From the NCBI GenBank assembly GCA_000004985.1, contig GG738911.1: 64,000 bases of DNA; one strand, 5' to 3'. This document shows positions 1 to 64,000 of this stretch, in pieces (within the stretch, counting starts at the first letter, position 1; every line of letters starts with the position of its first letter). The stretch comes from Naegleria gruberi. Its lineage: Eukaryota. The notes below the pieces were generated by a model. It saw nothing but the letters and a program-made list of their open reading frames with translations. It made no database searches and was not told the origin of the DNA. Made by a program: the position numbers and the translations under genes.

Positions 1-10
1 AAGCTATCAA

Positions 11-1072
11 TTGGATCCAGAAGATTTATTCGGACAAGCCATGCTCATGGCATCTGTCGATTTAAAGATGAGCCATTTTCAGAGTTTTTCAAAGAGTGAA
101 TTCTTGATGAAATTTCTAAAGGAAAAGGGTGAGAAATACACCAGAACTATGGGTGTTGATATCTCAAAAGGTTACAATGTTGATTTGAGATTTAAACCTC
201 AAGATTTGAGAGTGCCCACCATAACGGACGATTACATTTATTTTGGACTGGGATTATGTGAAGAGACTCCTGATTGGGAGTTAGTTACCAAAGATTCCAA
301 GTTGAATTATTCAGTTTATACCTCCAAGACTTCATATCTATTCGATAACAGCTCGAAAGGTATGAAACTTTCCAAGATTGTCATCGATTTGGAGTATCCA
401 ATTGAGGATTTGTGGGCTATTTTCTGTCATACTGAAAACCAAATGGAATTCGACTCAATGTGTTATAAGGAACACGAATGTCATGGATACGTTCCTCCAA
501 ATAGTGATCCTAAGAATCCATGTCCCTATGGTTTACAAAAGATTTCTTGTAATTTTGATATAAAATTACCAATGGCCAAGAAGAGACACATGAAAATGGT
601 TGGAACAACCATTCATGATAGTGGAACAGATATGATCATGATTGTTAAGCATGCATGTGATTATGAATCGAGTCAATCTTCAGCAGATGAATTTTCCAAA
701 AACTCATTACCAGTCGACACCTTACTAAGCTACTACATTATGTTCAGATGTGGCGAGTTCAAGAATAGCACTCGTCTCTATCACATCATGTATACTGACC
801 TCCAACTTCCTCTCCAAGAATTCACATCAGGAAAATTAATGACAAAGAGAGCCAAGATGCTCTCTCAAGGAATGAATAAGATTCTGGAAAATCTGACCTA
901 CAGGGGAAAGATATCTGTCGATACATCATGCATTATCGATCAGTTTGGATATTCGTCAGCTGCCAGAGATAACATGTCCGTTCATCAGGGTCGTTCCTGG
1001 TACAATGAATGGTTTGAGAAGAAAAAGGGAGTTTTACCTGAAAGTCCAGAATCATCAACAAATACTTTTTAA
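11..1072 (+). CDS. hypothetical protein (353 codons; may be 5-prime truncated by window edge)
   Basis: Long ORF with host-like codon usage, followed by AT-rich spacer and next gene; no motif I can name with confidence. Confidence 0.4.
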   Translation: MDPEDLFGQAMLMASVDLKMSHFQSFSKSEFLMKFLKEKGEKYTRTMGVDISKGYNVDLRFKPQDLRVPTITDDYIYFGLGLCEETPDWELVTKDSKLNYSVYTSKTSYLFDNSSKGMKLSKIVIDLEYPIEDLWAIFCHTENQMEFDSMCYKEHECHGYVPPNSDPKNPCPYGLQKISCNFDIKLPMAKKRHMKMVGTTIHDSGTDMIMIVKHACDYESSQSSADEFSKNSLPVDTLLSYYIMFRCGEFKNSTRLYHIMYTDLQLPLQEFTSGKLMTKRAKMLSQGMNKILENLTYRGKISVDTSCIIDQFGYSSAARDNMSVHQGRSWYNEWFEKKKGVLPESPESSTNTF

Positions 1073-1110
1073 AAACCAAACTCTTAATTTCTCAAATTTC
1101 AACTTTCCTT

Positions 1111-1165
1111 AATATTAAATATTATTATTAAATATTATTATTAAATATTAAATATTAAATATTAT
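1111..1165. repeat. AT-only simple repeat (AATATT / AATATTATT)n in intergenic spacer
   Basis: Directly visible tandem aatatt/aatattatt units upstream of ATG at 1174. Confidence 0.6.
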
Positions 1166-1173
1166 AAAAAAAA

Positions 1174-2226
1174 ATGATGTACTTTGGAAAGAGAAAATTA
1201 CACTCCTATCTAACAACGAAGACAATAACAGGCACACGATCCGAGGCTTTTCAGATTGAAACTCTCAATCAATTGTCCAATCATTCGCAAGGCTTTCATT
1301 TCCTTGATCGATTTCCTACAGAGAGGAGATGTATCTATCCTCATCAATTTAATGATCAATCCTCGGAATGGCATTGTATGGAGAGTGTTGATGCATTGGA
1401 GAAGATAAACTCTAAATTAATTCCCAAATATTTAAATATTGTAACGTTTAATGTTTGGTTTGCTCCCTTGATGATGAAGGAAAGAATGGAGGGAATAATG
1501 CAAATGCTAATGGCGAGAGAGGAATTACCTGATGTGATGTGCTTTCAGGAGGTAACTGATGAGGCATTGGAATTCATTGCTTCTCATGAATTGATAAGAA
1601 AGGAGTATTATTTGTCTGATTCTCCCAATGATTATTATACAACTGTGGATCCGTATGGAGTGTTGATGGCTGTGAGGAAGGGATTGCCTGTGAGGAGAAT
1701 GTTTTATAATACATTGCCTTCTAGAATGTATAGAGCTTGTTTGTCGGTTGAGTTGAATGATGGAAAGGAGAGTTTTTGTATATCAACAGTTCATTTGGAA
1801 AGTTTGGCCTCTACTGATATGAGATTCAAACAATTGGATGTTATTAGTGAATTTCAACAAGCATTTGATAATGCTGTACTGTGTGGTGATTTTAATTTTG
1901 ATTCTGAGAGGAATTATGATGAAGATTATCTTCCCTACCTTGAAAATGATTATTTGAATAATGAAAATTGGAAGAGCTACACTGATATCTGGAAGGAGTT
2001 GAAATATCCATCTAATGAGCTTGGAAAAACCTTCGATACCTCAGTTAATACAATGCTTAAAGGTCAAAAAGAAGAGTTGATGAGATATGACAGAGTTATG
2101 CTCAAATCCAAATCTTGGAAACCAACATTTGTTGAACTATTGGGGACTAGTCCAATTCAGACGAATCCAGATATTTTCCTATCAGACCACTTTGGAATTT
2201 GTACAAGAATCGAAAAAAGTGATTAG
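1174..2226 (+). CDS. endonuclease/exonuclease/phosphatase (EEP)-fold protein, tyrosyl-DNA phosphodiesterase 2 (TDP2)-like
   Basis: 350-aa ORF; EEP-family motifs (NIVTFNVW..., CFQEV, ...GDFNF..., SDHFG near C-terminus); AATAAA shortly after stop. Confidence 0.65.
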   Translation: MMYFGKRKLHSYLTTKTITGTRSEAFQIETLNQLSNHSQGFHFLDRFPTERRCIYPHQFNDQSSEWHCMESVDALEKINSKLIPKYLNIVTFNVWFAPLMMKERMEGIMQMLMAREELPDVMCFQEVTDEALEFIASHELIRKEYYLSDSPNDYYTTVDPYGVLMAVRKGLPVRRMFYNTLPSRMYRACLSVELNDGKESFCISTVHLESLASTDMRFKQLDVISEFQQAFDNAVLCGDFNFDSERNYDEDYLPYLENDYLNNENWKSYTDIWKELKYPSNELGKTFDTSVNTMLKGQKEELMRYDRVMLKSKSWKPTFVELLGTSPIQTNPDIFLSDHFGICTRIEKSD

Positions 2227-2456
2227 GAAATAAAAGTGAAATAAAACTGTGCCTTAGATTTGTTCGATTTTCATTTCATTGAGTTGCTAGTGAGATAAAA
2301 GATTTAGTGAGATCAGGATTTTATGAATGAATACCCACCCAAATATGTTGGCAACAAAATTACACTTTCAAACAACTGAAGGAATTACTTTCATCACTCG
2401 TATTTATTTACAATCAAAATGTACCTAGTTGTTATTGATGAAGAAATAGGTCAAAA

Positions 2457-4377
2457 TTACTTCTTCGTTATCCATTTCTTGTAGCCATCCAAAAACCAAT
2501 CGCTCTGCATGACATCCTCCAATGTCCATCTATTGGCCGAGTTGACTTCCAATAAATGTTCAATTACATATTTGGTCTTTTCCGAAATTCCTTCCTCTTC
2601 CTCAAGTGGAATGTAATAGTTCATTTCAAATTTTTCCTTAGCTGTCTTGAAAGGCAAAAAACCAGTGAGCAGCTTGTAAAGTACAACACCCAAAGCGTAT
2701 ATATCAATTTCCTCTGCATAACACTTTTTGAGCAATAATTCTGGACAGCAATAAGCACCATTACCAACAAATAATCTGTGATATTTCTTGCCCTTCTCGA
2801 ATTTATCTGACAAACCAAAATCAACAATTTTGACATTTCTATCAGCATCCAAACACACATTGGATAATGTTAAATCTCTGTGCAAAATTGACAAAACATT
2901 ATGCATGTGATCAATGGCCATTACCATTTGTACGAAATATCTCTGTACATCGTCTTCATTGTGTTGCTCGTGCTCTTCGAGTGGATTCTCCAGAGCTCCA
3001 TTCTCACAAAACTCAGTCACAATATAAACAAATGTCTTTGTGTGGATTCTCCTTAATTATTTTCATAATTTCCACTTCTCTTTGGGCAAATTCTATTGCT
3101 CCAATTTTATCCATCATTTCAAGATCCAACTCTTTCACAGCAACATTCTTTCCAGTCACTTTATCCAATCCCTTGTAAACTGTACCATAGGTCCCTTTAC
3201 TCAAAATTCTATAAAGTTCAAATTGTTCATTAATGATCATGTAAATATCGGCAGGTTTTAAATTCTTTTCATCCACAATATGATTGCTTGACTTAGGTGT
3301 TGGTGGACTACTATATCTCAAGCAGTATTCAATGACATTCTTCACCACAATAGGTTCTTGCTGAGCAGCATCAAATTGAGCAGTACTTTCACTTGGGGAA
3401 GGGAGCACACTACTCATTGAATATGACGTGATATTTCCAAAACTGGATGAGCAAGTTGTTGTACTATTGGGAGAAGATGGTTGGAAATATGTTGATTTTG
3501 GTGGTGAAAGAGATCGACTAAAAGTGTGTGATTCAGCCAAATGACTACTATCCATAATATTTGTCGTTTCAACAATGTGATCCTCAAATTGTGTTCTACA
3601 AGTAAATTCCTCAAATGTTCTAAAGTTAAATTGTTGTTGCAGATATTCCATCGTGTTTTGAAATTTAGACCACAACTCTGAATTGTAATATGTAAAATTA
3701 TCATAACAAACAAAACAATCCATCTGATATTGTTGCTGTTGTCTCAGTGATGATGAAGATGAAGTGGCTGGAAAGTAGAGTTTTCCATTCTTATCCTTTC
3801 GATGTTTTTGTGCTGTTTGTAAAATTGTTCTCATATGAGATCCAATACTTTCCTGCAATACTTGCTGTACTGTATTAACATCTTGAAGACTTCGTAGAGT
3901 AACTCCTGATAAATCTACCAACAGAAGCATTCTCTCCTTTATGAATTTAACTCTCTCCTGCAAAAGTGATTCCGTAACAAAGTATGATGATTTGGAAGCT
4001 GCAGTTCCTCCTCCTCCACCACCACCACCATCATCTGCTCCACCACCTGTTCCTTCTATTATATAAAGATGATGATCATTACCATTTACCAATCCAAAAG
4101 TACTGTTTGGTTTTTTAGAAGCCTTTGATTTTGCTGATGGTGAAGCAAGTGACGAAATGGATGGAAAACTAAACGACCTCAACAAGGGAGAGGATTCAGA
4201 TGATGATGAATCATACGACCTCGATACAGCAGCTGCTACTTTTGAAGCCGAACTAGGATATAAACAAGTAAAATCGATGGAAGTAAGTTTGGGTGTTGGT
4301 CGAAAAATTGAATTTTCCTTCGTTGGTGTTTTTGTTTCTTCGGAACGACCTAATGATGATGATGATGAATTTATCAT
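2457..4377 (-). CDS. Ser/Thr protein kinase with Ser-rich N-terminal region; reading frame broken by 1-nt shift at about 3013-3020
   Basis: ORF 3013..4377 carries Gly-loop (LSKGTYGTVYKG), VAVK; ORF 2457..3020 continues with subdomain V-XI (FVYIVTEFCENG, HRDLTLSNV, DFG, CCPE). The two ORFs overlap by 8 nt in different frames with no GT..AG possible, so a frameshift at a T-run (gacatttgtttat). Confidence 0.7.
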
Positions 4378-4834
4378 ATTCTCCTCTTCTTTCTCTCTCT
4401 ATTTTACTAATAAATCTATCACTATTACTAAATTCTAAAAGTTTTTTGTATTTTAATGTGATGAAAATTAATGAGGAAAATTTCTTTTGATTCCGTAATC
4501 CAAATGATTGAGAAAATCCTCAGATCTTTGTAGATCTTTTTTAAAGAAAATACACAATGAAAAGATATTAGTAATATTCGGATTGGGTTGTTCTTGGCTT
4601 GGCTTGCGATGATGTTCTATGAATTTTTTTCTTCTGTGTGATGAAAAATGATGAGAATAAATCTTTTGAGGTGGGTACCTCCAAACAAATACACCACCAA
4701 TTTTGGTACTGTAACTGTATTGAACAATGAAAATCTCGCTTTTTTGATTTGTTGTAAATTGCATTTCATTTGGATCATCCATGCATAAAAAGATTTTTGG
4801 AATTTGGGATGGAATGGCAAATAGTTTTATAAAT

Positions 4835-6105
4835 TTAGATATCATATTTCTTGATTTGGGTATTGTTGATTTGTTCCAAAGCCAAGATGAGAGCTTGAGT
4901 ACCATTCTTAGCTCCACCATTGTTTCTGTAATATAATAATAATAATAATATTAGAAATATTAGAATATTAGTTTAAATGAATGAGAAATTAAACTTACCT
5001 CAATGAATCGTATAACATTTTGGCCAAATTCAAACCTGGAAGAACGAGTTGCATCTTGTTGGCTTCACTCAAAACAATTTCCATATCTATAATTATTATT
5101 ATAATTACAAAATAATTAGCAAGATAATTCATAAATAAACTAACCCTTAATGAAATGTTCAACATAAAAACCTGGTTCAAAATCTCTCTTCAAAATTCTT
5201 GGACCATATGATTGAAGGGAGAATGAGTTTGCAGCTCCTCCTGAAACAGCCTTAAGAGTTTGATGAACATCCAAACCAGCCTTATGTGCGTACAATAAAC
5301 CTTCACAAACACCAATCATTGAGGTGGCAATAATAACTTGATTGGCCATCTTGGCATGTTGTCCCTTACCACTTTCTCCCATAAAATTGATAGTCTTTCC
5401 GATAGATTCAAAGATTGGAGTAACAGCTCCCAAAACTGGTTCATCACCTCCAACAAAGATGGTAAGAGTGGCATTTCTAGCACCAATATCACCTCCACTG
5501 TGTTAAAAATTAGTCAACTAGTCCAATAACAAATGATCACTCACCTGCAAGGAGCATCCAAACTGTAAACACCCTTTTCCTTAGCCTTGTTATAAATTTC
5601 AACAGCAAGAGAAGGTTGAGAAGTAGTCATATCAACAATAACTCCACCTTCCTTCATTCCAGACAATACACCATTTTCTTCATCCAAAATTACACTTCTC
5701 ACATCCGATGGATAACCAACAATACTGATAACAACATCACTATTGGCTCCAACTTCCTTTGGTGAAGCAGCAAGCTTGGCTCCGAGTTCAATCAATGGAT
5801 CAGCCTTTGATTTAGTACGAGTATAAACAGTCATATTCTTGTATCCTTTGTTAATTAAATTAGTGGCAATGGACTTTCCCATAACACCAACTCCAAGGAA
5901 GCCGACTAATCAATATGTATCATCATCAATTCCGATCAATATTAATTTCAAATATTTAAATGAAATGATCCGATAATTAGATATTCACGAATATTACAAA
6001 ATGAATTAATAACACAATAATATTAATCACATTTAAATGTGATGATCAACAAAACTTACCTCTGGTAGAACCTGGTAAGAATTGTTTCAAGATTTGTGCG
6101 CTCAT
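4835..6105 (-). CDS. 3-hydroxyisobutyrate dehydrogenase / glyoxylate (succinic semialdehyde) reductase-like NAD-binding dehydrogenase, 5 exons
   Basis: complement(join(4835..4925,4999..5086,5145..5497,5545..5905,6060..6105)). Exon 1 is [15 protein letters not shown]; exon 2 has Rossmann [11 protein letters not shown]...DAP; exon 3 [12 protein letters not shown]...FYVEHFIK; C-terminal G.G..D.SA.I..L motif. Total 939 nt is in frame. Introns 154, 47, 58 and 73 nt with GTAAGT/GTGAGT/GTTAGT donors. Confidence 0.8.
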
Positions 6106-6862
6106 TTTTTTTGTGGATTCTTTTTGATATCAACTTGTTGTAAACTCTTAAAGAGAGTGTGTAATCTCATATTCTCATGAGCTGTGATATATCTCAAGAT
6201 TGCACATACCATTGTCCGTAATGGATTTTCAAAAGTATCATAAAACATCCTTTCCTTGGACTCCGTGGTAGACCAATGTTTGGAAATGTTTGGGTTTTAT
6301 TCGTTCGTCTATTGTGAATGAAATAATCAAAACTTGGAAAGACTGTAAAATTGCCAAAATAGAGTTGGCTTATTCACCACGTATTCTTTTCACGGTTGGC
6401 ATAAATGCCATCACACAACTCGAATAAACTCAGTATTTTATGTTTTAATTGTTGAAAATAATCATAGGAAAACTACTTTCAAGTTTGAAACCATTGTTAT
6501 GCTCGCAACGAAATTTCCATTCAGAGGGTGAAGTCAGATTCTGAAATTGTCAAGTATTTAATGAGAAATGCAATAATTTATAAGTTTCTACTGGATGCTG
6601 GTAAGATATGACACATAATCTTTTCCAACCCAAAACCAAAAATGCCAAACTTCATACCGGCCCACAACAAAGCTAAAATCCAAATCCCACAACCCAGCGT
6701 AAATAGTGCCTGAGCACGTGGTGCAGTAGTGTTTTGGGCAATCGTGTCCAAATTTTTGTAAAGTATCGATTTTCCATTGCTTGGAAGAAGAATTTGGCGC
6801 CACAATTTCATATCTGAAAAAAAAGAAGCAAAATGCCACACCGCATTATTTTGTTAGATTTT

Positions 6863-8055
6863 ATGGTGCGTACTTTTAAATCAAAGTGATTGATCATCAA
6901 ATCGTTAATAAATTATTCTAGGAAACATGTAAAATCTCTCCCCAGGCTTCCTCGTCATCAGTTGATAACAATGATGAAAATTTTGAAAGTAGGCTCAAGA
7001 AGAGGAAGATCAATCCCGAAGAGGCCAAACAAGAAGAAACAAAGTTAACAAGTGAAGAGGTTGATAACTTGTTTGCCAAGTTGGGAAAGAAATTAAAATC
7101 GAAAATACCTGTTGCCTTTTCTTTGGATTTTGAATATGTGCAAACAAAGGGAGACAAGTTTAATACTCCTGAGAAGATGAATGCTCCTCTTGATGTGAAG
7201 ATTTCATATAGAAATGAGATTATTTTAGTATCGGATAGTGTGAATGGAAGAATAATGGTATTTGATTTGAATAGTGGTCTGTACAAATCTGATTTTTTCA
7301 CAGAGTTGGCTCCTTGGCAATTCGTATTGGAAGAAAATTATGATGGGGAAAAGAATGAAGCACTCATTTGCTCAACAGGTAACAATTATCTCAAATATGA
7401 TTTGTTACAATTGCTCAAGTCTGATAGATCACGTAGAGCTACACCCATTTGGAAGACCAAATTTGAAAGATTTAGCTGCTTTCAATGCTGTGCTATCAAG
7501 TATGAAACGAGTGGAAATACCTTGTATTGTTGCAATAGTGCAACTGATACCATTGTTGTCTACTCTTGTGCTAATGGGTCTGTAGTGAAGAAGATTACTC
7601 AAGCTGTTTCGTTTGAGATCCCAAATGACCCTATCAATTATTCATTCGCTAGACCTGTTGGTATAGATTATAATTTCAATTCTGGAGCTCATGAATTTGT
7701 CTTGGCAATGATGGGAGAGAGTGTTTTCTATATCAGAGAAAGTCCTGATGGTACTTGGGTGGTGAGAAATGAATTGGAAACTACTGTAGTTCAAGATGGA
7801 AGCGAGAAAACAATTTTAGATATGCCATGTGCTGCATTAATAGATAGAAATAACCATAATGTCATAATTTGCTCGTATGGAACAAGTTCAATGGCTGTTT
7901 TCAATAAGGAGGGAACATTTATTAAATCATTTGGTGCAAGAGGAAGGAATGAAAATAATAGATTTATGGATCAGACAAGTTGCTGTCTTAATGAAATCAC
8001 TGGTGAGCTACTCATTGTAGACTCACACAATAATCGTGTACAAATTTACAAATGA
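6863..8055 (+). CDS. NHL-repeat beta-propeller protein (robust ORF 7069..8055; hypothesised ATG-only exon 1 at 6863..6865 spliced to 6922)
   Basis: ORF ends in NHL-type blades (GRIMVFDL, LLIVDSHNNRVQIY). The in-frame ORF extends upstream to 6922 without an ATG. ATG|GTGCGT at 6863 plus TCTAG acceptor at 6921 (56-nt intron) would provide the start. Alternative start is ATG 7177. Confidence 0.55.
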
Positions 8056-8088
8056 ATTTATTTTATTTTGAGTTATGATTTGAACTCT

Positions 8089-8779
8089 TTAAAGTGTCAA
8101 TAACATGGCAGACAATAATGCAACAATAACCAATACGGAAGCTTTCAAGATACCTGCATTATTGAAACAGTTGGCATCTCTGACCTTGATTTGCAATTGA
8201 TTGGAAGGATCATTCAAACCACTTTCACAAAAATCCTTTCCACTTGCATAAGAGGTAATGACAGGTTTTCCATTTGTAACTGGAACGAGAGCACATTTAC
8301 TGTACAATCTGTCACAGAATGATGAACACAAGTACAAGATAGATTTCTGACCCAGAATTTGAATCTTTTCCTCAATGAAATTGGTTTGTCCAGGAGAACA
8401 CAAATAACAAACTTAGGAAGTGATGTTAATAATTGGAAATTGAAAGTTTTCCCTACTTACTATATTGATGCAACTCATCTAAGCATCCACCAGCAAAAGC
8501 TTCAACAAGGAATTGAGGAATGGTAACATTTGATGAGCCACTGTTTCTTCCACTTTGACTTTCCCAACCTTGTTTAATTTTCTTTGAGCTGTCAACTGTG
8601 CAGCAACTGTTTGGGTTATACCATTGACAGGTGGCTAATTCTCTTGGAAGTGATGGAATATAACCTCTACAAGCAGATATTAATTGGTTGATGGATTCGT
8701 CCTTGGTTTGTTCTGATTGAATGAATTGAGCAGAGAACAGTAAGAGCAAGACAAAGATAATGAGAGATGAGTGAGACAT
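8089..8779 (-). CDS. secreted Cys-rich protein with C-terminal hydrophobic tail (GPI-anchor-like), 2 exons
   Basis: complement(join(8089..8411,8461..8779)). N-terminal signal peptide MSHSSLIIFVLLLLFSAQF; multiple Cys (CQWYNPNSCC...); C-terminus ASVLVIVALLSAMLLTL; 49-nt intron A|GTAAGT...CCTAAG keeps frame. Confidence 0.55.
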
Positions 8780-9274
8780 TTTTTAAATGATTGAAAATTG
8801 ATAATTAATTGGCGTTTGACATTTATTGTTCATAATGTTCAATGGTTGAACACGGAGGCCGTATAAAACTCAGTAACAGAAAATTACAGGAAGAATCACT
8901 GCCTATACGGTTCAGCACGATTCTCATAATCTATGAATATTTTAACCAATTGACACAAATTAGGCAAGGTATTTCATAGTGTTTTGGTATCCTATTTTAC
9001 ATGTTAGGAATATTTCAAATTATCCATGATTTTCGTCATTATTCTATTTGGAAGGCAGTTTTCTATTGAAAGTAAATGCTCCTCAGTGATTGCACCATTT
9101 GCTCTACAGTTTTTATCATATTATTTGGTATGTTGTCAACAACAAGTTATTAGAAATCGAAGCAATTGCATCAAGAATTCGATAAATTTATCTCTCAATA
9201 AAATTGTTATTATTATTTTCGTGATGATCAACAATATTACACCACAAATTTCAACAATATTTGGGAAGAATATT

Positions 9275-9649
9275 TTACCACTCCTTTTCTGCTTTCAAAT
9301 CATTACACTTTTCACACAAATCATCATACCAACATGGTGGCAGAGAATGCATATGATCGGGATAGGCCTTAATTAAATATCGATCTCTACTCAATCCTCC
9401 AGGTTCTTGGTACATTTCCTTGCAAATCTGTTGAAATTTCTCACATGAAATATTTGGGAATCGGAGATGATATTTGCCCTCACACAAAGTATTCTCCTCA
9501 AAATCAATTCCATGCTTGAGGTTGAACTTTTTTTCCAGAACAGAGTAGAATAGCTCGTCGGAATAATCATCCTGATCGTAATCGATCGTTACTAGAATGT
9601 GGTAGAGTTTCTGTGGTTTTGCTTGTTTCATTTTTTTTTGAAAATTCAA
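9275..9649 (-). CDS. hypothetical small Cys-containing protein (124 aa)
   Basis: ORF with Kozak-like A-rich leader, CxxC-type pairs near C-terminus (CWYDDLCEKC); no family assignment. Confidence 0.4.
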   Translation of the reverse strand: MNFQKKMKQAKPQKLYHILVTIDYDQDDYSDELFYSVLEKKFNLKHGIDFEENTLCEGKYHLRFPNISCEKFQQICKEMYQEPGGLSRDRYLIKAYPDHMHSLPPCWYDDLCEKCNDLKAEKEW

Positions 9650-9852
9650 AATTTAAATTAAAATTTAATTACATATTGTAAAGGTCAAAATTGCACCACC
9701 AACATGTTTTCAGACGAAAGTCCAATAATCTCATCCAACATAAAGTTCCAAAAAAAAGTCCAAATATTATTTAATAATTTAGTCTCAATTTCATTTATTA
9801 AAAAAGAAAAAATCAAAAGAGGAAATTAAATAATCAGTGTGTGAGATGATAA

Positions 9853-11075
9853 TTATTGAAAAGTTGGATAATCGATATAACCAGTAACAACATCATTGGA
9901 GCCATAGAAAGTACTTCTATCATAATGATTGAGTGGATGACCATTTCTAATTCTTTCAACCAAATCAGGATTAGAAATAAAGTGTCTTCCAAAAGCAATC
10001 ATATCTGTGGCACCCTCTTCAGTGGTACTCTTTGCTGTGGCTGGAGTAAAACCACCAGCTGAAATAATTGGAGATCTTGTCAATGGTTTCAATTCCTTGG
10101 TTACAACCACAGGTTTGGATTCAGCTTGGCCATCATCTGAGTTTGCTCCACCTGATATTCTTGGTTCTACAAGGTGAATATATGCCAAATCATATTCATC
10201 CAATGCCTTGACAGCTGCTTCAAAGAGTGGTTTTGGATCTGAATCACTAATTTCCAAGAAACATCCACTTGGACTCAAACGAATTCCAACTCTATCTGAT
10301 TCATTATCAAATCCTTCAATACATGCTGAAATAGCTTCACGCATAAATCTCAATCTATTTTCAATGGAGCCACCGTATTCATCAGTTCTCTTATTAACTC
10401 CATTTTGTAAAAATTGGTCAACTAGATAACCATTAGCAGCATGCAATTCTACTCCATCAAATCCAGCCAATTTAGCATTGCTAGCAGCTTGCTTATATTG
10501 TCCCATAATGACCTTAATTTCCTCAATGGACAATGCCTTTGGAGTGGTTGGCAATTGTTGTTCCCTGGTTTGCAAATTTGTAGATGTATCATTTTGAATT
10601 GGAACTGCAGAAGAGGAGACATTGTCAGCATAACGTTGTCTACCAACATGCCACAATTGCAAAAAGATGACACCTCCCTTTTGATGGACAGCATCTGTCA
10701 CCTTTTTCCAAGCTTTAACCTGAGCTTGAGAATAACAACCTGGAGAACATGGATATCCTTGTCCTTGTGGAGTAATTTGTGAAGCTTCAGCAATGATTAA
10801 ACCACCTGGTGTGGCACGTTGAGAGTAGTAAGTAATTGCGTGTTCTGTTTGTTCACAATCTCCCTAATATTTGTGTTTAACAGTTCAATATATGAAAATT
10901 GTTGATTAATCAAAATAGGAATAGTACTACTTACATCCACTGCTCTGCAACGAGTGAGTGGAGCCATCACAATACGATGGGACAAAGTAATTCTCTGAGT
11001 GGCTGGAATTTTGTCAGTTCCCAATGTGAGTGGTGTGAAAAGTTTTCTTGTTGTTGATTCAAAAGTGGCAGACAT
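9853..11075 (-). CDS. NADH:flavin oxidoreductase / Old Yellow Enzyme (OYE/OPR family), 2 exons
   Basis: complement(join(9853..10863,10935..11075)). Exon 1 has ...RIVMAPLTRCRAVD; 71-nt intron GTAAGT..TAG; exon 2 has ...YYSQRATPGGLIIAEA..., HAANGYL, RLSP; exon lengths 141 and 1011 nt are in frame. Confidence 0.85.
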
Positions 11076-11212
11076 TTTGATTTTTTCAAGTCAGAAAAGT
11101 ATTGGAACATGAATTGAAGCGAATTTAAACACAATTGAGGTAGGAATAATTTGGATAAGGTTTGGATATTGAGTAGTGATTTTCTTGGATGTCTTTGTAG
11201 AAAGTACGTACG

Positions 11213-11302
11213 NNNNNNNNNNNNNNNNNNNNNNNNNNNNNNNNNNNNNNNNNNNNNNNNNNNNNNNNNNNNNNNNNNNNNNNNNNNNNNNNNNNNNNNN
11301 NN
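11213..11302. other. assembly gap (90 N) in the 5-prime flank of the OYE gene
   Basis: Run of n characters in the sequence. Confidence 0.99.
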
Positions 11303-11722
11303 GTTATATTCTTGGATGTTAATAATGCCCATTTTCCAATTTTAATTCTAATAACAACGAAAACCCCAAGAAAACAAACAAAAACTTTAAATTCTAAACG
11401 AAAGTCTTCTTTCAACTTTTTCAAGGTTAACAACAATAACTACAACTACATGAGCTTGATAACTACAGTTTGTAATCTTTACAGAGGCGGACAAATACAA
11501 CCAAGTAACACATTGCTCATAAAGGTGTTTCATTTGAAGAATATTGTCAAAATAATAGAAGCAAATATGCTACTTGATGTGACAGAACTTTCAATATTGT
11601 GAGGGAGAGGACAGAATAGCATATCTCTATAATTTCTGTCTTGCTTTAATTGAAAGAAATGCCAAATTATTTCAATAAAATCTAATTATATTAAAATTGA
11701 AAAAGTTAAAATTAAAGATTAT

Positions 11723-14700
11723 TTATTTAAAATAATCGAATTTGAGTAATTGTTGGGCAGTTGGACGAGTTTCTCGATTCTTATCCAACATTTGTAAAAT
11801 TAATTGAATTAGTTCATTGGAGTAGGAAATTGAACAGTTTCTCATTTGTTTAGTGAGGATGGTTTGAGCATTTGATGATTGATTTCCCATTAATAAATTA
11901 CTGATTGAAGTTGTTTCGTCTTTGGTCATGATTTGATAAATTGAAACTCCCAAAGAAAAGATATCCGTGTTGAAAGAGTATGAGCTTCCCAGGGCGATTT
12001 CAGGACTAAAAATTCATGTGAATTTAATGAGAATTGATAATACTTACCTCATGAAGAGAGGAGTTCCAACATATGATTGACCTTTCATTTCTTGATGCTT
12101 TTTTGCCAATCCAAAATCTGCAATTACTATTTCGATATTATCATTCTTCAAATATTTGACAAAAATGTTGGATGGTTTGATATCTCTATAATATTATTTA
12201 GTTTAACCGATATTTCTTTTGAAACGTACCTATGAATAATTGATAGTTGAGAATGAATATAATTCAAACCTTCGCATGATTGTTTCAGTATTTGCTTAAT
12301 AATATTTTCAGAACATTCTCTTTTCAAAAATTGATTCAAATCACCACTTTCATAATAATCCATGTCAATACACAGTAAACTATCTTGGGTTATGAAATAA
12401 TCATTGACTTTCAAAATGTTTGGATGTTTGATGTGGCTTAATTGGGAGGCTTCTTTCATTATTGTATTTAAATCAGAGAATGATTCAAACTTGATTACCT
12501 TAACTGCCTTGATTCGATTTCCTGCTTTTGAATCATTAGCTTTATAGACACTTCCAAATGCACCTTGTCCAATCCTTTCTATATTAGTATATCTTGAAAA
12601 GTAATCTTCAGAATTAGAAGCAGCTGATCCGGCTGAAGAGGTAATAATTGTTGATCCAGTTGGGAAATCAGACAACTCAATATTTGAAGTGTTGATACTT
12701 GCAATATCTTTTCCTTTGTTCTTTTTTTTCTTGGAAAGACAAACAATTATTACAATTACCACAATAACAATAATCACCAAAATTAGAAAACTTGCAACTA
12801 TTGGGATAGTAATTGAAACAATTAAAACAGTGGAGGTATCTATGGAATTTGTTGGAACTACTTGCTCACAATATTGGCCTTTGAATCCTCCTTTACAAGA
12901 GCAAATATTGAAATCTGAGCAGTAACCATTTCCATTACATACTGATAAATCTGATGCAAGTGTTCCATTACAAGAGAGGGACTCACATTTAGATCCATAA
13001 TATCCTTTCAAGCATTCACAGCTTTGGTTTTGAGAGTTGAATATTGCATTTCCCACACATGAAACACTCAATTTTCGTATTGTGGTTTTAGTCATTGTAA
13101 TGAACTGACTAAGTACTAAATCACTATCAATGAAATAAACCTCTTCTGTGTTTTCATTATAGCCAATAGATGGCGAGAAACCCATAAATTTAGTGTCTTT
13201 CCCAGAAAGATTGCCTGAGTAAACGTTAATATTTTCGTTAGCACTTCCTGCTAGTGTTGTCAACAGTCCAGTTGTTCTAGTGTATTTTCGTATTATGTAC
13301 GAACCATCCAAAATAATAATATCTCCATTCTTTTTAACATAAAAGGATATTGGAGATGATAGTGAAGATTCTAAGGCTGGTAGATTATTTCCTGAATAAC
13401 CAGTCTTACCATTTCCAATAATTGTTCTCAGATAATAAGTTCCATTTGCCATCTTTTCAATTACCCTTAATAGTGTACTTGTGCAATAATAGATGGAATC
13501 CTCATTAGAGGAGTAAGAGAAGAGAATAGTACCAAAATTGGTAAAATTGGTAACTGGACCATCTGGAGAGTATGAAGAAGTTACATTGGAGGCAAATCGA
13601 GTCACAATCATTCCTGTCCTTTTTTCAAGTTTACGAAAACTTGTACTGTCCGAAAGGTAGATATCTCCATTTTCTGGATTGACAGACAATCCTTTGATTG
13701 CAATGTTTCTAAATCGTGTGTCCAAAGCTGGACCATCTGTAACTGCACCACAACCATTTCCTGCAATTTTGGTTACATTCATAGTATCCAAAAAAACTTG
13801 TACAATATGGCACACATCTACAATGAATAATGAATTATCAAAGGAAGAGTGAGCCATTGTTAATATAGATTCCGAAACTAAGAAAAAGAATGGAATTTGG
13901 CCCATTGTAGGACTCGTACCCTTTACACTCTCCGTTTGGGAAATAATTTCACCAGATGTTTCATTAAACTTCTTCAAAGAAAATCTATCCAAATAATATA
14001 TTACATTATTGGCCTCATCTCTTGCAAATGCAGATGTAATTTTACCAACTTTTCTGGAGGGGTTGATGCCAACAATTGTTTGTGTGGTAGCATTTGAGAT
14101 TGTAATGTAGGATGCAAAGGCACTGTTGTAAATTGCTCCATTGATTACTTTTATACTGCCTGATTGTCTGCAACAATATTTTAGTAAATTAATTGTTACA
14201 CAACTTACAATAAAGACTTTGATAAACTAACATTCTCTCCACTGTATCCACTGAAGTGCAGAATATATTTCCTGAATTGTTATACGAATCTGCTCCTCCA
14301 ATTTTTATGAGCTGGGAATCATTCAATCTCATTTCATAAACTTTGGCTTGAAGCATTAAATATATTTTGTCGTTGTCACATGAAAAACTTTGAAATGAAT
14401 TATCAGATGAATAAACTGTTTCATAAACTGAGAGTTCCGCCAAATTAATCTTCATTATTTTAGAATAAGAAACTAAGAAATAAACACTATAGTTTCCATT
14501 TTGGTTTACAATACATGAAGAAGTAATTGGGGGAATATTGTAAATTTGTGATTGTTCTCCATTTCTGTATATAGTTATGAAATTTGGAGAGGAAAAAAGC
14601 AAGGTACCATTTGATAAAGAATTCCCTATTCCACTAATTGAAGTGATACCGGTTGGGATGTTCAATGAAGAAAGTTGCTCTGTATAAATATTAAATAAGA

Positions 14701-15812
14701 ATACATCTGTGGAAGTGACAATTACCATATCTCCATTTGGGAATATATAAGTGTTGGTTACTATACCAATATACTTCCTCTTCGGTGAGTTTTCTATTTG
14801 TAATTTGGAATAACTCCCCAAAACAGTTTTGACCAATCCATTAGAAACCTTTCTGACAATACTACTGGTTTCTATGAAAAATAGTTCATTCTTGAACGAA
14901 AACGGGTAAGAAAGTGAAGATGTTGGACTTGTTTCGAATTGTTGAATATTTTCTCCATATGGATGATTGATGACTCCTCCAGAAAATGTGGAAACCACCT
15001 TGGTTCTTGTATCAATTTTTCTAATACAGTTATTTGTCTGGTCAACTAGGTAAACTATAGAATTTTTCAAAACCAAAGAGGAGGGGTTATAAAATAGAAC
15101 TTTCGAGTAAGAATCAATCAGATCATCTCCTTCATATCCATAGAGGTCTTGCTGTCCAATGAAAGTTGATTGTACTGCTGATCCAACAGATTTCATTTGA
15201 ACAAAATGCGAAGAAGGTGAAGTTGTCCAAATTTCATTTGATGATGTTACAAATATTCCATATCTTGATAATTAATGGAGTGAATAAACTGTTTAAAATC
15301 TTCACTTACAAATTTGATTGAGGACTCAAACCGTCAACAACTCTGTACTTTCCATTGCTATCAATACGTTTCACCCTTTCCTCATCTGTGAAATAAACCG
15401 TATCCTCTTTGCCATTGGAAACAACGTGAATATTCTTTGGAGATTTCATAATGACTGAATTGGCATCCACATTATCATAACTTCCATCCAAATATGCTTT
15501 TTCACCGCCAATAGTCGAAAGTACCCTTGTTGAAATGTCATACTTTTTGATGAGGTTGTTTTGTGTATCTGCAATGTAAAGAATATTATTCGAAGAAACA
15601 ACAATTCCCAATGGTTTGTTAAATGTAGCAGAGATGGAAGAAACTAGTCCTGTTGAAGCAGAAACTATTCTAATCTTATTGTTTTGAGTATCAGCTATAT
15701 ACAAATCACCGTTTGGAGAAACACTAAGAGATGAAGGAGTATTAAATAGAGTTTCTTTTGCATGATATCCATCACTGAAACCAGCTGTTCCCAATCCTCC
15801 AAAAACTACCAT
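11723..15812 (-). CDS. receptor-like Ser/Thr kinase #1: NHL-repeat ectodomain + EGF-like Cys repeats + TM + kinase; at least 5 exons
   Basis: complement(join(11723..12005,12048..12185,12230..14159,14209..15263,15310..15812)). NHL blades occur in ORFs 15306..15812 and 14189..15196. EGF-like CxCxxGxxGxxC; TM IVSITIPIVASFLILVIIVIVVIVIIV; kinase GQGAFGSVYKA, KAVK, HRDIKPSN (across 44-nt intron), DFG, GTPLFMSPE (across 42-nt intron). All junctions phase-checked against the ORF track. Confidence 0.75.
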
Positions 15813-16130
15813 GCTCTCATTCTTGAACCCGTATCCAAATTTCGTCTCGCCAAAGTGTTAATGGTTTAACAAAATAAAACACATTTGGTTATGTTGTGTT
15901 TAAAAGTGTGTTAGAAGAAGTAAAATTAAATTCCTTTTGTTTTGTCCTTCCGAAACAAAGATTGTTTATTACATAATAAATTGATTGTTTTGATTTTCGA
16001 AATGATGAAAGTATTGTTTAACAATAGTAATTTAGATCGAACCAAACAAAAGGATCTTTATTTAGTCTCCACTATAAATTATTCCGAAAAGACCAAACAA
16101 AGCCAATACTGTTACTGTGAAAACAAGAGG

Positions 16131-16300
16131 GCACCATTATAAATATTTATCACGGTTGCTTCATACATCACCACAGCCACCATTATAAATATTCATCACA
16201 GTTGCCACCATTATAAATATTTATCATGGTTGCTTTAAATTACAGTGCCCACCAATATAAATATTCATCACAGAACCCACCAATCATTATTACCACAAAC
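16131..16300 (+). repeat. tandem array (4-5 copies, 28-45 bp) of direct repeat CCACCATTATAAATATT(C/T)ATCAC(A/G)GTTG just upstream of the Ulp-like gene
   Basis: Directly visible copies at about 16131, 16177, 16206, 16250; each contains TATAAATA; last copy about 40 bp before ATG 16313. Confidence 0.7.
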
Positions 16301-16312
16301 CATTAAAAACAA

Positions 16313-18608
16313 ATGCCACCAAAAATACAACCTCCTACATGGTCGGAGAATGATAGAACAAACATAAAACAAATGTTTGATGCTTTTAAAAACAAATCTA
16401 TCCCTGAAAATGTTGATTTAATGAATTATGGTAGATATATTGCAAATAACTATTTAAATAGTAAAATTGTATTAGGAAATTTAAATACAAACAAAAGTAA
16501 CACGTGGAAAGAATGGGAAAAAAAAGGTTATTTAAATGATTTAGAATACTTCTATAATAATTTACAAGTGAAATACTATTTAACAAATATTAAACTATCA
16601 CCTACTAATAATCCGATTGTTGGAAATAATTATTTGATCGGAAAGGAAGTACAAGTAGATCCTAAAAAGTTATTATTTAAATCTACAACAACCAAAACTA
16701 TTAGATTAGGAAAAGGTATTTTAAGTACAATTAATGAAAATAATTATTCTATGAAAGATATTATTTATAGTACTAAATATAAAGAATGTTTTAATGAAAC
16801 AAATAGTTCATTAGATATTCCTAAACATTTGCTTTTTGAAATACCAATTGATTCTAACAAATCTACTCCAATATCAAAATGTCAAACTAAAACAGATTTA
16901 AATTTACAATCAATCAAACAATCATTCCCTCCATTATCAAGCGAAGTTGAAGAAAGTAATGTTTTTGATAATAAGGAATTAAAAATTAAAGAATTATTAA
17001 TAGATTCAACTAATGATGATGATGATAATTTGTTCGATATGGATTTAGTTTCAGAAATCTTGAAAAACAAAACAAAACCTCCATCAACTCCACCATCAAC
17101 AAAACTACCCACAACTTCTCCACCAACAACTCCACTAACAATTACTCCAACAATACCACCAACTCCACTAACAATTACTCCAACATTAGATTCTCTATTA
17201 CAAATTGCCACACCAGTAATTTTAAAAGGAGAAGAAAAAAAAAGAAAATTCGATGATTATGAAAATGATGAACAAAATGAAAAGGTTTTAAAAAGATATA
17301 TAAAATCATTAGAAGAAAAAATTAATAAGTTAGAAAAGAAAATAGAAAAAAAATCCAAAATTATTGAAAATCTTATGGAAAATCAAAACAATTCCAAGAA
17401 AGTATCAGAAATTGAATATATTATACAACAAACTAAACCTATTGCCGAAAATATTATTAATAATTCTAAAATAGTACAAAATTTTATTGGTGATGTTAAT
17501 GAATTATTAAGTCAAACACATAATTGTAAACCTGTTATTATAATGGAAAAGAAAAACAAAATTATTTTATCAGATGAGGAGAAAAATAATTACTTAAAAA
17601 TGATTACTTATCATAATGATAAATCAGTAACGTTTAATTTGGATAGTATATTAGGTAAACAAATAAGAATTTCTGAAAGCCAATATCAACAATTATTAAA
17701 TAGAGGAAATTTAAAATCTGGATTTACAAAAAACTTATTTTTGGAATTTTTTAAATTAAAATCTTCAGATTTAACAGAAGAACAAATTGAAAAGGTTTTT
17801 AGATTCTTGGCTATAATTAAACCAATAACTTTTGATAAAAAAAGATTTAAAAAAGATAGGAAAAATTTGGAAAAGAAAAAAACAAAAAACGATGATGATG
17901 ATTTTGAAGAAAATGAAATAACAAAAGATATTAATAATTCTGATAATGAAAAATTTGAAATATCAGATAATAATGTTAATCAATATGATCTTACAAATAA
18001 TTTAGAATGTATGTATTAATAATTTAATGTTAAATTTTTTAGTTTTATTTATAAATAGAGAAAGAAATATGATTATGAATAATGAATGGTTAAACGGAGA
18101 TATAATGGATAAATATTTACATATTTTACAATTACAATTCCCTTTTCTTCATTTAACAAAATGTTCTCAAAGTATTTATTTTTTGGATACTGTTTTACGT
18201 ATTATTAAAAGTGCAGAAAAAATAATAGATTATTCAAAACTTAATTTTGTTACACTCAATATACCAGGTACACATTGGTTGTTATTATGTATTAGTAAGA
18301 TTAAATCAATTGTTTATATGGACATTATTGATTCTAAAATTGATTTATTATGTGACAATCTTAAAAAAATGTTAATTAAATCATTCACACAAAACTTTTT
18401 ACCAGAAAATTGTGAATTAGTTTTAAGAAATATCAAATGTAAACAACAATCAAATGGATTTGATTGTGGATTATATGTGTTATCATTTATCCGTCAAATA
18501 GGTCAATCAAATATTGAAAATTTTAATCTTAGTAATATCAATTTTGAAAATACATTGATTATAACAAGAAACGAAATGGCTGAACAGATTAAACCAAATG
18601 GTAATTAA
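16313..18608 (+). CDS. Ulp1/SENP-like (C48, clan CE) cysteine protease with long low-complexity/Pro-Thr-rich/coiled-coil N-terminal region
   Basis: ORF 18027..18608 has catalytic signature: H in GTHWLLL, D in YMDIIDS, Q..C in QQSNGFDCGLYVLSF; domain start WLNGDIMDKYL. ORF 16313..18019 (568 aa) is in an adjacent frame. A 34-nt GTATGT..TTTTAG element (18009..18042) would join them in frame; alternatively a frameshift or two ORFs. Coding DNA is visibly AT-richer than neighbouring genes. Confidence 0.6.
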
Positions 18609-18690
18609 ATAAAGCTTCATTATTTTATGTTTTTATTAAATAATCAATTAACAAAAGTAATTTAGAAGAACTAAACAAAACCTATTTATA

Positions 18691-18790
18691 GCCACCATTA
18701 TAAATATTCATCACAGTTGTTAATTACAGTATATACGGTTAACGCTTACAACGACAACTTCAAGGGCACCATTTATTAATATTTGGCGCC
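18691..18790 (+). repeat. two further copies of the same TATAAATATT-containing repeat downstream of the Ulp-like gene
   Basis: GCCACCATTATAAATATTCATCACAGTTGTTAATTACAGT at 18691 and degenerate GGGCACCATTTATTAATATTTGGCGCC at about 18765. Confidence 0.6.
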
Positions 18791-19413
18791 AATATTAATT
18801 AAAAAAAACAACCATACAACACACTTGGCTTATAATTGGAGGTGATATGTTGTATTAATATTCTTACAACTTTTAATACAACCAATAAGTTATTATTATA
18901 TTATAATTTAATATTTGTTTTAGTATTAATGGTAGTTAGATTATTAAAATTAGAAGAATAATAAAGAATAAATAGATTAAATATTCCCGATTTAGTCATT
19001 CGTGTAAGACATGAATTGATTTGTAATATATAAAACTAATCTCTCTCTTTACTTCTTGTAAGTAATTTATATTGGAATTTAAATTCAATTATTGTAGTTA
19101 ATTGTGTGGAAATGGAAGAAATGTGAGGAAATTTAGTATGAATATTGATGATCTTATCTTTTTGAAGATGATGGAAATAATGATGATAGTAATTAAGAAA
19201 ATATTTTAAATGATATAGTAGTGATGAAGATAACGATGGAAATAATAATGAAGTTGGAATAATATATCACATGTTTCCCTCTGCGGAATACTTTTTACCA
19301 TTCAGAACTTTATATCTGCTTAATCCAATTATGAAATTTTCTTAATCTAAACATTAATAAACATTCTTCTCGAGTTTAACAAAATTGACTTTGTGCATCA
19401 AAATCATCTATGT

Positions 19414-19599
19414 TTCGTTGGTCCAAACTATCTTTATATTTTAGACAAAACCATATTGGTTTGGTTAGTCAAAACTATTTTGGTTTGATTGGTCCAAACA
19501 ATCTTCGTTTAGTTAGTAAAAACCATGTTGGTTTGGTTAGTCGGACCGGTGTTGGTTTTGTTGGTCCAAACAATATTTGTTTTGTCAAACAAAACAAAC
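19414..19599 (+). repeat. 24-bp minisatellite (about 7 units), each unit an imperfect palindrome TTGGTTTG-NNNNN-TCCAAACAA
   Basis: Units ttcgttggtccaaactatctttat / ttggtttggttagtcaaaactatt / ttggtttgattggtccaaacaatc / ttcgtttagttagtaaaaaccatg / ttggtttggttagtcggaccggtg / ttggttttgttggtccaaacaata / tttgttttgtcaaacaaaacaaac. Period 24 keeps an 8-codon frame (ORF 19410..19700). Confidence 0.75.
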
Positions 19600-19678
19600 T
19601 CGGCTTCACAAATGGCAAACCAAATTTATTTATTTTAAATTGGTCCATCCGTTTTTTGTTTTGTGCGGAGCGATTTCC

Positions 19679-19993
19679 TCATTTTAGATCGACAAAATAA
19701 AGGACCGTCCTGACACTAGGGAATATTCTGAATATCAGATGTCTTTCACAATCAGATACGTACATGTCCTCTTCCATGCCAAAACAAATACCGCATGGGG
19801 TTTTGAGATAGGCATACTTGGCATCAAACATAGTCAGCATGTCATGACCGCTGGCAGTGTTTCCAATCAATGTTTGCACTTTATAATCGAGTGCATGTAC
19901 GAACAATGATGGAGATGTATCTTGTAGGAGTAACATGCTGCTGACACATGTCAACAACAGCAAACAATGGATTGTTACAAAGGGCGTGGACAT
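19679..19993 (-). CDS. small ORF with N-terminal signal peptide (possible first exon of a secreted protein)
   Basis: MSTPFVTIHCLLLLTCVSSMLLLQ followed by hydrophilic region; no downstream exons identified. Confidence 0.3.
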   Translation of the reverse strand: MSTPFVTIHCLLLLTCVSSMLLLQDTSPSLFVHALDYKVQTLIGNTASGHDMLTMFDAKYAYLKTPCGICFGMEEDMYVSDCERHLIFRIFPSVRTVLYFVDLK

Positions 19994-20371
19994 GGTTTCT
20001 TTTTTTTTGAAAGTAACAATTACACGTTAGCCCAACAATTACAAAATTGGACCTTTACACCATCCAATATACATGGTAGTATCGGAAGAAACGCAAATTC
20101 CCCAACACAGAATTCTCCCTAGTTTTACTCAGCTGGAGTTGGGTTTAAAAGAATTCTGTTGGTTTTCTCGTGGTGTTCTAAATCATCGGTGATACATTGC
20201 TGCTTAGTAGGAAGTACTTCCACTCGAACAAACTTTTGGATTTGTCGCGGTTACACTGATGGATGCGCGTTGCTATTTTTTTAAAAAGCGTGTTTTGGCG
20301 CCTTTTTTGTGAATAACAGAACCACAACAAGAGAAGTAAGAAAACTTTATGTTGGTATTTTAGGTTTAGTC

Positions 20372-23300
20372 TCATTTCGAAAGTGCTTGAATTCTCTGGA
20401 GTATTTGTGAAGGACTAATTCTACTGGCAGGATCATATCGTATCATTTCCCACAATAAATCACAACAGAGTTCAAATACCTCCCCTTGGTACTTCACTTT
20501 CTTACTAAATTGAACAATGGCAGGGAGAAGAACTTTCGTATCGGCCTCATCATTTCCTTGCTTGACTCTCAGCAATACAGATGCATAATCTCCTGAAAGC
20601 AGTTGATAAACTATGCATCCTAAACTCCAAATATCACTTGGTGGTCCGAATTCTCCCTTAATAATTGCTTCTGGAGCACTGTATTGTAATGTACCTTCGT
20701 AGGCAGTGAGATTGGAACGATGTTGATGTCTTGATGATCCCCAATCACCGACACACAATAAAAAATCATTATTCCATTCCAAGATGGATTTTGATGAAGA
20801 TTGAGGGTTTTCTGGAGCTTTTGCAATGAAAATATTGGTTTGTTTCAAATCTCTGTGGACCATTCCTTTTGAATGGAGATAGTCGAGAGCAGATGCTATT
20901 TGCTTGATAATTTCCAAAACTAATTCTATTGGAATTTGATTTTGATGGGTGTGAATCCAATTTCTCAAATCACACTTGTACAATGGCATGATGATACAAA
21001 TGAATAAACTATTCTCGACCATTGTACAACCTAAAATTGGTACTATGAAAGGATTGGATTCCTCACTCAATTCATACATATTTACAACTTCCTTAAATTC
21101 ACTTCCAAATGGATTGGTAACTTCAATCTGTTTCACAGCAAATAATTCATCAGTTGTAATCTCTTTAAAAATAAATACAGATCCATAAGCTCCACTTCCT
21201 AATTTCTTAACTAGTACATATTCCTTTTCACGAATTCTGAAATGATTTCTTGATGATAAAAGGTTTGGTGAGCTCGTTGAGGCAAGAGGACTGCTGATTG
21301 ATTTACTATTGCCAGGTAAATCTCTTGGATGATTTTCGACCTCATCAATGGTTTGAAGAGATACTGCTGTCTTATTGGTTGATGAATCTATTGAACTAAT
21401 TGTTTCAGGTTCTGAACGATAAACAAATGATGGTAAAAGACTCTTCTTTTCTGGATCTTGGTTTTTGTTTCTTCTAAACTTTTTAAAATAGACAAATACA
21501 CCAATACCTATGAGTGCTGATGAGATGCAAAGGAGAATAATACTAACAACAATTGCTGCAGCTGTTCCATTTCCAGAATCAATATCTTGACAAAATTTTC
21601 CACTATACCCATCATCGCATTGACATTTTGTTGAGTTTTGATTGGAAGCATTTTGACTGAGGACACAAAGACCATTAGATGAACACCTTTTGGTTGAGTT
21701 TTGAGATGGGTTATTTGAGGACGGATCACAATCCAACCAAGAACATGTTTCTCCAAAATAAAAAGGAAAACACGAACACTTATTGAATGAGACACAAACT
21801 CCTTGATCATTGCATCCACTAGTTCTCAATTTTCCAAAGCAGTAAGGTAATGAACAATCATTACCTCCATATTCTGAATTACATTTGCATGTGTTATTAG
21901 AAATGCATGAACCATGAGGTTGACAATTATTAACACCATCACAATTATATTGTGTGCATAGTTGACCTTCCCATCCACTATCACATTTACAAGTATTGTT
22001 GGAAATACATTTACCATTCGAGTTGCAACAGGTTGAATCATTTGCCAATTTCCCAAAACATATTGGAATGTCACAGAGATTTCCAACCCATCCCTCTTCA
22101 CAATCATAAATATTTGGTCCAACACATATTCCATGTTGTGATGGAATATCACAAGAATATGATCCACATTGCTCATTTCCTTTCCATCCACTTTGACACA
22201 AACATGTGTTATTTGAGACACATGTACCGTGTGAATTACACACCAATGAATTATTAGCTATTATTCCAAAACAAACTGGAATATTACACAAATCTCCATA
22301 CCATCCACTGGTACAGGAATACTGATTTGGTCCAATGCAATTCAGTCCATGTGTTGGCTTGGGAACATCACAAGAAAAATTGCTACACATTGAATTACCC
22401 CTCCATCCAGATAGACAGGCGCAACTTCCATTCACACAATCACCATGACCTGAACAAACTTGACCTTGTGAATCAATACACGAGTCAGAGTATCTCATTC
22501 TAATGGTAAAAGAATCGCTATATAGAAGAGCACCTTCTGTAGTTATGGCAACACCATTAGTTCCCTGAATGGCATCAGTTGTAACAGTTGAAATTATTCC
22601 ATCAGTATTAATCTTTCTGATAGCATTATTGCCTTTACAATCGTTAATACTCTCAACTAAAACCAGAAACCTACCTGAATCTGCAATGAAAATAACTCCA
22701 TTTGAGGTGACAGTCACTGCAAGAGGATAGCTTAATTGAGCACTAGTTGCTTGTTTCCCATCTCCTTGATTACCTCTTGTTCCAGTACCTGTTGTTTTCA
22801 TATCATTAACATTTGAGGACTAATTTGAAATATTTTAAGCTTACCTGCAATTACTGAAATAGTTCCTTTCGATAATTTCAAGATTTGATTTCCTCCACTA
22901 TTCGCAATATATAAATCCCCATTAGGAGTATAAAATAAACTTGTCGGATAATTCAACAAGTTCGAGGTAGAAAGTGTTGTAATGGTCTTATCATTATTGA
23001 CCCTCCTAATAATATTCACTCTACTATCTGCAAAGTCGAAGAGGAATTGATCTGCCCACAATGATGGAGGCGCCACGACACCACTAGGTCCAGATAATGT
23101 ACATGAAGTAGCTGGTAATCCATCATTACAATTTCCATTATTGGATGCATATTTTCCTGCAATTGTTGAAATTATTCCAGTATTGTCCACTAATCTAATT
23201 AAGTTATTTGCACTATCTGCAATTAAAAGGCCGAGTGAAATCTTGGCCATAGCTTTTGGCTGATTCAAAAGAGATTGGATTGCTGGAATGCCATCATTGT

Positions 23301-24657
23301 TATAACCAGAATTGGACAAACTACCAGCAATTACATTAGCAAAACCAGTTTTCAAATCAAGTTTTAAAACTGCTGATTGATAGGAAGTAAGGTAGACTTC
23401 ACTATCACTTATGACTTGTAATTGATTCAAGTTTCGTAAAAAAGAGCTTGAAGCTGGTACATTCGGATTAAAAGTATATGGATAGAATCCACTAAAAAGG
23501 AGAGGTGTTTCCAAAGTACGAAAATTAAACTTCATTACTTGGGTTGCTGCCACATTTTGCATGGTTGACTTGAAGTAAATATGATCGTGTGAGTCCCATC
23601 CAAAAAAGTTAATTCCCACAATGTTGTTATCATACAGAACTTTCACCTTTGCCAACTGTTGAGTGGTTTGATTGAATAAAAGTAATTGACCTCCACCAGT
23701 AGAAACAACATAAGATGAATCATAACCCAAACTGATAATATGTAATGGATTTGTAATGGGTGCAAAATTGGCCCAATTATAAACTATTCCATTTGTACTG
23801 AACTGTAATAATCTATTATATCCAGAATCTACAACAATCATTCCATCTGAAGAAAGGGCAATACTTGTTGGATTTGACATTTTACAACTCAAAGGATCAG
23901 CACCATTACAATTACTTGATGATTGAGTATTCACACCTCCCATAATAACCTTACACAGAACACTATTTTCATCAAGAAATGTCATGGTTCTAATAAAATT
24001 ATTCCCACTATCAACAATGTAAAATATTCCATTATATTTTGTAATCATAGTTGGAGCACGAATGGCATTATACATGGCAGGATCATAACTCAAAGAAAGA
24101 GTTCTCAAAATTCCACTTTCCATATCAACAACTCTTATATAACTAGCAAAATTATAGACATCCAATATAAATAGAGAATTTGTCGATTCATCCAAGTAAA
24201 CTCCACTCGGTGATGTCAATGAAAATTCAGTAGCCAATCCACTCAATGATGGTTTATCTTGAGGCACAGAACAAATTCCATTTCCTGCCACAACCACACT
24301 CATATTTCCAATAATCCTTCTCACCACACAAAATTGAATATCCGATAAGTAAATTATTGGCAAACCACTCGAAATATCCAAAGATGATACATGAATATTA
24401 CCTTGTGGTGCTACAATTGGAAAATGGTAGGAATCAATAGTAGTGCCAATACTTCCGGCAACCATAATATTAGCATTAGAATATAGACCAGCAAATTGAT
24501 TCTCCAACTCCTTGGTTGAGTCAATTTCGACTGCAGAAGCTTCTGCTCGAATACTAATGTTGTGATGATCACAGTTGCAAAGTGTGATTACTGCTGTCGT
24601 CGTCGTGAGAAACCCCAAAATGATGCAAAGAAAGAGCTGCAGGAGTGATATCTTCAT
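20372..24657 (-). CDS. receptor-like Ser/Thr kinase #2: signal peptide + NHL-repeat ectodomain + many EGF-like Cys repeats + TM + kinase; 2 exons
   Basis: complement(join(20372..22788,22845..24657)). Signal peptide MKISLLQLFLCIILGFLTTTTAV; NHL blades; repeated CxSGWxGxxC EGF-like modules; TM AAAIVVSIILLCISSALIGIGVFVYF; kinase LGSGAYGSV, AVK, HRDLKQTN, DWG (variant DFG), SAPE. A 56-nt GTAAGC..ACAG intron joins the two ORFs in frame. Confidence 0.8.
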
Positions 24658-25019
24658 TTTTTTTCGGAGTTGGATTCGAATAATAATTGCCTAAACATGT
24701 CCATTAAAAGTGGTTGTGATATCTGAAATACCTCCTTCTGACAGATTATCAGGTTATGGTTACACAAATATAGAGTTGCCTTGCAGCAGTTGTACACTCA
24801 GTGAAATGTTAATTATTGAACTGAACAAGAGAGGTTAGAAATTCACAAGGGGAAAAACAACTTGGGATCTGTCATTCTACATTCTTGTGATGTTGGCAAA
24901 TGAATTATATTTTTTCAATATGAAATTTGTTCAGTAAATTTTGAAGAATGATTTTCTTACCTCAATGCAACACTTCTTAAACAAAGTTTTAAGCGGCGCC
25001 GGAAAATAAGCAAAAAAAA

Positions 25020-26510
25020 ATGTCCGAATCACTAAATACTTCTGCTACTACAAATGATGATCAATTCTATTGTCATCTTCATCATGGTGAAGAAGAACAT
25101 GAACATGATGATGAAGGGGTGATTAATTTTTGTGAAATAATGTCAAATACTAAATTATCCGATATTAATGATCAAAATTGTAAACAAACAATGTGTTTAT
25201 ATTATTTTTTAAATAAGGATCAGGATGTTAGTGATGGTGAATTTAAAATAATGAAATTTAATAATCAATTAAATTTAACTATTGAACAAATTGTTCATCC
25301 ACAAAATTTGGCATCAACTGCTATGTTTTTAATTAATATATGTGGAATTAATCATTTATATTATTTTAAATATTGTATTGCCGATGATGATGAAAATTCT
25401 CATATTGAACACGAATTTAATTCTTCTAATGAAGTTTTTATTAATGAACATTTAAAATTAGTACCATTTCCATTTAGAAAGAATGAATTTGTTACTAAAT
25501 TTGATAAAAGTGGAACCTTAATGAAAACTAATCTAAATTCTATTTGGGATAGTGAAGGTTCTATCATTAGTGTTAATAATAATACACTTGAACATTCTTA
25601 CCTAATGGTTAATGATCAAAGCAATATCAAATATATTGAAAATTTCAATGATGAAATAATTCATTTTGAACGAAATGGCCATCGTATATTTTTAACTAAA
25701 AGTGGTAAAATATATGGTTATGGAGAAAACTTGTATAATCAGTTAAATCTAAATGGGGGAAATGATAATTTCATTCAATTTATATCAGACATATCATTTG
25801 ATTCATTGTCATTTAAAAAAGTTATACCAGGCCTTTTTAAAACTCATTTCATTACTGAAAATGGTAAATTATATGCATCAGGTGAAAATTCTGATTACAA
25901 TTTAGGATGTTCAGAAGGAAAAACAAGACAGGAAATTCATAATGATATTTCAATAGATAATGGAAAGTTTCAATCAAATCCTGCACGTAAATGTGACATA
26001 ATAGATGAAAAATATGAAATTGAACATGTTTACCAAATTGGAATAAACGGGCTAAGCATTTTCTTAACTAGGGAAAAGAAATTATTAGCATGTGGAAAAT
26101 ATTTTGATGAAAATGGTAATCAAGTTATTTCAATTGGTGATATCTATCCACTAGATGGTGAAATCGATCAATTATTCATCTGTGCAAACAAGTATTTACT
26201 TGTGATTACTAAAAATGGAAAGGTTCATGTAATTGGTAAAAGAAATATCGATCCAAAGAATTATAACAAAAAATCAACTCGTATTTTAGAAGATAGATTT
26301 ATTGAAAGGGTCAAAACTCAAATTGAAACTTTAATTTCATTGGACGAAAGAATTTTTGGAAAATTAGAAATTTATCCAAATCCATTTGATATGGGTTGTG
26401 TTTTGAAATTGGAAATGTCCTTGGATTTGATAATATTTTTCAAGTCGTTGAGAAGTCAATCCCTCCAAAGCAAGACAGGCTTTTCAGATTTAACTTTCAA
26501 CTTTTGTTAA
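25020..26510 (+). CDS. RCC1-like repeat (beta-propeller) protein
   Basis: Repeated G.I/LY..GEN...QLG blades (KSGKIYGYGENLYNQLNL, NGKLYASGENSDYNLGC, KLLACGKYFDENGNQ). Confidence 0.55.
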   Translation: MSESLNTSATTNDDQFYCHLHHGEEEHEHDDEGVINFCEIMSNTKLSDINDQNCKQTMCLYYFLNKDQDVSDGEFKIMKFNNQLNLTIEQIVHPQNLASTAMFLINICGINHLYYFKYCIADDDENSHIEHEFNSSNEVFINEHLKLVPFPFRKNEFVTKFDKSGTLMKTNLNSIWDSEGSIISVNNNTLEHSYLMVNDQSNIKYIENFNDEIIHFERNGHRIFLTKSGKIYGYGENLYNQLNLNGGNDNFIQFISDISFDSLSFKKVIPGLFKTHFITENGKLYASGENSDYNLGCSEGKTRQEIHNDISIDNGKFQSNPARKCDIIDEKYEIEHVYQIGINGLSIFLTREKKLLACGKYFDENGNQVISIGDIYPLDGEIDQLFICANKYLLVITKNGKVHVIGKRNIDPKNYNKKSTRILEDRFIERVKTQIETLISLDERIFGKLEIYPNPFDMGCVLKLEMSLDLIIFFKSLRSQSLQSKTGFSDLTFNFC

Positions 26511-26594
26511 ATATATTATATTATTGTAATCATTCCCGCAAAAAAAGAACTTGGAACTGCAAGAACAAGTTGATTTATTTTAATAATAAAAAAA

Positions 26595-27476
26595 ATGTCT
26601 ACATTGGAGGGTGGGGAGATTCTCGTCCTCACAGAAGAGGATCAAATATCTAACAAAATTGAAATGTTTAATTCATGTCCTCTATCGGAGGTAATTTCAT
26701 CAACTCCGAAAAGAAAAATTGAAAATGATTCGAATAATCATCAAATGAAATTTGTCATCATTTCAGATACTCATAGTGCTCATGATAATTTAGAATTGCC
26801 TGATGATGGAGATGTTTTGGTTCATTGTGGAGATTTTACTAATAAGGGATTGTTTGGAGAAGTGAATTCATTCTTTGAGTTTTTGAGAGACAAATGTGAT
26901 GGAAAATTTAAATATATTATCGTGATTGTGGGTAGGTATTCTTGTTTCTTGTTGGATAATTGAGGATGTTTGGTTTTTTATATAGGAAATCATGAATGGA
27001 GTCCTGATTTGATAGTCAATCGACAATTTTCAAAGTATTTCAGAAATTCAAAACACAATCTCAAATCAAAGTATCATCTTTTATTGGATGATACAGTAAC
27101 TATACAAGATAATTGTGGAAATGATATCAAAATTCATGGAACTCGATTTAGATCTAAATGGAAATTTCCTCCATTCATGAGAGATTCATTGAGAAAGAAG
27201 GATTTTGATATTCCAAAAGATATTGACATTTTACTGTCACATTTTCCATCTGATAAGGGGAAATTGGATTCATCAAGAAGAGCTTCTACTGAGCTGACCG
27301 AATTGATCAACAGCAGCCACTTTACAAAATTAAAGATCCACTGTTTTGGGCACGTTCATGCATCTAGGGGACATTATTATGAAAGTGAAACTGATAGATT
27401 ATTTGTGAATGCAGCATCTATCAAGGGAGATAAGAAAAAGAAGGTTGTCAACAAACCATTTGCTTTCTACTTTTAA
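26595..27476 (+). CDS. calcineurin-like metallophosphoesterase (MPPED-like), 2 exons
   Basis: join(26595..26931,26986..27476). Motifs DTH, GDFT, and GNHE recreated exactly across the 54-nt GTAGGT..TATAG intron; GH.H near the C-terminus. Confidence 0.75.
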
Positions 27477-27811
27477 ATTTTACTCGAATCTTTGAGAAAT
27501 GAAATCAATACTGAAACCTAATGTAAATATTGGAAGATTCAATACACCCGAATAGCTTCACCCTTTTTTGCGTCACCGAGTAAAAATTTACTCATTGAAA
27601 TGTTTAAATGATTGTAACTTGTGCGTACGATTATAAAAGAGTTTCTTTTGTATACTGTTTATATTCTCTTATTGAAATCATATCATTGGGATTGTTGCTC
27701 AAACTGTATTTAAATTTGATTGTTTTTTTGTTTTTGATAATATTAATTAAAGCTGCTTTTATTGGAAGAGTTGAAGAAAATCCTTGTCCATGTCCTCCAA
27801 ACGATTCATTA

Positions 27812-28507
27812 TCACTTTGTGCTGGATCTTGTTTCTTTAGATTGAAAGTTGTGCAGTATCTTCAGTATCCTCATCAGTATCTCCATCAGTATCTTCATCA
27901 GCATCATAACCATCCTTGATGAATTTAAAGTGTGAAGCTTGACAGATGTCAATTGTTGTATGAATAGCTTTCTCCTTCTTGGTTCTTCAACTGACATATC
28001 CAATTTTCTCTTTCTTTCATGGGATGATTGTTTCTTCTTTTTGGTGTCAATGGGTAAGGGTCGTTCATTTTCCCAATATTTAACAGGTTTACCAATCATT
28101 CTTCTCAATCTATTTTCTGTACAATTACTAGTTTGAATACCAAAATGGTCATCCCCATCAATCTCTTCATTTTGACTGGAAATTGTTATATTGAGATCGC
28201 TTTCCTCACCTTCACTCCTCATCTCAAAATCTAGATCTAGTCCATGCACGAAATCTATATCATCCAATACGGCATCCTTTAACAATTCTTCTCTTGGTAC
28301 ATACTGTCCAACCAATATAAAACCACCAACTTCTTCTTGATCTTCTTCATCTCCATCACTAATTTCTATGGCATCATCACATTGAGCAGTGCTTTCTTGT
28401 TTAGAAATGTTGCTGGCTTGAAGTTGCTTTCTTCTGGTAAGCATGCTTACCGAACTCTTGTTGTTTTTTTGAAGGAAATTAATAATAGATTTTAGGTTTT
28501 TCTGCAC
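27812..28507 (-). CDS. acidic (D/E-rich) hypothetical protein; 3-prime end contains a 12-bp tandem repeat with ambiguous frame
   Basis: 231-codon ORF rich in D/E/S; its last about 30 codons are read from the ATCAGTATC repeat. An alternative frame gives DEDTDGDTDEDTEDT. Confidence 0.45.
   Translation of the reverse strand: MQKNLKSIINFLQKNNKSSVSMLTRRKQLQASNISKQESTAQCDDAIEISDGDEEDQEEVGGFILVGQYVPREELLKDAVLDDIDFVHGLDLDFEMRSEGEESDLNITISSQNEEIDGDDHFGIQTSNCTENRLRRMIGKPVKYWENERPLPIDTKKKKQSSHERKRKLDMSVEEPRRRKLFIQQLTSVKLHTLNSSRMVMMLMKILMEILMRILKILHNFQSKETRSSTK
27851..27898. repeat. 12-bp tandem repeat (tcagtatcctca)x4, imperfect
   Basis: Visible in sequence: cttcagtatcctcatcagtatctccatcagtatcttcatcagcatca. 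Confidence 0.7.
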
Positions 28508-28870
28508 GTTGTGTCATTCTACACGTATTGTAAAGCAGAGAGGCTGAAAAGGGAGGTGTTTACTGTACAACAAATATATGATCATCGCTATTTTGTTTCC
28601 TTAAGTATTATTATAAATTAAATACATGATGAAGATGGCATAAATTTGTTCCATAGTGTTTTGGAATGAAGCTTAAGATGTTGTTGTTCGATTTGAATTA
28701 TTCAAAGTAGGTTCTACCGTACGGCCATGGTCATTAAAAATCTTGCTCGTGTTGCTGAATAGGAGCAAGAAACGACTTTTCTTGTTTTTTTTGATATTTT
28801 TTTTAATTTGTTTTTAATATTAATATTTGGGCCAACTTTTTGTGTAACGGTTTTTTTTGAGATAATAAAT

Positions 28871-30214
28871 TTATTGCTCTGTTTCTTCCTTTTCCTCACT
28901 TGATTCAGTTCCAACCTCCTCATAGTCCTTCTCCAGAGCTGCCAAATCCTCCCTAGCCTCAGCAAACTCTCCCTCCTCCATTCCCTCCCCAACATACCAA
29001 TGGACGAAAGCTCTCTTTGCATACATTAAATCAAACTTGTGATCAATTCTCGAAAAGACCTCAGCAATGGCAGTCGAATTTGAAATCATGCACACAGCCC
29101 TCATCACCTTTGCCAAATCTCCACCTGGCACAACACTTGGTGCCTGATAATTAATTCCACATTTGAAACCTGTTGGCGACCAATCAACAAATTGCACCGT
29201 TCTCTTATGCTTGATTGTTTGTACGGCAGAGTTGACATCTTTTGGAACGACATCTCCTCTGTACATTAAACAACATGCCATGTATTTGCCATGACGTGGA
29301 TCGCATTTGGCCATCATTGAGGCAGGTTCAAAAACTGCATTTGTGATTTCACTCACACTGAGACGTTCGTGATAGGCCTTTTCGGCTGAGATTATTGGAG
29401 AATAGGATGAGAGCATAAAGTGGATTCTTGGATAGGGAACTAGATTAGTTTGGAATTCAGAAATGTCAACGTTGAGGGCACCATCGAATCTGAGAGAAGA
29501 AGTGAGGGAGGATATGACCTGAGCGATTATTCTGTTGAGATTCGTATAGGTTGGTTTTGGAATGTCGAGACATCGACGACAAATGTCATAAATTGCTTCG
29601 TTATCCAGAATTACAGATACGTCACTGTGTTCCAATAAGGCGTGAGTGGACAAGACTGAATTGTATGGCTCAACAACAGCGGTGGCAATCTGAGGTGATG
29701 GATAAATTGTGAAATTCAACTTGGGTTTCTTTCCATAATCAACTGACAACCTTTCCAATAACAAAGCACCTAAACCTGAACCAGTTCCACCCCCAACCGA
29801 TGAGAACACCAAGAAACCTTGCAAACCAGTGCAATTATCAGCTAACTTTCTAATTCTATCCAAACATAGGTCAACAATTTCCTTGCCAATCGTATAATGA
29901 CCTCTTGCATAATTATTGGCAGCATCTTCCTTGCCACTAATCAACTGATCAGGATGGAATAGCTGTCTATAGGTACCAGTTCTCACTTCATCCACAACTG
30001 TTGGTTCCAGATCGAGAAAAACAGCTCTTGGCACATGCTTTCCAATTCCAGTCTCTGAAAAGAAAGTATCGTTGGAATCATCATAGCCGAAACTCTTATC
30101 TGAAGGCTTCATTCCATCAGATTGAATACCATGCTCCAGACAGTACAATTCCCAACAGGCATTTCCTAACTGAACTCCTGCCTGTCCAATGTGAATTGAA
30201 ATAACTTCTCTCAT
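28871..30214 (-). CDS. alpha-tubulin (intronless), divergent C-terminal tail without terminal Tyr
   Basis: [15 protein letters not shown]..., GGGTGSG, alpha-specific [14 protein letters not shown]; ends ...[16 protein letters not shown]. Confidence 0.95.
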
Positions 30215-30878
30215 CTTGAATTTTTGAGTTTTTTACGTTGTTTTATTTGTTTTTGAAATAGAAATCATGCAAACAAATGAAAAATTTATCATGATGAGGA
30301 ATTTAAGGGAATGCACAGAGGTGGAGTGGTAACTGTGAACTCTAAGGCATCAACACTGGTTTATTAAGGTTGGGAAAATAGTGAGGAAGAGAGAACTCTT
30401 AATCGGAAAGTAAAAACCGTCCTTAGAGAGATTTATTGATGTTACAGCTTTTGCTTTGGAATTTGGTTGATAAATATCTTCCCGCCAAATTCCATCCAAT
30501 TTTTTTAAAAAAATAAAAACAAACCACAAGCCTTGCCCTCTCAAAAATTTCCAAGCGAAAAGAGAGTAAAAACAAGATAAATAGAAGACTTGTTTTTAGT
30601 GATGATAACTATCCCAAAAGAACCATAATGAATAGGGTGTGAACGTTCTGTTCATTGCCCATTCAACCACTTTGATGAATTAACCTTATGTCATAGTTAC
30701 TCTGAATAATCGATGTATTGATTTTTTATTGTTGTAATAATCGGATCCGAGACAACCATTGGGAAATATTGAATTTTTCTAGATCGTGCTGATTTGATAA
30801 TGTTCCTTTTAAAGACTGTTTAAAATATTACATTACGTAATTTATTAAAATATTATTAATTTAAATTTTAGAAAAAAA

Positions 30879-31808
30879 ATGTTAGAAGCCATACTGAATT
30901 TTTTCTATTGGCTTTTGGCTTTGATCGGATTAGGCCAAGCAACACAACAACAACAAATTGTCGCTCCGGAACAACATCAAGATGAAGAAGAACATCATCA
31001 TCAACAACGAAGAAATATTCCGGCAGCAAGAGGACAAATACGGAGAAGAAAGAATGCTGCTGCTTCTGCTTCATCATCAACAAATGATGATCACGAATCT
31101 GCTAGTAGTGGCAGTGATGAAAGTGATGATGATGGTTCGGATCATGATTCTGAAGCTGGGGAAGAAGATATTCATATTCATTCTAAACTTACAAGAAATG
31201 AACGTGTAAATTTGAAAAAGATGGAAAAGAGACGTCAAAAGCAAGCCTTGAAGGAACAAAGAGAGGCCATGGTTCAAGCTGAAAAGGAGAGAAAGACTCA
31301 AATGAAAAAGAAAATGGAAGATGAGGAATTGGAACGTGAAGAAAAGGAAGCTGAATTGAGAGAAGCTGAAAGAATTCAACGTGAAGAAAAGGAAAAGAAA
31401 AAACAAGAGGAATATGAAGAATGGCGTCACTTGTTTGAAGTTTCTGAACAAGGTGAAGGAATTGATTCTGATATGACTCATAATGAGAGCATTTTGAGTG
31501 AATTTATCAATTACATCAAGGATCATAAAGTGGTTGTTCTTGAAGATTTGGCAAGTGAGTTCAAGATCAAGACTGAACATTGCATTAATAGAATTAAATC
31601 TCTTGAAGAGGAGGGTAAAATAACAGGTCTCCTGGACGATCGTGGTAAATTTATTTATATTTCCAAGGAAGAAATTGAAAAGGTTAAACAATTTATTTTA
31701 CAAGAAGGTAGAATTAGCATTTCAGATTTGAGAAATGAAAGTAACAAGTTAATTAATCTCAAACCAAAGGAAGAAGATGTAAATATTGAGGAAATTCTGG
31801 TGAAATAA
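30879..31808 (+). CDS. DDRGK domain-containing protein 1 (UFM1-binding protein, UFBP1)-like
   Basis: N-terminal TM (ILNFFYWLLALIGLG), charged K/E-rich helix, and the literal DDRGKFIYIS motif plus C-terminal winged-helix region. Confidence 0.8.
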   Translation: MLEAILNFFYWLLALIGLGQATQQQQIVAPEQHQDEEEHHHQQRRNIPAARGQIRRRKNAAASASSSTNDDHESASSGSDESDDDGSDHDSEAGEEDIHIHSKLTRNERVNLKKMEKRRQKQALKEQREAMVQAEKERKTQMKKKMEDEELEREEKEAELREAERIQREEKEKKKQEEYEEWRHLFEVSEQGEGIDSDMTHNESILSEFINYIKDHKVVVLEDLASEFKIKTEHCINRIKSLEEEGKITGLLDDRGKFIYISKEEIEKVKQFILQEGRISISDLRNESNKLINLKPKEEDVNIEEILVK

Positions 31809-31815
31809 TTAAATA

Positions 31816-33990
31816 TTAATAATTTAATGGAACTAGCCATTTGTTGTTTCCATGATATTCCTCACCATGATGAATATCATAAAATCCTCGTTGGCGTTGT
31901 TTAAAAGCTTCCTCTTCTGCTTTTCTATACGAATCCAATAATCCAATAATTTCTGGATCCTTTCTCAGTGGATTATTCCTATTCCTCACAATCAACTCTA
32001 AAATATGTGCATCTAGAGGAATTTCTGAATTAGAAACCATTCGAAGACGAATCATTTTCATCACCACTCCCTTATTCATCAATAAATCCTCAGAAATATT
32101 TGAGGCAAGCAAATTAACATTTTCAGGAAATCTTTCCAAATACTGCAAGATGAATGGAATGGAAGAGAGTAATTCTCTGGAAGATTTAGAGATGGCTCTT
32201 GGATCGTAGGAACAGGCAGCTAAAACCATTTCTGGACTGTTTCTGATATCAATGTGGAAATATTCGAAAATACCACCGATTGTTTTCAGTTTCTCCATGG
32301 CATATTCCTTGTTATTTCTCTTGGAATCTGAAAGATAATTAATGATATGATAATAATCCGAATCAATTAATTTCAATAATTTGTGTTCAAATTCTGAATC
32401 ATGGGAGCAAAGGTTTCTAATAATTTTGGGTGGAAACAATTTGATATTATCCACATCATTTTCAATTGCAAACTTTGCCCATTCTTCATTATTAATGATG
32501 AAATCTGGTAATGCTCCACTAATCCCATGCTTGACCAGAAGATTCTTCATCATTTCCAAACTAATCTTATTGTGAGAACATGCATAGATAAACCAATTCT
32601 TATAATCCACAGCTGCCTTCTCAATAAACATGTTATCATTCGAAATCTCATTAACTAGCTCAATATTATCAGGATTTACAATTCTGGTCGATGTTACAAA
32701 AATCTGAAAAATTACGTCTTCATCTTCCAATAGCGGACTTTTACAATCTTTCATTCTATTGATCATATTTCCAATAACTGTTAATCCTGAACTCATGATT
32801 GAATCGTCCTTTCTTAGCTCCTTTAGGGCATTCAAGATGAATTTCTTTTTTTGTAAATATTTTGAATGACAGAATTGTAAAGTTTCGACAACATTTAAGG
32901 AAAGGCATGATTCAATGAGAGACTCATGTTGTAATTGAAATTCATCACTCACAAATTGGAGAGCATTGGCATGTACTTTCAATGCTGTTTCACTTGAGCT
33001 TTCGAATATATTAATTGGCGTTTTTGGAACAAATTCTAATAATCTTCCATCATATTTTACCGCTTCATGAGCTAGCTCTATTCTCTTTCTAACATGTTCT
33101 GGTAAATACTGATAGCCAGTACCACCACTCTTTCTAAATAAATTCAATAAGAAAGCAGACGAATAGAATGGAAACACTGAATAATCCAAATCCTTCCTAA
33201 AACAATAGACAAGTGCCTTTGGATTTTGCATCACTGCACTAGCAATTAACTGTTGGTCCTTCATATAAGAAGCTGGTAGGAATCGAATAATTAATCCATC
33301 TTGCTTGACTCCATCCAACAAAGTTGAAGCATCAATGGACGAAGGTGAAATAAACTCTAACACGTCGCCATTTCTTGAGATTATCTCTTCAATTTTGATA
33401 ATATTCCTCCTCTTATATCCATAAAGAATTTCTCCCTCACTCGTAAAGTATAAAATTAATTTGGGTTGTAAAATGATAAACTCATTTCTATACGAAACTG
33501 CTTGTTTTTCATTGAGTGATTTTTTCTGAATGAGCTCTTCAATGAGATTTCTCAATGCTATAAATTGATCAGGTGATTGATCTCTGAAATTTTTACAAGC
33601 ACTTTTTACAACATTTTCATTGGATTTCCATTTTTGGAGTTTGTGCAATTCACCTGGATTTTCTTCAACATATTTACACATGAGAATTTCATCTGTTTCG
33701 AATTGTGGAAACTTGCTTTGAATTTCTGAAAGCTTTTTGCCTTGTTCGATCATTTCAATAATCGCCAATCGTTGTGGATTTCCATGGTTTAGTTTTATTT
33801 CGGGAGCTTTCTTATTGTAATCTTTTTCTAAAAAGTGTTTTTGAAATAATTCTTTCCATGAAGATGCTAATGGTGATGAAGATTTCATCCCGATCGAGTA
33901 GAACCGTTTGCTTCCATTCAAACAAAGAATTGTAGCTTGATTTCCAATAAGTGATCGGAACATTTTTTTGTGAAATGAAAATTCAATCAA
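31816..33990 (-). CDS. repeat-containing protein (DUF4116-like repeats) with mitochondrial-presequence-like N-terminus
   Basis: 724-aa ORF; N-terminus MFRSLIGNQATILCLNGSKRFYS; recurrent about 35-aa units (HEAVKYDGRLLEFVP, LKVHANALQFVSDEF, EMVLAACSYDPRAIS). Confidence 0.5.
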   Translation of the reverse strand: MIEFSFHKKMFRSLIGNQATILCLNGSKRFYSIGMKSSSPLASSWKELFQKHFLEKDYNKKAPEIKLNHGNPQRLAIIEMIEQGKKLSEIQSKFPQFETDEILMCKYVEENPGELHKLQKWKSNENVVKSACKNFRDQSPDQFIALRNLIEELIQKKSLNEKQAVSYRNEFIILQPKLILYFTSEGEILYGYKRRNIIKIEEIISRNGDVLEFISPSSIDASTLLDGVKQDGLIIRFLPASYMKDQQLIASAVMQNPKALVYCFRKDLDYSVFPFYSSAFLLNLFRKSGGTGYQYLPEHVRKRIELAHEAVKYDGRLLEFVPKTPINIFESSSETALKVHANALQFVSDEFQLQHESLIESCLSLNVVETLQFCHSKYLQKKKFILNALKELRKDDSIMSSGLTVIGNMINRMKDCKSPLLEDEDVIFQIFVTSTRIVNPDNIELVNEISNDNMFIEKAAVDYKNWFIYACSHNKISLEMMKNLLVKHGISGALPDFIINNEEWAKFAIENDVDNIKLFPPKIIRNLCSHDSEFEHKLLKLIDSDYYHIINYLSDSKRNNKEYAMEKLKTIGGIFEYFHIDIRNSPEMVLAACSYDPRAISKSSRELLSSIPFILQYLERFPENVNLLASNISEDLLMNKGVVMKMIRLRMVSNSEIPLDAHILELIVRNRNNPLRKDPEIIGLLDSYRKAEEEAFKQRQRGFYDIHHGEEYHGNNKWLVPLNY

Positions 33991-34146
33991 TTTTGCAAAA
34001 TTTCATAAGAAACTTTCAATCAATTTCATTAGAAGGTTACAATCTAATAGTTTTTCTATTCTATTATATTTAAATCCTTGTAAAATTGTCCAAAATTAGT
34101 CAATATAATTATTGTAAATATTATTCGAAAGTTTAAATTAAAAAAA
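33991..34146. promoter_or_regulatory. compact bidirectional intergenic/promoter region (156 bp) between divergent genes
   Basis: Minus-strand gene starts at 33990 and plus-strand F-box gene at 34147; AT-rich. Confidence 0.3.
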
Positions 34147-35727
34147 ATGGCAATTCAAAGTAACAAGAAGAGAAAACACGAACCATCATCACAGCCTTCC
34201 GATAACGATGATGAAAAAATGTCAAACGATCCAAATTTCGAATCAGTTTTATTTGATGAAATGACACAAGTCAATTGTCAATTAATTTCATTGGCCAATA
34301 AGGTGAAACAAGTCGATTATCACTATTTCTTGAATAATAGTGGTATGATTGATGAATTTATTGGAAATATTCACGAGTTTTTAAAACAGGTAGATATTCA
34401 CAGAAAGCAAGTTTCGTTCACTCGGTTGAGTGCCGATAGTTTGTCTCATATTTTTCAATTCTTGGATACTACAACTCTGAAGAATCATTGTGGTTTGGTT
34501 TCTAAATTGTGGAATCAATCAGTAGAAGGATTGAAAGTGAGAGTGAGACCTCTCAATGTTGATAATTTATTGAATAGTTCATTAATTAAGAAAGTTTCCA
34601 GTTTGAAATTGGTTAATCCTACTGCTAATACCTTTAAATCAATTGCAAAGAGTAGAAATTTGGTCAATTTGCAAACATTGGATTTATCTGACCACAAGTT
34701 ATCAAAAACTGCTATTGGACATGTGAAGAAATTTCAAGTGCCAAATTTAACAGAATTGAAATTGTGTAAAATGAAAAAATTTACAGAAAAAGAAGTTGCA
34801 AAGGAATTGTTTCATAGCAAGTTCATGTCAAATATTAAGAAATTGTATTTATCACATTCCTTTGAAGGTTCTTCAAAGAGTTTTATTGAATCAATTTCAG
34901 AATCCAAATACATGAATCAAATCACTCATTTGAACATTAATAATACATATATCGACAAATATAACAAGGATACTGGAATTGATAAATTCTTGAAAGATAA
35001 AATCAATTTAGAACATTTGGAAATGGAATTTTATCGATTGAGTGTTCATCCCAATTTATTGACAAGTGGAAATTATAAGAATCTCACATATCTTAACATA
35101 TCTAATTGTTTTGTTTCAAATCAAGAATTTGTAGATTTGATTCTTTCTCCCAATTTACCTAAACTTACCACACTCAAGGCCAAGCGTTTAAACAATTTTT
35201 ACTGGTCTAATGCACAACCGACCCAAGCAGTTGAATTTCCTCCAAATAGGCAAAGTTCACTAACTGAATTAGATTTGGGAGATTTAACACTTCCTAAACT
35301 CTTCGATCATTGTCCGAAACTAAAGAAATTAAGTTTTAGTGATTTTGATGATGATGATAACAATAAGGAAATCCTCAACATGATGAAATCTCCAAACTTA
35401 TCAAATTTGGAATATTTGGATATTAACCATTGGAAGGGAATGTCAGAGAATCTGTTCACCAATCCAATCTATTCTAATTTAAAGGAATTATATTTAACAC
35501 CTATTCACCAGGTTGAACCATTAGATGTGAATTTAGTATCAAATTGTACAAATTTGGTCAATTTGGCAAAATTGTGTATTAAGTCTGCACATATTTTAAC
35601 CAATGATTGTTTAGAAGAATTCAATAAGAATCCAACCTTTGTCAAGTTGACAAATATTACTTTACCAACCAAGTTGGTAACTGGTTCAGATGACGATTAT
35701 TTAGATGAGGATGACGATTTCTTTTAG
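34147..35727 (+). CDS. F-box / leucine-rich-repeat protein
   Basis: F-box LSADSLSHIFQFLDTTTLKNHCGLVSKLWNQ followed by LRR-like L..L.L..N.. units; acidic C-terminus. Confidence 0.65.
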   Translation: MAIQSNKKRKHEPSSQPSDNDDEKMSNDPNFESVLFDEMTQVNCQLISLANKVKQVDYHYFLNNSGMIDEFIGNIHEFLKQVDIHRKQVSFTRLSADSLSHIFQFLDTTTLKNHCGLVSKLWNQSVEGLKVRVRPLNVDNLLNSSLIKKVSSLKLVNPTANTFKSIAKSRNLVNLQTLDLSDHKLSKTAIGHVKKFQVPNLTELKLCKMKKFTEKEVAKELFHSKFMSNIKKLYLSHSFEGSSKSFIESISESKYMNQITHLNINNTYIDKYNKDTGIDKFLKDKINLEHLEMEFYRLSVHPNLLTSGNYKNLTYLNISNCFVSNQEFVDLILSPNLPKLTTLKAKRLNNFYWSNAQPTQAVEFPPNRQSSLTELDLGDLTLPKLFDHCPKLKKLSFSDFDDDDNNKEILNMMKSPNLSNLEYLDINHWKGMSENLFTNPIYSNLKELYLTPIHQVEPLDVNLVSNCTNLVNLAKLCIKSAHILTNDCLEEFNKNPTFVKLTNITLPTKLVTGSDDDYLDEDDDFF

Positions 35728-35805
35728 AAAACAAACTAAACTAAATCATATATAATGCCTTCAAACTTCTATTTATCTGTGGGTGAAAACTACTATGAAA
35801 ACTTA

Positions 35806-37245
35806 TTAGAATAACATATCTTTTGGTCTGGCTAAATCATGCTCTTCTTCATCCTCTTCAAAGTTACTCGCCATAGATTCTGATCTTCTTCTTGATACTC
35901 CATTGTGTGAGACATGTAACATGCTCTCTCCTTCACATTCATTATCATCACAGAAAATATCTGCCTCCATATCAGTTGGTAAGGAGCAATCGTGTGTTGT
36001 AATGTCCTCCTCAGCAATATCTGGAGGTGTATGAGGTGTGAAAGAAATGTGTCTGTAAAGAACTGGCATTGGATTGGATTTGGAAGAATCTAATAACTCT
36101 GGTGAAAATGCATTCAACAAGTCACCACTAGTTGTAGGACTGGAGACTTGAAGTGTTTCCAAATTATCAAATAATGAGATATTTTGATAAATACCTCTCA
36201 TATGTACAGTTAGATAAATGTTAAATTCGTCAACATTTGAAATGTAAGGGAATGTGCCACCCTTTTTGAGTAAGCATGATCTGATATTACTGTATGATGA
36301 TGGAAATTTCTGTTGTAGCTCCGTTCTTAGAGATGATGGATAAATAGAATTTTCATCGTCCATACTTTCAATAATAGTAATACATGAATTTTGTTGTGTT
36401 GATTTGATCACTAATTTTTCCAAAATGTCTTTCGTATTGACAATTCTCTCATCACTTAATAGAGATAATCTCGATGCCAATTGTTTTTGAGAAATCTTGT
36501 CAACGTTATCGAGCATGTACTCAATAGAGTACAAAATTTCGTCATTATTCATAAATTCTCTATCCTTAAAGTGTGTAAACATATCAAACACCTTTGTACT
36601 CAATAAAAACTTGGGAGCAAGAACGTAAAAATCGTTCAGTGGAGAATATTCACTAAATATTGTAGAATTTACAAAACCATTTACAAGTATCAAACTAGAA
36701 ACCTTTTCCACATATTCTGAAGCATAATTCAGAGCTAAAAAGGCTCCAAGACCACAACCACACAGATGAACACATTGTGACTTGCTCTTGGAATTACTAA
36801 TTGAAATAGGCTCGCTGAACCTCAATTGAGGAGAAATACTAAAAATATGATTTGATGAAGAATTGCTGACCAAGTTCACAAATTTGTCAAACTCCGGAAC
36901 AAACTCATCAATAGTAGTACAATGAGAAGGAATTTCCACACTGATGAAATGAAAATCCTTTCCCTCATCAAAAATCATTGAAAATTGATTGTAAAAATCA
37001 TGAGAAGAACCACAAAAATCATGCAAAATGATGAGTGGTGGTACATTACTATCCTGATAACATTGTCTGTAGGACCAGTTCTTTCCATCAATTTTTACAT
37101 TGATGACAGGACACCTTTTTTGAAAACGTTCAAAAGTATCCTTTTGTTTTTTAAACTCGATAGGATCCACCCTGACAGGTTGTTGTTGTTGTTTCGGTGG
37201 TGAACTTAACGTGCTAACCATCAATTTCCTAGCAATAGCATTCAT
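35806..37245 (-). CDS. alpha/beta-hydrolase fold protein, maspardin (SPG21)-like
   Basis: KIDGKNWSYRQCYQDSNVPPLIILHDFCGSS... and nucleophile-elbow-like HLCGCGLGAF; acidic C-terminal tail. Confidence 0.55.
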   Translation of the reverse strand: MNAIARKLMVSTLSSPPKQQQQPVRVDPIEFKKQKDTFERFQKRCPVINVKIDGKNWSYRQCYQDSNVPPLIILHDFCGSSHDFYNQFSMIFDEGKDFHFISVEIPSHCTTIDEFVPEFDKFVNLVSNSSSNHIFSISPQLRFSEPISISNSKSKSQCVHLCGCGLGAFLALNYASEYVEKVSSLILVNGFVNSTIFSEYSPLNDFYVLAPKFLLSTKVFDMFTHFKDREFMNNDEILYSIEYMLDNVDKISQKQLASRLSLLSDERIVNTKDILEKLVIKSTQQNSCITIIESMDDENSIYPSSLRTELQQKFPSSYSNIRSCLLKKGGTFPYISNVDEFNIYLTVHMRGIYQNISLFDNLETLQVSSPTTSGDLLNAFSPELLDSSKSNPMPVLYRHISFTPHTPPDIAEEDITTHDCSLPTDMEADIFCDDNECEGESMLHVSHNGVSRRRSESMASNFEEDEEEHDLARPKDMLF

Positions 37246-37887
37246 ATTTACAATATATATTAAATTAAACTATTATTAACAAATAAATTATTATTATACA
37301 CTCTCTAGAGATTAAATAATACAATTGAAGAGAATCGCAACTCTATCCTCTTACTCGGTGCAGCACGAAAATCTTTGCAAATTGGAAAAAGGCTTTTAAT
37401 GCTGCTGGCTTTTTTTTAAACGACTACCAATCCTTTTCTAAATCGGAGAACGGAATTGGTATTGATGATTTTAATAATCTCACCAATTCCGAAGGAGTGA
37501 ATTGATTATTCTTCTCCAATCTCCAGCAAAGAAAGTATGATTGAGAGGAATTGAAAAGATGATCTAGATAACATTTGGATGACGAAAATTTGATTTTTGT
37601 TCAATGCCTAACAGTGAGAACCATTACAGAAGAAGAGAGATAAGAAAGGTTCGGTGTGGTTTTTATTAAGGAAGACAATTTGTCAATAGGTATAATTTGG
37701 AGGATTTGTAAATTTGCAACTGTTGAGAGATGATGATGAGGTTTTTTTATTATTAAGAAAAAATCTGTAAATCCCTACATGAGTCATTTCAAATTTTTGG
37801 AGGGAAAACTGTAAATAACATTTAGATAATAGTAATAATAACGGAAAAGAACTACATTCATATAGAACATCTAGGAATTTAGAGCAA

Positions 37888-38343
37888 ATGGAATCAAGGA
37901 AATTTGAATTAAAATCTAATTATTTAGATCTTACTTCGGAATTGTTACAAGATTTATTTAATTTATACACCAATGATAATCAGATATTTACCTATGTTTT
38001 TAAACGAGAGGAATTGGAGAAGGAGAGTACTCCATTGGAGAGGAAGGTTTCATACAGAGTTACCATCTCAAACCCAACCAAACAAAATCCCATTCCGAGT
38101 ATTGTATATTATATTAGAGTGATTTTCAGAGCTCCCTCATCCAAAGTATTGAAACACCTTGAAACATTACCATTCGTTCAACATGTTCAATTCTTTGTCG
38201 AGCACCGAAAGGAACCCTTTGAATTGGCCCTCAATATTGAGGAAGGTTTAATGAGCACCCCTAGAGAAACCATCAAGCAGGAATTTGATTTCATTGCCCT
38301 CATTAATCAATTCATGGGCAGAGAAATAAATCCCAAAATGTAA
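37888..38343 (+). CDS. hypothetical protein (151 aa)
   Basis: ORF with good context; no family recognised. Confidence 0.4.
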   Translation: MESRKFELKSNYLDLTSELLQDLFNLYTNDNQIFTYVFKREELEKESTPLERKVSYRVTISNPTKQNPIPSIVYYIRVIFRAPSSKVLKHLETLPFVQHVQFFVEHRKEPFELALNIEEGLMSTPRETIKQEFDFIALINQFMGREINPKM

Positions 38344-38751
38344 AACCTCTCAATTCCTTATAACAATTCCTTTGAATTCTCTTACTCACATTTCTCAATC
38401 CTTCTTCTTAATTGTTGTGTTTTCAAATTCTTATTCCCTTCAATCCAATTTTAAGCCTTCGAAAAATTAGTTTTAAAAATAATAAAATAAATCTTCCCAT
38501 AATTTCATAAAAATTTTCATTCTCAACAATACAACAGCCAACAACAATACATTTGTATTCACTGATGATTCAATATCTGATCTGCTACTGAAAACCATAT
38601 TTGTTGCAAACTTATATCCAACACTTTGTCTGATTAATAACGATGCTTCTCTAGATTGAGAATATCACATTCAAATAAGATTCTTTAATTTTTTGCCATT
38701 CCGATGATTGAAGATGAAGCAACAATTAATTAATTAATTTTAATTAAAAAA

Positions 38752-39735
38752 ATGATTAAAAAGAGAACCGCAAAGAATGTGTCGTTGAGAGCAAAGGAAG
38801 ATGCATCGACAATACAGCCTGCAGCCACTGCTGCTTCATCATTGAATAGTGTAGAATCATCGGATCAGAATAATCAACAAGAGGAACAAACTAATGAAAA
38901 TACAACATCAGCATCAATAACAACTGGTGAACCAGAACAAATAACATCATCGGAAAGGCTGGAGGAGGATGGAGACAATATTAATGAAACACTGGAGAAG
39001 ACAATTTTAAAACAAAAGCTGAGAAGTAGACCAAAAGGAATGCAAGCAAACTTAAAAACTGGTGATTTGTTCGATTTGGACAAGATTAAAAACAGTTCAG
39101 TGCAAAGAAAAAAGGAAAAGCTGAATATTCTGCAAGGAGGTACTCAAGGAGGTCTGGTTGATAGAAATAGTGGAGATTGGATTGCAATGAAATTAGCAAA
39201 TATGGAAAAGGCAAAGATTATGGGTTCAACATCACAATTAGCTATGGATATGGCTTTCACAGAAGCCGAATTATCAGAGCAGGACAAGAGATTATTCGAA
39301 TTTATTAAAGAACGTATGAAGGAACAAGGATATTCATACGATCAAATTGTAAATAATGATGACGAGGATGAAGGAATTGAAAAAGCAAAGAAAAAGATTT
39401 CTGTAGATATTAACGAGCTATTGGAGAAGGAAAAGAATCTCTATAAATTACCAGATGAATTAAAAGTGGAAAAGATTGATATTTCGAGTTTAACAAGACG
39501 AAAGGATAATGCCAACAAGGAAGCAAAACCTTTAACAGAGGAGGAACGACAAAAACTCTTGAGTGGTGCCATTCTAGAAGTTCCACTTTCAACAGCAGCA
39601 AAGGTGGAAAACATTAGAGAAACCAATGAGAAAGTGAAAGAATTGGAAGACAATAACAAGAGAAAATATCACCAAACTGCCTCTGATGAATATGTCTTTA
39701 CACAATACAAGAAGAAGTATGCCCATAAAAGATGA
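38752..39735 (+). CDS. HCA59 / C9orf78 (Tls1)-family nuclear protein
   Basis: NLYKLPDELKV, LLSGAILEVPLS and terminal ...YVFTQYKKKYAHKR resemble the conserved C-terminal blocks of this family; K/E-rich. Confidence 0.55.
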   Translation: MIKKRTAKNVSLRAKEDASTIQPAATAASSLNSVESSDQNNQQEEQTNENTTSASITTGEPEQITSSERLEEDGDNINETLEKTILKQKLRSRPKGMQANLKTGDLFDLDKIKNSSVQRKKEKLNILQGGTQGGLVDRNSGDWIAMKLANMEKAKIMGSTSQLAMDMAFTEAELSEQDKRLFEFIKERMKEQGYSYDQIVNNDDEDEGIEKAKKKISVDINELLEKEKNLYKLPDELKVEKIDISSLTRRKDNANKEAKPLTEEERQKLLSGAILEVPLSTAAKVENIRETNEKVKELEDNNKRKYHQTASDEYVFTQYKKKYAHKR

Positions 39736-39830
39736 TTCATTTGTCTTACATTTGCAGAGATTGTTGCATTGTTTAATCCAATTTAGAATAAGATCCAGTA
39801 ACATGATCTTTATTGAAAAATTTGATTTAA

Positions 39831-40733
39831 CTATTTATAAATTAGAATTTCTTTTGTTCCCGAATTACACAAGAACAATTCTCCATTCTTATCATTAATT
39901 ACAATACCGTACGGAGATGATAAACTTTCCAGTTCTGTCACTGTCTTCAATATATTGAATTGTCTATCTAATATGTATATTTTACCATTGGCATCAGTGA
40001 GATAGATCAATCTCGTCTTTTTTTCATACCACACACTGAAGCATCTATTTGGGGTGGTGTTTTCCAAGGTTTTGATCTTTTCCCATGTCGCAGAGTTTTC
40101 ATTGAATTTCATAATGTGTAACTGATCTACTCCACAAACAATCATTTCCTCTTCTGGAGTGAAAACCAAATCAACCAATTGTCTATCAAGATCTATTTGA
40201 ATATCATCGCGTAATTTTCCTGTCTTTGAGTCATAAACAAACATTTTCTGTGCATAATCAATTACATAAATTTCAGTTTTGAAACATTTTACACCCCAAA
40301 TATGTTGAAATTTCATTTCAGCTTTCCAAATAGGTTCTCCCACTTCCTTATTCTTTATCATTTCAGTAAAATTATACTTGAACAGCTCATTAGTTGAACT
40401 AGAAATAATCAAATTCAATTGACCAGAAAATTCTCTCTCCAAATCCAAACTATAAATCCCATCATCAAAAGGAATATGTAATAATCTTTCATGAGTGATC
40501 AAATCGTAAACAATAACAGAATTCGCACCTGCAATTAAATAATTCAACTCCTGACAAATTACCAAATTATAAATACTTGAATCATCAGGTTCGGAAAGAT
40601 TTTTAATTTTTGTAAAATTCTGAGAAAATTCAATGGAGACAGGTGAGCATAATTTCTTTTTGAATTTTGCTAATAAATTGGTGGGAATGTGTGGTTGTAG
40701 ATCGATGAGAGTGATGACAGCTTGATCATCCAT
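39831..40733 (-). CDS. NHL-like beta-propeller protein (300 aa, no signal peptide)
   Basis: Repeated blade-like units ending IVINDKNGELFLCNSGTKEILIY. Confidence 0.5.
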   Translation of the reverse strand: MDDQAVITLIDLQPHIPTNLLAKFKKKLCSPVSIEFSQNFTKIKNLSEPDDSSIYNLVICQELNYLIAGANSVIVYDLITHERLLHIPFDDGIYSLDLEREFSGQLNLIISSSTNELFKYNFTEMIKNKEVGEPIWKAEMKFQHIWGVKCFKTEIYVIDYAQKMFVYDSKTGKLRDDIQIDLDRQLVDLVFTPEEEMIVCGVDQLHIMKFNENSATWEKIKTLENTTPNRCFSVWYEKKTRLIYLTDANGKIYILDRQFNILKTVTELESLSSPYGIVINDKNGELFLCNSGTKEILIYK

Positions 40734-41151
40734 TTTTTTTTAGGTTATTAAAATTGTTCATTTTGAACTTTACAAATATTGTAAAGTCTGTGCAATGTTC
40801 TCCAAGGTCCTCATAATGCTTGGTACAAATGACTACAAATACCATGCACAATTTCCTTTTAAATAAATTGTCCAACAACAACTTGCAGCGCCTTAGTAAA
40901 AATTTGTCGCACACTTTTCACACACTTAAAAACAATTTCAAAAAAAACCCAAAATAGCTATGAAAATGCACCAAGAGATTGCCAACAAGTGGTTTGTTTC
41001 TTTTTTAACGGAATATTCATGATTTTTAACAACCGCTCTCTCTGAGAAGGGACCAAGTGTTAGCAGAGTGTGAAAATTTGCTCAATGAACGAGAATTCAT
41101 CATTCATTCCACTGATGAGTGATTGAGGTGAGTTCTCTTGCTGATGCGAAG

Positions 41152-41720
41152 GGAACAATCATTAAAGGAAGAGGCGTGTTGTGTGATTGTAAACCTGAAG
41201 AGGTGTTGCATCTCTTCTTATCGGTCACTGATGAGGAAAGAGCAAGGTACGATAGGGCAACTAAAACTATTGCAGTTTTGGAAGAGTTTGAGAAGGATGG
41301 AAGGAAGTATAGAATTAATCAATATATTCTCAATTCTCCAGGTAGGTATTGAGTAGTTTCGTATTATTATTGAATGACTGGCCAATTGTAGCATTCTTGA
41401 TTGCTGAAAGAGATTTCATTTATGTAGAGCATGTGAAAAGAGAGGGAAATGTGACAATTCTCCTTACAACGTCCATTGATGGAATGTTTCCAGAAGATAA
41501 AATTCCACAACTTGATGGAACTGTCAGAGGCACCAATTATTTCAATTATCTCAAATTGACTCAACTTGATAATGGTGATTTGGAATATATTACTCTATCA
41601 CAAGGTAATCCAAATGGCTTTATTCCACTAGCCATTTCCAATGCATTTGTTTATGAGAGACCAAAATTAATGGTCACAGCAGGAGAACAGGTTTTGAAAA
41701 AGAAATGTAAACTTGAATAA
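41152..41720 (+). CDS. START (StAR-related lipid-transfer) domain protein; 3-prime exons supported, 5-prime exon(s) unresolved
   Basis: Exon ..41341 (KGRGVLCDCKPEEVL...QYILNSP) joined by 50-nt GTAGGT..TGTAG intron (41342..41391) to 41392..41720 (FLIAERDFIYVEH...). All three frames upstream of 41119 carry stops, so a start exon must lie further 5-prime (candidate ATG about 40959 with GTTTCT donor). Confidence 0.55.
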
Positions 41721-41813
41721 ATCCAAGAAAATCACCATGATATTGAGTCTATTTCATTCCAAGAATAACTCCAATAGGATTACTTATTTGCTGCTGAATA
41801 TTCCATAATCAAA

Positions 41814-43220
41814 TCAAAGGATTGTACCCAACTTGGATTTCACATCCAATGACTGACAATTTTTAAGAACTGTTTCAAAGAATTGTGCATTATCTGGAAT
41901 GTGATTGCACCACTCGGGAAGCTGAGTGTAAAACTCGTAGCACTTCTCACCGTGGAAAGAATAATAAAAGGCGTGAAGATGAATTAAAAACTCTCCATCC
42001 TTTGGCTCCTCTTTTGAGAATCGTTCCCATTGCATTTGCATCATTTCTTTTGCACATTGAGTTTCGTCTTGCTCGTTTCGTTTCATAATTTCCCATTTTT
42101 CTGGCCAAGGATTTTCCCAATTTTCTCCCTTATCAACCAATTCAAATCCAACATCGTTAATAATTGGATATCCCATCACTCTTAAATGTTCTCTGATTTG
42201 ATGTGTTCTGCCTGTTATTGGTATAGCAATTACAATACTCCTCGATGATGCAGGGTCGTAATAGATTCTTTTCACAAGTGTATAGGCCGTGTCTGTATTC
42301 TTTGGATCTGTGCTGTCCGAGCCGTTTTCACTCGAATCAGCTCTCCAAATAAAAGTCCAATCATTTTGCTTGTAGACCATTTTGTTTTTCACATGAATAA
42401 ATCCTTCCTTATCCTTGTGGAATGATTGACCATTTAGTAAGACATGCTCTCCGCTCATATTTTCTGTTTCAGGAAATTCTCCATAAACCTGGGCCAAATA
42501 GCACTTCCTTACATTGCCCTCCTTCATAGTGTCTTGATAAGATTTGGCCAAAGCAGCATTCCAAGTATGAATAAGTACGCCACTCGTTACCTTATCCAAT
42601 CTATGAATTAAAAACAATTTCCTTCCCAAGGCACTTTCCAATAAATAATGTAAACTATTCTTTACAAATCTTCCAGCTGGATGAACTGGAATTGAAGATG
42701 GTTTATCAATTACCAAAAACTCATCATCATGATACAAAACTCGAATAAACTCTCTATAGAGAACTGGCTTTTCATTCTTCCAATCTACCGTAACAATCTG
42801 ATCATTTGATCTTAATTTATATTCCAACACTGAAACTGAAGTCGGTTTCTGAGTGGTGAGTGTAATAATTCCCTTCTCAATCATTTCCTTACTCACTTGT
42901 TCTGGCATTTTGAATTCGGAGGACAAAACTTCCATTGTCGTCTTTTTAAACCATCTCGTTCTAACATTGGTTCGATGATTGGTTTTATGCGGTTTAACGA
43001 ATTGATAAATCCCTCCAAATAATTCAAATTCACTCCTCAAATCCAATTCAATATCATCCAAAGCCTTTCCATGAGAAAATTCATTATCATCGGATAATTT
43101 TAGAATAATTTTGTAATTAATTTTAGGCTTTTGTATTATCGGCTGATGATGTTCATCATTATTTTCTTCCTGTGTTGGTGAAGAGATGACATTTTGGTCT
43201 TGCAGCATTTTTTTTAACAA
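41814..43220 (-). CDS. RluA-family RNA pseudouridine synthase (RPUSD2-like)
   Basis: HRLDKVTSGVLI catalytic motif and the surrounding RluA core; 468 aa, single exon. Confidence 0.8.
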   Translation of the reverse strand: MLKKMLQDQNVISSPTQEENNDEHHQPIIQKPKINYKIILKLSDDNEFSHGKALDDIELDLRSEFELFGGIYQFVKPHKTNHRTNVRTRWFKKTTMEVLSSEFKMPEQVSKEMIEKGIITLTTQKPTSVSVLEYKLRSNDQIVTVDWKNEKPVLYREFIRVLYHDDEFLVIDKPSSIPVHPAGRFVKNSLHYLLESALGRKLFLIHRLDKVTSGVLIHTWNAALAKSYQDTMKEGNVRKCYLAQVYGEFPETENMSGEHVLLNGQSFHKDKEGFIHVKNKMVYKQNDWTFIWRADSSENGSDSTDPKNTDTAYTLVKRIYYDPASSRSIVIAIPITGRTHQIREHLRVMGYPIINDVGFELVDKGENWENPWPEKWEIMKRNEQDETQCAKEMMQMQWERFSKEEPKDGEFLIHLHAFYYSFHGEKCYEFYTQLPEWCNHIPDNAQFFETVLKNCQSLDVKSKLGTIL

Positions 43221-43287
43221 TTTTTAAATTAAATATTTTTTAAATACTTTAAATTTTTTTGTAATATTTATTTACAATTTTTAAATA

Positions 43288-44874
43288 TTATTTATCTGAT
43301 TGCTGATCCACATTGACAGCATCATGTTCTCCCTCCTCATCATCACTCGTATCAATATCACTTGTTGTTTCCTGAATTTGCAATGAGAATGGTAACCAAC
43401 CTCCACTCGTACTCAATATGGTGGTGTGAATTGGTGGTGGTGGATTATCCACATGTCCATCGCCGCTTCCATTCGTAACTGCTTGTTGCATATCTGTGAG
43501 TTGATTTGCAGTTTCTGTATTCGAATGTATCGATCCTCCATGAATACTTGAAGTGGTGCTCTCAGTATCACTATTGGCATCACCACCAATGGGTTGTAGG
43601 AGTTGTCTTCTACAGAATGGACAAGTGAAAGATCCAGATCTCATCCATTGACTGATGCAAGTAAGGTGGAATATGTGTCCACATTCTAATTTTCTGCAAT
43701 CTTTCAATTCTTGGTGTGAAAAGTTTTCATGACAAATGGAACACAATTCCTGATGTGTTATTTCCTCGTGGATTGGTATTGGGAAATGATCTTTGAGAAG
43801 GAGTGTAATTTTCTTGTATTCTAAAAGTCTCTTTGCTTGAATTCTGAATTCATTGAAAGAGTTGTTAATAAGGGCAAAGAGGAGAACGTCAATTACAGCA
43901 AATTGCAATCCATTATTATACCAAACATGCATATAATGAGCAATTGCAATTAAGAGCAATAGAATTTCCAATACGAATTGAGTGACATAAATAGTTTCCG
44001 TATTGAAAATCAACGTCAAAAGCTTCTTTGCGAATGAAGATGGTTTTTGTTGGTTATTATTTGAATCCTTATTGATCAGATCGAAAATTTCACAAACAAA
44101 ACCTCCATACTTGGCAAAAAGTCTTGCATTCTCCAATAATAGGGTGACATTCTCATAAATAAATAGTAAATAATATGAATAGTCATTATTATAAAATCCA
44201 ATCACATAAACTGTTGCGAATAGAATCATTGCCAAGTCCACAAAGAATATAATCGAAAGTAAAATAATCAAATCCAAATGTTTCTCCTTTTGTGGATTCA
44301 AAACATCCTCCATCATTGCACTGGTCCTCACTCTACAAATAATATTAAACGTTTTCAAAATTCCAATAATTGACAACCAAACAATCCATATAATAATCTC
44401 ATTCAAATAATTAATATTTGTAAAATGATTCAGAATATAAAACACGAATAAGGTGTTAATTGTTACATAGGGAATTAATCCATTCGAAAATGCATCCTTC
44501 TCTTTCTGAGTAATATTCCCCAAAAATCTATGCAACACATATCTGCATCCATAATAGAGAGCCAAAAAGACAGTATGCAAATGCACCAACACTCCCAACT
44601 TGTTGTGCAAAATCAAATATTCATAATAATTAAAAAACTCCTCAAATAAATAAGAAAGAAATCCCTGATCTGAATCCTTATTAGTAATTGGTGAATGTAA
44701 TCTCATATTCTCTCCTCCAAACATTTGATCGCTTATTGAAGATTCCACAGATTGTTGACTTGCCAATAATTTCTGTTCGGGCACAACCACATATCGATAA
44801 TATATAAAAACTGATACAGTTAATGTGATTGAAATTAATCTCCAACTCGGAGATGTCAGTGTTCTATGAAGCAT
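43288..44874 (-). CDS. multi-pass membrane RING-H2 E3 ubiquitin ligase (TRC8/RNF145/HRD1-like architecture)
   Basis: Many hydrophobic helices followed by CSICHENF...CGHIFHLTCISQWMRSGSFTCPFC (C3H2C3 RING-H2). Confidence 0.75.
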   Translation of the reverse strand: MLHRTLTSPSWRLISITLTVSVFIYYRYVVVPEQKLLASQQSVESSISDQMFGGENMRLHSPITNKDSDQGFLSYLFEEFFNYYEYLILHNKLGVLVHLHTVFLALYYGCRYVLHRFLGNITQKEKDAFSNGLIPYVTINTLFVFYILNHFTNINYLNEIIIWIVWLSIIGILKTFNIICRVRTSAMMEDVLNPQKEKHLDLIILLSIIFFVDLAMILFATVYVIGFYNNDYSYYLLFIYENVTLLLENARLFAKYGGFVCEIFDLINKDSNNNQQKPSSFAKKLLTLIFNTETIYVTQFVLEILLLLIAIAHYMHVWYNNGLQFAVIDVLLFALINNSFNEFRIQAKRLLEYKKITLLLKDHFPIPIHEEITHQELCSICHENFSHQELKDCRKLECGHIFHLTCISQWMRSGSFTCPFCRRQLLQPIGGDANSDTESTTSSIHGGSIHSNTETANQLTDMQQAVTNGSGDGHVDNPPPPIHTTILSTSGGWLPFSLQIQETTSDIDTSDDEEGEHDAVNVDQQSDK

Positions 44875-45452
44875 CTTCTATTAATCCAATAAATTTTAAT
44901 TGTTTTCTCTCCTCAAAGTGCTCCAACAGTACTACAATCCAATACAATCCAATGTACACGTATGATGCAATTTACAACTCTCTCTCGGAGTGGTATATTA
45001 TCTGGGAATATATTTGGGTTTGTTTTTTTTGATTCGGAAATTAAAAAGCAAGAGCTGCAAATCCTCACCCAAGTCAAGATGAAAGAAGAGGAAGTAATAA
45101 TTATACAACCCCTGTAAAGTTTGTTCGGATGGAAAATGTTTAATCACGCACAGAAAGTTTTGCAAGGAATCAAAATTTTGTCTGCGGACTTGATAGATCC
45201 GATGATGAATTACTTGCCCTCAAAAGTAAATATGTTGTTGTTGGTGATGCTGAACACGTGTTGCTTGCAGATTGAATGATTGATACACACGTGGCTGCAA
45301 TGGGGATTATCAAGGTATTTTTTTAGCGGAAACTTGGGAGAAACTTTGCATTTCTTTTATAATGGCTCTATTAGTCATTTTGTCTGGTGTCGTTGATCCA
45401 ACGATTATTAAGCTATTTTGAATTCATACAATGGAAGTTTGATTTCAATTTA

Positions 45453-46639
45453 TTACAACACCATGGCTTTTAGTTTATTCTCAAGACTTTGAGTCTTTAT
45501 GTTTTGATCTAATTGAGCTGATTTTTCAGTTTGAGAACGAATCTTGACGAGTTGATTTATCCAATTGTTATATTGTTGCCATTCAGATGCACTTGTTGGT
45601 GTATGTGTGCAATGCTTGGAAATGAATGGGTGTTCCAATAAATCAGAAACAGTGGCTCTTTGTTTTGGATCCTTTTGAAGGCAGAGAGCAATAAAATCAC
45701 AAACATCCTTTGAGTAGCCCATGTTTGTAGAGATGGATGGTGGTTCCTTCGTCTTGATTGTATTCAATAATTCCCAGAAAACTCCAATAGCTTCATCTTG
45801 TTCATCTCTGAATGGGAATTTACCTGTGACAGATTCCAAAACAATAATACCCAAAGCCCAGATATCACTAGCAAATGAATACTTTTTTCCTTCCAATCTT
45901 TCTGGACTGTTTACAATGTTAGAATATCAATAAAGAATTTCTAAAACTTACCTCATATAGGTAACAGTTCCAACAAATGATCCACATTCTGCACCTGTAT
46001 TATCAAGCTCAGCACTGACTCCAAAATCTGAAATCTTAAATTGTCCCTTAGTATTAAAAAGAATATTACCTGGCTTTAAATCTCTGTGTACCAAGTGACG
46101 TTCCTTGTGCAAGTACTTCAATCCCAAACATACTTGTTGTATAATTCTGGCCAAGAATTTCTCTTGAATTGGTCCTTGAACAGTCTTTATAATATCACTC
46201 AATGATCCTCCTTCCATGTACTCTAAAGCAATTTGAATATTTCCTTCCTGATAGAATGCACCGAAAAACCCAATCTTTTAGTTATTAATAATAAAATTGT
46301 TATTGAAATTCAGTATGGATGAAAACCTACCAGAAATTCTGATGAAGCGGTATACAGAGTTTGTAATTCGTTAATAATTGTCTTTCTCTTTTGATCATCA
46401 AAAACAGAAATGTATTTCAAAGCAAGGAACTGTCCCGATGCTTTATGAGAAACCAAATAAACATTGCCTGATGATCCCTTTCCGAGCATATGCAAAGTTT
46501 CCAAATCATTCAAAGACATATTCTTCCAACTCATATTAATTTTAAATTCTCCCTTAGTAAAACTACCCGATTGCGTAATATCGTAATCTCTTCTTGGAGC
46601 TTCACTCTCCGTATTCATATTCAACCTTAATCCTCGCAT
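45453..46639 (-). CDS. MAP kinase kinase (MEK/MAP2K), 3 exons
   Basis: complement(join(45453..45906,45952..46274,46331..46639)). GKGSSGNV, ALK, HRDLKPGNILF, DFGVSAELDNTGAECGSFVGTVTYMSPERL (activation-loop S/T) spanning a 45-nt intron; 56-nt GTAGGT..AAAAG intron 1. All phases verified. Confidence 0.85.
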
Positions 46640-47140
46640 TTTTTTTCTTCTTGTAAATTAATATGTGATGAATTGTTGTACAATAACTGTAGTTTTTTAA
46701 ATTCTTCAATTGGTGATGATTGTTGTTAACGTTGAAGTTAGGAGAGTTGGAAGTTCCCTCCTTTTTTATATTAAACGTATCTCTTTTTGCTATTGTATGA
46801 TAATATTTGTTGTGACGATTTATTGGTAACGGATTGAACTTTTAAAGTAATGAGATTCATTGTATTGTTCATCTTAATGCCAATTGATGGTGATATTAGA
46901 AGTGAAGGTGAGGAAATACAATTGATTCTTTACTTCCTTGTTAATCAATGTTGAAGCCATAACTCAATAGTTGGTCCAAAAATAATGATTATTTGTTTTT
47001 TCCTTCTTTTATCTAATTTTCATCTTTGGAATCTCCTTATCCACACTAATAACTTCTTCTTATCAGCCCCTCATCAACAAAACCAACTTCATATCATCAC
47101 ATCAATTAATTTATAAATAATTAATATATAATATAAAAAA

Positions 47141-48156
47141 ATGAGTACACCGTCATCTACTATCAGCGAATTACTTGCTCAACCTCTCGTTCTCACCGAT
47201 CAGGATGTTGTTTTAGTAACAGGAGGAACCGGTCTCTTTGGTAAAGCCGTTGACCATGTTGTTAAACAAGATAATTTGCCAGGAAGTTGGGTTTCTTGGG
47301 ATCAAAGGATGGTGATTTACGTGATTTGAGTGCTTGTAAAGCACTTTTTGAAAAGTACAAACCAACCTATGTTTTACATTTGGCTGCTTTTGTCGGAGGT
47401 CTTTTCAAGAATATGAATTTTAAAGTCAGTTTCTGGCTCGACAATGTGAATATGAATAATAATATTCTCTCATGTTGTTATGAATATGGAGTTAAAAAGA
47501 CCATCTCATGTTTATCTACTTGTGTCTTTCCAGACAAGATTGAATATCCAATTACTGAAGATAAACTCCATGAAGGTCCACCACACTTTTCCAATAATGC
47601 CTATGCCTATGCCAAGAGAATGTTGGACATGTTGAGTGTTTGGTATAATGAACAAGCTGTTCGTGAAGGAAAGGAAAGCAGATTCTCAAGTGTTATCCCA
47701 ACCAATCTCTATGGACCACACGATAATTTCAATGTTGAAAATGGTCACGTTTTGCCAGGTTTAATGCACAAGTGTTACAAGGCCCAAAAGGAAGGTTCCG
47801 ATTTTATTGTTTATGGTTCTGGTAAGCCATTGAGACAATTCTTATTTTCACATGATGCTGCTCGTATGTTATTGTGGACCATGTTGAATTATCAATCACA
47901 AGAACCAATCATGTTGTGTGTGAGTGAGGAAGATGAAAAGAGTATTGGACAAGTTGCTCAAAGTATCAAGGATGCTTTCAATTTTTCTGGAAATATGATT
48001 TTCGATACATCAAAGGCTGATGGTCAATTTAAGAAGACTGCCAGTAATGCCAAGATGTTACGTTTGAATCCAACCTTTAAATACACTCCATTTGATGAAG
48101 CCATCAAGACAACTGTACAATGGTTCTTGGATAATTATGAAACTGCTAGAAAATAA
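47141..48156 (+). CDS. GDP-L-fucose synthase (GDP-4-keto-6-deoxy-D-mannose 3,5-epimerase/4-reductase), frame broken by 1-nt shift near 47288-47300
   Basis: Near-colinear with TSTA3/GER1: LVTGGTGLFGKA...|...SKDGDLRDLSACKALFEKYKPTYVLHLAAFVGGLF...YAYAKRM...GQFKKTASN. N-terminal 62 codons lie in a different frame from the rest, switching inside gggtttcttggg. Confidence 0.8.
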
Positions 48157-48343
48157 AGAGTTCAGTAAATTTTGAATCATTCACAAGATAACAAGCAAGT
48201 GGCAATGAATCAGAAAATGAAAGAAGTGAAATGTTTGCGCCATCGAAACATCACATGTCATCCACTCATCAAATAAAAAAAAATCATCACCTAGGTTAAA
48301 GAAGTGATACACTTACACAACATCATCATCACAAACAACAACA

Positions 48344-51300
48344 ATGAAGGAAAGAATAATATCAAGACTTCACTTGGAACAATTCATCCAAGACGAAGTT
48401 TTATTCTATTCGATAGTTTTATTCGAAAAACAAGTTTATTATATTTGTGTCTGTGCTCACTTCATCTATTTATTTAAAGAATCCTTCACTAATTTACCAA
48501 TTCCAATTCTATTAGAACAAATTGAATGTATTGAAGTCTACACAGACCATGTATCCAAGTTTAGTATAGTAATTTCTGATAAAAATCAACTAAATCAAAA
48601 AGAAAAGACACTTCAACATTTAGTTTTAGAAGCCTCCAACAGGACACAACTCATCAAGGAATTACAAATTCACTACAAAACCAACAAGGTCCTAAAAAAG
48701 TGGCACTTTGATGGTCAATCAAATTATGACTTGAAAATTGTAAACAAAACTCTCATTCCGAAAAGCAATACTTCAAATATGGAAGTTGGAGAGGGTATTA
48801 TTAATAATCCATTTCAAAGTTTAAAACTCGACCGTTCTCACATTATTAATTTACAATCAAAAATTTTGAAAAAGTTTCCACTCACAGAAAAGAAGGCACG
48901 TGTTGAAAAATTATTTAATGGATATTGGTTTATTATAAATGATAATAATCTGGTGAGAAAACCAATTCCTTCATTGGGTGAATATAAGAGTAAACCCTAT
49001 TATGAAGTTGTTTATGAAAAGAAAAAAGAGGATCAAACTCTATTGGCTGATAAATTGGTTGTAAAGATTATTCCAATAAGAAATTCAAATGCTCCTAGAA
49101 CAAATATTAGAACTTTTGCACAAAAGATGATTTCCAATAACATGCTATCATCATGTTCAGATTTTGACATTATTCAGGATGAAGAATTTGCAAAGGAACG
49201 TTCCATTTACAAGTTTGATAAGACCATTACAGAGGCCTATCAAATCAAATCAAAATATTATTACTTCCCTAATGTATTTTCCAATAACAGCAAGAAACAA
49301 AAGAATAATTCAGTACCTGAAAATGGATTGACCTATTTGGAAAAAATTGAATTGCTTTCATTGAGTGATCCAAATGCATCAATTATTCCACATTATAGAA
49401 TCAAGCATGTCATTGTTTGTAGAAGGAGATTTATTCCTCCATATGCCACTCACTATCAAGATATTGTTTTTGAATATGACTATGCTGAACAGGATACACA
49501 AGAAAAGAATGAGATGCAAACAGAATTTTTGAATTTGTGTGCACAATCATTGAATCCTCTCCCTCAATGTTTCTTGTATGATCAATTGACTATTAGAACC
49601 AAGTTGGAGTCATTATCTTGTGATGAAGATTTTTATTATTGGGTAAATTTAAAGTTTGGATTGAAACCTGAATTATATCCTCTCAAGTGGAGTCAGGAAG
49701 TTACAGAGGAAACTCGTGTCGAGTCATTTGTTAAATCAGTTTCCAATATTATTGATATCATTGTCAATTCGGCTGAACATCAAGTTTCTGATCCATTTGC
49801 TATTGAACATGATATTGTCTATAATGTTGACAGTCCTGATACTGTAAAAACTCCATCCATTCAACATATCATTCAATGGAGAACAAAAGTTTCATTCTAT
49901 TTGGGTTATTATATTGATGAGGTTGAAACTTCCAGTTTTGAAAAGATTATCAAATCACTTCTCATTCTCAAACAAAAAGGTGAAATTTCCGATAAGAAGC
50001 TTCTCCAATATAGACGTACACTCATTCTCATTTTGGATTACTTCCTTCATTTGAGAATTGTCAATAGAGAATATGATTTTGAAAAGACAATTGATGAGAA
50101 AATTGAGGAAATTGAGCAAAAAACTGATGAAATGCACTATAGCTACTTTGATATGAATCAAATGAACTTGGCTGTTCAAAATCAAATGAATGCCACATCC
50201 GCATCCGGCTCCTCAAATCCTGGTGGTTTGACTCAATTCAATGATGATGTACTCTATGATGAAACTGTGGAAAAACATGTTCAACAACTCAAGAATAACC
50301 AACTTTCCAAACAATTACAATTGATCATGTACAGACAAATGTTGATTGGTGGAAAGAATCATTTGGAAAATGGAGGAAGTGCCTCCTCAATGGCTTCCAA
50401 TCACACCAGTAGAACTGTATGCAACATGAATGCAAACATCTTCCTCAAATTGATGAAGTTGAATTATTTCATTGGTGTTTTGGGCATGACCCCTCTCTCG
50501 TAAGTATTTTTAACCCGTTTGAATGTTACTAATAATTTCCAGATTTGTAAAATTACTCTCAAATGCTATCCACATTAGCTCCATGTATCATTATGAGACC
50601 ATTTATGAAATTTGTTATGAAATTTCACAATGGTTGAACAAATGCAGTCAAACATCAAAGGTTTCTGCTACATCCACATCTGCTTCATCTACTAACAATG
50701 ATGATACTGACTCTACATGCAGCACAGATGAAGACACTCCAGAGTCGAGAGGTGTTTTAATCCAAATTAGAGATACATTATGTTCCTACACTCCATTCCT
50801 TCACAGTTTATGTTCCTTGCTCCAATATGATGATGATGGATTATTGGCCATTGTTGCCAACATTTTGGAAAAATTGACATACTTTTCAGAGAATGTTAGA
50901 AAGTGGTTTACATCCAATGATTATTTGCAATTCCTTGTTGATCATATTGAAGCATTCAACTCTAGAACACAACCAAACTTGGCCTCTTCATTCTTGAGAA
51001 TATTGAGAAATTGTTGCAATACTACTGATAAGAGATCAGTCATAACTAAGGATGGTGAAATTGTTCCACTAGTTGTTAGACACATCCTTCCAAACATACT
51101 CACATCTCTAGTGGCTGAATCTATTTCACTCTCTCAACATACAGATGAGCATGTCAAGCTTCCATTCGAGAGTCCACATCGTGAAGATTTGTTAAAATCA
51201 GCATTGGATGCATTATTAATTATTGTTCAATCATCATCAGATAATGAAATTGGAGGTGAAGATGAAGATGAGTTGATGAGTGAATTGATTGTGAATGAAA

Positions 51301-52100
51301 CATCCATCCATACATTAATAGAATTATTGGGACATGTTGTACGTCGCATGATGAGTCAACAAAACACCAACATGCATGTGAAAATCCCATCTTATTTCAC
51401 AACATTATTGAGCATTCTCCTATCCCTCTCATCACATGAGTACTTTAGAGGAGTGGCCATCTCTATAGTATTGAGCACATCAAGTGGAAGTGTGATTAGA
51501 GGTCTCTCTCGAGGAATTGCCAATAGCCACACATTAATTACTCTCCTTGTTCAAATTGTGAATATTGTCCAGCCAATGATTGGACATTCACCACTCAGCA
51601 TTACTAATGGATCACATACTCCTCTAAGATTGAGAAGAGATGCCCTTACCAGCACTCCAACCACTCCACATGCATCTGGTTCTCCAACCACACCAAATAA
51701 TGGTACAACAAATTCCCATACTACAACCACTCCTCTAAATGGCAACATTCAAGCAAATGAAAACATGGTACAGATTAGGTTCATCCTAACACTCGTACTC
51801 AGTACATTACTCATGCTGTCATCCAATTCAAAGGCACTTCAAGAGATGAAGGAGAACATGTTGGAATTGCTCATCAAGGAAGTGGAAGGTAAAACATCTC
51901 AACTCATTTTACCAAATGAAAGTGAAGACAACTTGACCAGTACTCCATCTACCTCTCATAACATCAAGGTCATTACATCAGTATTGAGTCATCTTCAGAA
52001 CAGATTAAAGAGTGGACCAGCTGGTGGTCGTAGTCAAACCATGCCACCTTCATCTCCATCCAATACCATGAACTCATTCCTCAGAAGAAAACTCCTCTAA
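48344..52100 (+). CDS. large hypothetical protein (about 1245 aa), 2 exons
   Basis: join(48344..50499,50543..52100). 43-nt GTAAGT..TTCCAG intron joins the ORFs in frame (..GMTPLS|FVKLLSN..); S/T-rich C-terminal third; no recognisable domain. Confidence 0.6.
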
Positions 52101-53093
52101 GCTACTACTAGTCTTCTCCGCCACCATTAACATACACATGTGTAAGGATGTGTATGTAGGAATGAATGTCTTGAATTCACACATTTATGAATGTAAATGT
52201 GCTCATGTGGATTTTTTTGGTGTGTGTGTTAAAAAATTATTTTGAATCAAGACCAGACCTGATGGTGGTGAGTTGGTGAACTAGGCAGTTTATGCGAAGG
52301 GTCACAAGTAAATAAAATCCTTATTAGTGTCAATTACGATCCGAATTCAAAGTCCTTATTTGAATTCCACATAAGGCTTGAATCCGCTTTAATAGTCCAC
52401 CGATTAAGGAAAATAAATAACCATGCTTATTGCTGAATGAGCAAAATTGATTGAAGGTTGGCAAGATGCAACAATATTTGAAGGTGTGAAAGACCAAAAG
52501 AGAATGTTCATTATTGCTTTCAGGATCTACTCGTAAATTTCACAATGTTAAAGAGCTTGATGAACCCTATTTCTAGGTTGTATTGTAGTATACAATATGC
52601 CTGTATCATTCAATTGGGGCTTATAGTATTCATTACAAACAACAAAGCCTGTGGAGTCAACCAATCTGCAGAATTTGTTAAGAAATAACAATCTTGAAGA
52701 TGAATGAAAATTGAAGAAATTGGATGGAAGTATTGAAAAACAAATTGTGCTCTTGCTATTTCTGCGAAAAGAAGGAATTGTCTATCCAGATTCAAATTTT
52801 GACTTTGTTTTCTCTTGTTTCTATTTCTAATTCTCTGCCCGACCTTCCTTCTCGAAAGCGCCAAGATTCCAATTGACCATTTTATGATTGAAACAAACAT
52901 ATGGAATGGAATGTTCCTACCCAATTAGTATCCCATCAACTCAAAATTCTCTTCCATTTCCCATCAAAACTTGTCGTTATTATGTATATTAAAGAATCAT
53001 TGTCATCCTCTCTCTTTTAAAGTTTTCGGCACCACAATTTTTTTCAGATTTAAAAAAAATACGAAAAACTCAAAATTTGTTGTGGATGGAAAA

Positions 53094-54820
53094 ATGTTCA
53101 ACGATAACAATAACAATCATTTGGAGTCGTCATCGTTTGAGGCTGCTGCTGTAGAGTTTTCTCCTAGTCTAGGATTTCCACCCTCTCTGTTGTCATTACT
53201 CTCATCATCGATGAGTAATCCGATGGCTGAGGAGGATGTTTTGCAATTATTTGCCCAATCAGAGGATGTTACTTCAGAGACAACATCTTCGGAGGAAAAT
53301 TTTGGACAAAGCTATGAAGAAAAACCAGAGGAAAAGGATGAGGATTTACATCCAATTGCCTGTATAAGATGTAGAAAGATGCATAAATTTTGTAGTATGT
53401 ATTTTGCATCTATTAATCATCTTTAACATGTTATGATGTTAATCATCTTACTAATTCTGATATTTAATTATTAGGCCGTCACAAAACTGGTTGTGAAAGA
53501 TGTAAAGCCAAAGGAATTGTTTGTGAATTTAGAGAATCAAAGAGAGTGAGAGGTTCTTCTGATAATTTGGAAGATAAAAAGAGAAAGAAACCTAATTCAC
53601 CATCTGAAACAGAATCTGGACAAAGTGATGAGTCTGAACTCTTTGTTGCACCAGATGCCTCATTAACAAAATCATTTCCAAAGCACTTTTCAAAACCATT
53701 AGCTATCAATTGTTATTATTGGATGATTTGTGACATTAATGTTATTGTGGAAAAGAAGGAAATGGAAAAGTACATTCTTCACAACTTTGGAACTGATACT
53801 ATCACCAAGAAGGAAATGGAAGCATTCTTCTATAGTGCCAAAGCTCTAGTGGAACAATTTGTTGGATTGTGTGATATTGCTGAAGAGTCTGCTCAAAAAT
53901 CAAAGAAAAAGTTGGCTCTTCTCATTGACCAAGAACCAACTCACCTCATTGCTAGTACCTACTATAATCTGGCACTTTATGAGATTGGAACTGGAAGGAA
54001 AATATCTAGTTATTATCTTCATTGTGCCAAGTTTAGATATATGAATAAGACAGCATTGGAAGTTTCGAATATGAATGATTGTGAAATCATGTTACAAAGG
54101 TCTATTGGATTCCTTGAGCATTTGGTTATTGATGAGCAGGATGTCACTCAGATGACTAAGAGTTTCCCAGCATTATTTCAACATGCTTCTGGTCAATCTC
54201 TACCTGATTCTATTGCCCTTTCACTACAAGAGGAGGTGACACAAGAAAATTGTTTCAATTTCATCAAGTTAGGAGAAGAAATGGCAAAACTAATCATTAC
54301 CTCCACCAAGAATAGAGCTTGCAAACAAAAGACTGAAAAACAAATGGTAACCTACGACAAGGCACTGAACTTTTTACAAAATATCTTCTGTTATGGAGTT
54401 CGTATCGGTATTCTTGTAAAGGCAAGATGCAATATCAACATGATTGAAGAATCGAGTCTCAAAATTACCTACCTCACTATGAATGAGTTCTTTGGAGTTG
54501 CCTCTGTATTCATGATTCCATTCTTTGCTTTGGCAGCAAGAGTTCACTTGCAAATAGTGAAATCCATAGAGGATGGTACGAGAAATAATTTTGAAATGGG
54601 TATTGGACCAGATGACAAGCCTGTTCAAATTGATTACTATGACATTTTAGCAAAGGATTACAGAGCATTGAATGTGTTGGGACGTAGATTTAAAAGAATT
54701 CAAGTTTGTAACCAAAAACTCCTCTCTACCATTGCAGAAATTCTCAACAATAGAAACAAGAATGATGCCAATGTTTCCAATCATTTACAGGAATTTTTAG
54801 ACTCAACTGTGTGGAAATAA
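53094..54820 (+). CDS. Zn(II)2Cys6 (Gal4-type) binuclear-cluster transcription factor, 2 exons
   Basis: join(53094..53394,53475..54820). The 80-nt GTATGT..TTATTAG intron sits inside the cluster. Spliced product is CIRCRKMHKFCSRHKTGCERCKAKGIVC, i.e. C-x2-C-x6-C-x6-C-x2-C-x6-C, followed by a basic linker. Confidence 0.7.
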
Positions 54821-56251
54821 TATATGAGCATTCATAGAGGAAGAGTAATTGGATCAATAATGATCAATAGTTCATAGCAAGATAGTATCATTGAACACGC
54901 ACACAGTGTTATTATTATAACACACCAGACTGAGTCTTAATAAACGTACCTTAATGTGAGCTTGAAATTACGACATTCCTTTACTCGAATTGGATAGGAC
55001 CTTTCCTGATATGATAAAAATTTTTATCTCTTGGACCTAGGCCTTAATAAGTACCCATAATCTATTCGCAGATTTTCTATTAACTGGGTCAGTTAGAATG
55101 CAACAATCATCAAGATGTATTTTTCTTCTCCTTAATAGGTAAATCAACGAGGAATCTTCTTCCTCAATCAGCAACCAAAATTATCAAAAACAAACAAGAC
55201 ACTCTTTTAACATTCAATCCAACAATCATTCCTCATAGTTTTCTAGTTTCTTTCTTATTATGAAGCGTATTAAACCGCATTAATATGTTAAATTCCAAAG
55301 CTCTAATAAGGTATTGCAAAGCTCCACTTGTTTACTTCCATACCAGTAAGGAATGAGCTAAATTGCAGACCTTAAACAACGAGCAATTGATCAACTCAAT
55401 GAGTGCGTGGGCGATACCATAAATCTTCTAAATAAGCAAAAGCTGTAAAGAACCGTAGCTTCTTTCTCTTAATTCAGAATCCTGTTGCTTTACATATCAG
55501 GCTTTGACAGATTGTGATGGTTGATACCTTACATTCAACACAAACAACAAGGCACAAACAATTCATATTGTTGTGTATTATTGGTAAACATAGTATGGGC
55601 CACAACACCTATCCAGGACAATTTGAAAAAAACACCCAAGACTAATAGATAAAAGCATCATCTTCATCATTGAGGAGGAGTAATTCATTTCCCTGCTGTG
55701 CGTCATATCAAAATTCATCAAAGAAGTTTGTGCTACTCAAGTGTGAAAAGCAGTTCTTGCCCAATTGAGACTCTATCATCAAATATCTACCCCAAAATTT
55801 AAAAAGCATTCTAGAGGTATCACTAGCCTTATTCATATAATTAATAGCTTCAATTGGTCCACCATTTAAGCGATATTGGCTTGTCTCATTCCTATATGAT
55901 TGTGTGCCTCTTCTCAATTACTACAACTTCAGATCACCATCAACATCATCATTCAATATAATTACAAGTCTTTACTGTAGTACAGTACACGCACACACAA
56001 GTTCTTGTTTCTATTCAAAATTTGCTTTCTCTTCCAAATCAACCCAACCTTACCAACAACAACAAGAGCAAAACTGTCTTGAGAGAAATTAATTGATAAT
56101 TCCCTTGCTGAAAAAAATATCCCCTCATCCTCCTCACTCTCCCAATCCAACGAAAAAAATTGTTGGGCGCCAAAATTTGAAAGCCTTTTCATTCATATTT
56201 GACCAACAAACGGCAAGTCTACAATTTCCATATTTATAATCAAATCCATAA

Positions 56252-59200
56252 ATGAACAGTCAGCAGATCCAAAAACCACAACCAATAAGGACCATCAACA
56301 ACAACAATAACACAAACAGCTCCACCAAAGGAGGGAGCTCTTTAAAATTTGTGGTTCCAAACAACCAGAACAACACTTCAACTATTGAGAACCAGTCCAC
56401 TAACAACATTTCTTCTGAAATACAGGGCTGCAGAAGTGGTGTGAATGGACATGGATGCAGAATGAACAATCCACCGTCCTCCCCTTCATCGTATGTTTCT
56501 TATGATACCAAAACACCATCATCATGTACGGTACATGTAACGTACTTGAATGCAACCTCTCCTTCATCACCCAATAACACAAATAACACATGTGTTGCAA
56601 CTACAACAACAATACAGAATACGAATGCTTCTAATGGCAGCACCGAATCATCATTTAAAAGATTCCCAATTTCTCAATCTCCCTCCGTTATTGATCCTGC
56701 AGTCACCATGCAAGATCACTATTTCCATACGACAATCAAGACTGAAAATGCACAATTTAAGAATAAGTGTCCTTCTGTTTCCCCTAATAATACTACACCT
56801 TCCACTACTCCAAATTCTTATTCTAATACCTTTCAAGATTCTTCTGTAAATCCCCCAAATGACAGCAAGCCAATAGCGACCAGTCAACTATCACATCCTT
56901 ACAATACCTCATACCATAATAATAGTAACCAATCCAGTCTTAACTCTCCATTTGAAACAACAACCCATGTTGAGTATCCGACCATGCAACATTTACCAAC
57001 CTTGTGTTCTATTAACCCTACACAAACAACACCAATATCAAGCAATTCCCAACAAGCACAAACAACACAGTCCTCTCATCTTCACGTTAATCATCAACAA
57101 CAAACACAACAAAAACAAATACCACCCAATAGTTATGCAGCACGCCTATTTTCCATGAATAACAATAATATTCATCATCATCATCAACATCATCACTCAA
57201 CAACAATTAATCCGAATAATATTATTAACAATAGTCAAAGTTCTCCGAATAGTAGTAGTGGTGGTGGTCAACTAATCACTTCAATGAATAATAATTCAAA
57301 TATAACCATGAATAGTCATCATCAACAACAACAACCACAAATAATGAAGAGTGATTTGGGAATGAATAATAACACATGTGGTAATTCATCGAATAATAAT
57401 AGTACGACTGCTTCCATGTCATCTTTACCCACTCCCCAACCCATTCCTATAATGAATAACAACAAGGGAACAACAACAATTAATCATCAACATGATAATT
57501 CCATGTTGCCAAGTCCTATAATGATGACAACCAGTTCCTTTCCTCAGTACAATTCCATGCCGATGAATGTAGTGGCAAATAATTCTACACACCAAATAAT
57601 CACAACAACTGTTAGTGCTACTACATGTGGAGAACGGCATGGTGATAACTCGCCCACAACATGTGGTCACCATGTACAATTATCATCATTATCCAATATT
57701 AATCCATCCAATTCCTCCTCTTCACTGTCATCGAGTATTTCCAGTGGCCATGTGAAAAGTAATACTACACCAAACAATATATTAGAATCCACCCCTTCCT
57801 CACATCAACAACAACAGCAGCAACATGATGGATACAGTAGCACCACAAGTAGCAGTAGCATGTCATTGAAAGCATGCTCTTCGTCGTCAATTCAACAACA
57901 AAATGATGACTTGTCAATTTCCAGCCAACAACCAGAAAGAAAAAAGAAGCGAGTCAACCCACCTCCACCAATAATGAATAGTACAACCGGTCACCATCTG
58001 CCTCCATTTATTCCCATTCAACCACATCCTTCTCTCACACCAACCCATAGAAATCCTCCATCTCCAAACATGCATTCACAGTACCAACAGTTTGCAAAGA
58101 TTGTTCCTTTTGGTGGCATGTCTCAAATGCCAAATGTCGTTGGTCAACCACAACCACCTCCACATGGCATGCCAGTTCCTTTCTATCATAGCTTCACACC
58201 ATTTCCAACACCGATCACACCAACAGGAATTCCTCCAAGAATGTCAAATAGTAATATCATGAATGCAACACCATCTCCAACAACTCCAGTTCCTCTTGCT
58301 TCCTCTCCACAAGGAGATGCAATTTCCTCATCGTCCAGTAATTCAGATGACAGTTCAAGTAATACTCCAACCAATAGCCAACAGCAAAGTGCATCAGCTT
58401 TTCCTACCTCTACTCCTTCTTCACACTACTCGTATGAGATTGTCATTCCAGGAGATTCATGCTCCACAATTATTAAATTGAATGTTGGGTTAACTCTTGA
58501 TAAATTTCATGATATCAGAATGAAAAAGACAATATTTGAAGCTTTCATTGAAAATCAGAAAACTGTCAATGATGGAAGGTCTGGAATTTCAAATGAAACT
58601 CAAAAGATTAGTACTTGGAGGTTGAAACAAGTAGAAATTATTAAGAATATTTGCTTTTTCAGATTTAAATTGTTGGATGATGGAAAACCAGAATCTCCCA
58701 CTGTTGAATTGGACAAAAATGGTTATGAAATTAATGGAAATGCTTTGGCAAAAGTTTGTGAAAGTGGTCCAAGTAGATTGGCTTTTTCACTCGATTCCTA
58801 TGGTAAAAGAGTTTCCAAGAGATTACACAAAGAAAAGCTCGTCACTTGTCCATTTTTGATCACGTTGACAAATGGTACAAAAGATTTTGTAAAGTGTGTT
58901 TGTGTCCATTTGTGTATTAATAAGAGACAAAAGAAAACAGTAATCACTAGAGCAGATTTTGACACGTTACTGCGAGATAAGAGTTATATGGTTTCTCTCA
59001 TTTCTATATACGCAAGTTCAACAAAGAAAAAACCACTTGACGAGGAGTCATTGTCTTCTGATGAGGATGAACAACCACTCAAAATATTAAAAAGGGATCC
59101 CTCTGGCAGTGCTCACACAGAGTTGAGACTTAAACATGGACCTGGCTATATGGTTTCAATTAATAATGTTACCTTGAGATATCCATTTGCAGGTGTTGAT

Positions 59201-59431
59201 CCAGGACCTGTGGATAATTGGAGAGTTAGTTTAAAAGGTTCAGAGGGTGAGATTGATTGTCAAGTTTTAAGTGTTTCTACAGTTGAGTCCGAGAGCAGTT
59301 CATCATTCTCTACTGTTTCCATTTTCTTTGAGCTACCAATAATATCTACTAAGGTGTCAGTTCTGGTAGTCAAGTATAAGAATATTGAACAATCTTCAAA
59401 TGCTGCATTTTACATGATTGACGATAAATAA
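56252..59431 (+). CDS. Q/N/S/T/P-rich low-complexity protein with structured C-terminal about 330-aa domain of unknown function
   Basis: 1059-codon ORF; poly-N, poly-Q, HHHHQHHH tracts; C-terminal region non-repetitive and Cys-containing. Confidence 0.6.
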   Translation: MNSQQIQKPQPIRTINNNNNTNSSTKGGSSLKFVVPNNQNNTSTIENQSTNNISSEIQGCRSGVNGHGCRMNNPPSSPSSYVSYDTKTPSSCTVHVTYLNATSPSSPNNTNNTCVATTTTIQNTNASNGSTESSFKRFPISQSPSVIDPAVTMQDHYFHTTIKTENAQFKNKCPSVSPNNTTPSTTPNSYSNTFQDSSVNPPNDSKPIATSQLSHPYNTSYHNNSNQSSLNSPFETTTHVEYPTMQHLPTLCSINPTQTTPISSNSQQAQTTQSSHLHVNHQQQTQQKQIPPNSYAARLFSMNNNNIHHHHQHHHSTTINPNNIINNSQSSPNSSSGGGQLITSMNNNSNITMNSHHQQQQPQIMKSDLGMNNNTCGNSSNNNSTTASMSSLPTPQPIPIMNNNKGTTTINHQHDNSMLPSPIMMTTSSFPQYNSMPMNVVANNSTHQIITTTVSATTCGERHGDNSPTTCGHHVQLSSLSNINPSNSSSSLSSSISSGHVKSNTTPNNILESTPSSHQQQQQQHDGYSSTTSSSSMSLKACSSSSIQQQNDDLSISSQQPERKKKRVNPPPPIMNSTTGHHLPPFIPIQPHPSLTPTHRNPPSPNMHSQYQQFAKIVPFGGMSQMPNVVGQPQPPPHGMPVPFYHSFTPFPTPITPTGIPPRMSNSNIMNATPSPTTPVPLASSPQGDAISSSSSNSDDSSSNTPTNSQQQSASAFPTSTPSSHYSYEIVIPGDSCSTIIKLNVGLTLDKFHDIRMKKTIFEAFIENQKTVNDGRSGISNETQKISTWRLKQVEIIKNICFFRFKLLDDGKPESPTVELDKNGYEINGNALAKVCESGPSRLAFSLDSYGKRVSKRLHKEKLVTCPFLITLTNGTKDFVKCVCVHLCINKRQKKTVITRADFDTLLRDKSYMVSLISIYASSTKKKPLDEESLSSDEDEQPLKILKRDPSGSAHTELRLKHGPGYMVSINNVTLRYPFAGVDPGPVDNWRVSLKGSEGEIDCQVLSVSTVESESSSSFSTVSIFFELPIISTKVSVLVVKYKNIEQSSNAAFYMIDDK

Positions 59432-59580
59432 ATAGTGAGAAAAAGACAATTAAATTGATGTAATGACTTCATTTTCTGTTGTAAACGCACAACAGAAAAA
59501 CTGAATTAGGAATTCTAATAGCTTAATTGTCTTTTCAAGAATTAATCAAAATCATGATCATCATCCACTGATGATCATAT

Positions 59581-61128
59581 TTATTTAGTTTTCAGTTTTG
59601 CTTTTGGATTAAAGAAAAAACTATCAGCAGAATTTCCAACATCATACTTGACTCCTGGATCGTTTTCTAAATCTTCACATGATCTATATCTGTGAAATGA
59701 AGGACTTCTCAGTGCTTTTCGTTTCTTACTCTCAAGGGAAGGACTCTCAAAAAAGTTAATATCATTCATTACTTCATCCTCTTGACTTGTTGGAGATTTA
59801 TCAAATGAGGATGAAGAAGAATGAATATTCAAATCTTGTAAACTATTATCATCAAATAAATCAGATGAATCTTCACACATTCCCAGCGTAAAATCATTGA
59901 ATATTTGACTCTTTGTTGATCTTGGTGGAGGTGGCCTCATTAAAGAAAATCCATTCATAAATTCATCATCAGAATTATCACTCTCTAGGATTGTTGGACC
60001 AACAATGGTCGTAGATTTTGATGAGCTTATTGGTGTAATGTGATTAAAGTTAGCTTTGATCGTGGAAGGAAGTTTAAAACTCTTTACAGTGGAGGGACAG
60101 TTATTATTTGATTGATTGAGAGAAAGTGGCGTGGAAGGAGAAGGTGTCTCTAAAAACATTGAGGCAATACTAAAGTGTGAATCGTCAAGGTTTTCATCCA
60201 ATTGTTCTTGTTGTGTTGTAACATCAAAGGCACATTCAAACAGGTTTTTGTACACTGAGGAAGAACCTCTTCTTCCAAGTTTCTTTGTTGGGTTGTGTTT
60301 TTTAGGAGCACTTGGTGGAGGTTTCTCACCCTCTTCATCAGAATCATTCATGAAAATGTTCATATTATGATCGCTCTTACGTGTTGGTGATCTATCAGCT
60401 GTGGTAACATTTCTCAATTGATTTTCCTTAGTATATAATTGAGGTGTTGAAAAATTGAAACTCTTATTAGATAGAGCACTACCTAGACGATTTGCATGAT
60501 AACTGCTTCCATTGCTACTAATACTACTTAAACCAGCAGAGGAAGAGATTGATTGATTGGAGGAAGGTACAAAATTATTAATACGGGAAATATCAGGTGT
60601 GAATGGTGTGGAATACAGAGTTGGAGATACAGATTGCAAATTGGATGAAACTGGTCGAATGGGCGTTGAGCTAAATGCTAATCCATTCTGTTGTACCAAT
60701 TGTGGAGGTGATGGAGTAAATATCGAGTGATGATTACTTCTTCTTCTTGAAGATTGATTCGACTTGATTACACTGCTTATTTCAGTTGGTTTTTTAAAGG
60801 AAAATTCCAAGTGTTGAAAAGCAGATGAATTACTATGACAACTCTGTTCGCTGCTTGGAGTGGAATGCCAATGTAGAGGTGGACTATGTGATGATGATTC
60901 TAAAGAGGAGGGTGGAGAGGATGTACAAGGAGATCCCATCGTAAAGTTTGAAAAGGGAGAAAATATATGTGATTCAAAGGCTTGTTGGTGATTTTGTTGG
61001 GAGGAGGGTGTTTGTGGAAGTTTATAGGGATTATGTTGTTGAATCATTATAGAGGAGGAGGATGATGTTGTGTTGTTGCTGGTACCACCAACAAATGGCG
61101 AGGATGATGTTGATGGTGGTGGTAACAT
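59581..61128 (-). CDS. Ser/Pro-rich hypothetical protein (515 aa)
   Basis: Long ORF convergent with the preceding gene; low complexity, basic patches (KKRKALRS). Confidence 0.45.
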   Translation of the reverse strand: MLPPPSTSSSPFVGGTSNNTTSSSSSIMIQQHNPYKLPQTPSSQQNHQQAFESHIFSPFSNFTMGSPCTSSPPSSLESSSHSPPLHWHSTPSSEQSCHSNSSAFQHLEFSFKKPTEISSVIKSNQSSRRRSNHHSIFTPSPPQLVQQNGLAFSSTPIRPVSSNLQSVSPTLYSTPFTPDISRINNFVPSSNQSISSSAGLSSISSNGSSYHANRLGSALSNKSFNFSTPQLYTKENQLRNVTTADRSPTRKSDHNMNIFMNDSDEEGEKPPPSAPKKHNPTKKLGRRGSSSVYKNLFECAFDVTTQQEQLDENLDDSHFSIASMFLETPSPSTPLSLNQSNNNCPSTVKSFKLPSTIKANFNHITPISSSKSTTIVGPTILESDNSDDEFMNGFSLMRPPPPRSTKSQIFNDFTLGMCEDSSDLFDDNSLQDLNIHSSSSSFDKSPTSQEDEVMNDINFFESPSLESKKRKALRSPSFHRYRSCEDLENDPGVKYDVGNSADSFFFNPKAKLKTK

Positions 61129-61232
61129 TTTTTTTTATTTTAAATTTGTGAATTTAACGACTGTTTGGCGCGTTTGATTTTGGCGGGAATATTTTTCTTT
61201 GCTTAACTAATACCATTATTTATGATAATTCT

Positions 61233-63053
61233 TTAAACTTCTTCATCTTCCAAGAGGGATGAGGAGGATGCATTGGAATGATTGTTAGAATTGAAGAGAA
61301 TCAAATCCTTGATGGCCTCCTCTTGAGAATTGTATGAATATTTGGTGGAATTATCATTTTCCAATAAGCCAACATGGAATGTGATTGCTTCCCTTACAGT
61401 TTCAATCTTCTTGAGTAGTGGTTTCATGTAGCCAATAAATACCTCCAACAGCACGGATGCAACCTCAGAATCTTGTGTTTCCAATGGTGGTACTGTTTCA
61501 CTATTTGATTTCTTCTTTTCCAATAAACCTCTACACTTGAGAATGGCATTGAGAAAGTAGGATGTCTTTTCATTCTTACAAACCTCCTTAGCAATATTAA
61601 CAAAGAGAATGTTGGTATTTTTCTCTTCTGAATCCTTCATGGCCATCTCAATCTTCTTGACCAAGCTCATCATGTAGTCGATTGTCCTGTTCAAGTGATA
61701 GAGAACCTTATCGTTGAATTCCTCTAATCTGGCTTTGTGATCGAGAGAATGCACGTGTGGAAGGACATCATCTAGTTTGTTATCGAAAATCATGAACCAA
61801 ATTCTGCCTTCTCTCATCGATTCGGTAATTAACATTTCATTGGTCTTGTGAATGTTCAAATACCAATCAGATTTGATTTTGTACATGTACCCATTTGATA
61901 AAACCATGACATATCCTTCATGACCCTTCTCATCCTCTATTGCTTTCTTAATTCCTTTCATATCTGTTTGTGAGATGATTTCTGGATTTTCACAAGATTT
62001 GACACATTCAATTCCATACCCTTTACAAGAACTTTTCATTTCTTCGTACGGAATGAATGATCCCAAAATTGTATGTCTCAAGGCGAGCAATGAAATGAAT
62101 GGCTTATTTCCGTAATTTACAACAACTCTGTGATCAGGTGAAAAATATTCGAATAGTGGTGTGTAACCTCTATTCATCCACTCGACACAAAATTTCACTA
62201 ATTGGGCGTATGATCCCTTATCTTTCAATTGATCCTCCAATGAATGCATTCCAAAATCAATTACAAACGGTATGTCTCTAGTTGATTCACATTCTCTTCC
62301 ATCCTTGACAGATTCAATTGCAAAGAGTGGAAGCTTGGATTCGTGTAATTTCTTTCTCTTCTCATGATATTCCCTGTTGATCTCATCTTGTTCTGAAACA
62401 TCACTCGATTGCCCCTTTACAAGATTCAATTTTTCCAATTCATATACAAATTCCTCAATGGATTGAGAGTGATCATTCTGATAGTCCAACTTGGTTCTAA
62501 ACCTCAATCTGAAATGTTTCTTCTCTCCAGAATCATCCTTCAAAAATTCAATGATAGGAGTGCACAAACTACCATCCAATTTTTCCAATAATGTGAAAGG
62601 TCTCTCCTTTCCAGTTTTCTTTTTCAATTCACTGATCAATTTTTCAATAATTTTAAAATTGGTTTCTTCCTTTTCATCCACATTGAAGAATTTTGGCATG
62701 GAACGACCAACAATTCTCCTACTTTCTCTATCAAAGCACAGTCCACGAATTTCTCTTCTCAACAACCTTCTTTCAATTTCCTCATAGGAATCCAAATTAA
62801 TATTCAACTGTTTTGTATTCTCATCAATGAGATGAGGAATGAAGGGGAAACTATCACTTGACACCACTTTATAACTCACAAATGTAAAGTCATTATTCGA
62901 TTGAATGACAAATCCCCTTGTTGTTCCGATATTTTCAATCACTTGATCCAAGGTTTCTATTCTTGGATAGATGAGTGGTTCACTGGCAGAAAAAGGAGCC
63001 TCTCTCTTCATATCAGTGTTGGTGTGGGTAATTGCAGTATTAAATGCTGACAT
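61233..63053 (-). CDS. ATP-dependent RNA ligase-like nucleotidyltransferase (T4 Rnl1-like) with extra C-terminal domain
   Basis: Motif I LLEKLDGSL (KxDGS), motif IV GHEGYVMVL (EGYV) and motif V YKIKSDWY (KxK) in canonical order and spacing. Confidence 0.65.
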   Translation of the reverse strand: MSAFNTAITHTNTDMKREAPFSASEPLIYPRIETLDQVIENIGTTRGFVIQSNNDFTFVSYKVVSSDSFPFIPHLIDENTKQLNINLDSYEEIERRLLRREIRGLCFDRESRRIVGRSMPKFFNVDEKEETNFKIIEKLISELKKKTGKERPFTLLEKLDGSLCTPIIEFLKDDSGEKKHFRLRFRTKLDYQNDHSQSIEEFVYELEKLNLVKGQSSDVSEQDEINREYHEKRKKLHESKLPLFAIESVKDGRECESTRDIPFVIDFGMHSLEDQLKDKGSYAQLVKFCVEWMNRGYTPLFEYFSPDHRVVVNYGNKPFISLLALRHTILGSFIPYEEMKSSCKGYGIECVKSCENPEIISQTDMKGIKKAIEDEKGHEGYVMVLSNGYMYKIKSDWYLNIHKTNEMLITESMREGRIWFMIFDNKLDDVLPHVHSLDHKARLEEFNDKVLYHLNRTIDYMMSLVKKIEMAMKDSEEKNTNILFVNIAKEVCKNEKTSYFLNAILKCRGLLEKKKSNSETVPPLETQDSEVASVLLEVFIGYMKPLLKKIETVREAITFHVGLLENDNSTKYSYNSQEEAIKDLILFNSNNHSNASSSSLLEDEEV

Positions 63054-63106
63054 TTTTTTTAAAGTTCACTCTTGAATTTGCACTGACTACTGTAATTTTA
63101 TTTCAT

Positions 63107-63865
63107 CTAAAATTGCGTATTGTAATCTTCTGGATAATCATGTCCTGGTGGAATGTTTTTGCTATCATCGTCCTGGGATTTAAAGAGGAGAGTGTGGCTC
63201 TTTACATTACTTGCAATTGCTTTACATTCTTGATAGAAGAAAATGGAATGGAGCATGTGAAAATGAAAATAGAGATCTACCTCTTTGGTTGGCATTACTC
63301 GTCGATTTTCTTGGAGGAATTGAATGTAAGTACTCTTTTGGCCGATATCTGCCTGTGAAAGCTGGAATATATGCTCATCAAGGAATAATTCCAAATACTT
63401 GACTTGCTCTTTCACATCTTTGACTTGAGCCATTTCTTCTGAAAGACTATTATAGAAGAAGAGCTTGGGATTAAATGGATGGTGTGTTGGCAAGGCAATA
63501 CCATTTCCTTCTGAAGATAGTAAATGTAAATAGTCAATTTCAAGATCTTTTGGAAATTCACATGAGCTGAAATTGGCATGTTGATTCAAATTATTTCTAT
63601 TTTCAAGTATTTTTGTAAAATTCAAAGGAATTAAATCAGAGGGGCAATTACTGTAGTAATCATCCAATAGAATAAAGTGAAGTCCAATTAAAACATCATC
63701 TGGTGCAAAATCAAAACACTTGTGCTTTGATTCATTCAAGAAATGTTTCGCCTTTTCCATCATCTTTTCAAAATACCACACCTGATCTGGATCTTGGGAT
63801 AATATTAATAGTGAGTCATTCAATTTTTTTGTAATATCCTTTAAAAATTGAAGATAAAGAGGCAA
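63107..63865 (-). CDS. hypothetical protein; upstream part probably continues beyond an intron or the window end
   Basis: 252-codon ORF reaching close to the window edge; no family assigned. Confidence 0.35.
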   Translation of the reverse strand: MPLYLQFLKDITKKLNDSLLILSQDPDQVWYFEKMMEKAKHFLNESKHKCFDFAPDDVLIGLHFILLDDYYSNCPSDLIPLNFTKILENRNNLNQHANFSSCEFPKDLEIDYLHLLSSEGNGIALPTHHPFNPKLFFYNSLSEEMAQVKDVKEQVKYLELFLDEHIFQLSQADIGQKSTYIQFLQENRRVMPTKEVDLYFHFHMLHSIFFYQECKAIASNVKSHTLLFKSQDDDSKNIPPGHDYPEDYNTQF

Positions 63866-64000
63866 TCCTTTTTCAAAATTAATGGAAGAGCTCAGGAATG
63901 GTGAATAAATTATTGATTTAAAGAATGAACCCTCACTCTTCTCAAAAGGAATGCTGTTTGTTACATTTGCATAGGATGTCGTTTTTGAAATTGTTATAAT

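What the first reader, a model, noticed from the sequence alone, without database searches (positions are those of the whole stretch)
11723..24657. Tandem pair of paralogous NHL-propeller / EGF / TM / kinase receptor genes bracketing an AT-rich insertion island
Two multi-exon genes on the same strand (11723-15812 and 20372-24657) share an unusual architecture. Both have NHL beta-propeller blades in the ectodomain, EGF/tenascin-like Cys modules, one TM helix and a cytoplasmic TKL-like Ser/Thr kinase. Their kinase N-lobes are similar (IGQGAFGSVYKA vs LGSGAYGSVFIF). Two free-standing NHL-propeller proteins (6863-8055, 39831-40733) lie in the same window. This looks like a lineage-specific expansion of NHL-sensing receptors, a teneurin-like ectodomain logic fused to a kinase. 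The 4.5-kb spacer between the paralogues is compositionally different (see Ulp island finding), suggesting insertion into a tandem duplication.
Basis: partly seen in the sequence, partly recalled or inferred. Interest (0 to 1): 0.7.

Follow-up and report, generated by a model that had tools for sequence, protein, structure and literature searches.

The report
Naegleria NHL-EGF receptor kinases, one split
Two neighbouring genes of the amoeba Naegleria gruberi encode single-pass membrane receptors with beta-propeller and EGF-like outer parts and an inner protein kinase. They are only distant relatives, and the AT-rich "spacer" between them lies inside the first coding exon of one of them.

Summary
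The window is Naegleria gruberi. The two genes are real and already annotated as uncharacterised proteins: NAEGRDRAFT_74151 (gene B) and NAEGRDRAFT_74149 (gene A). Both encode NHL propeller blades, EGF-like Cys modules, one TM helix and a complete Ser/Thr kinase. In each gene the EGF, TM and kinase N-lobe lie in one exon.

- The kinases are not TKL-like. A resembles STE20/NEK; B has no clear group.
- The genes are not close paralogues: kinases about 23% identical. A's kinase scores higher against human MST3 (107 bits) than against B (71 bits), and A's nearest relatives lie on other scaffolds.
- The quoted N-lobe similarity is the universal glycine loop.
- The two "free-standing NHL propellers" are unrelated intracellular propeller-like ORFs.

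The new result concerns the island. ORF 19993-19715 encodes a signal peptide plus one NHL blade. In a paralogue this segment is continuous, in one exon, with the sequence that starts the annotated gene A. So the 3.9-kb island, with its antisense unannotated Ulp1-like gene, sits inside gene A, not between genes. Whether it is spliced out or has decapitated gene A is unresolved.

This is a lineage-specific variant of propeller-type receptor kinases, of moderate interest.

The parts
20372..24657 (-). Gene B (NAEGRDRAFT_74151, XP_002670873.1, UniProt D2VYK3), 1395 aa. Exons 22845-24657, 22675-22788 and 20372-22632. Introns 22789-22844 (56 nt, GTAAGC..CAG) and 22633-22674 (42 nt, GTAGGT..AAG).
   Evidence: The spliced window sequence translates exactly to P0001. 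Identity and accession.
24586..24657 (-). Gene B signal peptide (residues 1 to about 24, MKISLLQLFLCIILGFLTTTTAV).
   Evidence: Hydrophobicity scan. N-terminal helix 6-16 in the AF2 model.
22475..24396 (-). Gene B ectodomain: two tandem beta-propellers (residues about 88-352 and 410-695). The second is a six-bladed NHL propeller.
   Evidence: Pfam NHL and TEN_NHL. AF2 model: overall mean pLDDT 71.6; most 10-residue blocks of 410-660 are in the 80s-90s; six groups of four strands. Foldseek gives rmsd 2.7-2.8 A over about 330 columns to the SOQ1 and NHLRC2 NHL domains.
21590..22480 (-). Gene B array of about eight EGF-like modules (residues 694-990, 46 Cys).
   Evidence: Pfam EGF_TEN 84.5 bits, EGF_Teneurin 60.9 and EGF_2 62.2, all above cut-off. 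Cys map.
21491..21565 (-). Gene B transmembrane helix (about 999-1023), followed by KKFRRNK.
   Evidence: Hydrophobicity scan.
20396..21220 (-). Gene B protein kinase domain (1114-1388). Motifs read from the sequence: Lys in AVK, HRDLKQTN, DWG in place of DFG, SAPE.
   Evidence: Pfam Pkinase 151.7 bits against PK_Tyr_Ser-Thr 87.8. Best solved relatives are CDK6, MAPK, ULK and PDK1 at 60-73 bits, with no group preference. The motifs were read directly from P0001.
19715..19993 (-). Gene A exon 1, not in the annotated model. It encodes the signal peptide (MSTPFVTIHCLLLLTCVSSMLLL) and the first NHL blade, ending ...LIFRIFP(S).
   Evidence: 966 NHL-type hits at E <= 0.001. It aligns at 42% identity (E 6e-19) with the front part of the paralogue's single first exon in L001.
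15822..19714 (.). Segment of 3,893 nt interposed in gene A, between the codons for ...IFRIFPS and NESMVVFGG... It is AT-rich (24.9% GC). The candidate splice GTCAGG...TTCAAG is in phase, but the donor is poor.
   Evidence: The break point is defined by the paralogue, where FP|NESM is continuous. Composition. The seven window introns (four in A, two in B, one in the Ulp gene) and the two L001 introns all begin GTA.
16313..18608 (+). Unannotated gene antisense to gene A, inside the island. It encodes 753 aa, has a 34-nt intron at 18009-18042, and carries a C-terminal Ulp1/C48 cysteine-peptidase domain.
   Evidence: Pfam Peptidase_C48 E 7.5e-11. Spliced model. No homologue at E <= 1e-3 and none in viral contigs. 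GenBank proteins for A and B have consecutive accessions, which I read as nothing being annotated between them.
16132..16285 (+). Four copies of the motif CACCATTATAAATATTYATCAC upstream of the Ulp1-like gene.
   Evidence: five copies in the window, all here and at 18693; none expected by chance.
18690..18719 (+). Fifth motif copy. It forms a perfect 30-nt direct repeat with 16175-16204, downstream of the Ulp1-like gene.
   Evidence: 30/30 identical.
19411..19597 (+). Array of about 7.8 copies of a 24-nt tandem repeat, near the exon-1 side of the island.
11723..15821 (-). Gene A exons 2-6 (NAEGRDRAFT_74149, XP_002670872.1, D2VYK1): 15310-15821, 14209-15263, 12230-14159, 12048-12185 and 11723-12005. 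With exon 1 the product is 1398 aa.
   Evidence: The annotated model P0085 starts at the ATG at 15812 and removes the TM helix as an 'intron'. Paralogues P0086 and P0087 keep the helix.
12865..13059 (-). Gene A EGF-like Cys-rich modules (residues 983-1047 of the full model, 10 Cys).
   Evidence: Pfam EGF_TEN, EGF_2 and EGF_Teneurin hits are all just below cut-off. The Cys pattern is conserved in P0086 and P0087.
12736..12831 (-). Gene A transmembrane helix (TVLIVSITIPIVASFLILVIIVIVVIVIIVCL), followed by SKKKKNK.
   Evidence: Hydrophobicity maximum 3.82; coordinates.
11726..12591 (-). Gene A kinase domain. Motifs read from the sequence: AVK, HRDIKPSN, DFG, GTPLFMSPE. It is split by two short introns.
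   Evidence: Pfam Pkinase 188 bits against PK_Tyr_Ser-Thr 124.7. Best solved relatives are MST3/STK24, STK25, STK10, SLK and NEK1. The motifs were read directly from the model.

Best explanation
SHOWN
- Genes A and B are adjacent, same-strand N. gruberi genes for type-I single-pass receptor-like Ser/Thr kinases.
- The outer part carries tandem NHL beta-propellers: two in B and, by motif count, about three in A. EGF-like modules follow towards the membrane, then one TM helix.
- The inner part is a Ser-rich juxtamembrane stretch and a kinase domain with the catalytic motifs present.

INFERRED MECHANISM
- A ligand or surface binds the distal propellers.
- The EGF modules act as a stiff stalk.
- Clustering of receptors allows trans-autophosphorylation of the activation loop. 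The Thr of GTP/GTL before the (A/S)PE motif is conserved.

EVOLUTION
- The genes belong to a Naegleria-specific family. The same NHL-EGF-TM ectodomain cassette is joined to at least three unrelated kinase types, or to no kinase at all. This indicates domain shuffling.
- A and B are therefore not a recent tandem duplicate.

THE ISLAND
- The AT-rich island is a secondary insertion into gene A's first coding exon. It separates the signal peptide and first blade from the other 1305 codons.
- It carries its own antisense Ulp1-like gene.
- I lean, about 55:45, towards the insertion not being removed efficiently. Gene A would then be a recently decapitated copy whose remaining ORF has not yet decayed. 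The alternative is a functional gene with a new 3.9-kb intron.
For: ARCHITECTURE
- Pfam domains, TM and signal-peptide scan.
- AF2 model of the B ectodomain with two propellers and Foldseek matches to NHL domains and to LRP6 tandem propeller-EGF units.
- In both genes EGF, TM and kinase N-lobe sit in one uninterrupted exon. Ectodomain and kinase are therefore parts of one coding unit.

FAMILY AND SHUFFLING
- Hit lists with Pfam content and accessions.
- Kinase bit scores for A: 421/289 against P0086/P0087, 137 against P0004/P0016, 71 against B, 50 against N. fowleri P0015, and 107 against human STK24.
- B scores 72 against A and 73 against CDK6.
- The P0015 kinase is TKL-type: CTR1, TAK1, ZAK, Roco4.
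- P0003, P0005 and P0007 have NHL and EGF Pfam domains but no kinase.

SPLIT GENE
- ORF 19993-19679 is a signal peptide plus an NHL blade.
- The only single-stretch, near-full-length hit, P0225, lies on contig L001. L001 ends with the first 12 residues of P0086. It encodes SP-blade1-IFKIFPNESMIVFGG... in one exon.
- tblastn places residues 4-95 at window 19969-19697; similarity is lost after the FP of IFRIFP, at about 19718. Residues 87-172 fall at 15827-15570, at 70% identity.
- The annotated gene A and P0087 both start at this break and lack a signal peptide.
- About 17 blade-like units in the annotated part plus one in exon 1 gives 18, or three six-bladed propellers (weak evidence).
- No assembly gap flanks the island.

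INSERTION RATHER THAN OLD INTRON
- The neighbouring window introns are 34-56 nt.
- The island ORF is 3-4 SD below local coding GC and GC3.
- Private direct repeats flank the island's gene.

WEAK SPLICING
- The in-phase donor is GTCAGG, whereas nine of nine nearby introns begin GTA.
Against: - No transcript data were available, so ligand-driven signalling, kinase activity and the splicing state of the island are all inferred.
- The comparison that defines the break point uses a paralogue (48% identity), not an orthologue. Loss of an ancestral long intron in the paralogue is therefore not formally excluded.
- No terminal inverted repeats or clear target-site duplication mark the outer ends of the island. 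Its mobile nature is not shown.
- All 1398 codons of gene A, and the consensus splice sites of its four short introns, are intact. That fits a still-functional gene as well as a very recent disruption.
- AF2 of the gene A ectodomain was poor (pLDDT 50.7), so its blade count is only a motif and strand count.
- The family census rests on word-filtered searches (8000 candidates scored) and may miss members outside Naegleria.
Confidence: 0.7

Rival explanations
1. One reading: A and B are products of a tandem duplication, and the AT-rich island was inserted into the intergenic spacer between them.
For: The genes are adjacent, on the same strand, of near-identical length (1398 and 1395 aa) and share the same domain order. 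A collinear weak alignment runs across the last blades, EGF, TM and kinase. Adjacency of two members of a small family is unlikely by chance.
Against: Kinase identity is about 23%, and the A-B score is no better than against human kinases. A's nearest relatives are on other scaffolds. Gene A's signal-peptide exon lies beyond the island, so the island is inside gene A; the real spacer is 378 bp.
Confidence: 0.07
2. The 3.9-kb segment is a functional spliceosomal intron, newly gained by insertion and holding a nested antisense gene. Gene A then still produces a full-length 1398-aa receptor.
For: A phase-0 GT...AG pair (19714 / 15822) restores ...IFRIFPS-NESMVVFGG..., one residue longer than the paralogue's junction. 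Exon 1 has kept an open 104-codon frame with ATG and signal peptide in a 33%-GC genome. The rest of the gene is intact.
Against: The donor GTCAGG lacks the GTA seen in nine of nine nearby introns. The length is about 80 times that of neighbouring introns. The public model does not join the exons. Intact ORFs are equally expected shortly after a disruption.
Confidence: 0.35
3. The long interruption is ancestral: an old intron with a nested gene. The paralogue NAEGRDRAFT_72391 lost it by precise intron loss.
For: Intron positions do differ between the paralogues. L001 has an intron after NNILYIA that gene A lacks, while the next intron is shared.
Against: The segment's ORF has GC3 of 12-13% against about 30% for host genes. 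The segment carries private repeats found nowhere else in the window. It is far outside the local intron size range.
Confidence: 0.08
4. Assembly artefact: the island, or exon 1, is misplaced in the draft scaffold.
For: The assembly is a draft with gaps. One 90-N run lies 420 bp beyond gene A's 3' end.
Against: No N run touches 15822-19993. The two halves of the gene are in the same orientation, in the correct order and complementary to the residue. A random misjoin would not produce that.
Confidence: 0.04

Closest known systems
Mycobacterium tuberculosis PknD and related bacterial NHL-propeller receptor Ser/Thr kinases
   Same: A Hanks-type Ser/Thr kinase is joined through a single TM helix to an extracellular beta-propeller sensor (PMC1847690, which cites Good et al. 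2004 for the symmetric propeller; that it is NHL-type and six-bladed is from my own knowledge). Bacterial NHL proteins are the strongest non-Naegleria matches to the ectodomains. One of those hits is labelled PknD.
   Different: The polarity is opposite: in PknD the kinase is N-terminal and cytoplasmic and the propeller C-terminal. PknD has one propeller, no EGF modules and no signal peptide. I found no evidence of direct descent. The Naegleria kinases match eukaryotic STE20/NEK or orphan types.
Plant CRINKLY4 (ACR4) receptor kinases
   Same: Type-I order: N-terminal beta-propeller, then a Cys-rich domain, then TM, then a cytoplasmic Ser/Thr kinase. The signalling function resides in the propeller (bioRxiv 10.1101/2020.08.10.245050).
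   Different: CR4 has a seven-bladed WD40-type propeller and a TNFR-like Cys-rich domain, with a plant RLK/Pelle kinase. Here the propellers are tandem six-bladed NHL units with EGF modules and non-TKL kinases. The resemblance is convergent.
Teneurins (Pfam TEN_NHL, EGF_TEN) and the solved 'teneurin-like protein' 9ifo
   Same: Both repeat families score above Pfam cut-offs. 9ifo is the best Foldseek match to the gene B ectodomain (E 1.8e-18). The EGF modules are membrane-proximal and the NHL propeller distal in both.
   Different: Teneurins are type-II proteins with a YD-shell, FN-plug, TTR and toxin-like C-terminus and no kinase (my own knowledge). None of those domains appears here, and the topology is type I.
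LDL-receptor family tandem propeller-EGF units (LRP5/6, LRP2, LRP4)
   Same: Repeated six-bladed propellers alternate with, or are followed by, EGF modules in a type-I ectodomain that binds protein ligands. LRP6 ranks second in the fold search, E about 1e-16.
   Different: Those are YWTD propellers, not NHL. They have no intrinsic kinase and are metazoan-specific. Sequence identity is 12-15%.
Other Naegleria NHL-EGF-TM-kinase genes (NAEGRDRAFT_72391, _71566, _68566, XP_002676184.1; N. fowleri FDP41_001048)
   Same: The same domain order. _72391 and _71566 are 48% and 44% identical to gene A over nearly its full length.
   Different: None is characterised. The N. fowleri member carries a TKL-type kinase. 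The XP_002676184/_68566 pair carries a CDPK/STE20/NEK-like kinase. Gene B's kinase is matched only by an environmental sequence, P0002 (53% identity).

Membership tests
Eukaryotic protein kinase superfamily (Pfam PF00069), catalytically competent | Pkinase HMM above the gathering score. | tested here: met
   Gene A 188 bits and gene B 151.7 bits, against a cut-off of 31.7.
Eukaryotic protein kinase superfamily (Pfam PF00069), catalytically competent | Catalytic motifs present: Gly loop, VAIK Lys, alpha-C Glu, HRD..N, DFG Asp, APE. | tested here: met
   Read directly from the sequences. A: GQGAFG, AVK, HRDIKPSN, DFG, SPE. B: GSGAYG, AVK, HRDLKQTN, DWG (Asp kept, Phe to Trp), APE.
   A: top solved relatives are STE20 (STK24/25/10, SLK) and NEK1; Pkinase 188 against 124.7. 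B: CDK6, MAPK, ULK, PDK1; 151.7 against 87.8. In contrast, the N. fowleri relative P0015 does hit CTR1, TAK1, ZAK and Roco4.
NHL-repeat six-bladed beta-propeller | NHL repeat HMM above the gathering score. | tested here: met
   PF01436: 66.5 bits for A and 56.6 for B, against a cut-off of 20. The exon-1 ORF alone hits 966 NHL-type proteins.
NHL-repeat six-bladed beta-propeller | Six four-stranded blades forming a closed propeller. | tested here: met
   Gene B residues 410-695: six groups of four strands; most 10-residue blocks of 410-660 have pLDDT in the 80s-90s. Superposes on the SOQ1 and NHLRC2 NHL domains at 2.7-2.8 A. For gene A the test was inconclusive (pLDDT 50.7).
EGF-like domain | EGF-family HMM above the gathering score, with six-Cys modules. 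| tested here: met
   Gene B: EGF_TEN 84.5 (cut-off 65), EGF_Teneurin 60.9 (24.3), EGF_2 62.2 (22.1). Gene A is only sub-threshold: EGF_TEN 27.5-29, EGF_2 21.3 against 22.1, EGF_Teneurin 20.1 against 24.3. For A the feature is marginal.
Type-I single-pass receptor | N-terminal signal peptide, one TM helix, positive-inside flank on the kinase side. | tested here: met
   B: both present in the annotated protein. A: TM present. The signal peptide exists only if exon 19715-19993 is joined; the public model lacks it. No dedicated signal-peptide predictor was available; the call rests on a hydrophobicity scan.
Teneurin | Type-II topology with the EGF array followed by Cys-rich/TTR/FN-plug, NHL, YD shell and a toxin-like C-terminus. 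| tested here: not met
   Only the NHL and EGF families hit. No YD/RHS, TTR or Tox-GHH families appear at E <= 0.001. The topology is type I with a C-terminal kinase.
Recent tandem paralogue pair | Each gene is the other's closest relative in the genome, with high identity along the whole length. | tested here: not met
   A's best relatives are P0086 and P0087 on other scaffolds (48% and 44%). B is absent from the top 120 hits listed for A. A-B identity is 23-29% in the long alignments. Family benchmark for a recent pair: 91%.
Ulp1/SENP (peptidase C48), island gene | Peptidase_C48 HMM above the gathering score, with His, Asp and Cys catalytic residues. | tested here: met
   42.7 bits against a cut-off of 20.7. 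His in PGTHW and Cys in NGFDCG were read from the sequence. The catalytic Asp was not assigned.
Transposable element (the island) | Terminal repeats, a target-site duplication, a transposase or integrase, and multiple genomic copies. | tested here: inconclusive
   No TIR or TSD at the outer ends. No transposase domain. Copy number could not be tested because the N. gruberi genome is not searchable here. Only internal direct repeats were found.

The most novel reading that the evidence does not exclude
The island could be a very young spliceosomal intron. It would have been created when a gene-carrying AT-rich element, with its own Ulp1-like gene on the opposite strand, landed in the first coding exon of a receptor-kinase gene. 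This would have happened in an organism whose introns here are about 35-55 nt. That would be a caught-in-the-act example of intron gain by insertion with instant gene nesting. Separately, the Naegleria NHL-EGF ectodomain cassette has been coupled to at least three unrelated kinase lineages. That would amount to an independent, modular invention of receptor kinases in Discoba.
Probability: 0.3. Interest if true: 0.6.

Novelty: new variant of a known kind. Interest (0 to 1): 0.42.

Why it matters
Receptor kinases arose independently in animals, plants, some amoebozoans and bacteria. A Naegleria-specific set would add a further origin. It couples an NHL-propeller/EGF ectodomain to different Ser/Thr kinase types, and it shows the domain shuffling behind such an origin.

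For Naegleria biology, including the pathogen N. fowleri, which has a TKL-type member, these are candidate surface sensors for prey, substrate or host contact.

Practically, the work corrects three public gene models:
- The TM helix is wrongly spliced out of XP_002670872.
- The 5' signal-peptide exons are missing from XP_002670872 and XP_002672512.
- A 753-aa Ulp1-like gene is unannotated.

It also identifies a datable insertion event inside a gene. With RNA-seq, that event could show whether large insertions become introns in this lineage.

Tried and rejected
- The look-up of encoding contigs found nothing for P0001, P0086, P0087 or for the exact window ORFs 19679-19993 and 15306-15812. The N. 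gruberi assembly is not in that index, so paralogue loci and island copy number could not be examined directly.
- The homology search with the 753-aa island protein gave no hit at E <= 1e-3, not even itself. The ORF is unannotated, and its low-complexity words probably filled the candidate list.
- The viral-contig scan with the same protein found no relative. A giant-virus or virophage origin is unsupported.
- The metagenome scan with the gene A N-terminal alignment returned only a bacterial NHL protein (L002, 57% GC).
AF2 of the annotated gene A ectodomain with a 3-sequence alignment was too poor for a blade count (pLDDT 50.7).
- The apparent top PDB hit for gene B, 'EGFR' 9p9u, is a tandem two-kinase construct whose score is doubled (51 bits per domain). 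I rejected it as evidence of tyrosine-kinase affinity.
- I looked for TIRs and a TSD at the island ends. There is only a 5/9 match (TTCCCTAGT against TTCAAGAAT) and a 30-nt, 77% subterminal inverted match. I rejected these as insufficient.
- Literature searches combining Naegleria with NHL, kinase, kinome, receptor kinase or teneurin found no description of this family. One search failed on a syntax error.

Full report
ORGANISM AND GENE IDENTITY

The window is a Naegleria gruberi scaffold. ORF 20372-22801(-) is 98% identical over its whole length to a 1395-aa 'predicted protein [Naegleria gruberi]' on a 261,328-bp contig. Gene B is NAEGRDRAFT_74151 (XP_002670873.1, D2VYK3). Gene A is NAEGRDRAFT_74149 (XP_002670872.1, D2VYK1). 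Their GenBank protein accessions are consecutive, which I read as nothing being annotated between them. Both genes are on the minus strand.

CHECKING THE OBSERVATION

Pfam scans of the ORF pieces and of the full models give hits above the curated cut-offs for NHL, TEN_NHL and Pkinase in both genes. Gene B also gives hits above cut-off for several EGF families. In gene A the EGF-family hits are all slightly below cut-off. It has a 10-Cys EGF-like stretch that is conserved in its paralogues.

Each protein has one very hydrophobic helix followed by a Lys/Arg cluster, which places the kinase inside the cell.

Gene A has four GT-AG introns of 46, 49, 44 and 42 nt. Gene B has two, of 56 and 42 nt, and the spliced window sequence equals XP_002670873.1 exactly. 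In both genes the last blades, the EGF modules, the TM helix and at least the kinase N-lobe lie in one uninterrupted exon.

An AlphaFold model of gene B residues 1-758, built from a 25-sequence alignment, has an overall mean pLDDT of 71.6. It shows two propellers, at 88-352 and 410-695. The second has six four-stranded blades, and most of its 10-residue blocks up to 660 have pLDDT in the 80s-90s. Foldseek places it on solved NHL domains: SOQ1 7djk/7djm and NHLRC2 6gc1, at rmsd 2.7-2.8 A over about 330 columns. Foldseek also matches the whole ectodomain to a 'teneurin-like protein' (9ifo) and to LRP6 tandem propeller-EGF units.

WHAT DOES NOT HOLD

Kinase class. Gene A's kinase best matches the STE20 kinases MST3/STK24, STK25, STK10 and SLK, and NEK1 (107-97 bits). 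Gene B's kinase has no preferred group: CDK6, MAPK, ULK and PDK1 score 60-73 bits. An apparent top hit labelled EGFR is a tandem two-kinase construct whose score is doubled. In both genes Pkinase outscores PK_Tyr_Ser-Thr by about 60 bits. 'TKL-like' is therefore not supported. A TKL-type kinase (CTR1, TAK1, ZAK, Roco4) does sit behind the same ectodomain in the N. fowleri relative FDP41_001048.

Paralogy.
- A against B is about 23% identical over the EGF-TM-kinase part and 27-40% over scattered blades.
- With the same phmmer scoring, A's kinase gives 421 and 289 bits to NAEGRDRAFT_72391 and _71566, 137 to XP_002676184/_68566, 71 to B and 107 to human STK24.
- B gives 72 bits to A and 73 to human CDK6.
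- A's full-length relatives, at 48% and 44% identity, lie on other scaffolds, and B is not among the 120 hits listed for A.
- A genuinely recent pair in this family is 91% identical.

Free-standing propellers. ORF 39831-40733 has no NHL hit. ORF 7069-8055 has one marginal hit (26 bits). The two are 19% identical to each other (E 6e-8). They lack signal peptides by inspection and show no significant similarity to the A or B ectodomains.

THE ISLAND IS INSIDE GENE A

The public gene A model, and my first model, start at Met 15812 in the middle of an NHL blade and have no signal peptide. That is incompatible with a 960-residue extracellular N-terminus.

On the far side of the island, ORF 19993-19679(-) starts with a hydrophobic signal-like segment followed by a canonical NHL blade. 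An exhaustive HMMER search gave 966 NHL-type hits at E <= 0.001. Among the listed hits only one covers almost the whole query in a single stretch: P0225, at 44% identity. P0225 lies on a 4,957-bp, 36%-GC metagenomic contig, L001. The end of L001 encodes ...HFLQMNSLIDSSTKTI, the first 12 residues of the annotated NAEGRDRAFT_72391. L001 is therefore the unannotated 5' part of gene A's closest paralogue, or of that paralogue's orthologue in a close relative.

In L001 one continuous exon encodes the signal peptide, blade 1 and ...LIFKIFP-NESMIVFGGLG.... tblastn of this protein against the window places residues 4-95 at 19969-19697 (42% identity, E 6e-19). Similarity is lost after the FP of IFRIFP, at about 19718. 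Residues 87-172 fall at 15827-15570 (70% identity, E 3e-37). Gene A is thus split exactly at FP|NESM. The halves are in the same order and orientation, 3,893 nt apart (15822-19714).

With exon 1 the product is 1398 aa, against 1395 aa for gene B. The real B-to-A intergenic spacer is 378 bp. A motif and strand count gives about 17 blades in the annotated part plus one in exon 1, or three six-bladed propellers. This rests on a low-confidence model. No assembly gap touches the region; the only N run is at 11213-11302.

NATURE OF THE INTERPOSED SEGMENT

The segment has 24.9% GC. It contains a plus-strand gene, antisense to gene A, at 16313-18608. With a 34-nt intron this gene encodes 753 aa with a C-terminal Ulp1/C48 peptidase domain (Pfam E 7.5e-11). 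Its GC is 22-23% and its GC3 12-13%, about 3-4 SD below the other ORFs listed.

The motif CACCATTATAAATATTYATCAC occurs four times just upstream of this gene and once just downstream. The set includes a perfect 30-nt direct repeat, and the motif occurs nowhere else in the window. A 24-nt tandem array lies at 19411-19597.

I found no terminal inverted repeats, no convincing target-site duplication, no transposase domain, no homologue in the protein database and no viral relative. The element type therefore remains unknown.

The seven introns in genes A and B and the island gene are 34-56 nt, and with the two L001 introns all nine begin GTA. The only in-phase donor at the break is GTCAGG. I conclude, at about 0.8, that the segment is a secondary insertion into gene A's first coding exon. 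Whether it is spliced out is open. I lean slightly towards a recent disruption, because the donor is poor and the public model does not join the exons. The fully intact 1398-codon frame is equally compatible with a functional gene.

FAMILY CONTEXT AND MECHANISM

In both protein searches, every hit carrying both NHL and Pkinase Pfam domains is from Naegleria. Six are from N. gruberi on four scaffolds and one is from N. fowleri. An environmental sequence 53% identical to B was also found. Further Naegleria proteins have NHL and EGF domains without a kinase.

The kinases attached to this ectodomain fall into at least three unrelated types:
- A-like and XP_002676184-like: STE20/NEK/CAMK-like.
- B-like: orphan.
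- N. fowleri: TKL.

This indicates reuse of an ectodomain-TM cassette with different kinases. Adjacency of A and B is unlikely by chance for so small a family. An ancient local duplication followed by strong divergence or kinase replacement is therefore still possible, but the pair is not a recent tandem duplicate.

The mechanism is inferred from the architecture and from established receptor-kinase behaviour. Ligand or surface binding by the distal propellers, with the EGF modules as a stalk, would cluster receptors and allow activation-loop autophosphorylation. The catalytic motifs are present in both kinases, with DWG replacing DFG in B. Nothing about ligand or pathway is shown.

COMPARISON WITH KNOWN SYSTEMS

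- The nearest functional analogue is bacterial PknD. It has a propeller sensor, a TM helix and a Hanks kinase, but opposite polarity, one propeller and no EGF modules (PMC1847690).
- Plant CRINKLY4 has a propeller, a Cys-rich domain, a TM helix and a kinase. Its propeller is WD40-type and its Cys-rich domain TNFR-like (bioRxiv 10.1101/2020.08.10.245050).
- LRP5/6 resembles the tandem propeller-EGF ectodomain.
- Teneurin similarity is limited to the NHL and EGF repeat families and to the membrane-proximal-EGF, distal-NHL order. The defining type-II topology and YD shell are absent.
- I found no paper describing this Naegleria family.

VERDICT

The genes are known only as uncharacterised database entries. 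They form a lineage-specific variant of propeller-type receptor kinases. The most informative new point is that the AT-rich Ulp1 island interrupts gene A instead of separating two genes. Interest is moderate, at 0.42.

Noticed in passing
window 12736-12960 (-): The public model XP_002670872.1 removes the second EGF-like module and the whole TM helix as an 'intron' (...ASDLS|NKGKD...). The open frame is continuous there, and paralogues P0086 and P0087 keep the helix. This is probably an annotation artefact that hides the receptor topology.
   Followed up: yes
L001 3982-4957: The annotated NAEGRDRAFT_72391 (P0086) starts at MNSLIDSSTKTI. Contig L001 shows at least two further upstream exons (signal peptide and about four blades). 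The public model is therefore 5'-truncated. P0087 also starts mid-blade without a signal peptide.
   Followed up: partly
window 16313-18608 (+): A 753-aa ORF with a 34-nt intron and a C-terminal Ulp1/C48 peptidase domain appears unannotated in N. gruberi. GC3 is 12-13%. The N-terminal 560 aa have no detectable domain or homologue.
   Followed up: partly
window 16132-16285 and 18690-18719 (+): Five copies of a 22-nt motif, including a perfect 30-nt direct repeat, bracket the Ulp1-like gene and occur nowhere else in the 64 kb. They could be element ends or regulatory repeats.
   Followed up: partly
window 25020-26510 (+): The RCC1-repeat ORF just upstream of gene B is the second most AT-rich ORF in the window (GC 26.3%, GC3 15.9%). 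The gene pair therefore has two compositional outliers in or beside it.
   Followed up: no
window 7069-8055 (+) and 39831-40733 (-): Two ORFs of about 300 aa, propeller-like and without signal peptides, are weakly related to each other (19% identity, E 6e-8). Both end in ...IYK. They are unrelated to the receptor ectodomains.
   Followed up: partly
window 8089-8779 (-): Two adjacent short ORFs, probably one gene with an intron. The upstream one starts with a hydrophobic, signal-like N-terminus and the downstream one has a weak folate-receptor-family hit (E 4.7e-4, below cut-off). Together they look like a small secreted Cys-rich protein.
   Followed up: no
window 19715-19993 (-): Gene A exon 1 is more GC-rich (41%, GC3 44%) than the rest of the gene (32-33%). 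The sample is small and the difference is unexplained.
   Followed up: no
P0015 (N. fowleri FDP41_001048), not in the window: The pathogen N. fowleri has the same NHL-EGF-TM ectodomain joined to a TKL-type kinase with a long insert. A longer alternative model (CAG4710226.1, 1383 aa) exists in the same 90% cluster.
   Followed up: partly
window 11213-11302: A 90-N assembly gap lies 420 bp downstream of gene A's stop codon. It is the only gap in the window.
   Followed up: yes

Follow-up and report, generated by a model that had tools for sequence, protein, structure and literature searches.

Genes of the segment

The window analysed here, a 64-kb stretch of Naegleria gruberi DNA, carries two consecutive open reading frames, ORF1 and ORF2, in an AT-rich segment that is bordered on both sides by parts of a host gene encoded on the opposite strand (Table 1). 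The preliminary description, made from the letters of this DNA, had placed a 568-codon low-complexity ORF upstream of a protease, and this arrangement was recovered. ORF1 is rich in N, K and I, ends 8 nt upstream of ORF2 and is annotated in RefSeq as a gene of a 261-kb scaffold; its product comprises an N-terminal region, a linker rich in P and T, long helices (predicted) and a tail rich in K and D. With a stop density of 0.099 per codon, the chance of the frame staying open is 10^-26 for ORF1 and 10^-9 for ORF2. No Pfam match was obtained for ORF1, including any to a transposase, integrase or recombinase domain, and its AF2 model, built without an alignment, was uninformative (pLDDT 39).

Table 1. 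Features of the insert and of the interrupted host gene (window coordinates)
Feature	Coordinates	Strand	Evidence
Inserted segment, 3,893 bp, GC 0.249	15828-19720	+	Missing in empty-site allele L014 (blastn); composition outlier
Left copy of 3-bp flanking duplication GAA (TTC on host-gene strand)	15825-15827		L014 337-339 aligns here and to 19723-19721
Right copy of 3-bp flanking duplication GAA	19721-19723		Same L014 337-339 alignment
Left subterminal block, degenerate ~25-nt ATTGTTT-core repeats, inverted relative to the right array	15938-16051	+	Local alignment
Duplicated segment (~175 nt), upstream copy: leader, degenerate motif copy, spacer, GGGCACCATT motif copy	15976-16149	+	Alignment, 75% column identity
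Four-unit tandem array, units 28-46 nt, each with a TATAAATATT (TATA-box-like) core	16129-16285	+	TRF, repeat search
ORF1, 568 codons, NAEGRDRAFT_74150, XP_002670815.1	16313-18019	+	ORF list; RefSeq model
Putative short spliceosomal intron, ORF1 to ORF2 in frame	18013-18058	+	Uninterrupted product; frames overlap
ORF2, Ulp1/SENP-type C48 cysteine-protease domain, 193 aa	18027-18608	+	Pfam, alignments, AF2/Foldseek
Duplicated segment (~175 nt), downstream copy, directly after the stop codon	18609-18785	+	Holds exact 30-nt copy 18690-18719 and degenerate copy 18765-18790
AT-rich tail, GC ~0.19-0.27	18786-19410		No ORF >45 codons, no recognisable domain remnant
Right subterminal inverted block: 24-nt tandem array, ~7.8 copies, TTGGTCCAAACAATCTTCGTTTAG-like	19411-19597	+	TRF, repeat families, inverted alignment
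Disrupted host NHL-EGF-kinase gene, 5' part: signal peptide and first NHL repeat	19721-19993	-	ORF list; contiguous with the part from 15827 in L014/P0114
Disrupted host gene, continuation (NHL repeats)	15306-15827	-	Pfam NHL/TEN_NHL; L014 alignment
Disrupted host gene, further parts	14189-15196 and 12148-13992	-	EGF and kinase domains downstream

ORF2 matched the Pfam profile PF02902 (Peptidase_C48) with an E-value of 7.5e-11 and 42.7 bits (cut-off 20.7) and aligned with yeast Ulp1 (1EUV) over the HW, D and QxNGxDCG motifs. Across an alignment of 41 sequences, H83, W84, Q141, C147 and G148 were invariant, and D99 was at least 90% conserved. The profile search and this alignment confirm the H/D/Q..C signature that had been noticed by eye: ORF2 encodes a true Peptidase_C48 domain with a full His-Asp-Gln-Cys active site (His83, 18273-18275; Asp99, 18321-18323; Gln141, 18447-18449; Cys147, 18465-18467). 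The AF2 model of ORF2 (pLDDT 82.7, pTM 0.80) found Ulp1, SENP5, SENP7 and SENP2 as its best PDB matches in Foldseek (E 7e-10 to 1e-8), the top matches having a probability of 1.00 and a TM of 0.62-0.68. Adenain and Sputnik V9 matched at 2.5e-3 to 5e-3 versus 7e-10 for Ulp1, that is, 6-7 orders of magnitude more weakly. Giant-virus Ulp1-like proteases were among the BFVD structural matches, the viral structures fitting worse than cellular Ulp1/SENP. The predicted fold is nearest to cellular Ulp1/SENP and not to adenain, and the product would most likely remove SUMO or a related ubiquitin-like modifier from its targets.

These matches bear on the suggestion that the protease is the surviving cysteine protease of a Polinton/Maverick, a polinton-like virus or a virophage. 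The segment is AT-rich and repeat-flanked, and clan CE proteases are carried by such elements. However, the protease is of the C48 Ulp1-like type, with an E-value of ~1e-9 for the Ulp1/SENP fold and ~1e-3 for adenain/Sputnik V9, and the segment holds no remnant of a capsid, a polymerase (pPolB), an ATPase or an integrase; moreover, it measures 3.9 kb rather than 15-20 kb, is flanked by 3 bp rather than 6 bp and lacks terminal inverted repeats (TIRs). The link to these elements made in the preliminary description thus fails, and we regard a remnant of this kind as scarcely credible.

An exhaustive HMMER search of 1.84 billion representative proteins with ORF2 returned distant C48 proteins only (best E=3.1e-7, 28% identity) and no self match, ORF2 itself being absent as a protein from the public collection. 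Identity to known C48 members was 22-28%, reaching up to 41% over short stretches only, and the named relatives were yeast Ulp1s and rotifer proteins. Searches of the PHROGs and NCBIfam profiles gave nothing meaningful. Neither the ORF1-ORF2 fusion, whose low-complexity words may have saturated the list of 8000 candidates, nor the ORF1 N-terminus had homologs among the matches listed from public proteins, and no paralog of ORF1 or ORF2 was present there. Viral or transposon relatedness, as initially proposed, found no sequence relative in public proteins or IMG/VR.

The reading frames suggest that ORF1 and ORF2 are probably joined by a 34-46-nt intron, either the one listed in Table 1 or an alternative at 18009-18042 (GTATGT...TTTTTTAG); either splice gives an uninterrupted product of 750-754 aa. 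A frameshift within 18003-18019 could equally join the two frames, and the Pfam C48 match, which does not reach into ORF1, adds no support for the splice. The long N-terminal part of such a product would most likely serve in targeting or regulation, as it does in Ulp1/SENPs.

Insertion into a receptor-kinase exon

The segment differs from the surrounding DNA in composition, with a GC of 0.249 versus 0.340 +/- 0.017 in the other windows compared and a dinucleotide-signature distance of 0.174 versus 0.049 +/- 0.018 (maximum 0.099 elsewhere). GC3 was 0.123 in ORF1 and 0.134 in ORF2 versus 0.159-0.386 in 26 other ORFs of the window; both lie under every host ORF, which bears out the A/T bias first ascribed to this coding DNA. 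Because the coding GC of the island (0.227) is far under that of host non-ORF DNA (0.322), relaxed drift cannot account for its composition. Elsewhere in the window, an RCC1-like gene at 25020-26510 has a low GC3 too, yet has no motif in common with the island.

An environmental metagenome contig (L014; ENA ERZ929261) contains the same locus without the segment. In blastn alignments of 99.6-99.7% identity, L014 positions 1-339 correspond to window positions 20059 down to 19721 and L014 positions 337-1304 to 15827 down to 14860; window positions 15828-19720 are missing, and the flanks are fused there into an intact NHL-repeat ORF, which reads ...HLIFRIF/KNESMVVFGG... (slash, empty site) as a single frame. 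Four paralogs (P0115-P0118) are colinear with L014/P0114 across the insertion point. In the reference, the host-gene frame enters the insert and reaches a stop at 19679, so the NHL-EGF-kinase gene is cut off after ~95 codons. Since the segment is missing from a 99.6%-identical copy with an intact host ORF, it represents a recent insertion into a coding exon of an N. gruberi receptor-kinase gene and not an ordinary host gene, in agreement with the insertion first suspected. The insertion is probably strain- or haplotype-specific, and L014 may represent the reference strain's second haplotype rather than a different strain. The neighbouring paralog at 20372-24657 showed colinearity too weak for placing the insertion, which was placed by L014.

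The trinucleotide GAA flanks the insert on both sides and is present once in L014, and no target bases were lost at the insertion point. A length of 3 bp is also compatible with microhomology, and the repeat could reflect end-joining microhomology or coincidence rather than a true target-site duplication. An intron or introner was rejected because none of the four boundary registers yields GT..AG (or AT..AC) on the host-gene strand; depending on the register, the first six letters of the insert are CCTAGT, CCCTAG, TCCCTA or TTCCCT, and the last six are GGGTTC, CGGGTT, ACGGGT or TACGGG.

The empty site also bears on whether the gene is a resident host SENP/Ulp gene with a promoter motif expanded to a minisatellite, which was the alternative offered in the preliminary description; L014 would then carry a secondary deletion. 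The architecture, with a long disordered N-terminus and the C48 domain at the C-terminal end, is typical for Ulp1/SENPs, the nearest relatives in sequence and fold are cellular Ulp1s, and a spliceosomal intron is possible. Nevertheless, a conserved host ORF colinear with four paralogs is restored in the empty allele, the segment breaks a coding exon of the opposite strand, its coding GC is well under that of host non-coding DNA, and no ortholog or paralog above ~41% identity was found, short stretches included. We therefore consider a resident gene very improbable.

Exact look-ups of the junction ORF revealed no independent record of the filled junction in the public collection, and those of several other proteins of the window were likewise without a match. 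A search of the literature turned up neither the locus tag nor the metagenome accession. A chimeric clone or contaminant DNA in the scaffold could explain this lack of a record, the foreign composition and the lack of any other occurrence of the segment or of either ORF among public proteins and metagenomes. Against such an artefact of the reference assembly, the two junctions coincide at one host position and show a 3-bp duplication and no host loss, which is the signature of a biological insertion rather than of mis-joined contigs, and the gene model of ORF1 belongs to a 261-kb scaffold; we hold an artefact to be highly unlikely.

Repeats and ends of the insert

The TATAAATATT-containing repeat was limited to 16132-16285 and 18690-18790 in the 64-kb window. 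The motif CACCATTATAAATATT occurs at 16132, 16178, 16206, 16250 (the last with one mismatch) and 18693; no other match with up to one mismatch was found in the 64 kb, and the observed count was reached in none of 100 shuffles. The mismatch scan and the shuffles thus uphold the earlier statement that copies lie 5' and 3' of the gene and nowhere else in the window. Positions 16175-16204 and 18690-18719 are identical over 30 nt, and degenerate motif copies lie at 16066-16090 and 18765-18790. The 5'/3' similarity exceeds the extent first described, comprising a duplicated segment of ~175 nt whose two copies are ~72-75% identical (score 48 versus a shuffle mean of 19, sd 3). Units 1 and 3 of the upstream array make a 24-nt near-palindrome, ACCATKATAAATATTTATMATGGT, and the last TATAAATATT core is 48-57 nt ahead of the ATG. 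We infer that the array may act as a promoter. A search for CACCAWTATAAATATTYATCA gave no match in IMG/VR and 13 single matches in JGI metagenomes, which had dissimilar flanks and were taken as chance.

The repeats are not the ends of the insert. Whereas the preliminary description took them for terminal direct repeats, the TATAAATATT repeats flank the gene at ~300 bp from the left end of the insert and ~930 bp from its right end. The duplicated and repeat regions as a whole (15976-16285 and 18609-18790) are set back from 15828 and 19720 by 148 bp and 930 bp, respectively, and an LTR-like element with terminal direct repeats was rejected on these grounds. Nearer the ends, positions 15938-16051 aligned with the reverse complement of 19413-19525 with a score of 26 (shuffles: mean 11.6, sd 1.6, max 18; z ~9). 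At the tips, no TIRs were found, with 5-9 of 30 positions matching across the four registers, and a local tip alignment was on par with shuffles (p ~0.15). Helitron and CACTA readings were discarded on the basis of the sequences at the ends.

Six-frame translation of the tail gave no Pfam match, including any to a transposase, integrase or recombinase. The region 18786-19720 matched the gene significantly in neither blastn nor tblastx, and a decayed second gene copy was rejected. Scans for Rfam families and tRNAs returned nothing, and there was no second copy of the segment elsewhere in the 64-kb window.

Origin of the insert

We judge it somewhat more probable than an even chance that this 3,893-bp insert of foreign composition, with its one self-contained gene, arrived as a mobile element, which would most likely be single-copy and non-autonomous. 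The apparent 3-bp duplication, the absence of target loss and the inverted arrays near both ends point to a mobile element rather than a random fragment. The gene would be headed by a four-fold array of TATA-box-like palindromic motifs 50-180 nt before the ATG, and the 568-codon orphan ORF would lead via the intron into the 193-codon C48 ORF. Since the insert encodes neither a transposase nor a recombinase and lacks TIRs, integration would have occurred in trans, by a staggered cut or by Crypton-like recombination at a short core. With no second copy or paralog in the window or in public proteins, mobility is presumed.

Alternatively, end joining may have repaired a double-strand break in the NHL gene with a 3.9-kb piece of an undiscovered AT-rich DNA virus or extrachromosomal element of Naegleria. 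This possibility, which we rate as real but rather unlikely, would make the ends arbitrary break-points and the TATA-containing motif and the ~175-nt duplicates shared intergenic promoters of the donor. The foreign composition and dinucleotide signature, the orphan gene without a homolog, the single copy, the tips without TIRs, the missing transposase and a junction identity of just 3 nt, in the microhomology range, are consistent with capture, as are the homologous non-coding segments with a common motif on either side of the gene, which are like viral intergenic regions, and the Ulp1-like proteases encoded by giant viruses. Mimiviridae have the codon preferences of Naegleria in larger magnitude (PMC11702301), and the codon bias of the island is shifted in the same direction as that of Mimiviridae versus Naegleria. 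On the other hand, IMG/VR held no relative by either protein or by the repeat motif, viral structures fit less well than cellular Ulp1/SENP, and no hallmark viral gene is present. The apparent duplication with zero target loss is less usual for end joining, the gene contains a plausible spliceosomal intron, and the inverted subterminal arrays resemble the ends of an element.

Bromodeoxyuridine-inducible virus-like particles were described in EG-derived Naegleria strains in the 1970s. It is conceivable, if improbable, that the insert is the first sighting of an unknown Naegleria genetic parasite, being either a mobile element whose single orphan ORF1-Ulp1 protein is an integration enzyme of a new type or a piece of an undiscovered AT-rich virus of the N. 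gruberi EG/NEG lineage. For such an integration enzyme, the ACCATKATAAATATTTATMATGGT palindromes and the 24-nt subterminal arrays would be candidate binding sites.

To return to the mobile element that we favour, the locus offers a clean pair of filled and empty sites in N. gruberi, in which the reference strain has recently gained foreign-looking DNA within a coding exon. The SUMO-protease-like gene of the insert is intact and unannotated, and none of the 1.84 billion representative proteins is closely related to its product; Ulp1-type proteases recur as cargo in unrelated classes of mobile elements (Ginger1, Mutator-like and Cryptons) and in giant viruses. With its one gene, such an element would make a minimal system in which to ask how a protease of this type serves a genetic parasite, for example, in blocking SUMO-dependent silencing or repair. 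The annotation also needs correction, since it lacks the C48 domain, its ORF1 model is probably too short and the host receptor-kinase gene is disrupted.

Comparison with known systems

With the Ulp1/SENP proteases (MEROPS C48, PF02902; yeast Ulp1 1EUV and human SENP1/2/5/7), the island protein shares the aligned catalytic triad, oxyanion Gln, HW and QxNGxDCG motifs, the best-matching predicted fold (TM 0.62-0.68) and the order of a disordered N-terminus and a C-terminal catalytic domain. It differs in being 22-28% identical to them, in its 568 N-terminal residues without relatives and in the location of its gene in a polymorphic insert of foreign composition.

Endogenised giant-virus DNA (GEVE-type) occurs in amoebae, in Acanthamoeba and elsewhere. 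Like such DNA, the island has a GC sharply off that of the host, orphan genes and a repeated promoter-like non-coding motif, and giant viruses carry Ulp1-like proteases; unlike it, the island comprises one gene with a probable spliceosomal intron, lacks a hallmark gene and has no detectable similarity to viral proteins or contigs. Its composition would suit a giant-virus origin, though it is not diagnostic of one.

The target-site duplication of Ginger1 is 4 bp. Ulp1/C48 domains are known cargo of Ginger1 and Mutator-like (KI-MULE) transposons (Bao et al. 2010, PMC2836005). These elements measure 2.6-7 kb, their main protein has the Ulp1 C48 domain at its C-terminus, and 1-4 introns may be present in their genes; in Ginger1, TIRs of 44-270 bp accompany an integrase of the Gypsy type that bears YPYY, H2C2, DDE and GPY/F motifs (PMC2836005). 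The island resembles these elements in its length of 3.9 kb, a ~750-aa protein with a C-terminal Ulp1 domain, one putative intron and inverted subterminal repeats, but has no detectable TIRs or integrase motifs of the Ginger1 kind.

Cryptons also carry Ulp1/C48 domains in oomycetes, e.g., CryptonF-2_PS and CryptonS, and have no TIRs, only short terminal direct repeats, normally of 4-6 bp (Kojima and Jurka 2011, PMC3212892); that study reports none in Naegleria. The tyrosine recombinase that defines Cryptons is missing from the island, with no Phage_integrase/YR match in ORF1, ORF2 or the tail; in addition, the island is single-copy, is similar in sequence to nothing known and has a repeat of 3 bp. 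Nevertheless, it is like a Crypton in its size of a few kb, in having a short direct repeat at its ends with neither TIRs nor long terminal direct repeats, and in carrying a C48/Ulp1-type peptidase.

An insertion disrupts a host NHL-EGF-kinase gene

The two minus-strand ORFs bracketing the AT-rich island looked like pieces of a single host gene. A search of public proteins with these ORFs concatenated gave as its top match P0114 (96% identity, 93% coverage), a protein encoded by L014, a 1,304-nt ENA metagenome contig. At the DNA level, L014 1-339 corresponded to window 20059->19721 and L014 337-1304 to window 15827->14860, demonstrating that window 15828-19720 (3,893 bp) is absent from L014. 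The reading of L014 was uninterrupted across the site (...CERHLIFRIF|KNESMVVFGGLG....), and four host-gene paralogs from the same sample (P0115-P0118) were colinear across the insertion point, indicating that the uninterrupted state is ancestral. This pair of filled and empty sites bears out the core idea of the preliminary description, that the segment is an insertion. The insertion is recent, its flanks being 99.6% identical to the empty allele (5 mismatches in 1,304 nt). L014 has GAA (TTC on the gene strand) once, and the window has it at either side of the insert. Neither GT..AG nor AT..AC boundaries arose on the gene strand in any of the four possible registers, and the possibility that the insert is a spliceosomal intron removed from the mRNA was thus rejected. 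L014 itself is probably genomic DNA, judging from its retention of a 110-nt spacer after the GTAAGT that follows the ...PQSNL codons. L014 and L015 (ENA ERZ929261, run ERR1078381, PRJEB11402) derive from a sample labelled "metagenome"; this sample holds substantial Naegleria gruberi-like genomic DNA, including L014 (99.6% vs the reference) and several paralogous NHL genes. That the filled site is an assembly chimera is unlikely: both junctions lie at the same host nucleotide, although exact look-ups in the public protein collection provided no independent record of the filled junction.

The insert disrupts a host exon. In the reference, the host frame continues for 13 codons into the insert and then reaches a stop, and the matches to the concatenated query included no NCBI protein covering this region of the host gene; the host gene on the reference allele thus appears inactivated. 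On the minus strand (15846-15827 + 19720-19709), the frame is open from the left end of the insert into the host exon (HFGETKFGYGF|KNESM), and splicing from a weak donor (GTCAGG, 19714) to a weak acceptor (GAG|, 15846) would leave just 27 nt, in frame. That the host gene is rescued by such cryptic splicing is speculative. The locus contains tandem paralogous NHL-EGF-transmembrane-kinase genes on the minus strand (12148-15827 and 19721-24657). The intact neighbour consists of two overlapping ORFs (22798-24657 and 20372-22801) and therefore contains, near 22800, either a frameshift or a small intron.

The insertion point borders a perfect 8-bp palindrome, GAATATTC (window 19716-19735; L014 about 325-345). 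The repeat core of the insert (AAATATTC/AAATATTT) and this target-site palindrome have the 7-mer AATATTC in common, which may be due to chance or may hint at one DNA-binding protein recognising both.

Composition and anatomy of the insert

Positions of the host-gene pieces and of the features of the insert (window coordinates)
Feature	Position	Strand or orientation	Remarks
Host-gene 5' ORF	19993->19679	minus	signal peptide and first NHL repeat
Host-gene continuation ORF	15812->15306	minus	NHL repeats, then EGF, transmembrane and kinase parts
Insert	15828-19720
ORF1	16313-18019	plus	568 codons, low-complexity
ORF2	18027-18608	plus	193 codons, C48 protease
Degenerate ~25-nt repeats	15938-16051	inverted alignment with 19413-19525	ATTGTTT core
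24-nt tandem array	19411-19597		7.8 copies, GGACCAA-type, includes 19413-19525
Duplicated ~175-nt segment	15976-16149 and 18609-18785	direct	~72-75% identity

The A/T bias noticed earlier in the coding DNA was confirmed by GC3 values of 0.123 (ORF1) and 0.134 (ORF2), compared with 0.159-0.386 in the 26 other ORFs. In composition the insert stands far apart: its GC content was 0.249, compared with 0.340 +/- 0.017 (minimum 0.298) for 53 equally sized windows elsewhere, and its dinucleotide-signature distance was 0.174 (0.049 +/- 0.018, maximum 0.099). Since the coding GC of the insert (0.227) is well under that of host non-ORF DNA (0.322), relaxed drift of a host gene is ruled out as the cause. 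Together with the ancestral empty site and the disrupted host exon, this low coding GC contradicts the alternative, also raised in the preliminary description, of a host SENP gene. After ORF1 and ORF2, GC3 was lowest (0.159) in an RCC1-repeat gene of the window identical to NAEGRDRAFT_74152 (25020-26510), which lies in a local GC trough (0.25) and has no repeat motif in common with the island. Within the island, the Pro/Thr-rich linker of ORF1 (17071-17185) contains imperfect 12-, 27- and 33-nt tandem repeats with TPPTPLTITPT units, which lift the local GC to 0.34.

The insert tips read 5'-CCCGTATCCAAATTTCG ... GGACCGTCCTGACACTAGG-3' on the plus strand and contain no inverted repeat beyond CC/GG. 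Inside them, the degenerate repeats and part of the tandem array aligned in inverted orientation with a score of 26 (shuffle mean 11.6, sd 1.6). The two copies of the ~175-nt segment aligned with a score of 48 (19 +/- 3 for shuffles), the downstream copy beginning directly after the ORF2 stop codon. CACCATTATAAATATT was, as proposed, limited to both sides of the protease gene, with four copies at 16132-16265, one at 18693 and none other in 64 kb at <=1 mismatch, a count reached in 0 of 100 shuffles; a 30-nt stretch is identical on the two sides (16175-16204 and 18690-18719). Contrary to the earlier suggestion, these repeats are not the termini of the insert but the last module of the internal ~175-nt duplication, amplified to four copies on the 5' side (16129-16285). 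Copies 1 and 3 form a 24-nt near-palindrome, ACCATKATAAATATTTATMATGGT, with a TATA-like core at its centre, and the last such core lies 48-57 nt upstream of the ATG at 16313. The TATA-motif array is probably the promoter. The tail (18786-19410) had no ORF >45 codons, gene similarity or Pfam signal in six frames, and scans of the insert region found no Rfam families or tRNAs.

The insert carries a gene for a C48 protease

ORF2 matched Pfam Peptidase_C48 (E=7.5e-11, 42.7 bits vs a cut-off of 20.7), and its alignment with yeast Ulp1 (1EUV) spanned the HW, D and QxNGxDCG motifs, confirming the catalytic signature proposed for it. When ORF2 was aligned to 40 distant relatives, H83, W84, Q141, C147 and G148 were invariant and D99 nearly so. 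The AlphaFold model built from this alignment was confident (pLDDT 82.7, pTM 0.80), and its best PDB matches were Ulp1, SENP5, SENP7 and SENP2 (E 7e-10 to 1e-8, TM 0.62-0.68). The public protein collection contained neither an exact match nor a self hit for ORF2, so its C48 domain is unannotated. The window comes from Naegleria gruberi, and ORF1 fully matches XP_002670815.1 (NAEGRDRAFT_74150, "predicted protein", 261-kb scaffold), with 100% identity. With 0.099 stops per codon expected for this composition, the chance of an open frame is 10^-26 for 568 codons and 10^-9 for 193 codons, indicating that both reading frames are maintained. At the sequence level, the gene of the insert is maintained and its C48 active site complete.

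ORF1 and ORF2 are read in different frames and separated by 8 nt. Candidate introns at 18009-18042 (GTATGT...TTTTTTAG) or 18013-18058 would join them in frame to give products of 754 or 750 aa, as would a frameshift within the 17-nt frame overlap. The Pfam C48 match did not extend into ORF1. We infer a fusion from the close spacing and from the ~40 additional residues that usually lie N-terminal of the WLND motif in Ulp1 catalytic domains; the product would be an enzyme of the deSUMOylase type whose N-terminal region serves in targeting. ORF1 had no Pfam, PHROG or NCBIfam match and no homologs among public proteins, and its single-sequence structure model was unusable. In the 90%-identity cluster to which ORF1 belongs, the representative is a 49-aa JGI peptide, P0002, without sequence relation to ORF1, making ORF1 invisible to cluster-representative searches.

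Origin of the insert

When 1.84 billion representative proteins were searched exhaustively with ORF2 (HMMER), only 101 hits emerged, none of them reaching 1e-10 (best, E=3.1e-7, 28% identity); those with names were orthologs of yeast Ulp1 and a protein family of bdelloid rotifers. IMG/VR contained no relative of either ORF product and no copy of the repeat motif, and the ORF2 model fitted viral structures (Feldmannia virus, 3e-8; moumouvirus Ulp1, 2.4e-6) more poorly than cellular ones, with Sputnik V9 (2.5e-3) and adintovirus adenain (4.8e-3) weaker still. The suggested viral, Polinton or virophage link accordingly found no support.

We favour arrival as a mobile element that would have been integrated in trans, because of the apparent clean 3-bp duplication without loss of target bases, the inverted subterminal repeat arrays and the recurrence of Ulp1 as cargo. 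The main rival, end-joining capture of a fragment from an AT-rich virus or episome, would account for the missing transposase and TIRs, the presence in one copy only, the orphan gene and the motif common to two non-coding regions, but is harder to reconcile with the apparent 3-bp duplication, the putative intron and the arrays in inverted orientation. No second copy of the insert was found in the 64-kb window or by comparing its ORFs with public proteins.

As for known carriers of such a cargo, a trans-integrated element could be compared with Ginger1 and Mutator elements, in which Ulp1 domains are found repeatedly (PMC2836005); these are defined by an integrase or DDE domain and by TIRs at their tips, whereas the insert has neither. 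Oomycete Cryptons also carry Ulp1 domains and, like the insert, have no TIRs and only short terminal direct repeats (PMC3212892), but their defining tyrosine recombinase is missing from it. Since the insert departs from each family in its defining features, we do not assign it to Ginger1, Mutator or Crypton; it is an unclassified, apparently single-copy insertion with an orphan Ulp1-like protease gene.

What the first reader, a model, noticed from the sequence alone, without database searches (positions are those of the whole stretch)
19410..19700. 24-bp palindromic minisatellite that preserves an octapeptide reading frame
Seven tandem 24-mers (19414-19599) are each an imperfect hairpin (TTGGTTTG ... 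CCAAACAA). Because 24 = 8 codons, the ATG-initiated ORF 19410-19700 reads as degenerate octapeptides (GLVSQNYF, GLIGPNNL, RLVSKNHV, GLVSRTGV, GFVGPNNI, CFVKQNKL). Substitutions between units are frequent yet never introduce stops. The array sits in the island between the receptor-kinase paralogues, next to a signal-peptide mini-ORF on the other strand (19679-19993). It could be a cis-element array (palindromic TF site multimer or origin-like), a hairpin-forming MITE remnant, or a genuine repeat-peptide gene.
Basis: seen in the sequence. Interest (0 to 1): 0.5.

Follow-up and report, generated by a model that had tools for sequence, protein, structure and literature searches.

The report
Non-coding minisatellite inside a strain-specific insertion
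The 24-bp repeat is real, but it is a decayed non-coding minisatellite, not a peptide gene, and it sits near one end of a 3.9-kb AT-rich piece of DNA that has inserted into and split a receptor-kinase gene of the amoeba Naegleria gruberi.

Summary
The window is Naegleria gruberi NEG-M. The tandem array is real. It has about 6 good and 2 decayed 24-bp units at 19417-19607, also readable as a 72-bp trimer x2.6. Lag-24 identity is 63% against 28% in shuffles (z = 10.5), the strongest in the window.

The peptide reading is not supported:
- Only 4 of 27 unit substitutions are synonymous (21% expected).
- The frame stays open by chance in 37% of simulations.
- A 23-bp spacing puts unit 1 out of the repeat's frame.
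- There is no host-like codon signal, no Pfam hit, no homologue and no annotated protein.

The dyad symmetry exists but is weak. Two units have 6-bp stems, one has a 10-bp stem, and fold z-scores run from -0.9 to -2.4.

The main new result is context. A 99.6%-identical metagenome contig joins window 19721 directly to 15827. So 15828-19720 (3893 bp, 24.9% GC, GAA at both junctions) is an insertion, and the array lies 120-300 bp from its right end. The "signal-peptide mini-ORF" is exon 1 of the NHL-EGF-kinase gene that the insertion split. The insertion carries one intact, compositionally foreign gene, NAEGRDRAFT_74150 plus a Ulp1 protease exon. It has no terminal inverted repeats and no other copy was found.

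The array is ordinary. The insertion is mildly interesting.

The parts
19417..19607 (.). 24-bp minisatellite. It has 8 units: 6 well formed and 2 decayed at the edges. It is organised as a 72-bp trimer (A: TTGGTCCAAAC..., B, C) x 2.6. The consensus unit is GTTAGTCAAAACnATnTTGGTTTn.
   Evidence: TRF; repeat families D1-D3; unit alignment A1 with mean column identity 79% and 5 invariant columns; autocorrelation z = 10.5.
19410..19700 (+). Incidental 96-codon ORF across the array. It lies wholly inside the insertion and is not judged to be coding.
   Evidence: ORF list; 4 synonymous against 23 non-synonymous changes and open-frame simulation; codon score; no Pfam hit; no homologue; exact sequence not in the protein collection.
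15828..19720 (.). A 3893-bp AT-rich insertion (24.9% GC). It is present here and absent from a 99.6%-identical N. gruberi contig. No terminal inverted repeats were found.
   Evidence: L001 aligns 1-339 to window 20059-19721 and 337-1304 to 15827-14860; GC content; inverted-terminus tests negative.
15825..15827 (.). Left copy of the 3-bp GAA present at both junctions. It is either a target-site duplication or a junction microhomology.
   Evidence: Junction sequences.
19721..19723 (.). Right copy of the 3-bp GAA.
   Evidence: Junction sequences.
16313..18611 (+). Cargo gene of the insertion. Exon 1 is 16313-18008, which within the ORF 16313-18019 is annotated as NAEGRDRAFT_74150 and has an orphan N-terminal region. 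A 34-nt GTATGT...TAG intron spans 18009-18042. Exon 2, from 18043 to the stop at 18609-18611, encodes a Ulp1/C48 cysteine protease domain with catalytic His, Asp, Gln and Cys intact.
   Evidence: Pfam PF02902 at 42.7 bits against a cutoff of 20.7; alignment to yeast Ulp1 1euv, E = 6.6e-7; in-frame splice; exact match to EFC38071.1; GC 23% and GC3 12-13% against host 34.9% and 28.9%; no homologues of the 568-aa part.
16018..16290 (+). Upstream repeat block of the cargo gene. It holds a 67-bp segment that recurs downstream, and about 5 copies of a 28-bp motif containing TATAAATA (CCACCATTATAAATATTCATCACAGTTG).
   Evidence: TRF rows 16132-16273; blastn pairs; sequence.
18648..18792 (+). Downstream copy of the same block. 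18648-18709 matches 16018-16084 at 79%, and 18690-18719 equals 16175-16204 at 30 of 30 bases. No ORF follows it.
   Evidence: blastn; sequence.
19721..19993 (-). True exon 1 (signal peptide plus first NHL repeat, 91 codons) of the interrupted NHL-EGF-kinase gene. In this allele the frame reads 13 further codons into the insertion and stops at 19679-19681.
   Evidence: P0102 reads ...HLIFRIF|KNESMVVFGG... across the empty site; weak NHL similarity.
11741..15827 (-). Remainder of the interrupted receptor gene: NHL repeats, EGF, transmembrane segment and kinase. An assembly gap of N bases lies close downstream at 11214-11303.
   Evidence: Pfam on 12148-13992; tblastn of P0001; L001 alignment; N run.

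Best explanation
The array is an old, decaying non-coding minisatellite. Its 24-bp unit is built from two roughly inverted 12-bp halves. The unit was first amplified and diverged, and was then re-amplified as a 72-bp trimer by slippage or unequal exchange.

It lies in the 1.1-kb non-coding right arm of a 3893-bp AT-rich DNA segment, 120-300 bp from that segment's end. The segment inserted into the first coding exon of an NHL-EGF-kinase receptor gene in N. gruberi NEG-M.

The 96-codon ORF is a by-product. The consensus unit happens to lack stop codons in three of six frames.

The units differ from each other by 12-40%, while the two alleles of the flanking gene differ by 0.4%. The array was therefore already in its present degenerate state when the segment arrived. 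It travelled as a passenger and did not arise at this locus.

Its only demonstrable effect here is indirect. As part of the insertion it helps truncate the receptor ORF after 91 codons. If that promoter is still active, the array would lie antisense in the trailing untranslated region of the truncated transcript.

Shown: the repeat, the lack of coding signal, the insertion and its boundaries, and the ancestral uninterrupted state.
Inferred: origin by slippage, passenger status, and any transcription.
For: - Repeat structure and trimer order. Edge units are more decayed than central ones (identity matrix), as expected for an array evolving by unequal exchange.
- Non-coding: 4 of 27 substitutions are synonymous against 21% expected. 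P(frame stays open) is 0.37. Codon-position variability is 0.36, 0.20 and 0.25. Codon score is 0.02 against a host value of 0.31. There is a 23-bp spacing between units 1 and 2. No Pfam hit, homologue or annotation was found, and no Rfam family or tRNA.
- Insertion: contig L001 joins 19721 to 15827 with 5 mismatches in 1304 bp.
- L001 is genomic DNA, not cDNA. It keeps the GTAAGT intron that follows ...PQSNL, and the related contig L019 has the same feature. No placement of the 3893-bp segment gives GT...AG ends, so it is not a spliceosomal intron.
- Four related proteins run uninterrupted through the junction, so the uninterrupted state is ancestral.
- Foreign composition of the cargo gene.
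Against: - The dyad symmetry is somewhat stronger than chance (z = -2.3, 0 of 200 shuffles).
- The most conserved columns, GTTT and AAAC, are mutual reverse complements.
- CCAAACAA occurs four times in the insertion against about 0.7 expected, twice just upstream of the cargo gene.
- The array sits subterminally, where many mobile elements keep protein-binding repeats. A cis-acting role is therefore not excluded.
- The codon-score test is weak at this length. The genuine exon 19682-19993 scores only 0.07.
- No transcript data could be consulted.
Confidence: 0.6

Rival explanations
1. The array is a subterminal cis-acting repeat cluster of a mobile element. The dyad-symmetric 24-mers (AAACCA-N3-TGGTTT, TTGG-T-CCAA) would be multimerised binding sites for a protein that recognises the end of the 3.9-kb element. 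That protein could be its own product or a factor supplied in trans. The arrangement would resemble the subterminal repeats of CACTA, hAT or P elements, or the iterons of plasmid and viral origins.
For: - The array is 120-300 bp from the right junction of a demonstrated insertion with a 3-bp duplication.
- The motif occurs in both orientations at a spacing of about 12 bp.
- The conserved columns are GTTT/AAAC.
- The CCAAACAA motif also occurs twice upstream of the cargo gene.
- Folding is mildly better than in shuffles.
Against: - There is no comparable cluster at the left end.
- The apparent inverted similarity of the two ends (score 51) is matched or exceeded by 63 of 1248 real-sequence controls.
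- There are no inverted termini.
- No transposase or recombinase domain is present.
- Only 5 of 24 columns are invariant.
- The cargo gene appears single-copy among annotated N. gruberi proteins.
Confidence: 0.25
2. The array is a genuine repeat-peptide gene. ORF 19410-19700 would encode a 96-aa protein with six degenerate octapeptides (G-L/F-V-S/G-x-N-x-x).
For: An ATG-initiated ORF of 96 codons exists in 33% GC sequence. A copy of the TATA-containing 28-bp motif lies about 700 bp upstream on the same strand, at 18690-18719.
Against: - Synonymous changes are 15%, against 21% expected by chance.
- Third codon positions are not the most variable.
- The frame is broken relative to the repeat at units 1-2.
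- The codon score is indistinguishable from the other five frames.
- By my estimate, about 6 stop-free stretches of at least 96 codons are expected by chance in 64 kb at this base composition.
- No Pfam family, homologue or annotation was found.
Confidence: 0.03
3. The array is a remnant of a small hairpin-forming element (a MITE) or of a dispersed satellite that landed in or next to this segment independently of the 3.9-kb insertion.
For: The array has internal dyad symmetry. Its GC content (33%) is higher than that of the rest of the insertion (25%).
Against: - No inverted termini or duplication bracket the array.
- No other copy exists in 64 kb, even allowing 3 mismatches or using word-7 blastn.
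- The JGI metagenome scan returned only unrelated repeats such as CRISPR arrays and other satellites. IMG/VR returned nothing.
Confidence: 0.07

Closest known systems
Ordinary eukaryotic minisatellites with higher-order repeat structure
   Same: Unit length of 10-100 bp. Degenerate head-to-tail copies. A higher-order (3-unit) period. Edge units more decayed than central ones. Non-coding, AT-rich setting.
   Different: Very short (about 190 bp). Each unit is itself roughly two inverted 12-bp halves. It sits inside a polymorphic insertion rather than in resident intergenic DNA.
Subterminal repeats of CACTA/En-Spm (and hAT, P) DNA transposons
   Same: A short motif repeated in direct and inverted orientation within about 300 bp of an element end. 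The element is flanked by a 3-bp duplication, as in CACTA.
   Different: No CACTA...TAGTG termini and no inverted termini at all. The cluster is at one end only. No transposase is present. The element appears single-copy.
Iterons at plasmid or viral replication origins
   Same: Tandem units of about 20 bp with partial dyad symmetry, next to an AT-rich stretch, in DNA of foreign composition.
   Different: No initiator (Rep) gene. The units are far more diverged than functional iterons. There is no evidence of episomal replication.
Ulp1-protease-carrying mobile DNA (for example Mutator-like elements with Ulp1 domains in plants, Zisupton, and the Polinton/virophage maturation protease). This comparison is from my own knowledge and was not tested here.
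   Same: The cargo gene ends in an intact C48/Ulp1 protease domain.
   Different: No transposase, integrase or capsid gene. The duplication is 3 bp, not the 8-11 bp or 6 bp of those groups. No inverted termini.

Membership tests
Protein-coding tandem-repeat gene | Uninterrupted ORF with start and stop codons covering the repeats | tested here: met
   ORF 19410-19700, 96 aa. Simulation gives a 37% chance for this frame and 58% for any frame to stay open.
Protein-coding tandem-repeat gene | Purifying selection: substitutions between units biased towards synonymous sites and third codon positions | tested here: not met
   4 synonymous against 23 non-synonymous changes, with 21% synonymous expected. 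Variability at codon positions 1, 2 and 3 is 0.36, 0.20 and 0.25.
Protein-coding tandem-repeat gene | All units in one reading register | tested here: not met
   The spacing between units 1 and 2 is 23 bp. Only six units share the frame.
Protein-coding tandem-repeat gene | Host-like codon usage in the claimed frame only | tested here: inconclusive
   The score is 0.019 per codon, against 0.314 +/- 0.067 for host ORFs, and is no better than the array's other frames. A real 104-codon exon scores only 0.068, so the test is weak at this length.
Protein-coding tandem-repeat gene | Homologues, a domain family or an annotated product | tested here: not met
   No Pfam family. No relatives with the chimeric query. 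The exact sequence is not in the 15-billion-protein collection.
Protein-coding tandem-repeat gene | Transcription and translation | not testable with these tools
   No expression data are available here.
MITE / non-autonomous DNA transposon | Terminal inverted repeats | tested here: not met
   The terminal 40 bp show no match. The 200-bp comparison is not above real-sequence controls.
MITE / non-autonomous DNA transposon | Target-site duplication | tested here: inconclusive
   GAA is present at both junctions of the 3.9-kb segment. A 3-bp junction microhomology would look the same. There is no duplication around the array itself.
MITE / non-autonomous DNA transposon | Many dispersed copies | tested here: inconclusive
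   No other copy in the 64-kb window, in JGI metagenomes or in IMG/VR. The N. gruberi genome itself could not be searched.
CACTA/En-Spm transposon | CACTA...TAGTG termini and a transposase | tested here: not met
   The ends are CCCGTATCC... and ...GACACTAGG. No transposase domain was found.
CACTA/En-Spm transposon | Subterminal motif clusters at both ends | tested here: not met
   The motif cluster is at the right end only.
Helitron | 5'-TC and 3'-CTRR ends, inserted between A and T, with no duplication | tested here: not met
   None of the four equivalent boundary placements, on either strand, fits.
Spliceosomal intron (alternative explanation for the 3.9-kb interruption) | GT...AG (or GC-AG / AT-AC) boundaries | tested here: not met
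   The four possible placements start with CCTAGT, CCCTAG, TCCCTA or TTCCCT on the gene strand.
Polymorphic insertion (filled site against empty site) | A near-identical sequence lacking the segment, with precise junctions, and an uninterrupted ancestral state | tested here: met
   L001 is 99.6-99.7% identical on both sides and lacks 15828-19720. Related proteins P0103-P0106 are uninterrupted.
Ulp1/C48 cysteine protease (cargo gene, C-terminal exon) | Family profile above the curated cutoff, and the catalytic His-Asp-(Gln)-Cys residues | tested here: met
   PF02902 scores 42.7 bits against a cutoff of 20.7. THW, YMD and QQSNGFDCG align to SHW, YVD and QQPNGYDCG of yeast Ulp1 1euv.

The most novel reading that the evidence does not exclude
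The 3.9-kb segment may be a member of an undescribed kind of integrating element, or a recent acquisition from an AT-rich virus or virus-like element. It has a 3-bp duplication, no inverted termini, and no recognisable transposase or recombinase. It carries one intact orphan-plus-Ulp1-protease gene preceded by tandem TATA-containing 28-mers. Under this reading the dyad-symmetric 24-bp array is the element's cis-acting recognition or replication site.
Probability: 0.12. Interest if true: 0.55.

Novelty: new member of a known kind. Interest (0 to 1): 0.25.

Why it matters
The array itself adds little. It is one more degenerate minisatellite whose open frame is incidental.

The useful outcome is a correction to the locus annotation. 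The 'island' is a strain- or haplotype-specific insertion that inactivates one member of an NHL-EGF-kinase receptor cluster in the reference strain. The unannotated signal-peptide ORF is the orphaned first exon of that gene. NAEGRDRAFT_74150 is incompletely modelled, because it continues through a 34-nt intron into an intact Ulp1 protease domain.

If the segment proves to be mobile or virus-derived, it would be a tractable example of recent DNA acquisition in a heterolobosean, a group whose mobile elements are poorly catalogued.

Tried and rejected
- Looking up N. gruberi proteins P0001 and P0003 to fetch more of the genome failed. The genome is not in the position index.
- Exact look-ups of the array ORF and the mini-ORF found nothing.
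- A JGI metagenome scan with TTGGTCCAAAC-N59-63-TTGGTCCAAAC gave 16 loci. All were unrelated: CRISPR arrays and other satellites that happen to contain the 11-mer.
- IMG/VR scans for the array pattern and for the 28-bp TATA motif returned nothing.
- A viral search with the Ulp1 domain gave only one weak match of 40 residues, which I disregarded.
- The chimeric protein search found nothing. The exhaustive HMMER search with the 568-aa ORF also found nothing, not even the protein itself. That happened because its 90% cluster is represented by an unrelated 49-aa permease fragment, which is a database artefact. Closer paralogues should still have surfaced.
- An apparent degenerate inverted similarity of the two ends of the insertion beat simple shuffles. 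It failed against real AT-rich window segments and was dropped.
- A possible 10-bp duplication, ACAAAATAAA (15870 and 19691), was rejected once L001 fixed the true junctions.
- Helitron, CACTA and intron boundary models were rejected.
- AlphaFold on residues 1-256 of the cargo protein gave pLDDT 32.5, which is unusable.
- Relaxed Pfam searches on the N-terminal region found nothing credible.
- Rfam and tRNA scans were negative.
- Literature searches found no description of this element, nor of project PRJEB11402.

Full report
**Organism and setting.** The 809-aa ORF at 20372-22801(-) and the ORF upstream of it match the NCBI Naegleria gruberi predicted protein P0001. The match is 100% over exon 1 and 98% over the rest. 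The 568-aa ORF at 16313-18019 is identical to NAEGRDRAFT_74150 on the same 261-kb scaffold. The window is therefore the N. gruberi NEG-M reference. It has a scaffold gap of N bases at 11214-11303. The surrounding genes are ordinary host genes: tubulin, a DDRGK-domain protein, an OYE-type oxidoreductase, LRR proteins and several NHL-EGF-kinase receptors.

**The observation.**
- TRF reports a period-24 array at 19411-19597 (7.8 copies, 66% matches) and 19441-19582 (5.9 copies, 72%). It also reports the same tract as a 72-bp period x 2.6 at 76%.
- Lag-24 self-identity is 0.635 against 0.282 +/- 0.033 in shuffles (z = 10.5). This is the top value of the whole window.
- In register the units are GTTGGTCCAAACTATCTTTATATT, TTTAGACAAAACCATATTGGTTTG, GTTAGTCAAAACTATTTTGGTTTG, and so on. 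The consensus is GTTAGTCAAAACnATnTTGGTTTn, with five invariant columns.
- Every third unit is of the 'TTGGTCCAAAC' type, which explains the trimer period. The outermost units are the most decayed.
- The spacing between units 1 and 2 is 23 bp, not 24.
- Dyad symmetry is present but modest. There are 6-bp stems AAACCA-N3-TGGTTT at two unit junctions, TTGG-T-CCAA in the three A-type units, and one perfect 10-bp stem at 19576-19598.
- Single units fold at -2.4 to -4.5 kcal/mol (z from -0.9 to -2.4). The whole array folds at -28.7 against -21.5 +/- 3.1 kcal/mol (z = -2.3).
- The 96-codon ORF 19410-19700 exists.

**Is it coding?** The consensus unit is stop-free in three of six frames.
At least one frame stays open in 58%.
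- Of the 27 observed substitutions, 4 are synonymous (15%). Random single-base changes would give 21%.
- Variability by codon position is 0.36, 0.20 and 0.25, so it is not concentrated at position 3.
- The 23-bp spacing puts unit 1, which holds the ATG, in a different frame of the repeat.
- A codon log-likelihood trained on 26 long ORFs of the window (taken as host genes) gives 0.019 per codon. Host ORFs give 0.314 +/- 0.067, and the array's other five frames score about the same as the claimed one. The test is weak at about 100 codons, because the genuine exon next door scores only 0.068.
- There is no Pfam family, no protein relative (chimeric query with a candidate cap), no exact entry among 15 billion proteins, no Rfam family and no tRNA.
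- From the base composition, about six stop-free stretches of 96 codons or more are expected by chance in 64 kb. This is my own arithmetic.
- I conclude that the ORF is incidental.

**What the surroundings really are.** I searched with the mini-ORF (19679-19993, minus strand) fused to the next NHL ORF downstream on that strand (15306-15812). This returned P0102, a 244-aa protein from ENA metagenome assembly ERZ929261 that covers both parts contiguously. It reads ...CERHLIFRIF|KNESMVVFGG....
- Its 1304-bp contig L001 aligns 1-339 to window 20059-19721 (1 mismatch) and 337-1304 to 15827-14860 (4 mismatches).
- The empty site reads CTCATTCTT-GAA-TATTCTG. In the window, GAA occurs at both 15825-15827 and 19721-19723, bracketing 3893 bp (15828-19720).
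- L001 is genomic DNA, not spliced cDNA. It retains the non-coding tract that begins with a GTAAGT donor right after ...PQSNL. A related contig, L019, has the same donor at the same place.
- None of the four equivalent placements of the 3893-bp segment has GT...AG ends, so it is not an intron.
- Four further related proteins from the same sample (48-53% identity) run uninterrupted through the junction. The uninterrupted gene is therefore the ancestral state.
The 'signal-peptide mini-ORF' is the first 91 codons of an NHL-EGF-kinase receptor gene (signal peptide plus first NHL repeat). It is followed by 13 codons of read-through into the insertion.

**Anatomy of the insertion.**
- It is 24.9% GC.
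- A 485-bp left arm is followed by one gene on the plus strand. Exon 1 is 16313-18008, a 34-nt GTATGT...TAG intron follows, and exon 2 runs from 18043 to the stop at 18609-18611. Together they give a 753-aa product.
- The N-terminal 565 aa have no Pfam family and no homologue in an exhaustive search of 1.84 billion representatives.
- The C-terminal exon is a Ulp1/C48 protease. PF02902 scores 42.7 bits against a cutoff of 20.7. It aligns to yeast Ulp1 at E = 6.6e-7, with the catalytic His, Asp, Gln and Cys aligned.
- The gene's GC is 23% and its GC3 is 12-13%. The other long ORFs of the window average 34.9 +/- 3.0% and 28.9 +/- 5.1%. The gene is compositionally foreign yet intact.
- It is preceded by about five copies of a 28-bp motif containing TATAAATA (16132-16273). 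A 67-bp segment and a 30-of-30 identical copy of the motif recur just downstream (18648-18719), with no ORF after them.
- The remaining roughly 1 kb of the right arm is ORF-poor. The array lies there, 120-300 bp from the right junction.
- The two ends share no inverted repeat. The terminal 40 bp do not match. A 93-bp inverted similarity that beat shuffles is matched or exceeded by 63 of 1248 comparisons with real window segments.
- The termini do not fit CACTA or Helitron models.
- No second copy of any part of the segment occurs in the window.
- No paralogue of the cargo gene appeared among annotated proteins. The caveat is that its own cluster is hidden behind an unrelated 49-aa representative.

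**Interpretation.** The units of the array differ from each other by 12-40%. The filled and empty alleles differ by about 0.4% in the flanks. The array was therefore already old when the segment inserted. It is part of the donor DNA, not something that grew at this locus.

Several features are what a neutral minisatellite shaped by slippage or unequal exchange looks like:
- decay at the edges;
- a trimer superstructure;
- only five invariant columns;
- no counterpart at the left end;
- no coding signal.

I put this reading at about 0.6. The main rival, at about 0.25, is that the dyad-symmetric units are subterminal protein-binding sites of a mobile element. The points in its favour are position, orientation pattern, conservation of the complementary GTTT/AAAC blocks, and two CCAAACAA motifs upstream of the cargo gene. 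There is no recognisable transposase, no second cluster and no evidence of multiple copies. I put a peptide gene at about 0.03 and an independent MITE or satellite remnant at about 0.07.

**Limits.** The N. gruberi genome outside this window could not be searched, so copy number is unknown. No expression data were available. The identity of the organism in ERR1078381 is unknown. It could be another strain or another haplotype.

**Verdict.** The coding interpretation is wrong. The cis-element idea remains open. The finding is ordinary as a repeat. Its modest value is that it exposes a polymorphic, compositionally foreign insertion that split a receptor-kinase gene in the reference strain.

Noticed in passing
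window 15828-19720: A 3893-bp, 24.9% GC insertion with GAA at both junctions. It is absent from the 99.6%-identical metagenome contig L001 (ERZ929261). It splits an NHL-EGF-kinase receptor gene within its first coding exon.
   Followed up: yes
window 16313-18611 (+): NAEGRDRAFT_74150 is annotated as the 568-aa ORF only. A 34-nt GTATGT...TAG intron (18009-18042) joins it in frame to an intact Ulp1/C48 protease exon. GC3 is 12-13%, far below that of the window's other long ORFs. The N-terminal 565 aa have no detectable relatives.
   Followed up: partly
window 16132-16273 and 18690-18792: A 28-bp motif, CCACCATTATAAATATTCATCACAGTTG, contains TATAAATA. It is repeated about 5 times just upstream of the cargo gene's ATG and occurs again downstream of its stop (30 of 30 identical), with no ORF following. 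It may be a promoter module, or a remnant of a second transcription unit. It has no match in IMG/VR.
   Followed up: partly
window 17071-17185: An in-frame 27/33-bp coding repeat inside the cargo gene encodes a Pro/Thr-rich tract (PPSTPPSTKLPTTSPPTTPLTITPTIPPTPLTITPT).
   Followed up: no
window 11214-11303: A run of N bases (a scaffold gap) lies close downstream of the kinase part of the interrupted receptor gene. It produced a spurious lag-24 signal in my scan.
   Followed up: yes
window 3013-4377, 7069-8055, 11741-15827, 20372-24657: A cluster of NHL / EGF / kinase receptor-like genes lies in one 25-kb stretch. The sample ERZ929261 holds at least five related N-terminal NHL modules (P0102-P0106), all ending at the same GTAAGT donor after ...PQSNL.
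   Followed up: partly
protein collection, cluster of P0201: The 90%-identity cluster holding NAEGRDRAFT_74150 is represented by an unrelated 49-aa amino-acid-permease fragment (P0202). As a result the N. gruberi protein is invisible to the representative-based searches. This is a database artefact that can produce false 'no homologue' results.
   Followed up: yes
L002, L003, L006, L014, L016, L017 (JGI metagenome contigs): The 11-mer TTGGTCCAAAC is the start of a CRISPR-like repeat (TTGGTCCAAACAAACAGAATCCCGACTCAGGGATTGAAAC) in several 53-54% GC contigs. This is unrelated to the Naegleria array.
   Followed up: no

Follow-up and report, generated by a model that had tools for sequence, protein, structure and literature searches.

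The window analyzed here is a stretch of 64,000 nucleotides of Naegleria gruberi DNA, and the scaffold that carries the ligase gene described below spans 261 kb. The sequence-only reading had placed a 606-aa protein at this locus, and the ORF is confirmed on the minus strand, with an in-frame stop located four codons upstream of Met1 (Table 1). The NCBI model of the corresponding protein is 592 aa long and starts at Met15; because the public gene model begins at this position, an exact-protein lookup with the 606-aa ORF returned no match, and the protein was identified by homology search instead. Residues 1 to 12 are predicted to be disordered (pLDDT <50), and an allele of 607 aa is present in a second strain. 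EFC38139.1 was already among the seven Rnl1-family ligases of N. gruberi listed by Unciuleac & Shuman (2015); the existence and family assignment of the gene have thus been published since then, and the identification made here is correct and not a new discovery. Our literature search found no published biochemistry for EFC38139.1 or its six reported paralogues.

Table 1. Features of the ligase gene, with positions in the 64-kb window and T4 Rnl1 counterparts
Feature	Residues	Position	Strand	Remarks
Whole ORF, 606 aa + stop		61233..63053	minus	ATG-to-stop; N. gruberi EFC38139.1/XP_002670883.1
N-terminal extension	1-28	62970..63053	minus	Not in the ~400-aa family core
Rnl1-type N-terminal sub-domain	29-130	62664..62969	minus	R103, K121, F122, F123
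Motif I, EKLDGSL	157-163	62565..62585	minus	K158 = T4 K99; D160/G161 = T4 D101/G102
Motif Ia, RTKLD	186-190	62484..62498	minus	K188 = T4 K119
73-aa insert	206-278	62220..62438	minus	Between motifs Ia and III; clade-specific
Motif III, PLFEYFSP	299-306	62136..62159	minus	E302 = T4 E159
Motif IV, EGYVMVL	379-385	61899..61919	minus	E379/G380 = T4 E227/G228
Motif V, YKIKSDWY	391-398	61860..61883	minus	K392/K394 = T4 K240/K242
All-helical C-domain	403-561	61371..61847	minus	Counterpart of T4 Rnl1 C-domain (255-374)
C-terminal tail	562-606	61236..61370	minus	~45 aa

The profile search puts the protein in Pfam PF09511 (RNA_lig_T4_1), with a score above the gathering cutoff (E=6e-27; 95.4 bits versus 28.3). 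This is its sole Pfam domain, and a whole-protein scan at E≤1 finds no kinase or CPD domain. The protein also matches PHROG 562, "RNA ligase and tail fiber attachment catalyst" (E=3.9e-44), and T4 Rnl1 chains are the only significant PDB sequence matches (E ~2e-12), and a similarity of this degree lies far outside what chance would give. With TIGR02308, the NCBIfam equivalog model for T4 RnlA, the score of 82.6 bits falls below the cutoff of 242.25; judged by these profiles, the ligase is a member of the family, yet no equivalog of phage RnlA.

Of the covalent nucleotidyltransferase signatures expected for the Rnl1 clade, motif I with its lysine, motif Ia, and motifs III to V are all present. 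The strings named as motifs I, IV, and V in the sequence-only reading align to T4-type Rnl1 motif I (K99-x-D-G), IV (E227-G228), and V (K240-x-K242), respectively; the motif lysine and aspartate fall on ligase catalytic positions, and K158 is the predicted AMP-attachment lysine. In the N-terminal sub-domain, R103, K121, F122, and F123 correspond to T4 R54, K75, F76, and F77, which contact the γ-phosphate and adenine of ATP (PMC6379707), and are invariant in alignments of 18 and of 120 sequences. The smaller alignment, which includes T4-type RnlA, retains counterparts of T4 R54, K75, F77, K99, D101, and G102 in 18/18 sequences, with K119, E159, E227, G228, K240, and K242 (T4 numbering) also invariant; the same query columns are invariant among the 120 sequences, save K188, for which conservation is 90% or higher. 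The order and spacing of the motifs had been described as typical of Rnl1-type enzymes: the order holds, as does the IV-to-V spacing of 13 residues, which equals that of T4, but the motif I Lys and motif III Glu are separated by 144 residues (K158 to E302) versus 60 in T4 (K99 to E159), a greater distance that results from the 73-aa insert and smaller loops.

RNA ligases are assigned to clades by the fold that their C-domain adopts (PMC6379707). When the structural model is superposed on T4 Rnl1, 345 residues match, and the C-domain as a whole fits at 2.6 Å; the model thus indicates that the clade-defining module, a T4 Rnl1-type helical C-domain, is present. What had been described as an extra C-terminal domain of about 200 aa is mostly a normal, enlarged Rnl1 C-domain, ~40 residues larger than that of T4, plus the tail. 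Since the sequence similarity to the T4 C-domain is weak (hhalign E=0.044 for the C-domain alone), this assignment rests largely on the predicted structure. Residues 501 to 606, the second half of the C-terminal region, are left unaligned by the family profile; the C-terminal 111 residues alone have no match in PHROGs, and the whole-protein Pfam scan (E≤1) has none in this region. The tail harbors a motif, YNSQEEAIKDLILF, at about residues 574 to 587 that is conserved in Naegleria-type orthologues, and terminates in a disordered acidic/Ser-rich stretch.

The 73-aa insert opens with a variable acidic stretch, which leads into a helix that is conserved (YHEKRKKLHESKLPLF) and a pair of short strands. 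Both Naegleria and Willaertia conserve the insert, which is predicted to be ordered, with 10-residue block means of 88 to 97 pLDDT across residues 201 to 280. An exhaustive HMMER search of 1.84 billion representative proteins with a profile of the insert recovered its own cluster and one weak match, a tandem-repeat protein that probably matches by chance; the insert alone finds no match in PHROGs, and the whole protein at E≤1 finds no Pfam match within the insert. From these searches, the insert is restricted to this lineage, with no convincing homologue elsewhere. An unspliced in-frame intron was considered and rejected because the closest orthologues, including the annotated proteins of N. 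lovaniensis and W. magna, conserve the core of the insert at the protein level; this core is also predicted to be ordered.

We favor, with good confidence, the explanation that the product of this gene is a stand-alone, catalytically competent RNA ligase that depends on ATP and belongs to the Rnl1 clade in its strict (T4 Rnl1) meaning. The basis for this is the family to which the protein belongs, the conservation of its key residues, its predicted fold, and its position in the tree. The explanation agrees with the earlier proposal of a stand-alone T4-Rnl1-like enzyme in a eukaryote, which profile, motif alignment, and predicted structure all back, and RNA ligase activity itself is very likely. 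In the proposed reaction, K158 would attack the α-phosphate of ATP, giving ligase-(lysyl-N)-AMP, AMP would be handed from the ligase to the 5′-PO4 end of the RNA, and the activated end would be attacked by the RNA 3′-OH to yield a 3′–5′ phosphodiester. The C-domain of T4 Rnl1 confers specificity for breaks in the tRNA anticodon loop (PMC6379707); because the Naegleria C-domain is predicted to share this fold, broken stem-loop RNAs such as tRNAs would be the most likely substrates, and we put forward a tRNA-like substrate as a plausible but tentative assignment. Such ends would be healed beforehand to 5′-PO4/3′-OH by a separately encoded kinase/phosphatase, a partner suggested by analogy with the kinase-like gene found next to phage ligases.

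The insert and enlarged C-domain could change substrate specificity, and both, along with the tail motif, may, speculatively, tune the choice of substrate or partner. An active Rnl1-fold ligase that these two elements have redirected from tRNA altogether is possible, if on the unlikely side. It would account for an insert that is structured (as predicted), that Naegleria and Willaertia share in conserved form, and that occurs in this clade only, and for a C-domain that exceeds that of T4 and has a second half not alignable by sequence, while the seven reported paralogues suggest sub-functionalization; however, in its overall fold the C-domain still matches that of T4 Rnl1, and there is no positive pointer to any particular other substrate. 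Candidate tasks for a ligase of this kind include the general joining or circularization of single-strand RNA, repair of mRNA or rRNA breaks, and developmentally regulated RNA rearrangement.

Comparison with known ligases places the strict Rnl1 assignment in context. T4 Rnl1 (gp63; PDB 2C5U, 5TT6, and 9DO4) is about 22 to 23% identical and comprises 374 aa versus 606 aa in Naegleria, which adds the 28-aa N-terminal extension, the insert, the larger C-domain, and the 45-aa tail; in contrast to the T4 gene, the Naegleria gene is cellular and eukaryotic and has no nearby Pnkp. The ligase domain of fungal and plant Trl1 (Rnl6; PDB 6N0T and 9QW7) shares the adenylyltransferase domain, an Rnl1-like N sub-domain, and the Pfam family, whereas its C-domain fold differs, such that about 260 residues superpose. 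Trl1 is characterized by KxNG at motif I, fused kinase and CPD domains, and a requirement for a 2′-PO4 (PMC6379707). A Trl1-like tRNA-splicing ligase that, like its fungal and plant counterparts, seals the 3′-OH,2′-PO4/5′-PO4 exon ends of tRNA splicing or splicing of the HAC1 type is very improbable here: neither a Trl1-type C-domain nor KxNG at motif I with fused healing domains is found. Superposition on Trl1-LIG is limited to the 257 to 270 residues of the catalytic core, versus the far longer match to T4 Rnl1; motif I reads K-L-D-G, as in T4 (KEDG); Pfam detects neither healing domain in the protein; the PDB sequence matches, even when extended to E≤10, include no Trl1 chain; and the two RtcB ligases of N. 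gruberi could do splicing. NgrRnl (Rnl5; PDB 5COT), the sole N. gruberi RNA ligase characterized so far, employs the same covalent lysyl-AMP chemistry, but the hallmarks of Rnl5 (NgrRnl/DraRnl), a DraRnl-type N-domain and no C-terminal appendage, do not describe the present protein.

The closest non-eukaryotic relatives are phage-type proteins of ~400 aa, the "T4 RnlA family," which share 25 to 30% identity over the whole length, lack the insert and tail of the Naegleria enzyme, and are exemplified by those of Sinorhizobium phage phiN3, Bacteriophage DSS3_MAL1, and metagenomic P0014/P0048. In 3/3 phage contexts examined, the ligase gene is followed, no more than about 140 bp downstream, by a P-loop polynucleotide-kinase-like gene with which it forms a heal-and-seal cassette, whereas the Naegleria ligase gene stands alone. 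Besides the ligase, the 64-kb window holds 29 ORFs of 200 aa or longer, and Pfam scans of 28 of them detect no Pnk, CPD, or phosphoesterase gene (the other ORF, outside the scan, is a 204-aa frame, 31077-31691, that runs antisense to the DDRGK gene); a kinase or CPD gene adjacent to the ligase, for which a check had been proposed, is thus not seen within the window, nor is the pairing of ligase with kinase/phosphatase that makes up a cassette. Adjacency of healing and sealing genes is not expected in a eukaryote. A search of the six-frame translation with the family HMM reveals no second ligase copy in the window, which also contains no detected tRNA genes or Rfam families, and the literature on a Naegleria polynucleotide kinase partner yielded reagent mentions only.

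Orthologues are found in Naegleria (including N. lovaniensis), Willaertia magna, and Acrasis kona, with identities of 49 to 59% in several Naegleria-type sequences and Willaertia and 34% in Acrasis; on this comparison, the ligase is conserved across Heterolobosea and would be a vertically inherited cellular gene of this group, one of the seven reported Rnl1-family genes of N. gruberi. A rough tree sets the eukaryotic sequences apart from phage-type ligases as one clade in 94/100 NJ bootstraps (n=12 eukaryotic sequences, seven classed by context or source and five by similarity). Most members of the family are phage-type proteins of ~400 aa, with 1385 matching phage records, and the best viral structural match in a fold search of a viral library is a Sinorhizobium phage ligase (TMt 0.82), which might suggest that the gene was recently inserted from a phage, a bacterium, or a giant virus, that it contaminates the assembly, or that it is a decaying relic without cellular function. 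This is scarcely credible and largely refuted already by the orthologues and the monophyly of the eukaryotic clade, by the intact catalytic residues, by the allele in the second strain, and by a host-like composition (GC of 0.36 for the gene versus 0.335 for the window) amid ordinary eukaryotic neighbors (tubulin, EGF-kinase, and DDRGK) on a large scaffold. A pseudo-enzyme or non-ligase role, as in tail-fiber attachment by T4 gp63, has next to no chance: PHROG 562 is filed under "tail" and gp63 has a second, non-catalytic activity, but the essential catalytic residues are all conserved across the clade, and tail-fiber attachment is meaningless in an amoeba.

Naegleria reportedly has the largest RNA ligase set known for any eukaryote, with 13 ATP-dependent enzymes and two RtcBs. 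The sequence-only reading had emphasized how rare stand-alone enzymes of this type are in eukaryotes; the enzyme does stand alone, but the argument from rarity and novelty is weakened because N. gruberi reportedly encodes seven Rnl1-family ligases, this protein among them. Added here are an assignment, from the modeled C-domain, as a probable true T4-type Rnl1 rather than a Trl1-type enzyme, the heterolobosean conservation, and the lineage-specific insert. The current picture is unchanged by these additions, and the ligase is a reasonable candidate for biochemistry of cellular RNA repair in eukaryotes.

A broader proposal, which we consider improbable, is that eukaryotic stand-alone Rnl1s constitute an old, vertically inherited cellular sub-clade whose Naegleria/Willaertia branch acquired the insert and tail motif, which could retarget the ligase or recruit a healing enzyme. 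The new task could be a form of RNA repair specific to eukaryotes, for example, the reversal of stress- or toxin-induced tRNA cleavage. If true, this would give eukaryotes their first cellular Rnl1-type pathway for RNA repair outside splicing. Members of the proposed sub-clade derive from Heterolobosea, Balamuthia, and protists.

The ORF that a sequence-only reading had assigned to a T4-Rnl1-like ATP-dependent RNA ligase is a real gene, and the finding, in the form given there, had been published before. The motif strings quoted in that reading are present in the ORF (EKLDGSL at residue 157, EGYVMVL at 379, and YKIKSDWY at 391), and a homology search shows the protein to be 100% identical to the N. 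gruberi "predicted protein" EFC38139.1/XP_002670883.1 (NAEGRDRAFT_81726; UniProt D2VYM3), the public record of which lies on a 261-kb scaffold. Since a stop codon lies in frame 4 codons 5' of Met1, the ORF is not extendable upstream; the NCBI model (592 aa) begins at Met15, and P0121, a 607-aa allele from another assembly, retains Met1 in a somewhat diverged N terminus. The gene has a GC content of 36% versus ~33.5% for the window. Unciuleac and Shuman (RNA 2015; PMC4408790) list EFC38139.1 among seven Rnl1-family members of N. gruberi, together with five Rnl2-type ligases, one Rnl5 (NgrRnl, characterized there), and two RtcB ligases; the literature searched contained no further paper naming EFC38139.1 and no later characterization of any Naegleria Rnl1-type enzyme. 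To this record we add the placement of the ligase in Rnl1, rather than Rnl6, under the strict post-2018 definition, a map of its extra segments including a lineage-restricted insert, and a eukaryotic clade in a rough tree.

The family assignment made in the sequence-only reading is correct. Pfam RNA_lig_T4_1 (PF09511) matches the ligase with 95.4 bits (gathering score, 28.3) in two stretches with the insert between them, PHROG 562 ("RNA ligase and tail fiber protein attachment catalyst") matches with E=3.9e-44, and significant PDB sequence matches are confined to three T4 Rnl1 chains (2C5U, 5TT6, and 9DO4; E about 2e-12), with no Trl1 chain among the PDB matches even at E<=10. The protein scores 82.6 bits with the T4 RnlA equivalog model (NCBIfam TIGR02308), far under the cutoff of 242, and therefore belongs to the family without being an equivalog of phage RnlA. 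The list of essential residues in T4 Rnl1 reportedly originates with Wang, Ho, Pei, and Shuman in 2003. We mapped these residues in an 18-sequence alignment of a T4-type RnlA (phage RB9 gp63, 374 aa), the Naegleria ligase, and 16 relatives, in which all 12 catalytic positions, including the motif I lysine and aspartate, are aligned and invariant; in a 120-sequence alignment, the same columns are again invariant except for K188 (>=90% conserved). In T4 Rnl1, R54 and K75 are essential and each touches the ATP γ-phosphate, with F76 contacting the adenine (PMC6379707). Motif I of the ligase, KLDG, resembles KEDG of T4, whereas Trl1-LIG has KxNG (PMC6379707).

Clades Rnl1 to Rnl6 are distinguished by the module attached to the nucleotidyltransferase core (PMC6379707), and the C-terminal fold is therefore the deciding question. 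The proposed likeness to T4 Rnl1 holds on superposition: in a Foldseek search the predicted structure matches T4 Rnl1 with E 3e-14 and TMt 0.67-0.70 (next match, E 4e-6), and since nearly all of T4 Rnl1 superposes, the match takes in its C-domain (residues 255-374). Sequence comparison backs a T4-type C-domain in part: the phmmer alignment extends to T4 residue 306, tblastn matches to T4-like phages extend to ligase residue 505, and a heterolobosean C-domain profile, through its first ~85 columns, finds the C-domains of the shorter relatives with E=3.6e-17 but reaches only E=0.044 with the single T4 C-domain sequence. On the predicted fold, from which the C-domain is mainly assigned, the ligase is an Rnl1 in the strict sense.

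Additions were mapped against a 399-position profile built from the ~400-aa relatives (see table). The motif spacing, described earlier as typical, is so from motif IV to motif V (13 residues in both enzymes) and not from the motif I Lys to the motif III Glu (144 residues versus 60 in T4). Nor did the "extra about 200-aa C-terminal domain" survive: MAFFT aligns a conserved ligase helix, LLEVFIGYMKPLLKKIETVREAIT, opposite the final C-domain helices of the phage-type and T4 enzymes, and the claimed domain is thus a normal Rnl1 C-domain, enlarged. On that reading, the real C-terminal addition would be a ~45-aa tail (562-606) plus ~40 residues within the C-domain. The tail motif, Y-x-[ST]-Q-[EQ]-[EQ]-A-x-x-D-L-x-L-F, is kept in three Naegleria-type orthologues and partially in a fourth (P0002), is not present in Willaertia, Acrasis, or any shorter relative compared, and could be a docking peptide. 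Neither the insert nor the tail has a match in Pfam or PHROGs.

Features of the ligase, its neighbourhood, and the phage contexts
Feature	Location	Strand	Basis or remark
Ligase ORF, 606 aa, ATG to stop	61233..63053	-	ORF reading of window
Met1 region	63011-63053	-	A-rich surroundings (aaaaaaaATG)
N-terminal addition	residues 1-28		399-position profile
Several small loop additions	4-8 residues each		399-position profile
73-aa insert between motifs Ia and III	residues 206-278		399-position profile
C-terminal part unaligned by profile	residues 501-606		399-position profile
Tail motif YNSQEEAIKDLILF	61275-61337, residues 573-593	-	conservation among orthologues
N-terminal residues, T4 to Naegleria	R54 to R103, K75 to K121, F77 to F123		18-sequence alignment
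Motif I	K99 to K158, D101 to D160, G102 to G161		18-sequence alignment
Motifs Ia and III	K119 to K188, E159 to E302		18-sequence alignment
Motifs IV and V	E227 to E379, G228 to G380, K240 to K392, K242 to K394		18-sequence alignment
Phage contexts with kinase-like gene	L003 6001-7849; L002 3049-4814; P0014 contig		phage-type ligase relatives
252-aa ORF	63107-63865	-	no Pfam match
515-aa ORF	59581-61128	-	N/Q/S/T-rich, no Pfam match
1059-aa ORF	56252-59431	+	N/Q/S/T-rich, no Pfam match
Strong GC skew	56-58 kb		-0.375
Pseudouridine synthase gene	41814-43220	-	PF00849, E=3.7e-22
AT-rich stretch	16001-20000		GC 0.245-0.273 vs ~0.33 elsewhere; AT skew 0.217
568-aa ORF	16313-18019	+	no Pfam match
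Teneurin-like ORF	12148-13992	-	EGF/NHL cluster; protein-kinase domain
Teneurin-like ORF	20372-22801	-	EGF and protein-kinase domain
Teneurin-like ORF	22798-24657	-	NHL

The insert begins with an acidic, variable stretch of unequal length among species, continues with a helix of consensus YHEKRKKLHESxLPIF and a strand, IPFxIxF, both of them conserved, and is predicted to be ordered (pLDDT 10-residue block means of 88-97 over residues 201-280). In the 18-sequence alignment, it is far shorter in Acrasis and in the metagenomic P0007, and the remaining relatives are without it. Run exhaustively against 1.84 billion representative proteins, the insert profile matched its own cluster (E=4.9e-23) and one other protein, the metagenomic, 235-aa P0124 (E=4.6e-5), a result by which the insert is shown, at the level of profile searches, to be lineage-restricted. 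P0124 contains five tandem copies of CQENLTQYEDARKTLHSMKMPGKPYTVWR, a unit resembling the insert helix YHEKRKKLHESKLP; as its five repeats match this 21-residue helix only, the likeness is probably due to chance.

The nearest relatives of the ligase are Naegleria-type sequences including N. lovaniensis (53-59% identity), Willaertia magna (49%), P0007, the gene of which adjoins an actin gene (37%), and Acrasis kona (34%). Shorter eukaryotic relatives include P0009 (a EukProt entry), one from Balamuthia mandrillaris, P0010 (adjoining a phosphomannomutase gene), and P0011 (adjoining RhoGEF and LRR genes). Next in similarity are >100 proteins of ~400 aa, many source-labeled "T4 RnlA family"; both of those with contigs examined, and phage DSS3_MAL1, have phage-like contexts, and 1385 records in a phage collection match the ligase. 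In a viral structure library, phage ligases, for example that of Sinorhizobium phage phiN3 (TMt 0.82), outrank giant-virus Rnl1s, and no entry has the long architecture. We built a rough neighbor-joining tree of 72 sequences (386 columns; best matches to the ligase query only) rooted on the T4-type enzyme, with 12 sequences called eukaryotic: source or gene context decided this for seven, and similarity for four unnamed Naegleria-type sequences plus the query. Bootstrap monophyly is 94/100 for these 12, 94 for the heterolobosean group, and 100 for Naegleria plus Willaertia. The eukaryotic clade argues against a recent viral insertion, and the tree, rough as it is, favors vertical inheritance of a cellular gene within Heterolobosea. 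The window is otherwise ordinary Naegleria chromosome (tubulin, EGF/NHL receptor-kinase-like, DDRGK, RCC1-like, pseudouridine synthase, epimerase, and several low-complexity orphan genes).

A ligase beside a polynucleotide kinase is the classic heal-and-seal arrangement, and the three phage contexts examined look like compact RNA repair cassettes of this type. Each has a P-loop kinase gene no more than about 140 bp downstream of that for the ligase: an AAA_33 ORF overlaps the ligase in the P0048 context, one 50-aa ORF precedes the kinase gene in that of P0014, and the DSS3_MAL1 kinase is annotated as "zeta toxin." The best PDB sequence matches of the P0048 neighbor are all polynucleotide kinases (the Clostridium thermocellum Pnkp kinase domain, PNKP, and T4 Pnk), with modest E values (2e-4 to 8e-3). 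In L003, the ligase ORF and the kinase-like one overlap, with a Metallophos gene downstream of them. The Naegleria ligase, in contrast, is without a comparable neighbor, as expected for a eukaryote; a Pfam scan of 28 of the 29 other ORFs of >=200 aa in the 64-kb window yielded no Pnk, CPD, or phosphoesterase gene, in keeping with the earlier description of a stand-alone enzyme. The window contains no tRNA genes or Rfam families, and no N. gruberi healing enzyme is described in the literature searched.

With its motifs intact and an Rnl1 fold predicted, the protein most likely functions by the three-step ligase pathway and is very probably an active enzyme. ATP would adenylylate K158, the AMP would be handed to an RNA 5'-PO4, and attack by an RNA 3'-OH would form the phosphodiester. 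The T4 Rnl1 C-domain makes that enzyme specific for tRNAs broken in the anticodon loop (PMC6379707); since the same fold is predicted here, a broken stem-loop RNA such as tRNA would be the best, if tentative, guess at the substrate. Any of three features, namely the insert, the C-domain enlargement, and the tail, could change the substrate. That a eukaryote-specific Rnl1 subclade has been retargeted to a cellular RNA-repair task by its unique insert and tail seems to us rather unlikely.

Only 53 bp separate the end of the 252-aa ORF, which may run off the window end, from the ligase ATG downstream of it. Because orthologue N termini start within ~45 residues upstream of a conserved YPRI motif, this ORF seems to be a closely spaced gene of its own and not an upstream exon. 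The 1059-aa and 515-aa ORFs flank the ligase. Apart from the ligase, only one RNA-acting enzyme is seen in the window, encoded by the pseudouridine synthase gene ~18 kb away, and there is no sign of a functional link between the two. Farther off, the 568-aa ORF lies inside the AT-rich stretch, and the last two teneurin-like ORFs abut and may form one gene.
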